In this document: one piece after another, positions 1 to 64,000 of the stretch
Layout: each line of letters starts with the position of its first letter
How positions within the stretch are numbered: position 1 is the first letter of the stretch
Translations under genes and position numbers: made by a program
Assembly (NCBI GenBank): GCA_046563655.1
Contig: CM102284.1
Location: 1,860,001 to 1,924,000 of the forward strand
Origin: Yuukianura sp. NJ FZ-2021
Taxonomy: Eukaryota
Direction of reading: 5' to 3'
DNA length: 64,000 nucleotides
The notes under the pieces: generated by a model
What the model was told of the DNA's origin: nothing
The model's input: the letters and a program-made list of their open reading frames with translations, nothing else
Databases searched by the model: none

Positions 1-103
1 AATTGTTGCGGTGAACCAGAGCTTCACAAATTGTAGTTACTGGATTTATAATCCACATTTTACTTCTCTTTTAGACTAGGGTGTGTATAACGTATATATC
101 GTA

Positions 104-724
104 TCATTTACTACATATACTACATTCGTATAACTTTATGTACCTTGTAACAGGTTGCCCAGACAGTTTTTGAAACAGGTTTGTAGACGTCCCATTTCTA
201 AGCACTGAGTTCTTGATTGTAATGTCTTTGACCCCAACACCCCGAAATTTCGAGACGTCAAGTTCCGTTCTAAGAGCATATAGTTTTGTGTAGTTAAAGT
301 AATGTTGAATATCGTAAGGAATATCGTAGGGGTACAACTCTTGATCATTGTAACTAAAACTTCCTCCCAATTCTGCGTTGACTGAAATATACATCTTGTC
401 CATATTTGTTGACGTAAAGAAGAAAGTACTATCCCAGAACTCTTCAGAAGAACTGTCAGAAAATGACCATTTTTTGCGTGTAATTCTAACAAAATCTAGA
501 TTTGGTAGTTCAAGTTTTTCTGAAAATTTTCCTTCCCAAACCACATCAGTAAACAATATACTAGTAAGGTTCACTGATTTTAACTGCGCAGTTAATTGTG
601 CAGGTTCAAATTCGACTTTTTTCAAATTCAATCCTGTGATGCGAGATTTGTTTGGGTATTTTATTTCGGTAAATTTTTCAAATGGATAATAGTCCAATTC
701 TCCAGCAATGACTAGGTCTTCATC
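104..724 (-). CDS. Internal exon of an uncharacterised gene that probably continues off the left edge (weakly LRR-like)
   Basis: 197-aa ORF extends in frame to a ttttag acceptor at about 725. LxxLxL-like spacing (ITGLNLKKV, LPNLDFVRIT). The upstream exons could not be joined in frame with confidence. Confidence 0.45.
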   Translation of the reverse strand, partial: DEDLVIAGELDYYPFEKFTEIKYPNKSRITGLNLKKVEFEPAQLTAQLKSVNLTSILFTDVVWEGKFSEKLELPNLDFVRITRKKWSFSDSSSEEFWDSTFFFTSTNMDKMYISVNAELGGSFSYNDQELYPYDIPYDIQHYFNYTKLYALRTELDVSKFRGVGVKDITIKNSVLRNGTSTNLFQKLSGQPVTRYIKLYECSICSK

Positions 725-1602
725 CTAAAATTAATATTCAGTTTAAAGTATAACAATTCAAAATATATATTATGTAAATATACAATATTACAATAACTCA
801 AATTTTGTAGTTGTAAAACTTTGACTTACTACTACAGTTTCTTGCAGAGAATTTACATATCCATCTAATATTAGAACAGTTACGACACAAATTTTGCTTA
901 GCGTCCCGTCCAACATTATTGCATTTACACAACTATTGAAATTTTGAGGAATTAACTCCAGCATGAATCAAAACGAGTTAAAGAATGACGGAAATTTTCC
1001 AAAGAAGCTTAACTAATTACCATGTCAAAACGAATAAAAAAAAATAAAAAAAAACTACTAATGGTATAAATTAATTAATCTGCACTTTTTTTTCTAAATA
1101 CTCACTTCTCGCTGCTTTAAAATCACTTTTTGCTGATGTTTCTACGTGAGGTCAGAGTGGTTTAGATTTCCTTCTGATTAGACGTTGGCTTCATTTTCAA
1201 AAAATAAAAAATTCGAAGCTCATCACTAATTAGAATACAATTAATGCAGTGGTCACGACGGAACAATACAAAGGCATTCCCTACGTTTTTCCTTTTTATA
1301 CCTTTATATCAGTAATATTTGCAACTACAGGTCACAGTTTAAAAAAAAAGTATACAAAAAAGCACGATTATTGAAAACTTACATCTCAACTGCAATCAAC
1401 ATTTCAAGTTAACGATTTTCATTTCGTTTTTTATTTCTCATTTTGATTTTTATTCCGAATTTTCTTCATTTTTTTTTTTGACTTTCTATAGCTTATAGGT
1501 TTTTTTATTTGTTCATGCGGTAATGTGCATAGTGTTTCAAGAACCAAATTTTAAGAAACAGTTTTTTTTTAAACTGAAGTAAAGTTCGTATCTTTCGAAC
1601 CT

Positions 1603-4600
1603 CTAAATATGGAATTGTTCAGTTGTAGTTTGGGCGTAGTGAAGCACATCTTGCGGCGTAACTGGCCCGTCTAATTGGTGTGGTTAAATTCAAGTATGAC
1701 TTTAATTGTGATTAACTTTTTTTAAGTATTTTATTATTGTACTATTTTTGTTTTTACCGATTTGATACCAATCTGTATTTCCGGCGTCTTTTCGAGCCGA
1801 GTCAATTGCATTCTTGAGAGCAAAGAGTACGCAAACGCTGGCAATGATTCCTGGTTCGCCAGTACCTGATGATATTTAAACAAAATATGTTATAATTACA
1901 TTTTAATAATACAATATATTTTAGTATATTATTTTTTCAAGGTCATTGACCTTTTGTGCCAAGAATCCCTTTGGGGTTAGGTCCGGAACTGAAGAGTTTG
2001 ACACGGAAGTCTTCCGGAATACATTTGGACTCCGGTACTTTGTAAGTCTAACATTTCAAAAAAAAAAAATGAAATTTTTGAAATTTTATAACTTCGGCTC
2101 AAAAATATGTTTATGATACTTACCCATGTGCGATTTGTTAACAGTTGACCTGTTTCTTTGTCATGCAACACTTGCTCAGATGTCCAAAGTCCCTGCGATG
2201 TGAAAATCATAATTCCAAAAAAAAAAAATTCAAATAAAATCATAAATGCAGTTTTTGAAGAAGTTTACAAAAAAAAAACATTTTTTACAAACATTTTTTA
2301 CATACAAAATTTTTTCTTTAAGTTTGGCGTATAAACATTGTGATTTCACCTGTCCCATAATGCATGCACCTTCAACTTGTCCAAGGTCAATAGCCGGGCT
2401 AATGGATTTTCCCGTATCCTCCAGGAGATCTACACGAGCAATCTTTAAAAAAATATTAATTGAACGTTTAGTTCAATTTTGGGTAACGTTTTAGAATATT
2501 TTCAAAATTTGCCTACCTTGTATTCTCCTGTCAACATGTCAACTTCCACTTCAGTTGCATTTGCCACCCAGACATCATAACCTTCCTTTCCATCTAACGG
2601 GCCGAACCTTAATTAAAACTTGAACTTATTAGCTATTCAAATACTAACTATTTATATAACTTATAATTAGTTTTAGACACTACTTATTGATATATATTAA
2701 TTAATCAACATTAACGTACATGTAGTGCGCAGACAAACTTTGATTGGCTTCGAAGAGGGCTTTAACGGACTCTTCCCACGTTGGATCAGGATTCTTCATT
2801 GTGCTTCTGACTGTATCTAGCCTTTCATTCAAAATTTGACATGCTCGTACAGCTCCCTAAACCATTTTTCAGAAATATTTATATAATATAATATGTTTTG
2901 TATATTTTGCATAATAATGCTTTTGTTTAGTTACACCTCATGTATTTTTGTGAACTTACAGCACAGCATGATTCACTGGTGATGGATCCTCCAGTCCACA
3001 AAGAGTTATTTCTGCATTCAAAAGTTCAATTAAATTCAAAAGTTCAACTTAAGATGAGCAATCATAAGATTTGTTTATAGGCTAATTTAAATTCTACAGT
3101 GTAACTATAATTAAATTAAGCTGAAATTTCCCTTACCCAATCAAATTGTCGCTGGGTTTAATTTTTACTTTGTCAATAGGAATTTGGAACTCGTGGGCAA
3201 CCGTTTGCGCCACCTAGTGATACACAAAAATAAGAAATTTTAAGGTCAGTTACCTTGAGTGATTGTGTATTGGCGAGGTCAACGACCTTGGGATAAGTAT
3301 TTACGGGGTCAGTGACCTCTACCTTAGTGTTTAGGCCTTGTCCAACTTCAGTTCCACCGTGACTCACTGACACTGTGCCGTCGAAGTGACTGATAGTCAC
3401 ATACACTGGGTATGAAGTACCGTAGTATGCAGTAGGAAATCGTACAGGAACTAAAGCAATTCCTCGCTTTTTCCACCGATTTTCAGCGTTGAATTTTTCA
3501 ACTTCATTTTTGCGCCGTTCATACTCAGACGATTTTTTGAGGTCGTCAATTAATCGGTAAATTAAAATTTCGTCCTCAATGAATGGTTCATTTGTTGGAA
3601 ACCTAAGATCCATCGGCCAAATCATGTTGGTCATGCGAACTTCTAGTGGATCCTTGTGTAGTGCATGCGCAATGTGCTCCATGATGTACTCAATTATTGC
3701 TCCCGCTTGCACCGATGCTAAATAAACAACAATCCGAAAGTAAGAAATCTGTACAAAATCTCAGGGCGCGAAAATTGTTTGGAATTATATCATTTGGAAA
3801 ACTTGCGAAAAGTTTCCGTTTTGAAAAAAAAAAACTTAGGAAAGTGAAGATTTCCAATTTGAAACTAGAAATATAAACATTTTAGGTTTAAAATTTTGAA
3901 GTTAAAATGTTTCTCAGAAACACGATGACAATAAAACTTTGAATTTGAAACGAATTCCCGCCATTTTGAAAAACTTACCTGGCGCTCTCATAAACGTATT
4001 TCCTGGCGTATTCGTTACAGCTCCTCCGATTTTGACTTCCCAATTTTGTGCGCGATAAACATTTTGAAAATGGTGTGGAAGGATTACAATTTCGGGTTCG
4101 TTCCCGAAACAACCAAGATCTTGAAATATTTCTGCCTTGAGGCTACCAATTCTTCCCGTATCGTCAAATCCAACGTCGTAATTTGCGAGATACGGCGGTC
4201 TTTTTCCAATCATTTCCAAATTTTGTTCTAAATCCAAAATTAGACGCACTGGACGATTTAATTTGTTTGCTGCAACGGCTCCAGCAGCCACAACGCATGA
4301 TGCGCGTGTAATTCTTGAACCAAATGAGCCACCGATTCTACGAACTGCAATGTTAATTCTGCAAAAATGAGCAAAATTGAAAAAATGTTCTTTTAGCAAT
4401 GCTAAGGTTGTGATGCTTTTTCATACTAAAAAGTTGGTATTAACTTACGAATTTACTGGAATGCCTAAGGCGCCTGCTACGACGTTTACGGTGTGATCCA
4501 TCCATTGCGTTCCACAGTAAATTGTCATTCCATCTTCCATTGGAATGCAAAGACATCCTTGTGTCTCCAAGTGAAAGTGTGCTTGACCGCCAATTTTGAA

Positions 4601-7600
4601 TTGACCTTTGACCTGATGCCTGACCTCGACTTTTGAAATTCCTTCTTGATCAATGCTTGTAGTAGTTGACATGATGAGGCTGTCGCGTGCTCCGTTATCC
4701 TCAGCTTGTTTAATTGCATCTTCCAAGTCAATCAATGGCTTTTGGATTTCTTCGTATTCGATTCGCATTTTTCGCATGCCTGCGACTGCTGCTTCACGCG
4801 TTTCGGCTAAGATCAATCCTATTGGCTGTCCAGCGTAACCAACTTCCTTCTCAAGAAAAATCTGTACACAAAATAACAAAGTATTTCTTATAAAATATTG
4901 CTGCTTGTTCAATTTCATCAACAATTTCGATTGCCTCTCAACTTTTTTAAACAAAAATAAGTTAACCTCTCAACAGTTTATAGCGTAAATTGTGCAATTA
5001 CCGGTTCGACAGCAGTTTGTGGGAAAAATCCAGATGGTAGTGCATCGTTCTTAGCTGGCACGTCTGTCGCACTAACAAATTCTACGACTCCAGGAATTCT
5101 CTATTGTCAAAAAATAATTTTTGTTAAATTAGGTTATGATATTTTGAAATGAGTTTTCGAAAATAGTTTTTCAAATTTTGGGGATACAAGATTCATGAAA
5201 TTCCTTCTATACCAAAGCTTCTCTGGAGTCAATTGATTTTATTTTTGCTTTTGCAACTGTCGTTAGCACAAAAACTGCAATCAGTTCTCTGTTCTGTTTT
5301 GGAATGTCGTTTAAGTATTCCGCTTGTCCTGTAAAATACAATCATAAATTAGTTCTTGAATTTAAAGCAAATCCTCTGAAATGTTAAATAGTAGTTTCGA
5401 AAACATTCTGTCCGTGGAGAATTATCCGCCGACAAAGGACCTGCCGACAACATTGCGGTGGCTTTTTAAGCTACGCGAATATTTACCAAATTGTTTGAAT
5501 TTTTTAAAAACATTTCTTTGAATTTTTCTTCAATTTTTATTTTTAAAAAATACCTGTTGTTTGTTGGGGTGCTTCCACTTTTTTTGTTGTTCCGTAAAGT
5601 TCGTTGTCTTTATTTTGAGTTTCATATCGTGGTTGACCAGAGCTTAGTAATCGTGGAATTTTTTCAGCTCCAGATTTCAACCTGTTAGGAACAGCATCTC
5701 CAAGTAGTTCCAAGTAAAACTGGAACAACAACAAATGAAGACAAATCAAAATTTCGTTTCATAAAAAGTAATTTCAGTTTTTTTTTACTTTGTAAAATAG
5801 AGATTTTGGCAAAAGCTTTCTATATGCAATTGAGCCATCAACTTTTCTGATGTCAGGTTGAATTTCTTTGTCTAAAATTGCTAAAGCGTCTTTCAAAACT
5901 TTCGTGCTGGTCAGGTCCGTCCCGGGTCCAAAAAATGCTTCCGTAGCCGACGCATGAGTCTAAAAAAAAGTTTCAAAAAAAAAATTAAAAAATTGTTTTA
6001 AATCTTTTTTTTAAATCCTTACAAATGAACTCGCGATTCCTCCAAAAACAATTCTTGGTTTTTCTACAACTTTTATGCCACTTGAACGATCCAACTTAAA
6101 CAAAAATCCTGCGTTTACATAGGCATGTGCGTTTTGATAGCGACGTGTGATCTGTTAAAATATCAAAATGACAAAAATTATGGAAAAAAATTGATGCTTC
6201 AAAATTGGAAAGTATTTTACTCGCTTTTGGATTTTGAAACTTATTGATAGTGTTTTAGTTGCTACCTTGAAACTGTTGAAAACGTAACCATTTTTCCGTT
6301 GAGGAATGTGAATAGACAAAATCACTTTTCCGTACATGTCGATGTTTAAAAATTCAAACATTGTGAACAATTTTGGTGATTCGTCAGCAGAACCTATCGA
6401 ATTTTTTTATAACAACGTCATGTAAGCGGTCCAACTCATGTAATATTTTCGTATCCATTTAAAGTACTTACCAATTCGAATCCTGGCGCCCGCTGATTCC
6501 ATTAAAACGAAAATGTCCGACGGAAACTCTTTATGTGCATGCTTCAACATTAGGTTTCCCGCCAGCGTTCCTCTCTGCACGTAAAACAATAGAAAAAATT
6601 CTATAATTTTCAGAAATCAAACTTTTCATTTTATTTTTGAAAAGTTACGTTTCGAACTGCAACGTTTGCAACTCGTTCAATGTGTGTAGCAATTTTGTGG
6701 CTAAAAGTGACCACTTCCTGTGCCTGTTTTGAATTCAAAATTTCAATAGTTTCCGAAAGTGTAACTCCGCCTCCAAGTGTAATTCCAGTTGCATCGATTG
6801 TCCACTTTTTCAGTTCCTGAACGTTACCCAAATCCACATACACAGCATACGGACCATCGTTTTTGTATACACCTAATGTACAAAATTGGAAGAAAAAAAA
6901 ATTATAGTTTCATTGCGTTGAAGAATTGTTGATTTTGAATTTTACCAGTTCCAGTATTTCCAGCCACAAGCCGATACTTTGTTTGTGTCGATTGCAGTTT
7001 TTGTAAAATTTCGAGAACTTGAGGAATTCCTGACGGAGTTGTCCATCTTTCTCCGTTTGCAAATTCCAGATTGGAAGTTCCGGTGAAAACAGCTCTGGAG
7101 CACTTTGCGTTGCAGGCGCCACAGTTAAACGTACATCGTAAGATTTTTGCTGAATCCTGTTTTGTGTAAAAAAAAAGCAGGAAAAAACTGGTTTATTGCA
7201 CATGCGCAATTTCAAAAAGTTTTCGTTCATACCTCAATGTCCGTGGTACAACGGCTTTTGATTTCTTCTGACACGTCGGAAGTTAGTGACTTAAATGCAT
7301 CCAGTATCGGTCTGTAGCCAGTGCATCTACAAATATTTCCATCCAGCATCTTCTCCACTTCGGCACTGCTCAACTTGTCTCCCTTGGATTCCATAAGACT
7401 AAAAAGGAGTCAAACAAAAATTTTAGAACATTATCAAAATTTTGAAAAATCAGTTTTTTAATCAAATTTTTTAAAGGATAACCTATGCATGCTCATGACC
7501 ATTCCTGCTGTACAGAATCCACACTGTGACGCGTGGTAGTCCACCATTCGCTTTTGAATAGGGTGAAGCCCATCTTTCTTATTTCCAAGTCCTTCAACTG

Positions 7601-8046
7601 TTGCGATGTTCCAGCCGTCACAACTCAACAATGGTACGAGGCACTATATATTAAGAGTAAATTTTAAAAATTTCGAAAAAAAAAAATACAAAAAAATTCT
7701 TCCTAAAATGAGATTTTATAACTTACAGAGTTAACAGCCTTGACACTTTGGCCACCAGTGACCGAACTTGGTGATTTTACGGAGACGACGCATGCGCCGC
7801 AACCGCCTTCTCGGCACACAACTTTGGTTCCGGTCAACCGCGCTTCATTTCGAATAAAATCAACTAGACGAGCGTCTGGACTGCACTGGATTGTCTTAAC
7901 TATTCCCAAGTTTTTTGAAAACAGAAACAGTTTTCAAAAATTTTATTAAAATTTCATAAAAAAAATTCTTAAAAAGAAAACTCTTGAAAACTTTTGAACT
8001 TACCTTGATACGGATTTCCATTGATGAAAAAATTGATTGTTTCCAT
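1603..8046 (-). CDS. Aldehyde oxidase / xanthine dehydrogenase family molybdo-flavoenzyme (about 25 exons), AOX-like
   Basis: ATG at 8046 (METINFFING). 2Fe-2S motifs GTKVVCREGGCGAC and SQCGFCTAG. FAD domain RNV..GTLAGNL. Moco motifs GGQAHFHLETQ, GGSFGSR, FMRAPG, GGTEVGQGLNTK and GTGEPG (catalytic Glu kept). Last exon DGPVTPQDVLHYAQTTTEQFHI*. GGSFGSRI replaces the XDH motif GGGFGGKE, which favours AOX. Confidence 0.93.
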
Positions 8047-9076
8047 TGTTTTGTTTCTTTTCAAATTAAAGTCAGGAGACATAAAACAACAAAACTCAGA
8101 TTTTCAAAATTTTCCTCCAGTTGAAAACGAAACATGAACTTAAAGTCAACTTAAATTTTTTTTTAATCTGAGAATCTTGATTGAAAATTATTACCGATTT
8201 CGCCTATACTCTTTTCTTTTTTTTGGTTTGAAGCACAAGTCTTCAACAATATTTGAGTTGTGTACGTCGGACCCACACTTGATGATTAGTAGCTCAAAAT
8301 ATACAACACAATTAGGAGTTTTAGCAATTCAAAAGAAACTGGTTTAGTAACAACTTTTAGTATGAGACAGTTTAGTTTGCACAAATTTTTTTTGAAAAAT
8401 GTCCTTGTGCAAATAATTGGCAACTTAAGTTGCCTGTATCCCTGCAAGTACGTGATACATGTTCTTTATTTTTATGTTAAAAAAATAAGTTAATGGCGTG
8501 TACAGAATTGGCGGTTCTACAAGGACACCTAGTTTTTACATTGCGAATTGACTTTACTAAAATGGAGATTTTCAAAACGTCAGGGTGTGGTTCTCTTATG
8601 CAAGAAGTCAATTTTTTAACATAAATATTGTTTCATTAACATTAAATTAAAATAAATTATACTTTAAACTAAACCGACTTATAACTAAAAGTCCAAATTC
8701 GTTAAACTCACTTGTTCCTCGATACTTTTAGTTTCTGAACAACTTAGAACTCCAAAAAAATGACTTTCTAAAAGGAGTTTTTCTAAGACGCAGAACTCAA
8801 TTTACTCCAATTTCTTTGCGAATTCAAGTTGCAGAAATTTTTGTTGTAACTTTTTAACAACTTTTCCGTGACTTGCTAATAGGGAAAACCTTACAGTTTT
8901 TTTTACCGCAGTCTTACTAATGTTGGTGAATAAGTTAAAATTTGCGAAATTGGGAAGCAACTTCCTCCCCTAGCACATATTTAAGTATATTTCAGTTTAT
9001 GTGTTTTATTTATTCTATTTAATTTTGTTATATAAATTATGTATAATGCATAGTATTAAATGATAAGTTTGTAAAT

Positions 9077-9711
9077 TTAAGATGTTGGGTAACTGGCTCC
9101 AGCAACTTTGAAACCTTTGATTTTGTTTTTGAGTTGCTTGAACATTCGATCCATGCCTTTGAAATTGTCAGACCAAACGGCACTGATTTTTTTAAGATGC
9201 TCAGTTGAGTTTTTCACAATTTCAATTTTGGTAGCCAAAGGACCCAGTCGACTGTGAATTATTTTGGTTAAGCCCATGTAGTGATCAAAAGTGTTTTCAA
9301 CGCTGGAAATCTTGTTCACATTGTTAGCTGATTGTTGAAGGCAGCTCACTAAAAGAATAAGGTATACTCAATGTCACGGATTTAAAAATTGTAAACCAAC
9401 TTTTCAACGAGTTTTTGATTGGCACATGTCGCAAGTGTCACAACTTTAAATTAGCAAAACTTGTAGTACAACATTACCAACTCTCTTGTTGAAGGCTGTA
9501 AGTTGTGTTTGATAGACAGCCGGGCTCTAGAAATTTAAAAACGAAATTAAACTCAATAAAAAATGACTTTGATTCTTACTTAATTTTTTTGTACACTTGT
9601 TGTTGTAGTTGCTCCAGTTGAGTTGATTATGCAGCAAAACAACATGAGTATTGCACTCGCAGTAAAACTTTGAAGATTCTTTCGACATTGCACACCTCTA
9701 TGAAAAGCCAT
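9077..9711 (-). CDS. Secreted predicted coiled-coil protein, paralog P1 (145 aa, 3 exons)
   Basis: Exons 9595-9711, 9478-9526 and 9077-9348 join in frame (intron phases 0, 1). Hydrophobic N-terminus and C-terminal WSDNFKGMDRMFKQLK motif. The first donor (gtacaa) is weak. Confidence 0.75.
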
Positions 9712-10273
9712 GACAAAACGTGGAATTGAAAACCAAAGTTTTTGCTCAATTTTACAGATAAGCAGACTCGAATTATTGAAATTTTAGCAACCGTGACTTT
9801 ATTTCTTCAACCAAAATAAAATTTTTAATCAGTACACCTTTTGTGATCAGTTCAGCCACAATAGTTTTGCGAACAATACGTTTTGAGTTTGGACAAATTG
9901 GCAGTTCCGACGTCGCCATGGACATGCGATGCAAAATTGAGTTTTTCAGGAAACCAATGCCACGATAATCCTTTTGTTATTGAAAAAGTTAATGCGTGTA
10001 CTTACTATTAGTTTTGAATTCCATATTTTACAAAAATTTTTGAATAACAATTATTGAACATTAAAATTTCAAAAAAAAACGCTCAACAATTTCCTGTTTT
10101 GTACTCAAACACATGGATATTGGACAATACCATTTCATTAAAGTTATTTATACAAATTATTTTACAACTTGAATTAAATATATTTTTACATACAAAACGT
10201 TTCCAAATTTTGGTTTGCATGACCTGAGTCTGTGGTAACTGCAAATTACAACGCGAGTATTCAAAAAAAAACT

Positions 10274-11119
10274 TCAAAAAATGAGAAGCGCAGAAAATAT
10301 GGATTCGATCCCATGATCGCGCATTGTCGTTGGATCTTCATTTTCTTCCCTTCGAATAATTGGCATTGCGAGGAGCATAATGAAGTTTATGAAAATAAAA
10401 TCAATTCCAAATGCAAGAATCATCCAATCCGGTTCGTAACCGGCAATGAAAATGGCGCCAGCGATAACCAATAACAAGAAACTCAAAATCAGTTGACTCA
10501 GCATCCACATTTTGGCAAAATAACTTAGCTGCAAAAAAGAACAAAAACATTTTCAAGTCCAAAAGGAATCTTAAACTATGAAATTCAAAAACTTTGATTT
10601 TTTTTTAAATTTTGAGTTTACATCGTCTCTTATGCAAATAGTGATGAGGAATGCCAGTGAAGCTAACGACTGAAGACATCCAGTGGCTACTCCCATGGAA
10701 GCTGCAGCGTACCAAATTGGCAGAGAATTGGTCATCCCACCATCAAAATTTGGATCATCGTATTTCAAAATTACCGGGTCAAGTCGAATTTCAATTTCAA
10801 GGTCACCGTGGACTATTGCAAAAATTTCAAGTAAGGCAAACGCTGCGGTGACTCCACCTGCAATCTTACAACGCACAAAATTTAAAATTTGTGAAATTCC
10901 ATGGTGCTAGCACAATATATTGAAATCTACTCAAAATTCTTGAAATTTTCTTTTTCGAAAACAAGATATTACCATAGAAATAAACGTTAACGGCCCTAAA
11001 GTATTAGTAATCGTGAAGCAATCGCAGACTCTTTGTGCCTCACACGCATCATCGCTCACAACAGGTTTCCTGCTGCTTGTGCTAGTAATGGAACTTTGCC
11101 TCGCTGATGTTGGCGGCAT
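10274..11119 (-). CDS. Uncharacterised protein with about four transmembrane segments (214 aa, 3 exons)
   Basis: Exons 10973-11119, 10622-10864 and 10274-10528 join in phase 0. Four long hydrophobic stretches follow a Ser-rich N-terminus. Confidence 0.7.
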
Positions 11120-11602
11120 ATTTTCAAAATTTTGAAAAACTTGGAACACGAAACAAAACAAAAAGTTCATGAAAAGTTAAACTACAACTAGTCCATAATT
11201 CTAATATAATTCTAAATTTGGTGAATTTAGGAAGTTGCGGTAAACCAAATCACAAAAACCAACTTAACCCATTAAATAAGCAAAATAAGCATAAACAACG
11301 CAACTCCTTCATATAGTACTAATGTAATAAGCAGTTTTTGTTTAAATTTAGTCTCCTTCACACTAATTCGTTTCCTTTCAAACGAGAATGCGACGCATTC
11401 TTGCTGGGGCTCCGCCCCAGAACGATTCTGAGCTAATAAGATTTGATGCGATCACTCACTCAACGAACTTACAAACTTACATTGTTTATTACACCACATT
11501 TATTTATTATTATACTATTTATTATTATTATTGCATATTATAATCTACCATTTTATTTTGTTTGTTACTCTGATGCTACAGGTTGAATATGGGATGAGAA
11601 CT

Positions 11603-13415
11603 CTAGCGTCTAAATGTGAGTAGCAAATCGGCTAGCCTGAGTACCATAAATTGACACAATGAAGGGAATGTTTCTCTTGAGACTGAATGTGTAACTACGG
11701 AAACTGCAAGTGGCCTGATAGTTCTGGACATTTTGTTATAGTAGGAGTGATTGCGTCTGTGCTGGGATTTAACCCTGCCGAATTCCATCCGATACACCAG
11801 TGAAGATGAGTACAACTGCGCCGGGAAGGTGCAAGTTTCTTGGAGCATGGACAGACCTACTACGTTTAAAGCAATTCCGCTCAGGGCCATTATGAATCCA
11901 AAATACTCGAAGCAGTAGACGAAACCAAATGCAAGCAATGGGAGGAGGCTCGTCACTTCGTACATGAATATTGCCGACCAGTTTTGAAGGTCACATGAAA
12001 TACGGTTTACCACGACCTGCAACGCACGGTATAGCAATGCCTTCTGCTCAGGCTGATTCCACATGTCGGTTGCTTCCGAGCGACGTCTGTATTGAAAGTT
12101 CAAAGTTACTTAGAGGTATGGGTGTAAATCCGGATATAAATCCGGATTTTTGACGGATTCGGATTCTTCTATAAATCCGGGTTTCAAAAAAATGGAATCC
12201 GGATTTTGACGGATTTTTCGATCCATTTGAGGCTACGAACAATTGAAAAATAGACGTCAAAAACTAACAAATTGAGTTTAAATAAAAAATGTTTTTCAAA
12301 TTAAGTTAAATCAAAAAGTAACATTCCTGATGTCCACAATCAACTTTTTTCGGTACTTGGAGTTTAAAACCAACGTTGTTCATAATTTTGAAAAACTAAA
12401 AAAAAATCTTATGGGAAATACAATGTATTCTGAAATCCGGATTTAAATCCGGATTTTTTAATAAAAATCCGTCAAAATCCGAAATCCGGATTTCGAGAAA
12501 GCCGTGACGGATTTACACCCCTACTTAGAGGTCAACGACCTTTGAATATACTTACTGCAGTATACCGCAATATATACTTACCGCAATTGGTCCAGAATGT
12601 TACAGCACCAGTTTGGAATTACAAATAGGTAGAAGATGTGAGCAAAACAGTAGAGGTCGAGGACAGCCACCATTGACTGGGTCATTGTAAGAATGAATAT
12701 GCCTATAACGGAGTTGTATTCAAAAAAGGCGCCAAACATTTGTTGCAACTTAACGAATGCTGGAATTTCACGTTCCATGACCATGCCAGTCAATGCCATT
12801 GGCATTGCAAGTGCTCCGAAAGCTCCTATGAATGTTGCTCGTTCCAAAAATGTTTCCAGCCCGTCCTTTTCAGAAAAATTCCATCCGTACACATTTTCTT
12901 GGAAGAAGAGAAAATGAAAAGTTTATGAATTCAAACTTTTTAGTATACTTTAAGCATTGCGTATGTTTTAGTATTTATTTGTTTTGAGAGTGAATACCTA
13001 AGCATGACATCAACTCTGAAAGATTTTGTAACAAGTGGTATGTCAAGTTCCGATACTTGAAAGTGAATATTTGAAGAGAAGTACAAACGCCAATGAACGA
13101 TACAGCTACGGCTATGAATGCTCTATTGTGCGGGTTTGAATTCGGACCGATCTGCCCATAGCGTACCAAGAACGTAATAAATGAGCAGTGAAATAAAATT
13201 AGTGCCATCATTCCACAGAAGGAAATCCATTTTCGGTATTTCGTGCTGGGCAAAATTTTAATTGTACAGGTTGGATGACCATTGACCTCTTTGCTCTTTT
13301 TTGGGTTTTTGGTTGTAATAGGATGGGCTACTAACATAACCTTGAAAGGTGAAATGCATGTGTAGTAGCCAATATTCAGAATATTTTTGAGCCAAATAAG
13401 AGTAAACGTAGACAT
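11603..13415 (-). CDS. Gustatory/odorant receptor-like multi-TM chemoreceptor (405 aa, 3 exons)
   Basis: Exons 12998-13415, 12582-12897 and 11603-12086 join in frame. About seven hydrophobic segments, and a C-terminus RPLAVSV...RETFPSLCQFMV..LADLLLTF resembling the hexapod GR/OR last-TM region. Confidence 0.7.
12117..12523. mobile_element. hAT-type MITE (407 bp) in chemoreceptor intron 2
   Basis: TIRs tatgggtgtaaatccg / cggatttacaccccta (1 mismatch). Perfect 8-bp TSD cttagagg at 12109-12116 and 12524-12531. Multiple subterminal aaatccgga repeats. Confidence 0.92.
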
Positions 13416-14369
13416 TGTTAAAATTTGATCTCAAAGCTTCATATTTTCCAAAGGTGTTCCGTATGAATACGTGGTTACCATTTTGATAACTGAATGCTTG
13501 TGATTAGGTTGTATTCTACTTTTGCTAGATGTTTATTCAAAATGACCAAAAACAAGAAAGTGACTTTAATATGTTACATGGAAAAGCATTTCGGGTATTG
13601 CGGTTCTTTAAATTTTTTGTTGTCAAAATACTTTTATTTTTAAAGTTGACGTTGGTGTGCTCCTTTAAGCAAAAGTAAGCAAACATTTTCGTGTGTTATA
13701 CTTTGTGATATTGATTCTTACTTACTTTTTCATGGGTAAATTCCGAGGGTTATGTATTGTTTTTTCGCCTCAATGTAAAATTCAAAAATGTTCTTAAAAT
13801 GCAATTCATGTTCATGATAGAAATACCGCAAAATATCAACTAAATAATGCTCTATTTTATTGAACTCTTTTTAGAATTTTCAAATTCTCGTCCCTCCGGT
13901 GTCTTTAAAAATTAATGTTTTCTTCTTTTTTTTATGGCCTTTTTTTCTGTCAACTGTGACCTGACCGACGGAAAACAGCCTTTCATGAGAACAAAAAAAA
14001 TGTTTCATTTCCTTAAAATAATTTTTCGTGGGAATATTTTTTGAATTTGGTTTAGAATGGTTTGAAAATTTAAGCGAAATGCAAACATTGATTTAATTTA
14101 TTAATTTAATCTAAGGTCAAATTAGTCTTGAATGTCTTTTTCCATATAGTTCCGTAATTAATTAACTATAAATTCCAATGTTTAATCCCACTATGACCTA
14201 CTTTGTTAAGTAAAAATTTCGCAATTTTTTTGGTGGATGTTCAATGCTTGAATACTATTACTTAGTTTAGTACTTACTTACTAAAGTGTTACGGTCGAAG
14301 ATTGATCAAGACAATAAATTAGATATGCTCACAAGTTATTCGAAGAGTTATTTCGAAACTTTCTTGAAT

Positions 14370-16249
14370 TTATGCTAATTCGTCGTCCATACAAACTGGG
14401 AATCCGTTGATTTCAGCGCAGTGTTGCAGCGGAGCGCAGTCTTCGGCTGTAGAACAGACGCAGTAGTCTTGAAGTGCACAATGTGTAACACTAGGATCTC
14501 GGTCCTGCGCATCAGAAATCCCGAGCATGCGCCGTCCAAATGCATTTAAAAACAAACCTTCAGGGTCGTACGTATTCATGGCAGAAATGAACTGCAGGCG
14601 GTTTGGCGTCGTCGTGGAAATGACATCGGATGAGAAATAGTGCAGCCCGTTTTTGGACCAAGCCGGACGTCCGCCGTAATTCGTCACCTTAAAGAAATTT
14701 TGGACAATTTTTTTTTCAAAAGTTAAAAGAAAACTTGCGTATTTCGAAAGCGAAGAGTCTCACCATTTCTTGGAGAAGGGCTTGGTAAGTTCCAACAGCA
14801 TCACGTGAAGTATTAAACGGGTCTTTACGCATGGGCGTCACCAGTTCCACAGTGAACGATGCTCTCCCATATGAAATGGCCATTGTTGCCGGTGACTCCT
14901 TCGTAAACCTAATGTAAATTCCAACAAGAGGGAACGCTGCTGGGTGGAGGTCAATGACCTCACGCATCATTTTTATGACCCCAGTGAATTCGGCAAGGTC
15001 AAATGAAATTGCACTTTCTTCTTGGTACACCGACTCTTCTCCATTTTCCCATCCACATCTCACAAGTCCTCCACTGCTACACATATTCGTTTGTAATCGC
15101 CATGCGTAACCCGTAGCCGGATTCAACACTGTTTCACCGTTTTCGGTAAAAATTGGCGGTTTGCCTGTCACTTCAGTGTAGAGCGACTGTTCAGCTTGGT
15201 CAGCCAATCCCTCCAGCGCTTCCGTATTTCGCGTTTCTTGAAGAAGTTCAAAAGTGGCGCTTCCAGCGCTGATCAGCACAACATTCGTGTCTGGAATGAA
15301 GTTGGTGTAGGCTTGTCCTGGAGTGTCCACGGAGACATACACGCCTTTTCCGACGACAACGTGACTTGACTGTGGAAACCACCAGAGGTCGTAGATGTCA
15401 TAGTTCGCTGCTTCGGCTACAGCAGATCCATCAAAAATGATTGTATCCTCGGACAAAGTGTGTTCTTTGGTCATTTTGAAAAGCGGGACAGTTTGAAATG
15501 TCACGTCGACGATGATACCGAGCAGTCCCAAGTGAACACGGAACAGGTTAAGCTCCGGTCCAGAAATTTCGACAAGCGTGCCGTTGCCTATAATGACGTT
15601 CATACGTACCACTTGATCTGACATAGACGGATGATTCAGGGAAGACAAGTACGAACCGGTCGCAATCACTCCACCCATGGTAAGGCCACCTTTGACAAAA
15701 ACAAGCCAAATTTTCAAAGTTTTCTCAAGAATTCAATTTTTTTTAGATTCCAAAATTTCAGAAAAAAAAAGTGGAAGTACCAAAAGTTGGGACTGCAATG
15801 AGCGACAATCCGTTGGTTTCAAGAAACTCGAGAGCAGAGTACAACGTTTTTCCGGCACCGAATGTCACTGTACCGTCCGAATTGATTTGCGCATAATCAA
15901 AATTTTCCATTGAAATCGGAATTCCATCGGTACAGATCAAGTCAGTGAGGGAACCTAAACCGCCAACGGCTTTTACCGTTTGACCTTGACTGATTGCATC
16001 TTGAATGATTTGCTGTAGGGCTGGCAAATCGGCGGGAGTTTGAATTTCAGTTGCTGGATTGCAGTAAATCGTAGTCTGGTAAGATCTGTACTCTCCTAAT
16101 ACGACATTGTCAATGCTGAAAATGAATAGAGTGTAAAATATAGCATTAGTAAAAAAAATACAGTCGTTTTACCGTAAAACTCCAAGGAATACAAAGAAGG
16201 TGCTGAATGTTCTCCAATTTCTGTATTGAGAGTACGAAGTCATCTTCAT
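14370..16249 (-). CDS. L-gulonolactone oxidase-like FAD-linked oxidase (VAO/ALO family), plant-GulLO-like C-terminus (551 aa, 4 exons)
   Basis: Exons 16173-16249, 15781-16115, 14764-15689 and 14370-14687 join in frame. Motifs VKAVGG, GLTMGGVIATG, VHLGLLGIIVDVTFQ, DLWWFP, YIRF, GGRPAWSKN, YDPEGLF and CALQDYCVCSTAEDCAP. Hydrophobic N-terminal segment. Confidence 0.85.
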
Positions 16250-17682
16250 TGGTAAACATTGACCGCAAGTTGAAGTAAAAAAGAATCGCTTATAATACTG
16301 AACTAGCGTTTTAAATAAATGATGATTTCAGATTAAATCAGTACTCGATTCGTGGGATAAGCACTTACGATTTTGGAGAAATGCGCTAATAGTATTGAAA
16401 CATCCAGAAAATATTAGATTGTAGTGTTCTTTTTTTTCCCTTGAACGCAGTTAGGTTTCAGTAATCAATTTGCGAGTATTTTGAAAGAACTTTTATGATA
16501 AAACGGAATTATCAAAAACAAAATAATTCATCTAGTACATAACTTGCCAATGATGCCATCCATTTGATAATGATAAGTTTAAACTCTTTTAAGATTTATT
16601 TCCCAACGTATTAGAGAGTTATCCTGGTTTACTTTTAGTTAGTAGAAGTATTTTAATATCCTACTTAATTTTATTTTAAAATAAACCTTTATTTAAAATA
16701 TGAAAAAAGGAGATTCCAATTTAACTATGTTTTCAGTTTCTGTCTCAGTCAGTTGAAGAATAATGCTGTACCTCAGTTATCCTATTCAGCTTTTCAATTT
16801 AATGTAAAAGATATAAGAACTAGTGTAAGAATACAGTCGAGTTTCCCTTTTATTCCATTTGCCAAATACAAAACAAAATACAATTGAGAAGTACAAAACT
16901 CGCACCCGTACATGGGCGGTGAACTGGCAAAATGAAACGCCAAATGGCAAATTGGGGAATTGCCAATGACAATTTGACTTCAGACTCATGTAATTTTCTA
17001 ACCCCAGTGTAGTCCAATTGCAATTTGTTTTGTATTTGGCAAATGGAATAAAAGGGAAACTCGACTGTATCGTGTTCCTCATCTCTTATCTGCGTTTTTA
17101 GATGAAGAAGCGGGAAAAAATTGGAGGGTTTTTGTAGCAAAGTGGTTGAAAAACGGCACTATTAGCTCCTTTGTATTACGCAGTGCAAAACGGGTCCCAC
17201 CAAGTGAATTTATCTCACGATGTCATTATAATCTCTACCAGATACCAGATCAATGGCTGTGCTCTTTCGTACAAGAAAACTCTTGTTTGTTCTCAGTATT
17301 CTTTGCCCCCCCCCCTCCGCCGCACCTCACGGGCACCAAACGCTATCCACAAGGCAATAGGGCGATACTATCCCTTAGGTAGTGCCGGATGTATCATCTA
17401 ACCTAGCCTAGCCACCTATGTATGTGGTCGTGTAACGGTGTAACTACCAAAAATTATCAAATATGTTTTGTATTCATCCTTCACAACAACATAACATCGA
17501 ATTATAAATTAATAACCTACTGAGGTTACATTGAATGGTTCCAAGAGATGCAAAGATGCCTGCTTCCAACCAAATTGTTTACCTTTTCGAGGACTTTTAA
17601 TTTTTATCAGTAACGTCTGACATCAGTTAATTTAAGCGTTAAAGTTACAGATTCAGGGCCGCTTTGTTTGTTGTGACGTGCG

Positions 17683-18940
17683 ATGAGTGCCAGTGGTGAG
17701 GTGCAGGAGAAATGGAACTTGACCAAAGTTCATGAAATATCCAAGGACGATGTGAAACTCCGCAATTTTTTAGAGGCTAGGAATTTCCTGCCGAAGGAAC
17801 GTGCTTGTAACAAATGTGGACGGTTGATGATACAGTCGGTCACAGAGGGTTCTTGGAGATGTCGTGGGAAAATCGTTCGTCATAAACAGAAGGCGAAATA
17901 CTGCAGTTATAGTCAAAGTATATGGAAAGGAACGTTATTTTCCAAGACGAAGCTGTCCAAGCCGATGGTGCTCAAGTTGACGTACATGTTGGTCCGGAAT
18001 CATTTAAAGGACGACATTGATCACGAACTGATGGAGAATAACAAGCAACTTTCCTCTTCAACCATCACAAACTGGAGGAGACTTGTGAAAAAGGTTATGT
18101 TAATGTCGCTTTTCAACACTAAATGAAAGTATCAACCTAACGATGCCTAATAAAATCTTGTCTAATGCGAAATGTCTTATGTATTTCCCGTTACAGGTAA
18201 TGGAAGGTTGGGCAATAACATGTTCGGAGCGGATCGGAGGACCTGGAAAAGTTGTTCAGATTGAAGAATCACAGGTCGTAAACCGGAAATACATCAAGGA
18301 TTATCGTAAGAAACAACGTGTCGCCAATGCCGAGGATCAGTGGTTCTTTGGAGGAGTCGAACGTGATTCTGGCAAGGTATTTCTCGTGCCACTGGAGAAA
18401 AGGGATGCTAACACATGGATTTCCATCATAAAGGAGTGTGTTCTTCCCGGAACGATGATTGTTTCAGAGTGTTGGAACGCTTACCATAAACTGGGCCGTG
18501 AAGCGTAAGTAAAACAAAACGAACTTCATAAGAACCCACTAACTAATGAAAGATTGGTACAAAATTATTGCAGATATGAACATCTGACGTTGAATCATTC
18601 GGTAGAATTTGCTGAGCGTGGTACTAAGGATACTACAAAATCAACTGAGACTGCTCCGCACCATGACAAGAGGGTTATGCCAAACTATGACAAGGCAAAG
18701 GCAAATTATCCAGGTTACTTGGTACATTCCATGTTTTTGAATTGGTGCCAGGCAAACAGTGTTGATCCTTTCGAAAAGTTTTTGGACGAAGTCAGTCACA
18801 GGAATATGGACATCGTCCACGAAGAATTGAATGAAATTGACGATGAGGAGGTCGAGAAAGAAGATTTGACTGAGAGCTATGAAGTGGTGGAAGTGAAACC
18901 CGACGTAAAATTTCTCCTTGGTGGGACGTTCCTTGACTAA
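17683..18940 (+). CDS. Merlin / IS1595 (ISXO2)-like transposase-derived gene with degenerate DDE motifs (361 aa, 3 exons)
   Basis: Exons 17683-18093, 18197-18504 and 18574-18940 join in frame. Zn ribbon CNKC..WRC..C. Motifs IGGPGKVVQIEES, QWFFGGVER, RDANT...IIKECVLPGTMIVSECWNAY and YEHLTLNHS. AATAAA at about 19045. No TIRs seen. Confidence 0.85.
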
Positions 18941-19709
18941 AATTTAATTGTCTTCTGTACACGCGTTGAAAGACGTATTCATTACGTTTTTGTTTAGCAT
19001 ATAATAACTTTACGAAGAAGATTTTGTACTTTTTGTAAACAGAAAATAAATATTTTTTTATATTAATTCTCGTTAAGATTGTTTAACTTTTTTTTACTTG
19101 AACCTTTGCTCGAGTAGAAACAAAGAATCAACACGTTTACACAAAAGCGTTGTGCTAATAATGAGTTCAGTGTTAAAAAAATCCCCAAACGTTGTGTAGT
19201 ATCGGTTCACATAACATTGTACTACACTTATTAGTAGCTATTCAACCAAACAAAATTTCCGGTATTCCGGAGATTTACCAGTATCTCATCAAGAATTTTA
19301 CAAAATTCGCATTTGAGGGTCGTCGCACAATTCGCAAACATTTTACAATTGGAAAGAGAAATTGTGACTTCTGGCATAATGCGCCAGGGTAGTCAGAGTA
19401 TTAGTGCAGCCCCAAACGGGTTGTGTTTAGTACACTTTTCTAAAAAAAAATCACGTCACGGTAAAGATTTCATGAATACATTTCAATTTTTCCTTATTTA
19501 CTAAAATTCCAATTATTGAAACGCTGATAATTTCTTGTTATTAATTTACTATATAATACTGTTCTACGAAATTGCTGGAATCTAAGTGACAATTTTGGGT
19601 TTTCGATAAGTTTGTTGTTTACGTTGTTGTAAGTTGTCCAATATATTGAAATGAACCACCGAACTATGCAAATGCATTTTGATTTTTTAGATTGTTTGCA
19701 TAGTACGAC

Positions 19710-22700
19710 ATGGTGACTGCTGTTCTTCCGGAAGGTTACAAGTACCTTGTTGAGGAGGAAAAGTTTTCATCTACTACGAACTACGAATGTAGCCTCCGAA
19801 TTCGGGGAATGAAGACTGAAGAAGATGCCCGAGTAAGTTATCCGGTAATACCGGTACCGGTTGAATTAGTACTTGAGCTATGTTTGTTTTGTGCATTTTA
19901 CGTAACCGTTGCGTTTGTATATGCCCTGTGGAAACAACTTGTTACTAATTCCTCTTTTATACCCATTACGCCAAGTGAAACATGTTTTGTTTTGTTTTTT
20001 ACGCAGAAGTGGATAGAAAGCTTGAACGAGTGCAGCTTGGTAACCTGGAAAGTGCTGCGGACATATCCAAACAGCGGGAAAATAAACGTGTATAAAGGAG
20101 AATTCCGGTGTCAGCATCGTGTTCATGGAAAACGCAAGGATATCAAAAAGAGCAAGAACACCAATTGCCCGGCTCGACTTCGCGTATGTATTCGAAGGTG
20201 GGGAAGCAATGACAGCTTTTATTGTCATTTTGTAAATTAATTCCGCTTTTCTCGTTGTGTCGTTTTCAGGTATCTTAAATCTAGCAGTGCAAAGGCGCCA
20301 GGTAAGCCAGGAATCGTACCTACCTTGAACTCCCATTATAATAAGGGGACGACTACACCTGTTATCATTGATATATTTCAGATCCGTTGAACAAGTTGTG
20401 GCCTTGTATTGTTGAGTTAAAAAATACGCATAACCATGCAGTTGAATCAGCTGATTCACTTCAATATCGACCCGTCAATGATGCCACACGTAAGAAAATC
20501 TGTGACCTCTTCCAACTCGGACACTCTCCACAATCTATTACGGAGTCTCTGCGTCTCGACCTCCTCATTGACAGTCCAGACATGTATGAGGAACGGGAAA
20601 ACGATGCTTCGTACTGTCCCTTATCAGGATTTTGTTACCGCGAGTACATTCGGTCTTTTGGATACAGTTATCGGTATGAAATAACAAGTTTTGTGATACA
20701 AGTCGTGAAACCAGGATCTGATTTCCAGATTCTAGAAAAATTTTGTTTCCAGAGGGCGGCTGAGGAGTTCGTTACAAAGTGAACTCGAATCGCTTCTCGG
20801 ACCTTACATCAACGACAACGCTGGAGGTCGAGCCGTGATGTCTAGTGTTTCAGATCACCTCGTCGTGTGCATTTGTACTCCCATCATGCAAAATATTCAC
20901 TGCCATGTTCCTGAATCACGAAGTGTTGTCCACGTCCAAGTCTTTGGTCACCCGGATAAAAAGATAAGACTTTTTCTATTCTCAACATGGATTTCCATTG
21001 GAGAAGTTCCTCTTGGTGTAGTGCTGACTGATACCGAAGAACCCGAAGTTTTTGTAACCGGACTCCAGTTACTGAGAAGTATTCTTCCTTCCGGGTCGTT
21101 TTTTGGATCCAACTGGCCAGAAGTATTTGTTCTTCCAGACGACGATCCCAGAAGAAAGTTAGCAATGGAACAGGAGTTCCCATTTTCAATCATCCTTACA
21201 TCAAAAACTCATCAGCTGAGACGATTTCAAGATTTTTTAAATGAACCGCAAAATTCAATTCCTAAGGAATTTCATGCCGACTTGTTCAGAAAGTTTAAAG
21301 TGATGCTCAACTCACGGCCGGATGAATTGCTTACAAACTTTGAAAACGTAACGAACCATTCGGAACTCATCGAGAAGAAGTCGGGGCAACCCCAGCTTAG
21401 TGCATTCATGACTCAATTGTGGATGGACACCAATGGCTTTGCACATGTTGACAGACCTGGCATATTTTTAAATCCGCCCAGTGAATGTGCAGCTCCTGAA
21501 GGTGCCCAGATTCTCTCCCGCCTAATTTTGAATGAACTTTTTGACCGAGTCAAGTCCTTCAACCTTGTGCAACTTTCACATTTTATTATCCAAAATTTCG
21601 AAGAATTTTTGCGAAAACGTCTGAAAATGCCGTCATATACTGAATCCATGTTAAAAATCATCTTACCCAGCAAGGGCTCCACCAATTTATACAAAGTCAA
21701 GAAACTTGAAGACGGATTCTTTGAGGTTCCGGGTGACGACGGACCTGCTTTTGCCGACATGGATCTTCTACGCTGTTCATGTCAAAGGTCACGGTGTGCC
21801 CATTTGTCTGCGGTGATTCACAAATTCTATTCCACCAACATTCCATATCCGGTTCATCTCCAAGAACTTTACATTGACCTTGCTGGAGGAGACAGAAGTA
21901 GTATCATCAAAAGCAGTGGAAAAAGAAAACCGGTTACGCCAGTACTTCTTCCCAAACTTAAAAAGAACAAACTCACAACAGGTCAGTGTAAACTGTTGAG
22001 TTGATTCTAAAAAATGCATTTGTTTCATGTGGGTGAGGGTTGAGGGAGAATTTCGAATTTCGCAATTGTAAAATTTTGAATTTTGCAATTGCCAAGAATT
22101 TCGCAACTGCAATTTCGCCAATCCCATATTCCGAATCCCGGAAGAATTTCTTTTCTCTGCACTTTCACGTTTTTCGAACATTAATTTTTTTTTCTTTGCT
22201 ATTTCAGAACCAATTATCAAAGTTGAAAATGATCAGCAAGAATTTAATGAAGAAGGACAGGGGCTGATTGCAGAAATTTCCGATTGGTTACGACTTCAAG
22301 TTTCGAAGAATCCGAAGCGGTTTTTACCAGCACTCAAAGCCATGGCTCGGAAAGTCGAGTCAATGGATTCTGAAGCTGAAGCAGCAGCGGCCGTAGCAGC
22401 ATTCGGTTCATTCCCAAAGCCAATCCAAATCCGAAATACTCAAAACACAACGCCCGTTGTCAAGGATCCACTTCGACTTCAACAGACGCTGATTACGACT
22501 TCGCAAGTACTGGAACTTGAACAAGAAGATGTTGGATTCATACCGACACTGGACCAGCGTGGAGACGACCTGTTGGCGGGAATTTCAAACACTGCGACTT
22601 ACATACCACTCCAAGAAGTTCCTGGAGAAGATGGAAATCCTTCGTACTTTATACTCGTTTCAGAAGGAGATGAAACCATGAAGGGGCTGTTTGGCGGCGC

Positions 22701-22863
22701 AGGCGTAGTGGAGGAAGTCGTTCCGGTCATCTCTGCTGTCCAAAATTTCAAACCAGCTTCTCTTCCAATTTCAGTCGTAACGAAGCAAAAATCGATCATA
22801 AAAGCCTCAACTACTAAAAAGCAGCAGCAGGAACAGGAACAAGTTGTTAGGCTGTTGGCATAA
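19710..22863 (+). CDS. MULE/Mutator-like transposase-derived gene with SWIM zinc finger (6 coding exons)
   Basis: Exons 19710-19832, 20007-20197, 20270-20300/1, 20382-20673, 20753-21981 and 22208-22863 join in frame. FRCQH...KNTNCPARL...HNH (WRKY/GCM1-like DNA-binding domain), VPLGVVLT, PEVFVLPDD, FDRVKSFNLVQL, SWIM-like CSC...CAH. Probable 3'UTR intron at about 22876-22942. Confidence 0.8.
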
Positions 22864-23380
22864 ATAACCTAAAAGGTAAGTTGTAAGTTAACTATTCTAA
22901 CAATTTTAAATGCCAAGTTTTGAATTACTTCTGTTTTTCTAGATTGTGATTGAGAAGCTCCGAGTGACGACGTGACTCGTAGTACATGAGTGACATCAAA
23001 TACGTGACTACGCATGTCCGAATAAAAAATGGACTTTGATGACACAAAATCAACTGCCTAATCTGACTCATTTTGAGTTGATTATTGATGACAGGGAAAT
23101 GAAAATTGTAAACCCAGAGGGAAAGGTGGAGGAGGCGTGGTTACCTCCCTTACCAGGTTAAGAGGTTACGCTTCATTTGAATAACGCGGAAGATGCTTCC
23201 ACATCCACGCTTTATTTTGTTTCCTCTTTGTCTCAACTTGCCCCATCAACACAAAAGTTACGTAACTTTACGGGCTTTGGGCTTTGTTCTTTAAGATTGG
23301 AGAAACACATAAGTTATGGTGGTGTTATGGCTTATGGTAGACCGGTTTGTAAATTGGTTAGGTTAGGATGGACGAAGGCT

Positions 23381-23388
23381 TATAAAAA
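23381..23388 (+). promoter_or_regulatory. TATA box of the GWQ-repeat gene
   Basis: TATAAAAA about 130 bp upstream of the ATG at 23513. Confidence 0.55.
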
Positions 23389-23512
23389 GACTTGACAAGA
23401 TCCACTAATTACAACATTCGTTTTTTGTGAGTCTGCGATTAACTACAAAGGAAGTTTTTTTGTGAATCAAAAGTTTAGTTTGACTCAAAAAGTTATTTTT
23501 TTGTGACTCAAA

Positions 23513-24487
23513 ATGAATATTATTCTGTATGGAGCTCTGCTACTCCTCAGCGTCGTCTTAGCCTTGTCACTTGCAGGTAAATTTCTACTTTTTCAAAAGC
23601 CAAGAACAAAATTTTAGAAAAATTTTGAACCTGAAATGTTGGTAACTGCAAATTATTGAAAGAAAATTTTTTAATAAAGTTGTGTTTGAAAAAAATTAAC
23701 AAATATTTGTTGTGATTGTTAAACTGTCAGCGTGTAAGCACCTTTTCGTGGTTGTAAAAAAAACCAAACAAGTTTACAACTATTAAAATCACTTACTTTT
23801 CCACTTAACAAACATTGCCGTGCGGTAGGTAACAAGTTGAAGCAAAACGGCGAACGCAGTGTTGTAATTTTCTGGTTAGGTGAATCGTTACCTACTAATT
23901 TTCTATGCATAAGCATTTCATTTCGTCTTTTCCAAAAATTTTCAAAATTTCGTATTTTATTCTAAATATGGTTTGTTTTTCAGAAGAAAGAGCCCAATTC
24001 GTACCGGAATCCCAATACGATGGAGCCGTAGTCGATCCATCTACTGGAAAACGAACGAAGCGATACGCATCTCTCGCTTTTCTTACGGGAGTAGCAGGTG
24101 AGCAAACACAATTTTCCAAAAAAGTTTCAAAATTTTGAAATTTTTGTTGTTTAGTTATATAAAATACTGCTTATACAAATATTAATGGTTTACATTTTAT
24201 CATGTAAAGCTGGTGGCATCTTTGGACCAATTTTGTACAACCGACTGTACGGATGGGGCCGTAGCCGCGGAGGGCCCAGGATCGTCTTCTACAAAGGCTG
24301 GCGACCAGCTCAATCCGGATGGCAACAGGAAAGTTCTGGATGGCAACAAGAAAGCTCTGGAGGATGGCAAGAGGAAGAACAGTCGCAAGGATGGCAACCA
24401 GAACAATCATCCCAAGGATGGCAACCAGTTGAGCGGCCAAGCCAGGGGTCGGGGTGGCAAAGCGGACAAAGTGGTAACCGATGGTAA
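23513..24487 (+). CDS. Secreted preproprotein with furin site and GWQ repeats (151 aa, 3 exons), cuticle/structural-like
   Basis: Exons 23513-23576, 23984-24097 and 24210-24487 join in frame. Signal peptide MNIILYGALLLLSVVLALSLA, then RTKR, a hydrophobic segment, and six GWQ repeats. Confidence 0.85.
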
Positions 24488-25496
24488 CGGCACGTTGCCA
24501 TGTCACCACACCTAGTCACGCTCAAAATCCCATTTAAATAGTTCAATTTATAAGGAGTTTAATTAACAATTTAATTAACCAGACTAAATTTAAGTGACTT
24601 GAATTTTAAACAAAATAGTTTCAGTTTAGTCACACTTCCGCCCATCACACCTCTTCCTCTCTTCTGTAAAAGTACAATGTTAAGATGAGCTTTTACATTT
24701 ACGTAAATTCCGTAAATATCGTAAATACGTAAATACCATTCATCTTAAATCACCTAACCTTAACTTTTCCTGTCAAAACTTGCTTTGCAAGAAACAATAA
24801 AAGTCGTCATAAAGTATAGCCGAAGAGCGTTTCCTCAAAAATGTGTGTTTCCAATTTTCAAAAAATGGATGTTTTGATTCGTTTTGTGCCAAAAACTGCA
24901 CAAATCAAGTTAAAATGATTTCATGCCAAGTTGAATTTGGCATCAATCAACATCGCAAATTGCGCGTAAATGCCTAAAAGTGAATGTTCAATTCAGCAGA
25001 CAGACGCAAAGAATGCGAAAATGAGGAGAGCAGTGAAAGTGGTTTGACGGGATTTAAAATTTTTAAGGAGTGTGTGTAGGAGTGCCACTTAAGCAGTTTC
25101 GCAATCCGTATCGGAAACTTACGCATTATTTAGTTTTAATTTTTTGGTAAATCATCTTATGCCTCAAAGCCTCTTAATTACTCCTTTCCTTCCGTCAGAG
25201 AAACATTCATCAATTTATGAGTAACTTCTCTCAAAAACTTTCTCTAGCATCAGTCAATCCAATTTATAACAAAAATTGAGAATTTAGGCCGAGAGGCTCT
25301 TCCACAAAAAAAAAAAAAAAAAAGTTTGAAGTTGCCAATCCCATACTTTACTATGAAACATTCGTTTTCGAATTTTCAAATTCTGAAGTTGATGCAGCAT
25401 TTTTCGAATCCCGTATTATGATGTTAGTACACCGGTTTTGAAGTTTTCGATTTTGGTGAATATCTGACAAGGAAGGTGACAAGGAAATCAAAACTT

Positions 25497-26969
25497 TTAA
25501 CTTTGGTTATCGACTTCGTCTTGTCCAATTTCATCCATTTCCTGATTTTCGTCATGTTCACGTTGTAGTACTTTGTTTTTGAGAATAATTCCTTCTTCTA
25601 GGTGAACTCCAGCAGGAAATTCTAGGTTTTTGACAGCATCTAGAAAAAAAAAACAAAGAAAATTAGTGTTTCATTTGTTTTGAACAGTGGAAGTTGAATT
25701 TATGTACAAAATTGAGTTTGTCTTACCTATATCGCAGTGTTTTTTAATAAAATCGGTGCAGAGTGATACGATTGCTGCATGACCAGAGAATGGAGTTACT
25801 TTTGGTATGACAGGAACTATCCAGTTGACGGCTGAAGTGATCCATGAAGGATAAGCATACACAAGCATCGGAAGATCGCTGATGTCAGTGTGAGTGGTTT
25901 TTTTAATTGTGAAAACTTTTCGCTCCTCCCCTTCCTCTGCTTTGGCAGTCACAAATTCTCGGATTTTCAGTAACGATTGGTCGGAATGGAAGTTTTCCAT
26001 GTTAATGAATAGGATTGGTTGCTTGACTCTTTTGGCATTGAAGTCACGTAGACTAAACATCCAAGAGTCAAGGCACAAACCGACTTTGAGTCTCGGTTCA
26101 TCAGCTAAGGCAAACAGCACCGTAGCACCACCAAACGAGTGTCCAGCTACGATAATGTTGTCTGTGTCAATTTGACCACGAAACTGACTATAGTCTAGTC
26201 CAGGTACTCCGTTTTCGGCAAAAACGTTTTGAATTTTGGTTCCATCGTTTAAACTGTGCAGCATGTCAAGTAGTTCACGAATTTCTCTGACACGAGTGCG
26301 TAGCTGGACTTGTCGGGCTTCAAAATGTTCTGTACCTTCGTATGGACCGAATTCGTCCATTCTCCGATGCTGCATCCACTCAATGTCACCGTCCTCAGTA
26401 GGGTATGTTGTGGCATATGCTGTAGTGTCACGGTGTTCCAGAACTGAAATGAAGACAAAACAGGATAAGAATAATTAAAGGCAAACACTAATCTAAGTGA
26501 TGACCGTACTTGCGACGATGAAACCAAGTGAGGCCAATTGACTGCAAATACTGGAGTAACTCGTACGAATTGTTCCAAGTCCATGACAGAAGACAATCAC
26601 TGGCCAAGGTCCTGTGGAAGTACTCGGTTGAAGTAAGTCTGAGTTCTGAATGAATGGCAAATGCACGTCGTTTCCAAGACGTTGTAGAAGTTTGATCAAA
26701 TGGGCAGCTCGAGGCGAAAAGATCGATGTCATGCTGCTCTTGTACTTTGGATCCGGGTACCAACTTGGCCATTGCGCATGCGTACTGGTCAAATCCACAG
26801 TTTGATCTTTCGCTGGATACAGAAGCCGAACAAGTATCCCGTTGTCTGTACCAGATCCTGTCAAAATATCATGGACACCGATCACTGGATATTCACCGGA
26901 CGGTACTGGAAGATGAACTTTTCCGGAAACATATGGCAGCTTAGTGGGAAACTTTGAACTCGATGACAT
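25497..26969 (-). CDS. Platelet-activating factor acetylhydrolase family lipase (439 aa, 3 exons)
   Basis: Exons 26510-26969, 25727-26443 and 25497-25639. Motifs LVRLLYP, PVIVFCHGLG, LASLGFIVA.LEHRD, GHSFGG (Ser), LDSW (Asp) and THTDISD (His). Confidence 0.9.
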
Positions 26970-27887
26970 TTTTTTCCAATTTTTATCCAAATCATAAAAA
27001 AAATTGTTTTTTAGTTTTCGAATAAGAAAGGGAGAGTTAATTCCGAAAAAGGCTGAGCGTGTATAACGAACAGTTTGTCGTATTAGAATGATACTGAACT
27101 CATTCAGCTTGTAAAGTTCACTTTCAGATTGACAGACAAACAGCGTATCCGACGTTGATTACAGAGACAAGTACGAGGCAAATAAGGAAACGACTAATCA
27201 GCTGATTACGCAGAACTTAACTTATCTGGTACTTCTGTCAAGAGTCAGCGGTTTCACAGAAATAGTTTTCTGTTCAGGGGATGACTGGCAGTTTATGCTA
27301 GTGTTTTAAGTGGAATCACATGATTGTGTAATAAAGCATCGAGTAATTGGGGGTGACGTATGACTTTACTTCGCACAGCTCGATCCAAATCTAATGTTTT
27401 TCCATTTCAGAGTACTTAACATCCAAAGGTTGAAGTTGTGGGTGGTTTAGCTTGATGACGACTTTTTACGAGATTTCGTTGACGAGTCGAGTCTAAAAGC
27501 GAAAGTCCAAAAGGCAGTTTCAGATTCACAGCTTGACATGGTTTAGGTACATTTATAACAAAAAATTAACAGTAAGTGGTTATGCCATACGATTGCGGCT
27601 GGAGTGAAACCACATCCAGAATCCACAGAGATCCGTGACATGCCGATAAGTGGTTCTCGATCGCTCTTTACCTTTCCTGCCCTGCTTTTTTTCGCCGTAC
27701 ATTCTAAAAACAAAATTGAAGCAGATTTTCAAAACACCTTCTCGTTGAATAAATTAACATCAAATTGAATATCATTATGTGCTAATAGGAAAAATCATAT
27801 ATAACATTTACCACTCCTGTTATTACCGCTTACTTACAAATTACGTTTTATCGTCGAAATGCTTTCCAGGACTTCCATTGTAAGTTG

Positions 27888-28242
27888 TCAAGCTAGACCA
27901 ACAGCATCACGGCTCCGTCTGTTTCCTCGTAGACCTTCGTCTTCCTCCTCCCAACAGTCGCAAGCACAACAAAATGGGCGACGATGCCGACGTCTGTAAA
28001 TGGCCCAAGCGATTACTCCGACTATCGCTGCCACTGCTAGCACTAATGCAGAAAAAGGTCAAAGGTCAAGTCCACTTGTGCAACATAGTCAAAGACATGG
28101 TAAGAAAAAAAGCTGAACTTATTCCATGCAGAATTGGTATTTCGATTCGACACATAATCTACTCACCTGACACTATGATTATCGTACTCAATACAAGATC
28201 TTTGGATCCAGTTTCGGCAATTATCCACTGCTTATAAATCAT
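27888..28242 (-). CDS. Small single-pass membrane protein (76 aa, 2 exons), absent from the ORF track
   Basis: Exons 28167-28242 and 27888-28042 with G|gtgagt donor and cattag acceptor give MIYKQWIIAETGSKDLVLSTIIIVSVLAVAAIVGVIAWAIYRRRHRRPFCCACDCWEEEDEGLRGNRRSRDAVGLA*. Confidence 0.7.
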
Positions 28243-28485
28243 TTTTAAATAAGGACAAACCGGACAAAGAACTTCTCAACCCATTTCTGCTAAAAAATAG
28301 TTTAACATTTGTTCGTCGAAACTTCTTTGTTTACATGTTGGTTGGCGGAAACAAACTTCACCCTTTGTAACCAAGAGATAATTGCCATAAAGATGATAAG
28401 TGGCTACTAGCTACGCTACAGCTAAATGTGTTGTGACTAGTTTCTTTTAACTACAAAAACAAATATTTTTAACCAACTTATCTAA

Positions 28486-31400
28486 CTACACCCGTGCTTT
28501 TCCTTCAAGAATATTGTTATACAGTGCTAGATCCAGTAAAACATATTTCCCATTTTGTAGAAAATAGACTGGATCCTTGATTTTGGTAATGTCGAAACCT
28601 TCCTTTTGTAATTCAGTTTTCTTGAATTTGAACGTTCCTAAGATAAAATTTTTGCAATTTAAAGATTATATTTTAATTAATCTAGCTGGAATTTTTTAAA
28701 ATTCTACACTATACCTGTCATTTCGATTTCTTTAAGAACTCGAACGAAAAGCGGTCGAGCGTAGGCGGGTAAATCCGAAGCTAAAGTGGTCGCTAAAGCA
28801 TTCAAATCTACCGAATTTGTAGGGTCCGCAATTGCCGTCATACCCGCCTTTCCATCAGCACCTTTTGAGTGTAGAACGAAAGTTAGTCCAAAATTTTTAG
28901 GTTTCCGCGCTTCATGTTTAAATCAAATATACGTTTTTTTGAATTTGAGAATTTTACCGGGGACGGGCACTCCGTAGACAGTGGAGTCGCGAAGACCAAC
29001 GGCTTTGCTTACGACGTTTTCAACTTCAGCAGTAGAAACGTTTTCACCTTTCCATCGGAAAGTGTCACCTTGTCGATCCTTGAAGTAGAAGTAACCAAAC
29101 TTGTCACGCACCAGCAGATCACCTAAATTTCAAAAAAAAAAAAAAAAACGATTAAAAAATGATTCAAATTTTAAAATTTTAAATTTAGCGCTTCTTTTTA
29201 CTCTCAAACTAGAATTTTTTTTACCAGAACGAAAAGCCCTGTCGCCTTTAACGATAACATCAGTGGCAATTTTCTTCCGGGCGGCCTCTGGATCTGTGTA
29301 CCTGTTTAAAAAGATGTTTTTAAAATTTTGAAAATACCGCGGCAATTGAAACTAAGGTTGAGAAATGTCTCAACTTACCCCTCAAACGAACTATGGGCGA
29401 TTTTGTTGTTGATGATGCCAACGAGTTCTCCCGGTTCGTCAACTGCGCATTGAAGAGCTAGCCCAGTTTCTGGATCACGTAAAATCTCGCCATCTTTGTT
29501 GACTTTGAGCAAGTAGAATGGGAGGAAAGGAGTGGCCAATCGCGGCAAACACCCCACGGCTCCAACAGTCCCGTCACAATTCACTGCAACAAGAAATTAT
29601 TTGATTGGTGTTTTAAAAAATGTGTCCAAAATGTACATTTTGACAAAAAAAAAAGCTTACTGAAGTTGCAGTTTCCTTCAGTGGATCCATAAAATTCGCA
29701 AATATTTTTAACGTTGAAACGATTGACGAATTCGGTCCAAATTTCTGGACGAAGACCGTTTCCAAACATTGCGCCAACTCGGTGCTGTTTGTCCTCTGGC
29801 TTCGGTGGCTGCGCCAACAAGTACCGGCATACTTCCCCAATGTACTGGAATACCTGAGCATGTGCAAAAAAAGAAGTTATAATCATGAGTTACAAAATTG
29901 GAGCTTTAGTTCAGAGAAAGTGCTCGTATACGAAGAAATTTTTGTGCTCTTATGCATATATTGTGCTCTTGTACACAATTTTAAAATAAATCTCACAGTG
30001 GCGTCGTGTTTGATGCATTGTTGCCAAAATCTGGACGCAGAAAATTTCTTCTCGATTGCGACAGTAATGCCGTACTGAAGCGCTGATCCAATTCCGAAAA
30101 TTCCAGCGTTCGTATGATACAGTGGTAACGGAGCATAGACAACATCATTCTCTTTTGCCCCCGTAACATAGTGAAATGCAGTAGTAGTATACAGGTACCG
30201 AGAGTGTCGGATAACGGCAGCCTTTGGTAAACCAGTCGTGCCTACAAATTTAGAATATATACAAAAATATATAAGATATTATAAATATATATTAATATAT
30301 AAAGTATGTACATGTATAATATATTTTGAAAATTTCGGACACATTACGTATTGTGATATCAATATTATACAATGTGTTGTACCGGAAGTGTAAATATAGA
30401 AGAGTTTATCAGAGTGGTTCATCCGTACGGGTACAACTGGGGGTTTTGGAGAACTTTTGTTCAATTCATCCGCTAGGTCAACGGCTTCTACTTTCTTCTG
30501 CGCACCTTCTCCAGTAGTCGTAAATGAGTAAAACTTAAGTCCAGATTCCAACATTCCATTCTCCAGTAGTTCATCAATTGCTAAAAAATAGGAATGGTAG
30601 GCAAAATGAAATTTGGAACTTGAAATTCTCAATATGAAAACTCAAAGCTAGACCTAAGATTATGATTTTATGAATCATAAAATTAACAAAATTATGATTT
30701 TTCTCAATTGTTTTTTACCGCCATAAAGATTTCCTCCAAAAATAATGCCCTTGCAACCACCAGCTTTGAGACAATGTTGCAACGGAGCGAGACGTAAGTT
30801 GTAGTTAATCAGTGCTGGAACAACACCAATCTGAACATAAATTAGTCAAAAAGTTCTCAAATTTCTAATGTGAAATTTTTTTTGTTGAAATTTTTTATCA
30901 TGTTTTGAAATGCGGTTTACCTTGGCTAGGCCCACCCAAATGCAAACGAATTCAACTCTGTTCTCCATGTAGAGTCCAATCTGGTCTCCCTTCATAAATC
31001 CTTGTTTTTGAAAGTAGTTTGCAACTTGGTTGGCTTTGGCTTGTACCTATATTAAAAATAAAACTTCGTTCAAAATTTCGAAATTTTTTGTCACTTTTGA
31101 AATTTACCTCGCGGAATGTCCATTTCTCATCTTCAAATCGAAAGCAAATTTTATGTGGATGTTTCCTTGCAGTCATATCAAATAATTTGTCAATTGTCAA
31201 ATTTCGGTTTCTTATTATAGCTAATGCCAAGATTGCACGACCGCCTTTCCACATCATACTGAAAACGAAATGTTAAATTTTTAAATTTTCAATTTTCTTA
31301 AATCCAAAATTAAAAGTGCCCGCTTACTAGAAATTTTTAGTTGTGTTTAACAAAATGTTCAAATTACCTTGCATCTCGACGAAAAATTTTCCAGTTAACT

Positions 31401-31603
31401 TTTGACTCCACAAATTTCCAAATTGCAATTGCAATAATTGCCGTGAAAAACAGCGCGCAGAACATTATTAACAAAATCTATCGATAAAATTTCTAACTTT
31501 ACAATTGTTCGACACTTTTGTTTCAAAAAATGTTTAATTTTTCGAAACAATCTGCTTGGAAAAATGCCAAGGCTCAACTGACCAGTTGAGCTGCAGTAAT
31601 CAT
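28486..31603 (-). CDS. Long-chain fatty acid transport protein (FATP/SLC27 family), multi-exon
   Basis: Motifs [62 protein letters not shown] and YARPLFVR. N-terminal TM segment. The start codon is tentative. Confidence 0.92.
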
Positions 31604-32188
31604 GAAATTTAATAGCACGAGGAAGTTGGACAATTGCGCTATGTTTTGAAGTGGAACCTACCCCTCGTGATTCTTTTGGAAGATAACACTCATGTGAACC
31701 AAAAACTGGATTGATAACGTCAGAACTTTAAACTTACACAAATCCTTTAAAAATCCACGAGACACTCGTTATTGTTTGAGAATTACACGAAAAAGGTCAA
31801 AGGTCAATTCATTCACTCTTGTGTCCTACTTCTTTCTACCGCCTAATTTTGGATTGATTCAGTTTCTAAGTTGGAAATTTGATTGTTTAGAATTCAAAAA
31901 TTATGATTTCAGCATTTTTCAATTCGATTCACGCCATATTTTTGTAATTCAAAATTTGGTTGAAGTAAACTTGGACTCGCCGGTTGTACCCATTTTTTTG
32001 AAATTTTCGTTGCTACTCACAAAATGCAATGTGTTAAGAGTATTTCCGAAGAAACGCAAGGAAACTTTCATTACTTGTGTACATTTATATTTTACTGAAA
32101 TTAGAATTGCAATTACACGCATCAAAGTATTAATTACTTTTAGTGTTATGTTACACTCTTAAAATTATCCTGTTTCCTCGCCATTATT

Positions 32189-34192
32189 TTAAAGCTTCAG
32201 GCTGTGCCAAAGTATTTTTAATTTGGAGTACCACGTGAGAAATAACTCAAAAACGAATATACAGAAGGAGGGTAGTGCGCATGCTGCAAAGATGAAAAAT
32301 AGAGAAGTGATGCTGTGTTGTAGGTTGAGTGGAGCGTACTTGAATGTCCGATGCATGAAATCTTCCAGAATAACCTTGTACTTTACTCCATAGTACTTCT
32401 GTTGCAGAATTCCAGAATGTTGAAGTGCCAAAAACCGAATGTGGAACCGTTCATCTTTGTCTTCGTCCATTGTGTAGATGGTCCAAGCCAAATTTCCTTT
32501 TAACAAATATTCTTTTCCATAGTAGATTTCAATTGACGGGTTAAGGCGATAGGCTCTCAGATAAAACTGGGCCAGCTCCGACATGTTACCTATGAAAATT
32601 CCCTTGTCGCAACGAATAAAATCCTGTAACAGTGTGTCGTAATAGTTCTCGGTAAAATCAAAATGCATACTTCCCATCCAGCTCTCATATCTTTGCTTTG
32701 CCAATTTGCTTATACGAGCTTTATCATACTCCAAAGTGTCTTGCAGATGAGCAATGAATTCGTTGAGTTTAAACGAACGTATTATGAAAAAGAGATCCTC
32801 CAAAGTTTTATTTCTCAACTCCGTTATTGTGGCGCCTGGCGGAACGGCTTGGCTTGTGTCAGTTAGTATTTTGAATCCAATTTGGATTGCTTGATCTACA
32901 GTTTCGACTGTCTGTGAAGGCAGAGGAGCCGTGAGGTCAGTGGTAACCATTCCACGGTAGTCGTTTGTCACTTGAAAACAACCGAAAACTAACGTGAATG
33001 CAAAAATGTGGAAAACCCATTTTTGTGATTTAGACGTCGGCAATTTCAGCTCCTGCTCAAATATAATAATGAACAAAAACATCCAGGCCGAGATAGCTCT
33101 TACTCCATGAAACCGAAACCAAAGCTCAACTAGGAGATAGGCGGCAATTAGCGTGATGAGACAAATTATCCAAACATCGTTACTTAGCGGTTGGGCATAA
33201 AACTTAAGTGAAAAATAAGACTGCGCTCCATCGCATGCTAGAAATTTGAATTTTGATTCCTTTGTAATATAGTGGTAGTTCCTGCCAGTATTCCCTTCAT
33301 CCAACTTCATCGGCACTTGTGCAATATTATAGTCACTAATAACTCTTACTGCTGTCCTAATGTTAGGCCAATCCCAGCGTGAAAATGAAATGAGTAACCT
33401 TGGCCAACCTTCGCGCTCGGATATTTGGGATATGTTATGCTTTTGAGGTTCGAATATTTGGTTCAAAAAGTAGGCATCTTTATGTACTGTGGTTTTATCC
33501 GTATATATATGACTTACTGTATTGAAATGGTACCTGTAGTAGCAGTTATCATTGATTGTAACATCGTGCAATATTTTAAAAAAACGACGAATGGAGGCAT
33601 TAGCCATTCGTTGTTTAGAAACCTCCAGTAGAACGATAGTGTCGCAGGGATGACGCACACTATAATATATTCTATAAATCGAATTTATTACTTGAACATG
33701 GTAGTGCACTTGAAAGGTGTATAAGGGTTGAGATTTCTCGTTTTCTCGCAGTATCTCGTCATGTATCCAAATCAGATGAGATGCAACACCTCGGCAATAA
33801 GGAATACCAACTCGTCCACGCGTGTACTCGCACGCATATATCCATTGCAGATGAGAGTGCAATTGTTTTGCCAAGTTCGCCGTCGGATACAACTGGATTA
33901 TGTTTAGATGGCACACGAGTTTGCGTGAATAGCGTGTCAAATTTAACTTCTGAATTGTTCTAGTAGTCTCCTCATTTTTGTTATGACCCAAGGAAATTAG
34001 TGTAACTGGTGATAGTATCAGTTTGTTAAAATGAAGTACTCTGCTATTAGTATTACTTTCCAAAAAGAAAATGAAATTGTCGCAGTTATAAAAGTCTTTT
34101 ACAAGAGCAGTAGAGAAACTAATTACGGAGTAGGATGTTGGCAAAATTGTAGTTTCGAGTGCTAAAACAAGGAGAAATATTTGGTGAGACAT
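32189..34192 (-). CDS. Divergent ionotropic receptor-like protein (667 aa, intronless)
   Basis: Signal peptide. M1 region QPLSNDVWIICL, pore FIIIFEQ, M3 NDYRGMVTTDLTAP, and late LQHSGI and PLNLQHSITSLFFI motifs typical of divergent arthropod IRs. Confidence 0.8.
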   Translation of the reverse strand: MSHQIFLLVLALETTILPTSYSVISFSTALVKDFYNCDNFIFFLESNTNSRVLHFNKLILSPVTLISLGHNKNEETTRTIQKLNLTRYSRKLVCHLNIIQLYPTANLAKQLHSHLQWIYACEYTRGRVGIPYCRGVASHLIWIHDEILRENEKSQPLYTFQVHYHVQVINSIYRIYYSVRHPCDTIVLLEVSKQRMANASIRRFFKILHDVTINDNCYYRYHFNTVSHIYTDKTTVHKDAYFLNQIFEPQKHNISQISEREGWPRLLISFSRWDWPNIRTAVRVISDYNIAQVPMKLDEGNTGRNYHYITKESKFKFLACDGAQSYFSLKFYAQPLSNDVWIICLITLIAAYLLVELWFRFHGVRAISAWMFLFIIIFEQELKLPTSKSQKWVFHIFAFTLVFGCFQVTNDYRGMVTTDLTAPLPSQTVETVDQAIQIGFKILTDTSQAVPPGATITELRNKTLEDLFFIIRSFKLNEFIAHLQDTLEYDKARISKLAKQRYESWMGSMHFDFTENYYDTLLQDFIRCDKGIFIGNMSELAQFYLRAYRLNPSIEIYYGKEYLLKGNLAWTIYTMDEDKDERFHIRFLALQHSGILQQKYYGVKYKVILEDFMHRTFKYAPLNLQHSITSLFFIFAACALPSFCIFVFELFLTWYSKLKILWHSLKL

Positions 34193-34779
34193 TTCTGCAT
34201 CGACTACCCCTTAAGAAATGACACTGAATTTGACATTGGCTTTCGTGTTAAGTGTGTCGTGTTTGCACCAATCTTGTTTGCAAAAAAAAAACAGAGAAAG
34301 GAATTTAGAGCAACTGTAATTGGTTTGTTGTTTATAATAAATTAATTAAGGTGAAATTTAGAACCAAAACGGTTTCTAACCATTATAGAGTATGGATATT
34401 GGAAAGTTTAAAAGTTTAGCATCTTGTCGTGCTATCCTTCCAATATTGCACAAAAATGTTTTATATATGTAATCATTGCAGGAAGCGTCGATTATGTAAG
34501 ATGTCGTAATCTACATTTACAGAAACTTTTTAAGTGAAACGTTTAAATTAAGTATATGTTCGTGTTCAGTTAATACAATACCGTAAAGTTTAATGTTGTT
34601 TAACAACCTCTGCTATACGTATTTGCTATTTTCGGAAATCCTGAGCTCTAGTATCAAAATACTTTATACAAATTCATTGTTTCTTTGGAACACCTAATTT
34701 CTAGTTCTGCAACTTTTACGTTATCTACTTTTTTTTGCAGTTTGTCAAATAAAATTAGAAGGAACGTGTTTCATTTTAC

Positions 34780-34932
34780 ATGGCTTTGAGAATGTTTCTT
34801 GTAGGAACCATTTTCGGAATTCTAAGTACGCCAACGTATTTACAGCTTTTGAGTACCACGTGAGAAGCGTCCCAGAAATAAACCTACAAATAGAAACTAA
34901 TACGCATGCGCCATAGACGAAAACAGCAAAAC
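34780..34932 (-). pseudogene. Relic 3' end of a paralogous IR-like gene
   Basis: Translates FAVFVYGACVLVSICRFISGTLLTWYSK versus SLFFIFAACALPSFCIFVFELFLTWYSK in the neighbouring gene. 16-nt identity gagtaccacgtgagaa at 34851 and 32226. Confidence 0.7.
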
Positions 34933-35133
34933 AATTAATTAATTTAATGAGGATTAATGAGTTACATTACGGTTTGAAATTTTGGTAATTTGGACACAAG
35001 CGAAGTCATGAAATGGTGAATTTATCTTGGCATACAACAAAGCGACTGGTTACAACTCAAATGGAAGAATTTGATTGGTTGAAGAAAGAATTAGTTTTAT
35101 TGGTCTATAAGTGTAGGCCATTTCAGTTTATAA

Positions 35134-35751
35134 CTAATAAGATTTATAACTTGGGTATGATGCTTTTCCTGGATTGAAACCTTTGAGCTTCCCTTTGACT
35201 TGTGTAAAAACGTTGTCCATAATTTTGAAATTGTCTGACCAAATGCGACTGTATCTTTTAAGTCGAAGTGTCTCGTTTAGAAGATTTTGGACGTCTGTTC
35301 CAAGCGGTATAATTTGAGCATGCATTCCTTGTACTTGTGAATAGTAGCTTTCGTAGTGCGTTTCAATGTAACCAATCCACTGGATGTTACTAGACGACTG
35401 ATACATCATGTTACCTAAAAAGCAAAAAATTTTGATGAAAAAGCGCCAACTTTTGAAAACGAGGACCTTTTATGAAATTTTAAACTCTGAAAACTGATTT
35501 AGTTGGTTACTTATTCTTTTGCTGATGGTATTAAGTTGTGTTTGGTAGTCTGCTGTCTGAAAATTTAAATGAAAAATATTGATTTCCAATTTCCTTTTAA
35601 TTCTCAAAAGTCAAACTCTTTTTTAAATGTTCAATTTTTTTTATAGTTTTTGTTCTAATTTAGAAAAACTTACCTGAAGGTTCACCTCATAAGTAAGCAA
35701 GGCCAAGCAGAAACTCAACTTCAAAAATTTTTGAGTAAATCCATGACGCAT
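35134..35751 (-). CDS. Secreted predicted coiled-coil protein, paralog P2 (134 aa, 3 exons)
   Basis: Exons 35674-35751, 35511-35556 and 35134-35414, phases 0, 1. Motifs YQTQLNTISKR and WSDNFKIMDNVFTQVK. Confidence 0.82.
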
Positions 35752-36035
35752 TTTTTCAATTTGCTTGTTTTCACAATATTTTCCTAATATGCTAAAATGA
35801 GCGGTGGAAATTTAAAGTAAGTTTTAAAAAAAGCTTTTTTTTTATGAAAAAAGTGGAAATTCTGTAATGTGAAATATTCTTTTGTTAACAAATTTCAAGG
35901 TATTGCAAATAACGCTCAACATGCAATTGGAAATTCATTTTGTACGCAAAACCCCAATTAGTTAACAACAATAAGCTACCTTTTAACTTTAAGGTCAATC
36001 AAATTGGAAAAATAGATTTGTTACAAATCGGGTGT

Positions 36036-36478
36036 ACATAAGTAGCGGAAAAAGAAATTCGACCTACTGCACTACTGAGAGTCGTTGTACAGCTGAAACC
36101 CGTAGAGCACAGTCAAGAATCTATTTGAAAGAGTGGCAAAGTACATTGACCTATGACTCGGATAGATGTAACTCAGGGTCACACCACATGATATACACAA
36201 ATGTTATTGATTGTCATGAGATGGACAATTTTTCGTAGACGTTTTTCCCCATGCTACCGGAGATAAAAACTGACGTGACCCTTGGCCCAGAAGAAGTTGG
36301 CCCGCCGTAGCATGATATCCAACATTCCAACAGCGAACATCCCGGCTTTACTTGGTGAAAACAGATTCGGAAATGTTGAACAGTTTACGCGATGACGCTG
36401 ACGGACGGATGGCTTGCTACAAAAACGGACAGATAGACAGACAAGGTCTACGCATAAAGTAGCTTTCGTACTTAATAA
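36036..36478 (-). mobile_element. Helentron/DINE-1-like non-autonomous element (HINE-like)
   Basis: On the minus strand it begins ttattaagtacgaaagctactttatg, contains a (gtct/gtcc)n microsatellite and ends gctacttatgtac. It shares these ends with the element at 37406. Confidence 0.55.
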
Positions 36479-36594
36479 ACAGTGTATGGAATTGCCATAC
36501 TTCGACTTAAGAATTACTAAATTTTGCACACAGACGCTAAGTTTTATTTAAGAAATTAACTCTTTTTTTTTGGTTTGACATAAATTTGAACATT

Positions 36595-37148
36595 TTAGAG
36601 CGGAATTTTAGTTTGAGCAAGAGGAAAGTCGACACTTCTTTTGATTTGTTTGAACGTAACTTCCATAATTCTGAAATTTCTGGCCCATTGATCGCTCTGC
36701 TTTCGTAACTTTTCAAGTTGTAGACGAGCAGTGTTGTAATGTGTCTGAAGTTGGTTTACTTTGGCGTTGATGGCATCGATTTGACTTGCGTACGACTTCA
36801 TTTCGCTCTGCAGTTGATCCACTTGACCTGAGTTCGAAGCCATTTGGTTATTCAAGTCGTCTAAAAAATGTTACACTAAAAGTTTAACTCCAGCCGCCAA
36901 TGATTCTAAATTTTAAAAATTATTTTTATTCTTACCCATTTGGGTGTTCAATTTGTCAATTCCTTGCTGGTAGTTCTAGAATATCAGATATTAATTAGTT
37001 TTCACTAATAAATTTGTGACTTACGTAGGTGTAATTGTGTTAACTGAAATTGATTTTGACAGAAGTTACATACCGTTGAGAACACTAATAAAATTTGCGT
37101 TAAAAAACAAAAAACAAATGCAAACTTATGCCACATAGTTGTGAACAT
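36595..37148 (-). CDS. Secreted predicted coiled-coil protein, paralog P3 (126 aa, 3 exons)
   Basis: Exons 37074-37148, 36936-36975 and 36595-36860, phases 0, 1. Motif WARNFRIMEVTFKQIK. Confidence 0.82.
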
Positions 37149-37405
37149 ATTTTCAGTTTCTTTTTTTTAAATGAACTTCTGTTTGAAAATTTGCACGTGC
37201 TTAATTTTCAGTAAAAGCTAATAATATGATCTTTTTTTTTACTAAAATCAGGAACCTAACCACCTTTTGTTAACTGGCATGCAATGCAGCTCTTGCAGCT
37301 TATTAATCGCTGACCCTGGCTAACAGTCACGTACTACCAAATTCTTTGAAACGCCAGTTTTCAAAAATATTAGTAACTTACATGCTTATTTTTTATTACG
37401 ACTAA

Positions 37406-37733
37406 TTATTAAGTAGCGAATGTCTGAGCTATTTTATGTTTTTCGTCAGTCTGTCTGTCCGTCCGTCTGCTAGTCGAGCTCGCTCTAGAACCACTGGACC
37501 GATTTTCAATTTGTCTTTTCAGATTAACTTCACATGGTCCAGGGGTGACTAATCATCTGATTCGACCGGAAGTGGACAACTTCCGGGTCAAAAGTCAAGG
37601 TCAAGTACTGTTTTGGCGGAATTCGGAAAAATTACCTTGTTGAATTGATTTCCTGTTTGACCGGAAGTGGACAGCTTCCGGGTTGTGCACTGCGTTTTTA
37701 ATTTGCTACTTATTTACGGCGTTTACAGCGGTT
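37406..37733 (+). mobile_element. Helentron/DINE-1-like non-autonomous element (HINE-like)
   Basis: Subterminal inverted repeats taagtagc / gctactta, a gtctgtctgtccgtccgtc microsatellite, a ccgatttt core, and two internal hairpins ccggaagtggacarcttccgg. Confidence 0.6.
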
Positions 37734-37987
37734 TATTTTGTACTGTTGGTCGAAATTAATACGACTTTGAGTTTGGTTTGAAAAGACTTCCGGCAACTTT
37801 TTGAAAATGATAGAAGAAGTACAAAGTACCAGATTCTCTGATAATAGATATGTGCCCACAACTCGGCCAACAATGATTGCAGTGTGAACAATTTACTGTG
37901 TCTTTAATGAAACAATTGATTTGCAACTTCAATCTATTTGTTAAATCAGGTTATGTACCTAAAAAGGAAATAGAAATACAGATAACT

Positions 37988-38876
37988 CTAGTTTTTGTTA
38001 TACTTTTTCTTGAGTTGGTCAAAGGCGTTGTCCATGAGTTTGAAATTTGCCGCCCAGATTTTGTTGGTTTCATTGAGTTGTGCGCAGATCGTGTCGATGT
38101 CCTTGAACTGCGCACTCATCGTCCCAATTTGCTGGTTAAACAAAGCAATCTCCGAGGAAAAGAAGGACAATTCGGATTGCAAACTGCTCAGAACGTAGTA
38201 GTTTTGCCAAATCGTACTGTACAGGGCGTCTATAAATAGATCGCACAGTTTTAGTTACATAGGGTATGTATATAGTGTATAACACATTTATATATTATAT
38301 AACACAGTTATGTATACACCAAATGATATATCAAATAGCATGTGTAAATAAATATGATTGTATGTATCAAGGGTCGTAAAAAAACAAATAGTTTATTTTA
38401 CAGCAGGTTGTCCAATAACTCGACTTTTTTAATTTTCTCAACTAATTTGCAAAACTTGCGTCGCCTTGCCTTTCTATTTGATTCTATTTGATAATGATTT
38501 GTAAGTAATTTAATAAGGATTAGGAGGTAAATTGTTTAGAAGAAGATTTTTGCCAACCCCGAGTTATTGGACAACCTGTTGTAGAAATCGGTTGTCGAGG
38601 CACCTTGCTATGTATTTTATAAATTTGAAATCATTCAACTTACTAACTTGGCTGTTGAAGTTGGTAATTTGTGCTTGCGTTTGATCCTAATGTTTAAAAA
38701 GTGTAACATATTGTTGTTTAACAAAAAACAATTTTAATTACAAACAATATTAATATAATAATTACCGTAGTAGTTTGGGTATGAACGATCGCGACTAATG
38801 AAAATAATGTGAACAGAATCCACAAATAGTTGCTCTTTTCGGGCCATGCTGTGCTGCTGGACGCAAAAATAACCAT
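37988..38876 (-). CDS. Secreted predicted coiled-coil protein, paralog P4 (131 aa, 3 exons)
   Basis: Exons 38766-38876, 38644-38686 and 37988-38229, phases 0, 1. Motif WAANFKLMDNAFDQLK. Confidence 0.8.
38401..38581. mobile_element. Tc1/mariner/pogo-type MITE (181 bp) in P4 intron 2
   Basis: 22-bp TIR cagcaggttgtccaataactcg (21/22 match) flanked by TA on both sides. Confidence 0.85.
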
Positions 38877-39263
38877 TTTGAAAAGTAGTTTTTTGAATTT
38901 TTAAATCCCTGCAGGTTTAAAAATAAAAAAAAATTAAAAATTCTAGATTTTTTTTTTTCGAAATGAGCCAATGAGTTATTGACTAGGCTAGGCTGAGAAT
39001 AAGCCAGCCTAATAGGAATTTACATTGAAACCCACTTACAACGCAAGCAATGTTTAATTCAATTACTGTCACAAATTATGTTGCACGACACGTTCTTTTG
39101 AATTCAAAATTTTTGAAAAACAGGAAACGATTTTCAGTGGGGCACTAATTGGCTGAATTCAAGGTTAACAATTTCACTAACTTCGTCATTAACATATTAT
39201 ACAGAATTTTACATTTTTATTTGTATTTTCTTTAGTTTTACAAAGACATTATATTAAGTTCGA

Positions 39264-39807
39264 TTATGACTTTGCTGATTTTGAACCTCCTGGCATAACA
39301 AACTCGACGTTTTTCCTGAGTTGTTTAAATGTCAGCTCCATAATTTGGAAATTTCGAGAATACATTTCATTTTGTTTGGCAAGTTTTTCAACTTGTAGTC
39401 TTGCGGTGTTGTAGTGAGCAGTTAGTTCAATTATTTTTTTGTTGGCGGCATTGATTTGTTTACCGTAGATGTTCATCTCATGGTACATTTGATTCGACTG
39501 ACCAGAGTTCATTGACATTTGATTCGTTAGTGAATCTAGAACATACAAAAATAAAAAAAAATGTTTTGGTTGGAAATTCAACACCAAAATCACTTCTGAG
39601 TCACTTACTTATGTTGTTGTTCAAAGTGTCGATTTTAGCTTGGTACTGCAAAAAAAATTAATTGTGAATATAAGTTACGGAAATATATTTATCCCATCGT
39701 AAATTCCCATTGTCACAACGTAATTACTTTAATTACTTTGGAATTACCTGACAGTATACGAATGTTGCAGAACAAAAGACACAAAAAGTTAAAATAGTTG
39801 CGTACAT
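39264..39807 (-). CDS. Secreted predicted coiled-coil protein, paralog P5 (122 aa, 3 exons)
   Basis: Exons 39748-39807, 39609-39645 and 39264-39535, phases 0, 1. HYNTARLQ.EKL.KQ is shared with P3. Motif YSRNFQIMELTFKQLR. Confidence 0.82.
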
Positions 39808-40327
39808 TTTGCGAATAATTGGAGTAATTTGTTAGCTTGAATTGACCGTAATATATTTACCACTTTTACACAATACGAAATGAGCATTAGGATTAAAATT
39901 GAGGGGAAAAAGTCTATTCAATAAGAAATTCTACAAAATGCAAAAAAAAAACGACCTTGCATTAGGTTTTATTATTGTCCAGTTTTGAAGTTGTAGAGCA
40001 TTGCATGACCAATTAACGTATAAAAAATTTTCTTCAAAACGCTGCTAATAGATCAATGATGGACGCAACGACAACTTCGCCGCAGTTGAACAAAATAAAC
40101 AGGTTGTAAACGGGGCGTAAGCAAGTAGCGAAAGATTCGGTGACGTTTGACCTACTCCACCGCAGGAACGCGAACAAGTTATAAGAAACATCCATGTAAA
40201 TATGTAACCATGAAACTCCGTCACCATGAAGAATTTATATTAAATAAATTATTGAAATTGTATGTATAAGCCTCGAGGTTTTGTAAGAATAGCACTTAAG
40301 TAAATTGTTATAACTAACTTTATAAAG

Positions 40328-42133
40328 TTAAGACTCGTCATCGTCCCCAGACTCTTGTTCTTCGATTTGTCCCGGAGGAGTGTGAATCAGACTTTCAAAT
40401 TCCTGGTCTCGTCTCCTCCGAGCATCTTCCCATTCAACGATGAAGAAAGTATAGGAACCAATGACACAAAAGAATTGCAAAATTCCAAGTTGAACTCGTA
40501 GAGACAGTGAGGATGAATAGAAAAAGGAAACTGCGGCTGCTCCAGATTGTGTAAATCGGAACAACGCAAATGCTGGAGCAGAGTCTTCCGGAAACAGTCC
40601 GCCGAGAATTGAATAGATTTGAGTGTTGAAACAGGAATCACCCAAGCCTAAGGCAAGTCAAACGAGTTCCATGAAACGCAAATTTTCAAACTTCAAAAAG
40701 GTTTAACGCATGCCCAGTGCAAAGATGACCGTTAACTTGCTTACCTAACAGAAAGGCACATAACATGGCCACACCAGCCGACGGTGGGAAGATGTACGAA
40801 AAGTCTTGCGTCGGACCGATTGGTGACTCATTTGGTAGATTCAAAAAGATTAAGAAAAAGGCGATTGTATGTGTTATAAATCCAAGCAAAATTATAGGAT
40901 CTCTTCCTTTCTTGACTGTTCGACTTCCAAGAAGTCCAAATGTGAAGCCGCCCATGACTGCAGAGCATAAAATATACTTGAATACATTATCTTTACTATT
41001 TGAATTGCGATTCGTACCTTCTCCAGCCCCTACGAGAATTCCGCAAAGGCCCACTAGACGTTTGGCTTCCGGGCCAAGGAGATTAGTGAATCCAACTGCT
41101 GCGGAATAGACACCAGAAAAGAAACACAGTTCGATACCCGAGTAGAGGAATGTCCAGAACAAAAGTGTCATTTCCCGCCGTGTGAAGAGGTGCAACGATT
41201 TCTTAAATGCGACTAGAGCACTTCCCTCAGCTGCCGGGTCGGGAAATGGCAGATCACCTGGCAGTAGGTCCACTTGTCGCCTGAAATGCAAAGGCTGTTG
41301 TGATTATTAAATTTTCAATGTACTGGGAAAGAAGATCAAAGCTCACATAGGTGCTCGGAGAAAAAATAATGCAAAGACACCAGCAGTGGCGACGGCTGTT
41401 AGTACGGAGAAAACCAAAGTTCGTGTTGGACCGTCAATCGTTGTTTTTCCTTCAAACTGCCAGAAGACAAAGGAGTTTCCTAGAAACATGCTACGAACAA
41501 CACAAAATCAGTTGACTAATTGAAGACTTTTAATTAGCTCGGTGTATAGGTTAAGTAAGAAAGTAATATACATGTTGTGATCATTACCTGCATTGCAGAA
41601 TCGCCCAAAAGATTCCAGAATTTCGACTCATCGTTTCTTTTGTGGAGGTCAGGGTGAGGTAGCTCCCTTGGGCAGTCCATATCACAGCAGCGCCGACTCC
41701 TAGAATCCCCGACATCAAGTAGAGGACCCATGCAATGGGGTAGAGGAAACTGGCGATGAACAGTGCGTACAGGATTGACCCAGCGATCATGGAACCCTTC
41801 ACACCCACAATAGCCACAATTGACGGAGCCATCCAATTGGCTATGGCAAAAACGGTGTAAATAATAGCGAGGGAGATGTAGCCATCTCCAATATGAATTG
41901 AATCCAAAACCACCTTTTCAATATTCCCTTAAAGCAATTCACAATAACAATTAAAGATTTTCCTGGAGTGACAAGCTTTTAAGGTTCTGATCATCATGCA
42001 ATGTCTCACCCAAAGTCTGGAATGCAGTGAATATCAACATGAATGCGAACGAGACCAGAAGCACACTTTGAAACTGACGATCGCCTGGACAGAAGTCGAA
42101 GGCCCGTAGCCGTGACCTCGTCCACGAAGGCAT
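40328..42133 (-). CDS. MFSD11: UNC93-like MFS protein (about 6 exons)
   Basis: Motifs FMLIFTAFQT, GYISLAIIYTVF, GVGAAVIWTAQGSYLT, SRNSGIFWA, GDSCFNTQIYS and SAPAFALFRFTQS. Confidence 0.9.
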
Positions 42134-42708
42134 CTTGCTCTTCGATTATCTAAAGACAAAGTGAACGTTTACATTATTGTTACCGATGAAGTCAATCCGA
42201 ATGTTGTCAATGAATTCACAAAATACGCCCACCACCACCATCCAGATACCAAAACAAATAAATCAGCTGTTTATAACTTACAGACGAGCTAAGGAGGCAA
42301 GAATAATTGCATTGACAAAAAGAAGCACAAATGACGATCCTCTTCCAGATCCACTAAGGATGATTCATGAATTATTAATTTTAATTAATAATCACCAACT
42401 CCCAAGGTTGAAATATTTAAGCCAAGACGAACTGTTTACTAAAACAACAAGTTGCCAGGAAGAGTAGAATCAAAACATTTGACGTTTCTGACGAATTCCG
42501 AGGATTAGCCTGCAATGATGCTTGTCAATGGTTGACATGTACCAACCCTACAGCATTGTAACCACTAGTAGAACTACGTTTTCACGTCTTGTATGTAAGC
42601 TCCACCTCAGCCGCATGACTAATTAACTTCTCATTAATTGATCAACGTTTATTAACGTTAACTAATGTTGATTTACGTTTTATTATTTTAGGCAGATATC
42701 CAATTTAT

Positions 42709-45700
42709 TTATTTTGAATCAGCAAGTTCATTTGTAGTAGCTTCGATTCCAGCGTCTCCAGCACCTTCCGTACCACCGTCACCAGTTTCCCGGTTAGCAG
42801 CGTTCTCTTTCAAAGCTTTTTCAGCAGCAGCCATAAACAATCGATACTCCGATGGAGGCATCATACCACTGTAAAAATATAAACTTCCCTGTAGAAAATT
42901 TGGAACAACAATTTCCAAGATTTGCCGTAAGTGTGTACACGTTCACTTCACATAAAGTGTCACAATTTCTCAACTTACCGAAAAATCGTGTTCAGTCTGA
43001 CAGAACATCCGCCCTTATTCATTTTTTCAAAAATTTTGAGACATTCTTCTCGTCGTTTGCTACTCTGCAACGTACTTTCCACTGCTTCGATACTGTCCGG
43101 AATCGATGTCGAGTAGTTGAGCAAACTGGTTTCATCCAATGAAAAACTGCGTCCGGCCATAGTTCTTCTTGTATTTTGTGGTACTGAACGTTGTACCGTA
43201 TCAGGTTCGGATTGTTCCGTCTTTTGTTTCGTTTCGTCTTTTGAACTTTCTTGAGCCAATTGCTTTTCCGGAACAGCAGAATCGACCAATCGGATTTCCG
43301 GTTCCTTCTGAACAGAATTTTTGGAAGGATGCTCGTCTTTTATTGTTGCTGGTCGTGGTGGCGGCAGTCGCATTTGGTGAGTTCTAGCAAAAGATTATTA
43401 GAAATGTCAACAAAATTTATGGCATCGCGTGTTTTTCCGAAATTCAATTTGTGCAAATCCGATTTTTGCAAATTTGCAAATTGACCTTTGATTTGACTTT
43501 AAATTGGAACAAAAAACAAGTATTGAAAATCAATACTCCACATGCTAAATCAATTCCTGCTTGTGTCGAAAACAAAAGAGAAAGTGGAGAAAGTCAATTC
43601 GCGAAAAATCTTTTCGCTAAAAAGTTGTGGGAAAAAGGAAATGAGAATTTGCAAAAACTAGTTCTTTGTGGCATCTTATTTGTTCTCACGCTTTCAAAGG
43701 TGGGTGGCGGTGCTTTGGTTTTGGCAAATTTGAGCTGTGGCTGGTGCCATTGATTGGGGCCGTCTTCGGTCGACCGCTGACGACTCCTGTCCCACTTTTC
43801 GCAAAAGTTTTGTAATTCGCGGTGTTTTTTATTGCCAATTTCCTAGTTGGTGAGGGACTGGTAGTAGAAGCAGCAGGAAATTGGCGATGGGATGATTTTT
43901 TAGTGGGTAACTTAGGTTTTTGAACTTCAATTTTTGTGGGAAGTGAGTTCGAACGAGTTTCGCTGAACGATATCCGCTTTTTGACTGCTTCACTTGCGTC
44001 GTTTTTTGAAGTTGCAGCTCCAGAAACTGAAAACCGAAACTTAAAACATAGTATATTTTTTGGTTCAGGTTAAATTGTTTGGGGCAAACGTAAATTGCAT
44101 ACATTGTAGCCACACGATATGTAACCACCAACGCCATTTTGTAACCATCCTGGTTACAGTGAGTGGTTACAATCAATTGGCCATAAAACTTCAAAAACCT
44201 AGCCAAAAACATTGTCACCACCCGGTATAATCACATAGGGGTTGCAAAAAGGGCGGCGATGGTTACACAGCATGGTTACAATTGATACAGTTTAGTTTAC
44301 TTCAACCGTAGTCTTTAAAATCTACAAAGAAATCGTTTGAATTTGAAATAAAACGATTTTGTGGAATGTAAAAATTTATGTGAAAAACTTACGAATTTTT
44401 GGACGAATTTCAACATTGGCGGGGCCATTGACCTTGGTTTGAACTAGTTCAGGTTTCTTAGATTTTGCTGGTGTGCAATTAGGAACTGCAAATTTCGGAG
44501 TCATCGCTACAACCGTGGCGGTAGTTTTCAAATCTTGTCGAAGTTGGGCATCATCAATGCTTCTGGATCTTCCTTTTCTGCTACTGGAAACCATTGTGTC
44601 AACATCTTCCGCCGGACCTTCCACATGCAAACTCCTCCGTCCGGTTTTTATCATGCTGTCACCATACGGTACACAATCCGATTCTGCGCCGTCATCATCA
44701 TCTTCCTCTTCTACGCTCATATTTGAAAATGACGGATGAATTGAAAATGATCGCCCAAATTTTGCTCGTCGCTCCGCCGTGGTCATTCCTGCTGTCCAAT
44801 GACGATTTTCAGTTTCTGGTTTCTGTTTTACCGGTTCCGTTTTACCGGAATCAAGTTTACCGGTTCCGGAATTCGGTTTCTGAGCCGAAACAGTTCTGGA
44901 AAGTTGTTTTGGTTTCTCGGGAGGGGATTTGTGACAAGGATCTTCTGGAGTAACCTCTTCCCACTTTAATTGACTGAGGTCAATCTTGATGATACGTTGA
45001 GGTGGCATGGACGGGAGAGGTTCCATGACGGGATCAGTGACCTCTGGTGACCTTTCTGGCGTATGAGCACTGGCGGGAATTTTGAAATTTACTTTTTGCG
45101 GACTCCGCTCCAGCGAAATTCTTCTTGTGACGAGCGGAAGTTCAGTGTCAGTTTTTGTTTCGTCAACACTTGCACGCCTTTGTAAAAATTTGCCGTTTTG
45201 TTCAGTGTCTCCCGTAGAATTTACCCGATTCATGGTCATCGACTTGATGGGTTTTGCAGTAGTCGGCCGAACCGTACTGTTTTGACAAAAAAATTTATGA
45301 ATTTATGAAAAAAAATTAGTATGATAGCGAAGGTATTATTATAATGTTAGGCTGTCGGTCTGTCTGTCAGTCCGGATCAATGAATACAATGAAGAAGCCT
45401 GGAGGCATGGAGAACCTCTTATGAAGATTGAGAATAAACAGCAAATGAATTTCGTCGAAAAGTAAAGTGGACGAAGAATATGCCAAGAGGCAGGGAAAAC
45501 CTGTTACTATGATTTTGAATGAAAGAGAAGATGAATTTCATGGAAAAATTAACTATAAAGCAGACGTTTAAAAGGCAATATGTTTACTTGTTAACCATAA
45601 TTTCATAGATTTTGTAATCAACGAACCCTTAACATGTCTGATGATGATGAATGAAATAAATTTTCATGTGAAATCTCGTCGAAACCAGATTCCTTTGTTT

Positions 45701-46083
45701 TCTTTTTCAAGTCCGAAGAAGTAACCATTAATTCCCAATTACTGTATAAACTGATTTCTCACTTCCGTTAATTTTTTTATGTCCGTTTTACAACCGGTTT
45801 ATTTTTTAGTCCTTTCAAAAATTGAATCCAATTCTTCGTACCTCTTCTGCCGTTGGACTGGAACGGATGGTTGAATTTTTTGTGAGATGAGAAATTTTTT
45901 TGGAATGAGCCCATAGAATCTGCTCAGCATTTGAATTTCAGGAATCCGACTTGCCGCCATTTTCGCTTCTTCTGACATTTCTTGCTTTCTGTCAGTTTTC
46001 AACGACTGTTCTAAAGTTTTCGGATTCACAGAAAGACCAGCTTTGATTCGTCCGCTAAATGTACCACCACTTCCAAAATTCAT
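42709..46083 (-). CDS. Uncharacterised, largely low-complexity S/T/K/P-rich protein (675 aa, 5 exons)
   Basis: Exons 45842-46083, 44393-45276, 43690-44026, 42979-43383 and 42709-42868 join in frame. No domain recognised. Confidence 0.72.
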
Positions 46084-46474
46084 AATGTTTCAAAAAAACA
46101 AGTTCCTCCAAACTTTCGAAAAGAGCTACCAGCGCTCTCCACTTTCACCCACGAAGTGAAAACTGGATTTTGAACCTTCTTCCAAAAACTATACAAACAA
46201 GGAAGTGACAACAAAAAGTGAAAGCCGAAAACGCGGTGCCTGGAACAAATCGCTCAATTCCAAAACCCACATGGTTATACACACACTTTTCAAAAGGAAC
46301 AAAATCAATTGACTTTCTCCTGTTACTAAAAAAAAACTCATTCAGTAAACCAGAAAGAAAACGTAGAAATTTCTGAAAATAAAACGAGAAAAAAATGGGA
46401 ATTAATTCTTACTACACTTGTCAAAACTGAAAATAGACTTCGCAATTGCGAGTTCTCGGTTGGCGTAAGGTTAA

Positions 46475-46628
46475 ACGAGCGTTATTGTAGCCACTCAAGG
46501 CTACAACGGGTGGCTACGCTATGCGGCTACTTATGTTGCCACATTAGATTGGCTGCAAATGTTGCCATCGATTGTAGCCAGACAAGATGCCCAGTATGCC
46601 TATATTGTGCGGTTACAATGACGCTCGT
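46475..46628. mobile_element. MITE with TAA target duplication (PIF/Harbinger-like)
   Basis: TIRs acgagcgttattgtagcc / ggttacaatgacgctcgt (16/18 match), TAA on both sides, and internal tgtagcca/ggctac repeats. Confidence 0.65.
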
Positions 46629-46833
46629 TAAACGTTACCTCAACCGAACTTGCCCCAAACGTCAATTTGTGCAATTTTTACGAATCATTTTTTTTACTTT
46701 ATGTTAAAATTCTCCAAAGTATTTAAGCTTAAAACTAAAAGTTACAATTTAGATATAAATAACAATTAAATTACATAAAGTATTAAGGTTATTAAGGTAA
46801 TTGATTACAAAAACGTCAATTTTTCGTTTCGGT

Positions 46834-49800
46834 TCACCCTAATATGTCGCCCCATAAATCGTCGTTAGCGTTGTTGTCTTCTTCAGCCGGTTCTTGTTCG
46901 GCCACATTTTGCTCAGCAGTTTCTTCAACAATGTCGTTTTCCGGAAGCGGTTTGAATTTCCCACTGCTAAAGAGTGTTTGGTATTCGGAAATGCTGCCTA
47001 TGATAGGCACAGCTTCTTCTGAGGGTTCTGGTGGAAGTGGTTCCGGAATTACTTTTTCCCGTCGCAACTTAGTCCTTAATTTACCAATCATGCGGTTCAT
47101 TCTGACATTCTTCTGGACTTTCTTAGTGTTGTACCACCGGTTGAACCAAGTACGAGGATTAGTGTCTTCATCTTCTTCTTCGTACTGATTTCCGGCTGAC
47201 GTCGAGGTGTCTTCGTCCTCATCTTCATCTTGTTCCTCTGTAGACTCATAGCCCTCAGGTCGAGGTTCGCAAGTATGAAATGGCAGTGGTGGTAGAGTCA
47301 GAATGTCGTCGTCTTTGTCCTGATCAGCTGCTGGATCGAATCCACCAATCACAATTCCGTCGTCTTCGAGAAGTTGGTCACCGGACTCGTCCGACGAAAT
47401 GTCTTCGGCGGACAGATGTGACGACGTTGTCGGTTCTGGACGGAACGGAAACGGTACTGGGCGAGTAAAAATGTGCTTCCGTGGAGGTGAGATGTCACGA
47501 CTGGGGTTTTGATCCATTGGCGTAGTACCCGGACCGTTGGGGCAATGTCTTACGTAAGTTTGTGCTACACCATCGTCTTCGTCTTCATCAGTGCTACCGA
47601 TGTCTTCCACTTCAATCTGAATCTGTTCCGGCTTCTTTATGACGATCTCACAACGTTCTGGTTCGGAATCTGGTTCTGCTTCAACTTCATCTTGTTCTTT
47701 CTCAACTTCATCTTGTTCTTCTTCTTCTTGTTCTTCCTCGTCACCACATTCACCGTCTTCGAGCTCCGACATCTCATTGGTTTCCATGACATCAGCTGTC
47801 ACGACAGTATCGTCGGACTGACAAAGTTCCAGAATCTTGGCACGCTCGTCTGCTCGTGATGCCGCGTCAGCAGCATTTTGCACATGCAAAGATACCGGTT
47901 CCTGCTCATCCTCAGAGTCGTCACTGTCGTCTTCCAAAGAGATCACCATTGAAGTTTTAAAGCGTAGATTTGATGAAGTACATACCCCGATGTCACCATT
48001 CTCTGGATTTAGTACTGCGTTATCGTTTAGTCTAAGCGTTATTTCAGCATTATCACTTCGGTCAATGTCACTCGTATTCTCGGTTTGACCTCTGACCTCT
48101 CCTTCATTTTCTTCAGACACCTCAGTCGTAACTGTCACTGGGAGTGGCGGTTCGGGACTTGGAGGAAACGTGGTTTCGTCAATCACAATTTCTGGTTCAG
48201 GTTCCTCAAATTCTAACTTAATCTGCATTGGGTATATATAAGTATTGTCCACGAGGAACCGCGTACTTATTTCTGGAACGGCCAAAGGTCGGGGGTCGGC
48301 TACAATTGGTCGTGTACCCGGGTCAAACCCATCTTGGTCAACATTAAGAGCTTCGTCGATCTTAGAAGAGTCTACATTGATATCCTGGCTTTTGAGTAAA
48401 GCTTTGATAGCCTTAGCTCTATATTCCAATTCCAGTAATTCCATCAGTGTTTTCTGAGGAGGAAGGCCAGGACCGGCTGGGACGTCGTCTTCGCTCTTCT
48501 TCTTCTTTTTCTTCTTGTGTTTCTTTTTCGACTTCTTTGACTCGAGATCAGCTGACGACTTTCGCTTTTTCTTCTTCTTGGGAGAAGGATCTGTAATAAA
48601 CAAAAAAAAAAGTTTTGGATTTTCGTTAAAAACGAACCCTACCCTAATCGGTTATGTGGTGCGTTAGTAGTAGATTTCGATTTGAATTAGATTCGATTCA
48701 ATTAAATCAACTTACCGTCTGGGATTGTTTGTTTCAGTCTCTTTTTAATCTTAGTTACAGATACCCCAGCCTTTTTGGATTTGGTTGGCTTTGCTACTGA
48801 ATTTGTCAACTCAGTATTCAGTAGTTTTCCGTCCATCACATTCGCAATTGTGGCAATGTTCAGAGTATTGAGCTCGTTTAGGCAAATTTCTTCTACTTCA
48901 CGGGCATTCAGATCCTAAAAACAAAACAAATAGCACTTGGAGATAAAATTCGCAAATTCCCACTCGCGATTTTTTTTATACGTTTAGAGGCACGCAGAAA
49001 GACTTACGGCAAACATTGGCGGCACCATGGTTTCCAATTTCTTTCCCTTCAGAATGGACAGTGCTTCCTTGAGTAGTTTGGGCTTGTCATCGATGAAATG
49101 CATCATAGGATGTAGTTCAACGCTCAAATCAAACTCATTCTGCTCCTTTTCCTTGGTCAACTCTGGCTTCCCACGTTCCCCAGAATGTGACCTTGTTCGA
49201 CTCCGAGGGGGAGATCCGTGAGAATGTCTTCTCCTTGTACTAGAAGAGTGGTAGTAATCTCTTGGCCTTCGACTTAAAAACGAATCTGATATCCGATGAT
49301 GGGAGCTGCCGTAAGATCGTTCGCTTCTGGAGTAGTAATCACGATCTCTATCTCGATAGTCATGACTAGAATAGTCGTAGTCCCTTCTACGACTTCTACT
49401 TGATTCAAATGCATCACGTCGTCGCCGTTCCCCATTGTAAACATCAGATCTTACTGACTGTGAAGCGGATAAACTGCTACTACTGCCATGGTAAACGTCC
49501 GGCGGGCGGGTGTAGATAAGGTACTCACGTCGCCTTTTCGCTAGTAACTCTTGTTCAAATCGTGCATCGTCCGCAGTTGGATAAATCCCGACGTAATCAT
49601 GCATGTGGAATGGGAGCCGAGGACGATATGGTTTTGAAAATGAAGGAAAAATACGTGGGGTTTCTGTGGGTCTCTTCAGCTCCTTGTCGTACAAGTAATA
49701 ACGTTGACCCTCCTTTACGGCATTGGCCTTCTCATCATTCCGGGCAGCTACACTACTCGTAGCTTGTTTGACCTTATCAACTGTGGTTGCTCCGTTCCCT

Positions 49801-49937
49801 TCATTTTGGGTTTTACTTGATGATTGACCAGCTACACTTTTAGTCGCGTTTTTATCCTTATTATCCTTCGATGCCGTAGCTTCTTTAGAGTTGGATTTGG
49901 ACAAGTTTTCTCCATCTTTTGACTTCCCATCACTCAT
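46834..49937 (-). CDS. CAAP1: Caspase activity and apoptosis inhibitor 1-like protein (about 961 aa, 3 exons)
   Basis: LHPMMHFIDDKPKLLKEAL..LKGKKL..MVP...EEICLNEL and LMELLELEYRAKAIKALL match the two conserved CAAP1 blocks as recalled. Exons 49008-49937, 48716-48914 and 46834-48590. Confidence 0.75.
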
Positions 49938-50718
49938 AGTTGTACTGCTGTAAGAAGTTACATAAAGAAGATAGATTTTTCAACCACCACCGTCTTTATG
50001 ATACTTTATTCAAATGGCTATCCTTGATCATTACCTCTAATCACTTGATCTAATAAAGTGAACTGGAGCTTTTCAGTTGTCACAATACACATCAACGTTG
50101 ACCTTGACCTGCCCCGAAGTTGAACAAAAAGCTTACCAAAATTGACGACACATGCAAAAAATTGTGTAAGAACGCTGGAATTTTATCAATTTTGTTTCCA
50201 AAGGTTGATTTTACTGTACATTGTCGTGCTTTTTATTTTATTTTGTTTCTCCTCTTTCAAATTTCAAAATTTTTAGTTCCCGCCGTTGCAGAATAGAGGT
50301 ACGACTAATCCGGAGAATTTAACTATCAACAGCTAGAAACTGCGATATGCGATCAATAAATGCCTGTGAATTTGAAGCGCCGCATAATCTCATTTAATAC
50401 AAAAAAAAACTGACTACTAACCAGAATCATGACGCTTACAAAATATAGCATGGATTTTAGAGGAATAGTCTATTCAACCAATGAAAGTTAACGCAGGTCG
50501 CAGGTGATGAATAAAAAGTAAAGTTTCAGTAATCTAGGGATTAGGCAAACCCCCTCACACTGGGTATAACTAAAACTCGGATTTTGCGGAGATTTATTTC
50601 GTAAAGATGTTTTCGTGTTTTTGAAGTGTAAATAAAATTGAGAATTAATTGTTTGGAACTATCGAAGTTTGAAATCCATCGACTACACTGCGTTAAGCTC
50701 TGATTTACTGTTTAATCA

Positions 50719-51664
50719 ATGGCGTTACATGAGACAAGCACGAAGGAGCGGTTGCTGGAGATCATTGATGACATTGACATTGCATCCAGGTGACTTTTCT
50801 GGCTTTGAGTAGCAGATTATAAATAATGCTGGGGTTTTGAACAAGCATTGATTTATCCAATTCCAAACCGTTTTGTTTAGGGAGCTGTTTGATAAAATGG
50901 TGACGCATAAAGCGGATAAGCTATCCCCAGCTGAACAATCGCAGCTTATTCAACTTATCATGAGCAAAAATGAAGATTTTAAGGACGTCTACGAGGTTCT
51001 TCAAGATATAAATAATCTGAATAATAATTTTTATTTAAAGTTTACAAGATGCTTAAAGATGTTGGCTTATGTTTTATTCAATTTTTAGACTGCAACTGAA
51101 CAGGGCGAAATTGAATCCCGGATGGTCACTTTAGCCGAAGAGGTTCGAAGAGAAGATGAGGAGCTTCAGGCCTTGGAAAAAAGTTTGAAAGAAGCAGAAA
51201 CAGTTTTGTCCACGGCCCTATTTCAAGCCAAACAGAAACTGGAACAAATGACGAAGGCTCAAGAACGATCTGTATCTTCCGAGGAACTGATTCGCTTTGC
51301 TCATCGAATATCCTCTACTAACGCAGTAGCAGCTCCTGTCAATTGGACTCCTGGTGACCCCCGTCGTCCATACCCCACTGACCTCGAAATGCGAATGGGA
51401 TTCTTGGGCAAACTGAGCGAACTTCCAGCCAACGCTCACCCCAATGACATGCTCAAGGTCTTCTCCGACAAGGACAAAAATTCCTACTACCCCTTTGGAT
51501 CTAACTCGAATGGACCGACAGAAACTCCTATTCTCGTTTCTGGAAGCTATGTTCATCCGCACTTTTCAACGGCAGTTGGAGTTGATCCGTCGACCCGCAA
51601 TCAAGAAGATGTGGATCTCATGAGCTCGGATTCTTCCTCAACATCTTCTTCTGATTCACAATGA
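50719..51664 (+). CDS. MED4: Mediator subunit 4 (253 aa, 3 exons)
   Basis: Motifs STKERLLEIIDD, LKEAETVLSTALFQAKQKL, VSSEELIRFAHRIS, WTPGDPRRPYPTDLEMR and DSSSTSSSDSQ. Exons 50719-50789, 50881-50995 and 51089-51664. Confidence 0.95.
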
Positions 51665-51793
51665 TCGAGACAAGAACTGTCCAGAGATGTGAGTACAAAG
51701 TGTTCCGTGTTATTTTCAAACTTATCCCTTAATTGTTAATTATATGCAGTATTTAACCAATTCCTTGCTCATTTTTAATTAATAAAAAAAAGT

Positions 51794-52609
51794 TTAGCTT
51801 GAACACCGTTGAGCACAGATAAACGCACCAGCCAAGTGACAGTTCTCGTCAGCCATTTTGTACTCCTTGTCGAAGATTTTGCGACGCAGACCTACACAGT
51901 GCTCGGAGTCCCACAAGTTGTCTGGTTGTCCTGCGGCCCAAAACTGAGTCATGTCAACTTGTGTACCATCCGACATCCAAGAAAACACGCCTTCTTCCAC
52001 AAGATCAACGCCTGACGTCCAGAAAATTACTGGTAGCGGGGAATCTATTACAACAAAACATGTATCATCCGCCACCACAGTTTTTCATACAGTATGAAGA
52101 TCTCTTCTTTTGAAGCTTCTTCTTACCAAAATCTCTCAATGATGATGTCAGCAGAATATAATCGTCTTCGCTCCGTATCGAAACCAATTCACTCCCATTG
52201 CCAAGTGCTTTGCAAGCTCCGTAAGCGTCCATCCACGGCAACTGAAATTCAAACGTTTTAATTTCGTAGTTTTTTTTAAGAAAATTAGAATAAGTGCTTA
52301 CGCGCAGTTTCCGAAAGATTTTAACATTGCATAACGTTGAGGTTGAATTTTGAAAACGGTGGGGAGGTGGCGGTGACGGAGTGGGAGTAGATGTCACTGG
52401 TGGAGGCAAGCCGATTTTGGAATTGTGTGAAGTTCCATGTGGCGGACCTTGGAATTTTGTATCTTTAGTATTTGGTTGTACTAATTATTTCTTCATAAGA
52501 TTAATTAACTAATTAAGTCAATTAATTAACCTCTCTTACTGTTTCTCAGATTGATGGCGAAAGCTGAAGAGCTCAGACAAACGACGGAAATCAAAAACAA
52601 TTTCTCCAT
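51794..52609 (-). CDS. Secreted C-type lectin with QPD motif (4 exons)
   Basis: Signal peptide MEKLFLISVVCLSSSAFA and a Pro/Thr-rich linker. Motifs W.DAYGAC, LVSI, FWTSG, WAAGQPDN, EHCV and C...FIC. TATAAAA on the minus strand at about 52677-52683. Confidence 0.88.
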
Positions 52610-53545
52610 GATTCTCGTTTTCGAAGGACAAAACTGCTTGGAAATTTTCTGATTGCGACTTCGATCTTTCTCTCCGTTTTATATGACTCTTGAAGTTGAA
52701 GATGAAGTCATTGACTTCATTTGCCATCTTAATTAACATCGGAGCTTTTTCCTTACTTGATGTAGGTTTGTGTCAACATAACGTTAACATCAAAGTCAAC
52801 AGTGACAATGCAGTTAAGGAGGTGCTGAAGCTCCAAATAGCGGTTGTAAGCAAAAGGTTGACGATCTTTGCACAACAAGCTAAAAAAGTTCAAGGCACTT
52901 CCGAAAAATTAGCACCTCCTGTGATTTCCTCGTATAGCGAATTTCTCAGTGGTATTTATAAAGAAATTACTTAACTACGCTTTTCAATTGGCTTGTTTCG
53001 TAACTTTTTATAAAGTACAATTTCCATTTTCTAACACTTTCGGTCATCGGTAAAACTTTTTTCATTTGCTGCATCAAAATTTTTTGAGTAGAAAGGGCAT
53101 CCCGAAATAGTTTCACCCTTGCACCGTACTGAATGAAAAGAATTATTCATGAGTAGGATCACCATTCAGGATCAAGCTATTTCTATTAATGTGTAATACT
53201 ATGAATAATGAATAACTATTAGTCTAATTAACTAAATTTACTTAACTACGTTTATTTAATTACTTTCTGGCTAATTGAAGTTACAGTGTTGGACGTGTGT
53301 CCGCATGCGTAGTGTCGGGAGCACATGTGTTGAGTGGTGTGCACTTGTAGGATTCATAAAAAAGTGTCAACTCATTTCTTCCTGCTTTTCGGTTTCTGAG
53401 TTATTTTCGCTAATTTAATTACTAATCAGAGGATACCGGTTTCGATTAATTTTAGAAATTATCGGAAGATTACCGTATTTTTGTTTGCTGAACCAATTGA
53501 CGAGGACATAAATTGGGATAGGAGTGAAACAGCTGATCAGAAACA

Positions 53546-55636
53546 ATGGAACAAACGGCAACGGTAAGATGAGATTTAACAAAATGTTTATTTGATTTGA
53601 CCTTCGGTTTCAACTGGTTTGTCATGATGCAAATACTCATTCTTTTCCTGTTTTTAGAAACACAAGAAGGGGTCCAAGGAAAAGGGGGGCGAGCCAATGC
53701 CAATGTCAACTGGAAGTGGAGAAGTTGTCAAGATGGAGGTTGATTACTCGTCCACTTGCGACGAATCGCTACCAAAACTTCATCAAATGGCAAAAGACGG
53801 CAATTTAACCCAAGCATTAACGGATCTCCTTGCTCTGGAAAAGCAAACTCGAACTGTAAGCTTTGTTTATAACAAAACTAGCACATAACTGCCTAATGAA
53901 GTAATTAAGTTAATATGTCTTGCTCTACACGTTTTACAGGGTGGTGACATGCTTTCAACCGGCCGTGTCCTCGTCACCATTGTTCAGGTTTGCTTTGAAG
54001 CAAAGAATTGGCCAGCCTTAGTTGAGCATGTGACATTGCTAAGTCGTCGTCGTGGTCAGTTGAAGCAAGCCGTCGTGAAGATGGTTCAGGAAGTCTGTAA
54101 CTACATCGATGCTCTACCGACGAAGGAACTTCAGTATGAGCTTATCAACACACTTCGCAACGTTACAGAAGGCAAGATTTACGTCGAAGTGGAAAGAGCC
54201 AGACTTACGCTCAAACTGGCCCGAATGAAGGAGGCAGAAGGAAATATCGTGGAAGCAGCTAACGTCCTCCAGGAACTTCAAGTAGAAACATATGGATCCA
54301 TGGAGAAGAAGGAGAAAGTAAGTTAATATACTAGCATGAAACTCTACAAATGTTGACACATTTAACCCGTCTGTGTTTACGTTTTAGGTTGAACTGATTT
54401 TGGAGCAAATGCGTTACTGCTTGGCAAAGAACGACTACATTCGAACCCAAATCATTTCGAAGAAGATAAACATCAAATTTTTTGAAGATGAGTCGACACA
54501 TGAACTCAAGATTAAATACTACACGTTAGTTAAAAATCTAGACTTGTAGTACTGTATTTGTGCTAAGTTTTGCGATTGTTAATATTTATGCATTTCCTAT
54601 GTTATTTAGCTTGATGATTGAAATGGATCAACACGAAGCCTCTTATTTGTCAATTTGTAAGCACTACCGAGCCATTTTGAACACTCCTTGCATTCAGGCT
54701 GATGAAGAGAAACGTCAAGAGGTTCATCGTCACGTCGTTCTCTATCTAATTTTGAGTTCTTACGACAACGAACAGTCGGATCTCCTTCATCGCATCTCCG
54801 AAGAAAAGGGACTTGACAAAATTGAACCGTACAAGTGAGTTTTCCACCTCTTTTTGGCCACAACTGAAACATCTGAGTAAATTGAAACTTTTCTTTTTTG
54901 CGTAGGCGGATGCTGGAGCTTTTCAAGAACCAGGAACTGATTCATTGGGGCACTCTTTGCACCAACTTTGAAGCTGAACTGAAGTCAAAGGACGTATTTG
55001 ACCAAAGTCCATTCGGTATCAAGCGATGGGCAAATCTCAAGAATCGTGTTGTAGAACATGTAAGTCATGTAACTCAAAATCATTTTTACAGAAAAAGTAT
55101 ATCAAAATTAGGAAAATACAGCTAAAAGTCATAGTTGATAATGAAATGTATAATGAAAATCATTTCCCGTATGTTTTCTAGAACATTCGTATCATGGCTA
55201 AGTACTACACTCGGATCACTCTTCAGCGCATGTCCGAGCTGCTTGACCTTGGAGCAGACGTAAGGAAAACGTTCATGTCAATTTGAAATTGGAACACCAC
55301 TAATGCCCGTGGTGTAATCCTAAATCTCTTTTTTTACAGGAAGTTGAAAAGATGTTATGTGACATGGTCGTGGGAGGTACAGTTGCGGCTAAAGTTGATC
55401 GTACAGCAGGGATCGTGTTCTTCCAGGATTCAAAGGATCCAAATGACATGCTGAACGACTGGTCGCACAAGGTCAACAATTTGATGAACCTCATTGCTCG
55501 TACGACCCATCTCATCAACAAAGAGGAAATGGTTCAGAAGCACTTGCTGGCTCCAACCCACGGTTCTGCTGTCCCGTCACGAGAAAAACTTACTGAAAAA
55601 CCCGGCGAGGAACCAAAACCAATGGAAGTCAACTAA
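53546..55636 (+). CDS. PSMD12: 26S proteasome non-ATPase regulatory subunit 12 (Rpn5), about 8 exons
   Basis: Motifs [64 protein letters not shown] and THLINKEEM. Confidence 0.96.
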
Positions 55637-55840
55637 ACGTAAGCCAAAAATCACAATTTTCTATCATCTTGTGGCTTGTGCAACTGCAACAACCCGAATA
55701 ATTCTAAAAAGTATTTGTATCAATTGAAATAATTTTTTGAGCAATTAAAAATGTTATAAATTAACTTTTTTTTTACTTGGTTTTTGTACAACAAAGTGTA
55801 AAATGTTCAAAATCCTCAGAATTAATTAGAAACTTCTCAA

Positions 55841-58800
55841 TTAATTCGACCCATCATCCTCTCCCCCTGACTCCCACTCGACTTCTGATTCTGACCCCGA
55901 CTGTTCCTCTGATTCTTCGGATTCGCTCTCTTTCTTTTTCTTTTCCTTATTTTTAGCTCCTGGTGGCCTTCCACGCCGACTTTTAGTGACTCCCTTGACA
56001 TGAACAGTTTCCATGTGATATTCCAAGTGACACTTTCTATAAAATCCGACCGAGTTATTTGGACAAATGGAGCAGAATACGGTGTAGTTTTTGTCATGTC
56101 GTCGGAGATGTTCGCGTAGGTTAAGGTTCGTGGTGAAACTTTTGTCACACCGCGTACATTCAAAAGGCTTTTCGCCAGTGTGACTTCTCATGTGGGTCTT
56201 GAAGTACTCTGAAATAAGAAGGAAAAAACATTATCTCCCAACGCATGCGCACAGTGCTTTCAAGAATTAGTAAAATATCACGCATATGAGGTTTCATCTA
56301 ATGCACATGCTCAACGGTTTCTTAAAAATTAACTTGCAGTATTCAAATTGGTTAATTACCACTTCGTAGGAACTGCTTGTCGCATATTTTACACTTGAAC
56401 TTGTCATGGCTCAGGCGATGTAACTTGACAGCATCCGAAGTCATTCCAGGCTTGAAACAGAGGTCACAGAAGAACGGATTGTCAATCACAAATTGGTCAT
56501 GATGCTTCTTGTACATGTGGATGTGCAGTTGTTGTCTATTGCAGCTCTTTCCGCAGTATGAACAATTCACTTGTGTATTGTAAACCCGGGTCTTACTTCG
56601 AACACTCTTCTTCCGTACTCGATTTGGTCTGGGTCTATGATTGTGCCGAGTATGGTCACCCAATAATCCTGTCCATAAAATTCTTGTGAAAATGTGTCTC
56701 AAAATACATGAATTTGTCGAATATTGAAGTGACACTAACTAATTGAGTTGTTCCTTACCAATACTGGCAAATTCCTTTCCACAGATTTCGCACATGCACT
56801 GCACTGTAATAACATGACAGATGGAGAATTAGCTTACAGAAAAGTATTTGCAAATATTTCTGACTGTTTGAACTTACTCAGTGGTTGGTTGAGATCGATT
56901 TTGTGCAACATTTCATGTTTTTCTAAAATCTTCTTATATTGAAAAACGTCTTGGCAGAAAGAACATTCATATTGACCAGGAGTAAACGCAGCACTTTTAT
57001 GCAACTCCTGAACATGTCTATCCAGGTTACTTCTCTCCGCGTACACTTTGTCACATGATGAACATGGAAATGGACATGCGTTGGTATCTGAGCGATGAGA
57101 TTCAAAATGCTGTAGAAGGCATTCCTTTCCTCTGTACATTCCATTGCAATCTTTGTAGTCGCAGAGATACATCGTCAAAACGGTGGGGAAAGTAGACCGA
57201 AGAGACTCGTCCAGTTCCAAATGATGCCGCATATGCCGATTGTATCGGAATTTTCCTTTGTACACTCCGGAGCAAATATCTACAAAATGCCAAAAAATCT
57301 CAAAAATTCATGAATCCTAACCAGAGCAATTTAAGTCAATTACCACAATGAAACATGGGAGTAGATTCCACGGTGTAACTTTTGCCCAATGTACTGAGTC
57401 CGTTACCACTAATTCCATGGTATCGGAACTGATGGTTGTAGAGTCCACGACCTTCAATAAAACGAAGATCGCAGACATCGCATTTGAAAGGCTTAGGTCT
57501 ATTCCCCTTGTGACATCGCCCAATGTGAGCTTGAAGCGTAAGTTCTGATATACAAGCTCTACTGCACCCCGATTCTGGACATTTCAGCCTTTTGTCTATT
57601 CTGACTCCACCCCCTCGGTTTCCACGGCCGGAAACTTGCTCCGCTGCATCTGCATTTAGACAAGAAAATTCAAGATTTTTAGCACGAAAAGAAAGTTCAC
57701 GATTTTGGGCGGGAAAAAATTTGTGTAATTCGAATTTTTAATTACCCGTTACTAAGAAAACACTCAGATCAACTACGTGAAGTCTATGGTGCTTCTCAGC
57801 CTCGGCGGTCGTCTGAAACGTTTCATTGCAGTAGGGACATTCTCTAAGGCCTTTTCCATGTACATTCTGCGCATGTAGATTGAGACTCTGTTCTTGAGCA
57901 AACATTCTCTTACAAGCACAACATGTGAAAGGTCCCGTCGGACAGTGAACTTCGTCAACATGTCGTCGCAGGTTGTCTGCTCCTCGAAAAAATGTGTCAC
58001 AGCCGTCGAAATCGCACAAGTACATGAGCAGAAGTTGAACGCCGTCAAGGTCATGCGTTTTTTCCGTCGCAGTGGGTTGAGATTGAGAACTGGAAGTAGC
58101 AAGGTCAGTTGATTTTTCAGTCGTCAATGCTTCTGAACTGGCGACATCAAGGCCACAAGTTGTTTCAGTTGCCGTTGGTTGGGAATTGGCGACATCAAGA
58201 TTGAGCCCACGGTCACCTGTATCTTCCGTCGCAGTTGGCTGGGACCTGGCAGCATCACTGTCAGTGTCACCGGTTGTTTCCATTGCAGTTACTTCAGAAT
58301 TGGAGGCAAGATGCGTTCGAACGTGAAGGTTATAAGTTCTACTCCCCACAAACACATCGTTGCAAAAATCTAAAAAAAAATTTCCTTTTAATCACCAAGA
58401 ATCGTCATATTTTGATATTGAAAAATAAAATATAAAGTAGCATACCACAATGGTAGTTTGAAGTTACATCTAATTCACTGTTGACGAAGTTTTTGAGGAA
58501 AACGGCAGTTGAACATTCACGCGACATGTCATGGATTCTTTCACAGTGGCGAGAGTACTCCTGGAGGTACGGAGTGGCATACCGACATTCTGGACATTTG
58601 TACGGGGCTACATTCCCTCTATGGGTTCTTTCAAAGTGTCCAAACAGAAACTCCCGCTTCGTAAATATTTGATGGCACGATTCCACTGCACATTGATTAT
58701 GTACTCCTCCATGCTCTTCAACTTGATGTTCAATCATAGCCCATTTGTCAGGGAAGGAAAGGTCGCAGAGGTCACACGGAATGTCTGGAGCATGGACCAA

Positions 58801-61800
58801 TTGCCTATGTTGTCTGACGTCATCTCTCCTCGGAAATGCTTCATTACACTGTTGACATTTCCACCGTGTAGCAGCTTCCGGATCATCTGGAAATCTAGGT
58901 TTCTTTATAACACGTCGCGGTGAACTTTTTTGCTTTCGTTTTGAAAGTTTTTCCTCGTCTTCATCATCTGTACTGGAAGATTGCGAATCTTCTTCATCTG
59001 AGCAACTTAGAGGAAATGATGTTTCCTCATACGCAGTTTGTGTTTCAGACGGTTCGTTTTTGTCGAATACGTCCGATTTTGAATCGTAAATTTTGATAGT
59101 TCTGGGCTTGCTTAAACTCAAACTTTTGCGGTTCGATGTCCGTCCACGTCTCACTGATTTTTCGTCATCTGATGGCTGCCAATCAGAATCCAGATTTTGA
59201 GTTTCAGCTTCTGGTTCTGGTTCCGAATTTTCTTCACTTTCCATTTCAGGTTCAATTTGAGGTTGGATTTTCCGTTTGATCAAACGCCTTGCACGAGCAC
59301 TACGCCACAAAATTTCTGATTCAGTTGACCTTTCGACCTCGCCGGAGGTTGATGCTGATTCTTTCAAGCTGCCTACAGTATTTTTCGACTTGATTGTTTT
59401 GACTACTACTTCGCCACTTTCTCCCAAAGGTTCCGCAGCATTCTGCTTCAGTTTGGTCGAACGTCTTCTTGCACCACGCCCAAGAATTTCTGGCTCATCT
59501 GACGTTTCTTTGACGTTATTTGACGACAGGCGTGACTCTGAAGATGGTTTGTTGCTTGTTTTCTTTGTGTTACTTTGTTCTGCAGGTTCGGGTAAGAGAT
59601 TTACTGCTGATTTTGCAGAGCGCTCACGTTGACGTGATTCCGCTGTTTTCAATTGGTTAGATTTTATCGAATGGGAAGCGTCTGAATTAACTTTGTTCAA
59701 ATTTGGTGGCAACTTTACAATCATGACGAAGGCAAAGGGAAGATCCTTGATCATTTGTCTCGTTTTCGAATTCGGTGTAATTCCGCTGAGCAGATGTTTG
59801 CTGACTCGTTGTTTCATTTTGGAAAACGACTTGTTTTTTGATAAATTCTTCACGGTTTTCGCTGTTGAGGATTGGTTTGATTCTATTGTTTGCGGAGGTT
59901 TTTCATCAGCGGAAGATCCATTCTGAGAAATCTCATCCGAGTCAATAATAGCAATTCCATCTTTCGTCTCGGCGGCGACGGAGCCAAGATCGACTTCTGA
60001 CATGTCAAATATTTCAGGAAAAATTGGTGAACTTTCTTCTGCTGATGAAGCTGGGTTTGGAAGTAGAATTTCATTCAAATTGACTGGCCGAATAGCGTCA
60101 GTCTTCCATCTCTTAGGAATCGGCACTTCACTCATAGGGAGTGGATTTTCCACGAAATCGAAATCTCTAATATCATCGTCAGCATCTTCTGGAAGTGTGT
60201 CAAGGAGGTCAGCATTACCGGAGTCCTCGATGTTGTCATTCGGTAGTATGGATACTACTGGTAATGCTGGTACAACTGACGCTGTTTCTGGTTGGTTCCC
60301 TGAGCATAAAACAGTTCATGATTATTAAACCTTAAGTCCTTTTAGTCATTCAACAGCGTCAAAGCGCTTGAAAATTAAAAATGAACTCACAGATACTCAT
60401 GTGTACGATTTGAAAATGCCTCAACAACTGCTCTTGATTTGCGAAGTAGCGTAGACAATAGCTGCATTTCCATTCAGTGTTTTTAATGTTTCTACGCCTC
60501 TGGCTGTTACAGTTTTGTGACGGAATACTGCGACTGAGCAGTAGCACGTCCTCATCTCCACCTAAAACACGAAAAATATGCATTAACTTGTGCTATGTGC
60601 TTGTTTGTAACGTTGGGTTTAAGGGGATCCAGATGGCATGAGAGACAAAGAAAGACAGTGTGAAAAAATGAAGAACCGACTGGGACTCGCACACGCATCT
60701 CTTCAAACTGGGAAGCGCTCTAACCATTGAGCTATCGATCCTAGTCACGCCCATGCGTAATAGAATCAGAAGGCTCTGTCCTTCCACACACTTCCATAAT
60801 TGGCGGTTGGCAGTGGGACTATTGCCAAACGCCACACTTACCAATAACTGTCGGTCTTCGGGCAGTAGAAGTACTTGGTACTGCTGCGTTTGGTAACATT
60901 GGTGCAACCGTCCCTGTTTCTGATTGGTCCCCTGAACAAGCCAGAACAATTCATGATTCGAATTTGAAGAGTTATTAACTTAGTAATTAACGATTACCAA
61001 TTAATTTGACATTCGTGAGCAATGTTCTAGATGTCGCGGAGCCAGTAATCAGTCTTTGTTTTTCCGCTAAATAATCGTGTTCTTTCTTAGCAGCTTCTCG
61101 TAGTCGCTGTCTTGTAAGCCGACTCCATTTCTTCCATTTCCTCTGAGCTGAAAATATTTCAAGTACTAATAACATTCTACGCAAAAGTACAAGATCACAT
61201 TTCTACTTGTCTTTTAACTGTTATTTTAGTACTCCAATTACCACTAGAGACCGAGTTGACTTCTCTACAGTCTTCTGTGTCGCGTGTAATTTCTTTATGA
61301 CCTTCAGTCAAAATTTCATGAACTTCCGAATTATGATTCTTAACTAGCTTGACAGCTATCTTCTTGACAGGAAGCCTGCAATTCTCAATGCTGTATTTCG
61401 GTAACACGGATATTGGTAATACTGGTGCCACCAAAGCTGTTTCTGAAGGCCCCCCTGAAAATATCACAATTCATGCTATTCAATTCACACCATAATTGTG
61501 TCACCCGTCGATCGTAAGGAGTATTTAAAAAACATTTTTGTTCTACATTTATATGTGCAAAACCAAATAACTATTCTTAAAAATTCAGTTAAAATAAAAG
61601 TTAACGACTCAAATAACAACACTACTGGTATTGGTACATGCTATTGCTACACTGCTTCGTCAAAGCCATTTGAAATGAGAATACAATAATACAAAATGAA
61701 CTCACCGAGAGACGGTGCGTTCGAATGGGTTTCAACATGCTTCAACAAGTATTCCTGATTCATGAAGTAACGTGAACAGTAGCTGCATTTCCATTCAGGT

Positions 61801-63905
61801 TTCTTTTTCTTCTTCACGTTTTGCTGCGGGGGCATACTGCGACTGAGCAGTAGCTGCTCCTCGTCTCCACCTAACATGAAAAATGCCCATCAAATCAATG
61901 CATCAAATGCTTGTTAGCACATTACACATCACATCACATGTGTGATGTGTTAACCTACTAAAAGCCTTACCAATAACTGTTGGCCTTCGTGTAATAGAGG
62001 TAGTCGGTGTTTCGGATACTGGAAGTGTTGGCGCCACAACCTCTGTCTCTGATTGGTCATCTGAGGGGTTCAGAACAATTCATGATTACAAAATGTGTTA
62101 TGTGTTTAAGTCAATGCTTCGAGCTTCAAATTTAGAATCTTCGCAAACTTCTTAATTAAGCCTTACCAAATATTGCAAGATCGGTGAAAGCTGTTGGAGA
62201 CCCACTAATTATTCTTTCTTTTTCCGCTTGCCAAAGTTGTTCCTTCCTCGCGGCTTCGTACAGGCGGGCTCTTGCACGACGTTTCCGAATTGCATCAGGA
62301 GTGTTAGAGTAAGGTTTCCTCCATTTGTACTGGACTGAAAATATTTGAACATTCTACACAAAAGTTCAATTCCAAATAGTTATAAACAAAAGTTCAACTT
62401 TCCATCAAATTACCCTTCGGTGCAGTACTACTCCAATTACTGTCAAGGACTGAGTTGGCTTGCCTAGTGCTGTTTGCATCTTTTGTAACTTCGTCAGCTG
62501 TTTCTTCATTATTAGGATGAATCTGCTTCAAGTGGCGTTGGAGATAAGCATTCTCTGGAAAAAAGACAGAATTAACCTTCGGCATTATTTTTTAAACAGC
62601 ATTTAGAGAAGATGAGAAGAAAAACTTTATGTAGACCATGAGGAAACTCATTACCATGAAATCTTCTCGGACATAGGTGACACTTGAATGTATACACATG
62701 TTGCTCAGGGTCAATTCCGTGTGCTTCCTTTCGGTGAGCCACAATTTCTTCTGCCAACTCAAAATTCAAGGCACACAAGTTGCATCTGAAAATCGGTTTC
62801 GAAATGGATGAGAGACCAATAAAGTTTGGATTCTTGTATTTGCTAACAATGTCATCTTCATTCATTCCAGAATCAGCTTCAACTGTTCCCTCCTCCGGCG
62901 ACGGATCAGTCACATGACTCTGATAATGTAATAAAACATCGTCTCGTGTTGAAAGTTGTTTTAGACAAGTCTTGCAATAGAATTCTAACTCTTGGTTGAT
63001 GATAACCGAGATTCCTTCTGTGCTTTGAGATTTTCCTTTAAAAAGAGTTTGATCGGACTCCAACTGCTGGTACCTAAGTCTTCTAATTCTTTTGGCTTCT
63101 AAATCTGATGTCTCAATAACGCCTTCAGCAACTGGAGGAATTTCTTCTTCAAAAGTGTCCAAGGTAGTTTGCATCACAGTAACATCTCCAGTAGGGTCTG
63201 GCCGTGTTTTCGGTTTTTGAAGAGCAGAGTAGTTTGCTGGATTCTGTCTTAGACGACGCACTGTTTCCCGCTTGTGGTCACCCACGACTTCGACGATTGG
63301 ATCCCCAACTTCCATTAATTGCTTATCCAAACTCTCTTTCAACTTCCTACGAACTTTTCCGACTTTGCTTCCAGGCGTATTGTGTGAATTCATATGGACG
63401 GTATAGGCTCTCAAGCTAAAATTATGAAGAGAGCAGAATGGACACTTCCATTTCAGATGGGTTTCGTAGTGAACGTCCAGAATTTCCTGCGTTTCAAAGT
63501 TGGCGTAACAAGCGATGCAGTAGAAAGGCCGAAGAGCCAAGTATTTGTCGCTGTGTGCCAAAACGTGATGCTTGTTTCTCATCATGACACCGCAAAAGAC
63601 TTTTGTGCAGTAGAAACAGTTGAACCGGTTCGTGAGGAAAGGAGTACCACTGTGTCGTTTTAGGTGAATATTGAGGGTATGGAGTGTTTTGAAGCGACGG
63701 TCACAGACGTGACACAGAGTCCCATGTTCGTAAGTGTGGTACCTCAGATAGTGAACGTGGAGTCGAACTTTACTTTCACACTTTTGCGAGCAGACGAGAC
63801 AGCCCCAAATAAGACTCTTCTTATACTTTCTGGTGAAACTGTGCACATGAGCGACTTTGCGATGTTTGTGCAGCAAGTTACCATCAGAGAAAACCTTACC
63901 ACATT
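55841..63905 (-). CDS. Very large multi-C2H2 zinc-finger protein whose 5' end lies beyond the window
   Basis: Many CxxC..HxxxH fingers, a terminal HTGEKPFEC and an AT-hook-like RRGRPP. One finger spans the 62655/62554 splice junction. Phase-1 junctions link the exons from 62554 to 60300. It could still be two genes. Confidence 0.8.
60270..62480 (-). repeat. Degenerate intragenic tandem duplication (about 1.15-kb four-exon unit, two copies) in the zinc-finger gene
   Basis: Paired exons: 62167-62334 with about 60998-61147, 61971-62060 with about 60842-60931, and 61706-61870 with about 60392-60560 (GGDE..LLLSRS.P...EWKCSYC.RYF.NQE.LL.H). Confidence 0.85.
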
Positions 63906-64000
63906 CTGAAATTACGAAAAAAAAGTAACACCTGATTAATCATAACTGTTAGCTCATAATAGCTAGCTCATAATATGGACAAGTTAGAAGCTTACCGTCG

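Follow-up and report, generated by a model that had tools for sequence, protein, structure and literature searches.

A three-exon gene of Merlin/IS1595 transposase origin with an all-glutamate triad in Yuukianura sp., a candidate for young domestication

The window analysed here, a stretch of 64,000 nucleotides from Yuukianura sp. NJ FZ-2021 (assembly GCA_046563655.1, contig CM102284.1, positions 1,860,001 to 1,924,000), carries on its forward strand at 17683-18940 a three-exon gene which, judged from homology along its length, is derived from a full-length Merlin/IS1595 transposase and in which both catalytic aspartates are replaced by glutamate. Since the transposon ends are lost and both Asp residues are changed to Glu, the product is probably a transposase that the host has retained as a candidate DNA-binding protein. 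We favour the reading, at roughly even chances, that it represents a young and fast-evolving Merlin transposase that has been domesticated, or at least immobilised and maintained, and that would retain DNA binding with the loss of normal catalysis. Counted for domestication are the intact spliced reading frame, the E-E-E triad, the retention of the zinc ribbon and the core fold, the immobility of the gene and the presence of a colinear counterpart, as well as a frame that stays open when 5.1% of the possible substitutions in the coding sequence would create stops and a dN/dS of 0.39-0.51 among the listed variants. Counted against it are the lack of significance of this dN/dS, a divergence of 8.2% between two forms of the gene and the lack of any distant orthologue in exon-wise searches.

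The gene is assembled from three stop-to-stop frames of the forward strand (17677..18126, 18104..18508 and 18509..18940), which are joined by two GT..AG introns into a coding sequence of 1086 nt, corresponding to 361 codons and a stop. Exon 1 (17683-18093, residues 1-137), whose first ATG is immediately preceded by an in-frame stop, translates without interruption into N-terminal helices, a four-Cys zinc ribbon (17806-17904, with C42, C45, C60 and C74) and a three-helix HTH-like module (17944-18093, residues 88-137) that is predicted to bind DNA. Intron 1 (18094-18196, 103 nt, phase 0) is followed by exon 2 (18197-18504, residues 138-240 with the final codon split), which encodes the first two thirds of the RNase H-like core, and intron 2 (18505-18573, 69 nt, phase 2) leads to exon 3 (18574-18940, residues 240-361 and the stop), which encodes the final third of the core together with a C-terminal acidic tail. 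Without splicing, the frames of exons 1 and 2 run into stops within a few codons inside the introns, that of exon 2 at once. Family homology is colinear without a gap at both junctions, which confirms the gene model, and on this alignment both introns are insertions relative to the family coding sequence rather than decayed coding sequence that has been skipped. The GT-AG joins and the colinear homology thus bear out the intact 361-residue spliced frame with two introns that had been proposed in a first-pass annotation. The length of the N terminus resembles that of relatives, with 42 residues ahead of the first Cys as in the relative P0004, and the frame is closed by a stop codon where relatives also end. 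A polyadenylation signal had been proposed too, and a candidate AATAAA does lie at 19045-19050, 105 nt past the stop codon, as the sole such hexamer within 18900-19400; since AATAAA is frequent on the forward strand of the window (59 copies, 0.92 per kb), this hexamer weighs little.

Membership in the Merlin/IS1595 family is carried mainly by a profile built from 48 full-length relatives, taken from exon 2 search matches of 290-400 residues. The spliced protein scores 271.6 bits against this profile (E 7e-85), and the alignment covers profile positions 5-324 of 356 and protein residues 8-339, gapless at either exon junction. Exon 2 alone matches Pfam PF12762 (DDE_Tnp_IS1595) with E 8.3e-6 and 26.3 bits, just below the cut-off of 27 because the exon spans only profile positions 9-93 of 153, and it matches NCBIfam NF033547 (transpos_IS1595) with E 1.4e-4 and 21.8 bits, the cut-off being 75. 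Exon 3 alone gave no Pfam match at E <= 1 save a chance-level DUF6606, and the Pfam Zn_Tnp_IS1595 model gave no match at E <= 1; the language-model features of exon 3 resemble those of IS1595 transposase fragments (0.93, 179 of 256 shared). The Merlin/IS1595 origin put forward in the first-pass annotation is therefore in agreement with both the PF12762 match and the profile score. The likeness to Merlin/IS1595 (ISXO2-like) transposases consists in the Cys ribbon, the helical domain, the RNase H-like core and the block motifs around the triad, in full-length colinear order. When exon 2 was searched against 1.84 billion cluster representatives, 2468 proteins were retrieved at E <= 0.001, including 374 at E <= 1e-10; the best single-stretch matches among these representatives are 42-58% identical and the closest ones are canonical, so that identity between Merlin representatives and the window gene over the core is at most 58%. 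The top representative matches, P0006 (1750 aa) and P0007 (1611 aa), match the Merlin core in 9 and 10 separate stretches, respectively, and are probably gene calls through tandem or nested Merlin copies.

In the alignment to the 48 relatives, the triad of the window protein reads E160, E228 and E265 against the D-D-E of the family and of active Merlin elements, at columns that hold 85% D, 92% D and 83% E, respectively. E160 is encoded by GAA at 18263-18265 within VQIEES, E228 by GAG at 18467-18469 within SECWNAY and E265, at the position of the family catalytic Glu, by GAG at 18647-18649, and each of the two Asp-to-Glu changes amounts to one third-position transversion. The motifs VQIEES and SECWNAY were read correctly in the first-pass annotation and correspond to VEIDE. 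and SDCWKAY in the consensus of the family, while the third, TKSTETAP, aligns to HTN.IE..W. When the residues at both Asp positions were tallied over 163 BLASTP stretches from the 152 nearest database relatives, D/D was found in 135, E/D in two, D/E in one and E/E in none. The remaining 25 either fall short of one of these positions or show a gap or some other residue there, at one or at both of them; decayed relatives show N, G, Y, H, F or K in place of Asp. The replacement of both catalytic Asp residues thus stands, and where an intact DDE had been named as evidence to the contrary, the alignment gives E-E-E instead. The accompanying claim that the NxIE region is eroded was overstated, since the Glu itself is retained: within STETA, facing T.IE..W, both T261 and the catalytic-position E265 are kept, and the part that holds is the replacement of W, present in 85% of relatives, by P268.

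Outside the triad, the protein combines retained structural elements with the loss of several family-conserved residues. All four ribbon cysteines are kept, at columns that are 75-90% conserved as Cys among the 48 relatives, in line with the intact zinc ribbon first described, and the fold-defining glycines are kept as well. With a conservation of at least 70% as the threshold, 47/63 columns are retained in the window protein, the non-conservative losses including G172D, L211W and W268P; with at least 80% it retains 33/42, which is the sixth lowest value of 49 proteins (median about 0.93). Four of the five proteins that score lower (P0144, P0083, P0114 and P0064) have mutated triads, and the column losses in such company fit a lost catalytic constraint. 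In a quick tree of the 49 proteins, the terminal branch of the window protein is the fourth longest (1.36 vs a median of 0.79) and its root-to-tip distance is ordinary (rank 20/49). An acidic tail with VKPD (18893-18904), four residues that fit the SUMO consensus, had been cited as a mark of a host protein, and both are indeed present in exon 3; however, acidic tails also occur in the canonical D-D-E relatives P0004, P0020 and L001, so that the tail is a family trait and not a host innovation or a mark of domestication. L001, the one relative among 131 pattern matches in metagenome contigs, is a canonical Merlin (VEIDES, SDYWKAY, HTNSIESTW) with a long acidic tail and an intron at another position. 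As introns and an acidic tail occur together in such a canonical relative, neither argues for host ownership.

Predicted structures were obtained exon by exon. The AF2 model of exon 1 (mean pLDDT 92.1, pTM 0.78) consists of two helices, a small ribbon with short strands at 50-52, 57-59 and 77-79, and a three-helix unit (93-104, 109-115 and 125-136). For this unit, weak matches were obtained among the domains with which Tc3, SETMAR, Mos1, Sleeping Beauty and resolvases bind DNA (Z 3.9-4.6 over 42-51 residues; 4.2-4.5 for SETMAR, Mos1 and Tc3), a likeness that may reflect a common fold only, and a Foldseek search of the exon 1 model against the PDB returned nothing at E <= 0.001, with kinases in the top rows (TM 0.15). 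The model of exon 2 (mean pLDDT 79.8) has the topology b1-b2-b3-a1-b4-a2 and finds its best matches in retroviral integrase cores (Z 8.2-8.4, rmsd 1.9-2.3 A, 68-69 residues); E160 is placed in strand b1 (exon 2 residues 19-27) and E228 directly after b4 (87-90).

Immobility is suggested by the surroundings of the gene. According to parts of PMC8101967, Merlin elements are characterised by terminal inverted repeats (TIRs), which measure 24-462 bp and have 5'-GG ends, and by target-site duplications (TSDs) of 8-9 bp, whereas the window gene has neither and is apparently single-copy. No inverted-repeat pair bracketing the gene was found in 15500-21000 or across the whole 64-kb window, and no target-site duplication was seen around it, so that the absence of TIR and TSD noted at first holds. 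The only pair that spans the gene (17441/19525, 19 nt, 79%) was rejected, being AT-rich, without a GG start and with flanks that do not repeat. A second copy is likewise absent from the 64-kb window, the best tblastn E value past self-matches being 3.9. Contigs of four public runs were also aligned to the window at 80% likeness or more, and in each run their summed depth over the gene bins, which is a hint and no copy number, falls among the values of the flanking genes. Some joints pass over 6.8-9.2 kb at the locus; an empty-site allele was considered for them, but their sides measure only 21-27 letters and they were taken as repeat artefacts. The gene thus looks single-copy among ordinary host genes, in a window of 38% G+C that is dense with animal-type genes carrying short introns.

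Its neighbourhood contains further elements. The upstream neighbour on the reverse strand (14370-16168) matches FAD_binding_4 with E 2.1e-7 and ALO with E 6.7e-4, the latter below the cut-off, and on these matches looks like a gulonolactone/arabinonolactone oxidase. The downstream neighbour (19704-22863) lies on the same strand, begins about 760 nt past the Merlin-type gene and looks transposase-derived: it has no Pfam match at E <= 0.01, and its language-model features fall with MULE / ZSWIM1-3-like clusters, commonest in Arthropoda (0.95, 178 of 256 shared), and two different transposase-derived genes would thus adjoin here. Its segment 19973-21440 has about 8x the flank depth in a run under a second species label, where this gene may therefore be multi-copy. 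About 600 bp upstream of the Merlin-type gene lies a MITE of 240 bp (16831-17070) with terminal inverted repeats of 56 nt that are 96% complementary, its end reading TA followed by CAGTCGAG, and with a bin depth roughly 50x that of the flanks; from its TA-flanked CAGT ends it looks to be of Tc1/mariner type. Contigs of two runs skip 16590-17467, and this upstream region is thus polymorphic. Another MITE of roughly 400 bp (12118-12521) is GG-ended; it carries GGGTGTAAATCCG repeats at its termini and AAATCCGGATTT palindromes internally, and is flanked on either side by TACTTAGAGGT, a direct duplication of 11 bp. It was rejected as a Merlin-type target, as the duplication is 11 bp and not 8-9 bp, and presumably suits Mutator-like elements better than Merlin.

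Five public runs were found for the window, none of them recorded as RNA, and counterparts of the gene were found among these runs. In one run under a second species label, the only further label in which a counterpart was seen, a contig that is about 92% identical spans 17890-19213, from which it differs by 109 substitutions and 30 gap letters, and contigs of similar depth, which are not joined together, tile both neighbours colinearly. A form diverged by about 8%, matching that of the second label, is also present beside the window form in the best-matching sample; the occurrence of the divergent form at this locus in both implies that the gene has been here since the forms split. In that sample at least two forms of the locus, about 8% apart and of about the same depth (137 of 257.7 at 17943-18056), are seen across 13000-24000, and 18208-18767 is also covered by a third form at a distance of about 2%; these multiple forms could stem from very high heterozygosity, from the pooling of individuals or from homeologous copies. 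As to syntenic orthologues and their dN/dS, which the first-pass annotation had named as a check, a colinear counterpart at about 92% is therefore at hand, but the selection signal is not significant. From 17 listed variants, which come from part of exon 1 only and may be a biased sample, 11.5 non-synonymous and 5.5 synonymous changes were counted, and among these variants dN/dS is 0.51 over 17791-18057 (Fisher p = 0.22) and 0.39 over 17890-18057 (Fisher p = 0.15). The replacements among the listed variants cluster in the ribbon loop, and in the helical domain at 17943-18045 six of the seven listed changes fall at third codon positions.

The same data are what the strongest alternative draws upon, namely that the gene is a dying solo relic from an extinct Merlin family of which no other copy survives, deprived of its ends and drifting near neutrality with a frame open by luck and noticed only for being open, which we consider the less probable explanation yet a serious one. 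Between the two forms the gene region has diverged by 8.2%, much as the mixed and intergenic sequence (7.5-7.7%) and about twice as much as the neighbouring coding exons (3.4-4.5%), which indicates that constraint is weak at best. Such a relic would also be in keeping with a dN/dS that is not significantly under 1, with the 33/42 conserved columns that rank the protein beside relatives with broken triads and with its long terminal branch. The searches for remote relatives, run exon by exon, point in the same direction: of 23 candidates among longer proteins for exon 2, two passed, both canonical D-D-E proteins and not orthologues; exon 2 gave no candidate orthologue among proteins of similar length; exon 3 yielded 0/81 among longer proteins; and no distant orthologue was thus found by these searches beyond the runs examined. 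Against mere decay, the frame of 361 codons and its four splice sites have stayed intact despite the 5.1% of stop-creating substitutions; neutral drift would leave the frame open in about 11% of cases at 4% divergence per lineage, or in about 1% at 8%, with indels and splice sites uncounted. Moreover, both Asp residues took the most conservative replacement, unlike the residues found in decayed relatives, the zinc ribbon, fold-defining glycines and core topology are kept, and the listed changes in the helical domain are confined with one exception to third codon positions. Taken together, the claim of a non-catalytic host protein keeps its footing as regards the Merlin origin, the full length, the missing TIRs, the two Glu residues and the colinear counterpart, and it falls short as regards purifying selection, for which significance was not reached.

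A less probable explanation, and in our view an unlikely one, is that E-E-E forms a catalytic site after all. The protein would then be either a domesticated nuclease or recombinase whose metal geometry has changed, or a transposase that serves non-autonomous elements elsewhere in trans. In the DDE enzymes studied, replacing these Asp residues with Glu strongly lowers activity, as known from mutagenesis of integrases, of Mu, Tn5/Tn10 and of RAG1 enzymes. All three positions of the window protein are nevertheless acidic, with the family Glu included, and the predicted core fold would put both substituted residues at the canonical places, in b1 and after b4. Further, several proposed ciliate domestications of Merlin keep complete triads, as reported in parts of bioRxiv 10.1101/2021.12.14.471607. 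Such an enzyme is made doubtful by the lack of any E/E pair among the 163 relative stretches, by the P268 that replaces W beside the third motif and the loss of the near-invariant core residues in G172D and L211W. Merlin-type ends are also absent from the window, and the lone GG-ended MITE seen there carries the duplication of 11 bp. A specific variant, in which a host-kept Merlin enzyme, its metal binding re-tuned by the lengthening of both aspartates to glutamate, would carry out restricted cutting or nicking without full transposition, is held to be quite improbable. If the E-E-E site were nonetheless functional, no earlier natural triad of three glutamates would be known from a DDE/RNase H-like recombinase, and no earlier animal gene for a nuclease of Merlin origin.

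That the gene model is wrong, the locus being unexpressed or otherwise spliced, for example within a longer transcript of the MULE/ZSWIM-like gene that follows about 760 nt downstream on the same strand, is very improbable, for although AATAAA is common in the window, homology to the 48 relatives runs colinearly through both junctions from residue 8 to 339, and the distance to the first Cys and the position of the stop agree with those of relatives.

Returning to the favoured reading of a domesticated or at least maintained transposase, the gene can be set against known cases. Classical domesticated DDE transposases with altered triads include SETMAR, with DDN, and CENP-B and Jerky, which derive from pogo. 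With these the window gene shares a retained DNA-binding domain, catalysis that is altered or lost (as is predicted here), immobility and an apparently single-copy state, and its exon 1 helical module bears the weak likeness to SETMAR mentioned above. In contrast to them it belongs to another superfamily, has no fusion to a host domain and is apparently very young and taxonomically narrow.

Within the Merlin superfamily, domestication has been proposed for preserved ORFs without TIRs in Stentor, Symbiodinium and Perkinsela, some of them with a non-conserved DDE, in the parts of PMC8101967 that treat them. Parts of bioRxiv 10.1101/2021.12.14.471607 describe TIR-less IS1595-domain genes of Blepharisma with complete triads and developmental upregulation, and macronuclear IS1595-domain genes in Oxytricha as in Blepharisma. 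These protist candidates, as far as those sources describe them, resemble the window gene in a kept IS1595 DDE ORF, in the lack of TIRs and TSDs and in the ordinary genes close by. It differs from them in its animal-type genome, its spliceosomal introns, the change of both Asp residues to Glu and in having no connection with programmed DNA elimination; for the ciliate genes, mostly complete triads and upregulation are described there, in contrast to the E-E-E of the window gene. A full-text literature search, supplements aside, found no Merlin-derived host gene of an animal, and PMC5737618, considered as a relevant report, was set aside as the domain appears there just in a table row of small-RNA targets.

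Under the domestication reading, a single immobilised Merlin transposase copy would have been kept by the host lineage, apparently an animal of arthropod type, as an ordinary three-exon gene. The two Asp-to-Glu changes would cripple cleavage and strand transfer, so that the ribbon and the HTH module would let the protein bind DNA sequence-specifically, with the core as a putative scaffold that supports multimerisation or contact with DNA. Its targets may be sequences resembling Merlin ends, on which it would act as a regulator or repressor, or it may have been recruited as a chromatin or transcription factor. Such a domestication would be young and fast-evolving and not old and conserved.

Although domesticated transposases as such are a familiar phenomenon, few candidates have come from the Merlin superfamily, those being proposed in protists in the parts of PMC8101967 and bioRxiv 10.1101/2021.12.14.471607 that bear on them. 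If selection and expression fail, the gene is merely a well-preserved relic. If the domestication is true, it would be a young animal case caught early, with its transposon architecture retained and no host fusion, and if selection and expression hold, it would represent a natural experiment in the switch-off of a DDE site with the fold and DNA binding kept.

Follow-up and report, generated by a model that had tools for sequence, protein, structure and literature searches.

Five paralogous three-exon genes encoding a family of predicted secreted coiled-coil proteins in Yuukianura sp. NJ FZ-2021

Organization of the P1–P5 genes

The window analyzed, a 64-kb stretch of contig CM102284.1 of Yuukianura sp. 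NJ FZ-2021, contains five paralogous genes, P1 to P5, all on the minus strand. P1 is located at 9.1–9.7 kb and P2–P5 form a cluster at 35.1–39.8 kb, about 25 kb away. Each gene comprises a leader exon ending in phase 0, a micro-exon ending in phase 1, and a last exon carrying a C-terminal motif; the evidence for each exon is given in brackets.

9595..9711, minus strand: P1 exon 1, 117 nt, ATG and hydrophobic leader, 39 codons (splice model; weak donor GTACAA)
9478..9526, minus strand: P1 micro-exon, 49 nt, with Q..L..FN..V motif (splice model, motif spacing)
9077..9348, minus strand: P1 last exon with stop codon; motif at 9128–9175 (motif scan, splice model, profile)
35674..35751, minus strand: P2 exon 1, 78 nt, leader, 26 codons (splice model, hydrophobicity)
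35511..35556, minus strand: P2 micro-exon, 46 nt (splice model, motif spacing)
35134..35414, minus strand: P2 last exon with stop codon; motif at 35194–35241 (motif scan, splice model, AlphaFold2 helix)
37074..37148, minus strand: P3 exon 1, 75 nt, leader, 25 codons (splice model, hydrophobicity)
36936..36975, minus strand: P3 micro-exon, 40 nt (splice model, motif spacing)
36595..36860, minus strand: P3 last exon with stop codon; motif at 36640–36687 (motif scan, splice model, AlphaFold2 helix)
38766..38876, minus strand: P4 exon 1, 111 nt, leader, 37 codons (splice model, hydrophobicity)
38644..38686, minus strand: P4 micro-exon, 43 nt, equal in length to that of the P4-like gene of metagenome contig L001 (splice model, L001 comparison)
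37988..38229, minus strand: P4 last exon with stop codon; motif at 38009–38056, N-x-T sequon six residues N-terminal of its Trp (motif scan, splice model)
39748..39807, minus strand: P5 exon 1, 60 nt, leader, 20 codons (splice model, hydrophobicity)
39609..39645, minus strand: P5 micro-exon, 37 nt (splice model, motif spacing)
39264..39535, minus strand: P5 last exon with stop codon; motif at 39315–39362 (motif scan, splice model)

In a six-frame translation of the whole window, the strict C-terminal motif occurs exactly five times, at the positions listed and always on the minus strand. A profile built from the last exons of P1–P5 and run against 1987 six-frame ORFs matched only the ORFs of these genes (E values 1e-33 to 1e-42); the next best match had an E value of 0.71, and the window therefore holds no additional or decayed copies. 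The spliced frames are free of internal stops, all 10 introns have GT..AG borders, and the intron phases are 0 and then 1 in every gene. The donor of P1 intron 1, GTACAA, is off the strong consensus. A poly(A) signal, AATAAA or ATTAAA, is present 33–80 nt 3' of the stop codon in all five genes. The five-gene, three-exon architecture proposed in the initial annotation is thus confirmed by the GT..AG models, the intron phases, the motif scan and the last-exon profile. ORF-based tracks reveal micro-exon genes of this kind through their last exons only.

Protein sequence, heptad pattern and leader

The predicted proteins P1 to P5 are 145, 134, 126, 131, and 122 aa long. The part encoded downstream of exon 1 measures 94–108 aa, with a Gln plus Asn content of 12–24% and 0–3 Pro residues, which bears out the earlier description of Q/N-rich, Pro-poor mature regions of about 95–110 aa. 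Identity is 36% between P1 and P2, 46% between P3 and P5, and 20–24% in the remaining pairs; together with the tree described below, these values agree with the proposed subfamilies P1/P2 and P3/P5, with P4 apart. In all five paralogs the distance from the micro-exon motif to the Trp/Tyr of the C-terminal motif, W/Y..NF..M[DE]..F.Q[LIV][KR], is exactly 69 residues.

A single unbroken heptad register spans 86–90 residues in each protein and crosses the exon 2/exon 3 junction, which independently supports the predicted splicing. Core hydrophobic residues occupy 19–22 of the 25–26 a/d positions, and none of 2000 shuffles reached either score. The periodicity power has a sharp peak at 3.5 residues (1.9–3.35) versus 0.06–0.59 at 3.6 and 3.67. 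The core is of the classical coiled-coil type, with Ile, Val or Thr at 26 of the 62 a positions and Leu at 20 of the 65 d positions; Ala occupies 3 of these 127 positions. P1–P5 carry nearly the same residues along their d positions, among them a conserved polar layer with Asn at d in all five. At the C-terminus, the invariant set of core layers reads Leu(d)-Asn/Ser(a)-Trp(d)-Phe(a)-Met(d)-Phe(a)-Leu(d); a basic stretch comes next, and then a short tail that differs between subfamilies. The segment formed by Trp, Phe, Met, and Phe, hereafter the clasp, carries extra hydrophobic residues at c positions and precedes the Lys/Arg cluster.

AlphaFold2 modeled the last exon of P3 as one helix (residues 2–77, pLDDT 88.9) and likewise that of P2 (residues 2–75, pLDDT 83.4). 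These long helices and the continuous heptads in all five proteins are in line with the coiled-coil nature suggested initially. A complex prediction with two copies of P3 residues 1–80 scored 0.01 against a mark of 0.32, a result that weighs neither way on binding. In the ESM Atlas, the relative P0057 had generic long-helix structural neighbors only, and the feature scores for P3 (up to 0.87) were under the usable level.

The hydrophobic leader exon postulated earlier was found in all five genes, as judged by Kyte-Doolittle hydrophobicity, with N-terminal windows scoring 2.06–2.89. The strongest 11-residue window of P1 covers residues 19–29. The hydrophobic stretch of P2 is short and includes a Lys, and P1 and P4 have long N-regions.

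Relatives of the family and comparison with known proteins

A search with the family profile yielded 62 matches, 30 of them bearing the motif. The motif-bearing relatives with known names are LOC118437711, LOC118437677, and LOC118439419 of Folsomia candida, to which one unnamed protein of Allacma fusca is added; all are uncharacterized, and E values of the profile against the proteins of these two springtails ranged from 1e-4 to 1e-7. Further relatives are located in metagenome and Logan contigs. The family-wide motif, which comes after Leu and Asn/Ser core layers, is W/Y..N[FW]..[MV][DEN]..F..[LIV][KR]; all five window proteins carry it. The family is apparently springtail-specific; this assignment is provisional, since the source organism is known for four proteins only, with five others traced no further than JGI or Logan.

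Metagenome contig L001 encodes a P4-like and a P2-like gene arranged in tandem, both with the three-exon structure and intron phases of P1–P5. Their last exons are 55% identical to that of P4 and 48% to that of P2, and at the DNA level the exons and introns of L001 and the window show an identity near the shuffle level, i.e., saturated. The rod length is not absolutely fixed in the family, because the P4-like protein of L001 contains one inserted residue compared with P4.

Phylogenetic analysis resolved three old subfamilies, P4-type, P1/P2-type, and P3/P5-type, each with members from other sources (supports 100/98, 95/86, and 91/97), and recent duplications, to which the sister pairs P1+P2 and P3+P5 belong. 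The proteins of the Folsomia candida/Allacma fusca type, termed b-type, form a separate clade (support 96/91). Like P1–P5, they lack a Pfam domain and have a hydrophobic leader and continuous heptads that reach up to a shared C-terminal core, Asn-x-x-Trp-x-x-Asn-Phe/Trp-...-Phe-...-Leu-Lys/Arg. Of 14 b-type proteins examined, 13 keep one register between leader and motif, with a hydrophobic fraction of at least 0.67 at the a/d positions of the register set by the motif. They differ from P1–P5 in being longer (160–208 aa, about 16–19 heptads, compared with about 12) and in having a hydrophobic tail after the motif.

Another difference is the replacement of Met-Asp/Glu of P1–P5 by Val-Asn-x-Thr, which places a conserved sequon at motif position +8 in 17 of 17 b-type proteins. 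In the P4-type, a sequon is found at position -6 in five of five proteins, and a P1/P2-type sequon lies at -12 in five proteins; the middle residue of these N-x-[ST] sites is variable. P3 and P5 contain no sequon. The presence of conserved sequons supports the predicted secretion of the family; signal-peptide cleavage and glycosylation are likewise predicted.

The initial statement that the family has no recognized homolog holds for characterized families, with no family of Pfam or the PDB matched, and fails in view of the uncharacterized springtail, metagenome, and Logan relatives. Among the Pfam-A matches listed for 35 members (e.g., BLOC1_2, NPV_P10, Fib_alpha, FlaC_arch, and DUF4665), none reached the gathering cut-off; 199 families matched weakly, in 10 members or fewer each and over the rod only, with a best E value of 4.3e-05. 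DUF4665 was rejected: P1 matched it with an E value of 0.008 and 17 bits (cut-off 27), P0057 with 0.09, and the family was outside the 25 most-matched ones. A profile of the motif only gave nothing significant against the PDB; its best matches, the Mto2p-binding-domain protein 9h9q_E (18 residues, E 0.033) and 6tg5_A (E 0.36), were attributed to chance. Used on its own as a query, the last exon of P3 returned zero candidates in a word-indexed homolog search, and no relative was found among viral contigs with query P0022. The only viral-contig candidate, L002, matched over 30 residues in a 47-aa alternative frame within a 368-aa ORF and was dismissed as chance. The literature searched contains no paper on the family, for which there is no Pfam model and no solved relative. 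Secreted coiled coils are a known kind of molecule; the P1–P5 family is undescribed.

The rod profile matched P22 tail needle gp26, reovirus sigma-1, trimeric autotransporter stalks and Braun lipoprotein Lpp with E values of 4e-8 to 4e-4. These matches cover profile positions of about 20–99, never the C-terminal motif, and reflect a compositional resemblance, not homology: the shared feature is polar heptads rich in Asn, Gln, Ser, and Thr. The matched chains are mostly trimeric. Ile or Val at a with Leu at d favors dimers and Asn at d favors trimers; the cues in P1–P5 disagree, the a/d residues pointing to a dimer, the Asn(d) layer and the matched PDB chains to a trimer.

Bees, ants, and hornets produce secreted coiled coils, the silk fibroins, from a tandem array of some four diverged paralogs. 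The fibroin core measures about 210 residues and is rich in Ala at the a/d positions, and the fibroin genes lack introns. P1–P5 resemble the fibroins in being tandem diverged paralogs for coiled coils, here of predicted secretion. The shorter rod, the scarcity of Ala in its core and the three exons, however, set P1–P5 apart from the fibroin core type, and no sequence similarity to silk fibroins appeared in the Pfam or family-profile searches.

Proposed function and alternative explanations

On balance, P1–P5 are probably lineage-restricted paralogs encoding single-helix proteins that are routed by their leaders to the outside of the cell and form in-register extracellular coiled-coil rods. The products would enter the secretory pathway via the N-terminal signal peptide and, after its cleavage, be essentially a single unbroken alpha-helix, about 12 heptads or roughly 13 nm in length. 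The most likely mechanism, deduced from sequence, is that parallel helices would pack laterally in register into coiled-coil oligomers, with the Asn(d) polar layer and the C-terminal aromatic clasp setting register and stoichiometry. Such packing would yield short, rigid rods outside the cell, which may contribute to a secreted matrix or fluid; both oligomerization and this structural role are predicted from the residue pattern.

The initial annotation had read the divergence around a fixed C-terminal motif as a sign of a hetero-oligomeric assembly, such as a fiber, glue or spermatophore material. In an obligate form, each of the three old subfamilies would contribute its own chain to a mixed coiled coil, as happens in laminin or fibrinogen and with the four bee-silk paralogs; we consider this rather unlikely. 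It is favored by the good support of the three subfamilies, all of which include proteins from further sources, by the constant 69-residue rod length in all five proteins despite 20–46% identity, by the near-identical d-position series, and by the neighboring P4-like and P2-like genes of L001. Homo-oligomers descended from one ancestor, however, predict equal length and conserved core layers just as well. In addition, P1 is located 25 kb from the cluster, and upstream k-mers give no sign of co-regulation: a single 7-mer recurs in four of the five upstream regions, where its positions are scattered, and no 8-mer recurs that often, which is unconvincing. The equal spacing and the three old subfamilies are compatible with co-assembly without demonstrating it.

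A more specific version is improbable: an obligate heterotrimeric rod of fixed length, in which the P4-type, P1/P2-type, and P3/P5-type proteins would serve as chains A, B, and C and which would be a building block of a springtail-specific extracellular material. The Asn(d) layer and the Trp/Phe/Met/Phe clasp would lock the register, and candidate materials could be patterned epicuticle, egg envelope, or a hardening secretion. Laminin and fibrinogen, which combine three diverged chain types of matched length in large, multidomain molecules with disulfide knots, provide a model for this heterotrimer by analogy only. The Pfam matches to Fib_alpha, in 7 of 35 members (best E 0.004), are sub-threshold.

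Distinctly unlikely, too, is that the proteins are monomeric, surface-active amphipathic helices, with the Trp/Phe/Lys-rich C-terminus binding lipid, a membrane, or a polyanionic surface; such a function could be likened to that of an exchangeable apolipoprotein or antimicrobial peptide. The composition of the clasp, its c-position hydrophobics and the Lys/Arg cluster are consistent with it, as are the isolated helices of the monomer models. What argues against it is the narrow a/d stripe, strictly 3.5-periodic over about 88 residues and almost devoid of power at 3.6–3.67, the periodicity of apolipoprotein-like and LEA-like helices. ApoLp-III and other exchangeable apolipoproteins form a multi-helix bundle of amphipathic helices and carry the Pfam ApoLp-III signature; the P2 and P3 models, in contrast, are single continuous helices, and neither ApoLp-III nor a similar family was matched in Pfam.

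Even less probable is a role as soluble signaling or reproductive proteins (seminal, spermatophore-fluid, pheromone carrier, or immune-induced), in which the helix would be a ligand and not a structural element. Small secreted proteins encoded by a tandem, duplicating, and fast-diverging cluster, with P1+P2 and P3+P5 as recent duplicates and high divergence between paralogs, would fit such a role. The core layers and rod length are, however, strongly conserved, unlike those of typical fast-evolving reproductive proteins, and the wider family is present in Folsomia candida. This species is parthenogenetic, and a purely spermatophore role of the wider family is therefore disfavored. The helical effectors that had been suggested initially find no support. 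That the genes are unexpressed or decaying ORFs, or that the exon models are wrong, is suggested by the P1 donor and is highly improbable, given the five intact frames with canonical splice sites, poly(A) signals and heptads continuous over the junctions, the same gene structure in another species' contig (L001), and the annotated full-length relatives in two springtail genomes.

The family is unusually simple, consisting of a leader, one helix, and a clasp. Because its core layers are strongly conserved and the distance between the micro-exon motif and the clasp is fixed at 69 residues, it is an attractive natural model for the choice of register and chain in coiled coils. If the three subfamilies do form a heterotrimer, it would correspond, in minimal form and with a single domain, to heterotrimers of the laminin or fibrinogen type. 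If the proteins are a component of springtail cuticle, eggs, or secretions, they would provide a molecular handle on materials studied mainly by microscopy.

Gene models and their surroundings

The strict motif W/Y/F..NF[KRQ].M[DE]..F.Q[LIVM][KR], the C-terminal clasp, was found at exactly five sites in a six-frame regular-expression scan of the 64-kb window, all on the minus strand, and a stop-to-stop ORF listing of 34500-40500 contained four minus-strand ORFs sharing it. The observation of a five-gene family (P1-P5), made in the initial annotation as four tandem genes and a distant fifth, is confirmed. Exon ends were placed by script on the minus strand.

Exon models and clasp sites of the family genes

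P1: exons 9711-9595, 9526-9478, 9348-9077 (-); clasp 9128-9175; micro-exon 49 nt; protein 145 aa
P2: exons 35751-35674, 35556-35511, 35414-35134 (-); clasp 35194-35241; micro-exon 46 nt; protein 134 aa
P3: exons 37148-37074, 36975-36936, 36860-36595 (-); clasp 36640-36687; micro-exon 40 nt; protein 126 aa
P4: exons 38876-38766, 38686-38644, 38229-37988 (-); clasp 38009-38056; micro-exon 43 nt; protein 131 aa
P5: exons 39807-39748, 39645-39609, 39535-39264 (-); clasp 39315-39362; micro-exon 37 nt; protein 122 aa

As had been proposed, every gene consists of a leader exon, a micro-exon and a last exon, with exon 1 always ending in phase 0 and the micro-exon in phase 1. All ten introns are GT..AG; nine measure 68-129 nt, and P4 intron 2 measures 414 nt. 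The sole weak point of the models is the P1 intron 1 donor, GTACAA; the neighbouring GT reads into a stop. A poly(A)-type AATAAA or ATTAAA lies 33-80 nt downstream of the stop in each gene. The window contains no further or decayed copies, since a last-exon profile matched just P1-P5 among 1987 six-frame ORFs.

P4 intron 2, the family's single long intron, carries a 27-nt inverted repeat (arms 38396-38422 and 38560-38586, 93% complementary, 137 nt spacer) that resembles a small hairpin or a MITE-like insertion. Two 28-nt direct repeats (37561-37588 and 37656-37683), 95 nt apart and 93% identical, lie between P3 and P4, each palindromic around GGAAGT...ACTTCC. They adjoin a GACGGACAGACAGAC-like stretch, which appears again near 36400-36470 in the opposite orientation; together these may represent a short repeated element.

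The genes flanking P1-P5 are ordinary animal genes:

3176-3760 (-): molybdopterin cofactor-binding domain (MoCoBD_2), Pfam E 9.8e-15
25674-26474 (-): PAF acetylhydrolase, Pfam E 1.7e-42
29886-30278 (-): AMP-binding enzyme, Pfam E 5.5e-13
40328-41928 (-): UNC-93, Pfam E 2.5e-32

An uninterrupted ORF of 673 aa with several hydrophobic segments (32192-34210, -), directly downstream of P2, had no Pfam match with E ≤ 1e-4. The same holds for the two ORFs tested from a run of long ORFs (149-422 aa) at 17677-22863 (+), one with a Cys/His-rich C-terminal part; by their look these may be part of a transposable element. ORF 24155-24487 (+), which opens with a hydrophobic segment, continues with repeated GWQ or Q-E-S-S-G-W-Q units and has no Pfam match, may encode another small low-complexity secreted protein.

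Heptad register of the predicted proteins

In every gene, exon 1 encodes a hydrophobic segment whose best 11-residue window scores 2.06-2.89 on the Kyte-Doolittle scale. The part after exon 1 comprises 94-108 aa, with 12-24% Q+N, 0-3 Pro and 0-1 Cys. Identity is 36% for P1/P2, 46% for P3/P5 and 20-24% for every other pair, in agreement with the proposed subfamilies and the separate position of P4. The proteins align without gaps from micro-exon to clasp, and the distance from the micro-exon motif Q..[IL]..[ILF][NS]..[IVM] to the C-terminal Trp/Tyr is exactly 69 residues in all five.

The heptad-like spacing noted initially proved to be one register across 86-90 residues of each protein, in which I/L/M/F/V/W/Y occupies 19-22 of the 25-26 a/d positions. 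Neither the score of this register nor the Fourier power at 3.5 residues was reached by any of 2000 shuffles of each protein. No break in the register occurs where exon 2 joins exon 3, an observation that backs the splice models independently. Core position a holds I/V/T in 26/62 cases and d holds Leu in 20/65, Ala occurs at just 3 of 127 core positions, and Asn at one d position is an invariant alignment column. The clasp follows in register as Leu(d), Asn/Ser(a), Trp(d), Asn(g), Phe(a), Met(d), Phe(a), Leu/Ile/Val(d), then Lys/Arg. AlphaFold2, supplied with small family alignments, modelled one continuous helix for the last exons of P3 (residues 2-77, pLDDT 88.9) and P2 (residues 2-75, pLDDT 83.4). 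Surface-active amphipathic helices are disfavoured as an explanation, since the strict 3.5 periodicity (Fourier power 1.9-3.35, against 0.06-0.59 at 3.6 and 3.67) counts against them.

Relatives and family range

Pfam gave only sub-threshold matches of P1-P5 to generic coiled-coil families, and a word-indexed homologue search with P3 alone gave no match. An exhaustive hmmsearch of 1.84 billion cluster representatives with the five-sequence profile yielded 62 matches at E of 1e-3 or better: 30 carry the clasp, and 32 are long unrelated coiled-coil proteins. The claimed absence of a recognised homolog therefore stands for characterised families, Pfam and PDB offering no significant one, but not for relatives as such. 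Nine were traced to a source: Folsomia candida uncharacterised LOC118437711, LOC118437677 and LOC118439419 (P0057, P0063 and P0064, respectively), an unnamed Allacma fusca protein (P0016), JGI metagenome proteins (P0001, P0002, P0007, P0051) and one from Logan assemblies (P0028). The organisms named among these nine are springtails without exception, from two distant orders. A full-text search of the literature library used here retrieved no paper on the clasp family or its three F. candida LOC identifiers.

The clasp-bearing matches split into window-like (a-type) and b-type proteins. The latter are 140-208 aa where complete, have Val-Asn-x-Thr in place of Met-Asp/Glu, and keep a single register from leader through clasp in 13 of 14 examined. 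Six of them (P0017, P0021, P0022, P0034, P0036, P0051) end in a hydrophobic tail, 1-2 basic residues and a terminal Gly, which could be chance or a processing/amidation-type signal; this ending is absent from P1-P5.

N-x-[ST] sequons, whose middle residue varies, occupy fixed positions by type: motif position +8 in 17/17 b-type proteins, -6 in 5/5 P4-type proteins and -12 in five P1/P2-type proteins (P0001, P0003, P0010, P1, P2); P3/P5-type proteins have none. Retention of Asn and Thr/Ser around a free middle residue suggests a used glycosylation site and so adds to the leaders as evidence of secretion.

On a 4558-bp metagenome contig (L001), a tandem pair of family genes shares one strand:

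P4-like gene: exons 338-403, 796-838, 925-1172; micro-exon 43 nt, as in P4
P2-like gene: exons 2112-2171, 2235-2301, 2367-2641

Each has a hydrophobic leader and GT..AG introns, the first in phase 0 and the second in phase 1. In the last exon the P4-like gene is 55% identical to P4 and the P2-like gene 48% to P2; nucleotide identity to the window is about at shuffle level. In a maximum-likelihood tree of 34 rows (three short fragments left out), the a-type clade (support 96/91) comprises P4-type (100/98), P1/P2-type (95/86) and P3/P5-type (91/97) subfamilies, each including sequences from other sources. Window P1 and P2 (97/83) and P3 and P5 (94/89) are sister pairs and thus later duplications. 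Non-functional ORFs would be an alternative reading of P1-P5; the clasp family is real, conserved and uncharacterised.

A Pfam scan of 35 aligned members weakly matched 199 families, each by at most 10 members, with none at cut-off among the tables listed. PDB chains matched by the family profile are mostly trimeric coiled coils, among them P22 gp26, reovirus sigma-1, trimeric autotransporter stalks and Lpp; the match runs via the rod part and never covers the clasp. A motif-only profile found nothing significant in PDB (best E 0.033).

Proposed assembly

The best-supported reading is an apparently springtail-restricted secreted family in which each protein is one helix acting as a strand of a coiled-coil oligomer. 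The Asn(d) layer, together with the aromatic clasp, would hold the strands in register and determine their number, and the product would be a rigid rod of ~13 nm, as 88 residues rise by roughly 0.15 nm each in textbook helix geometry. Cues to the oligomeric state conflict: by the Harbury-type rule the a/d pattern would favour dimers, whereas the buried Asn at d, which by rule points to trimers, and the trimeric PDB look-alikes would favour trimers. Mixed assemblies are compatible with, though undemonstrated by, three old subfamilies, equal rod length and a near-identical d-layer series. The initial interpretation is partly supported: its three-exon architecture, hydrophobic leaders, coiled-coil nature and subfamilies hold, and a hetero-oligomeric extracellular assembly would be one candidate form. 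Reproductive or signalling proteins would be an alternative; F. candida is parthenogenetic. Secreted coiled coils are already known as a kind, and the family is not categorically new; the architecture of these predicted single-helix strands would fit a matrix or secretion component.
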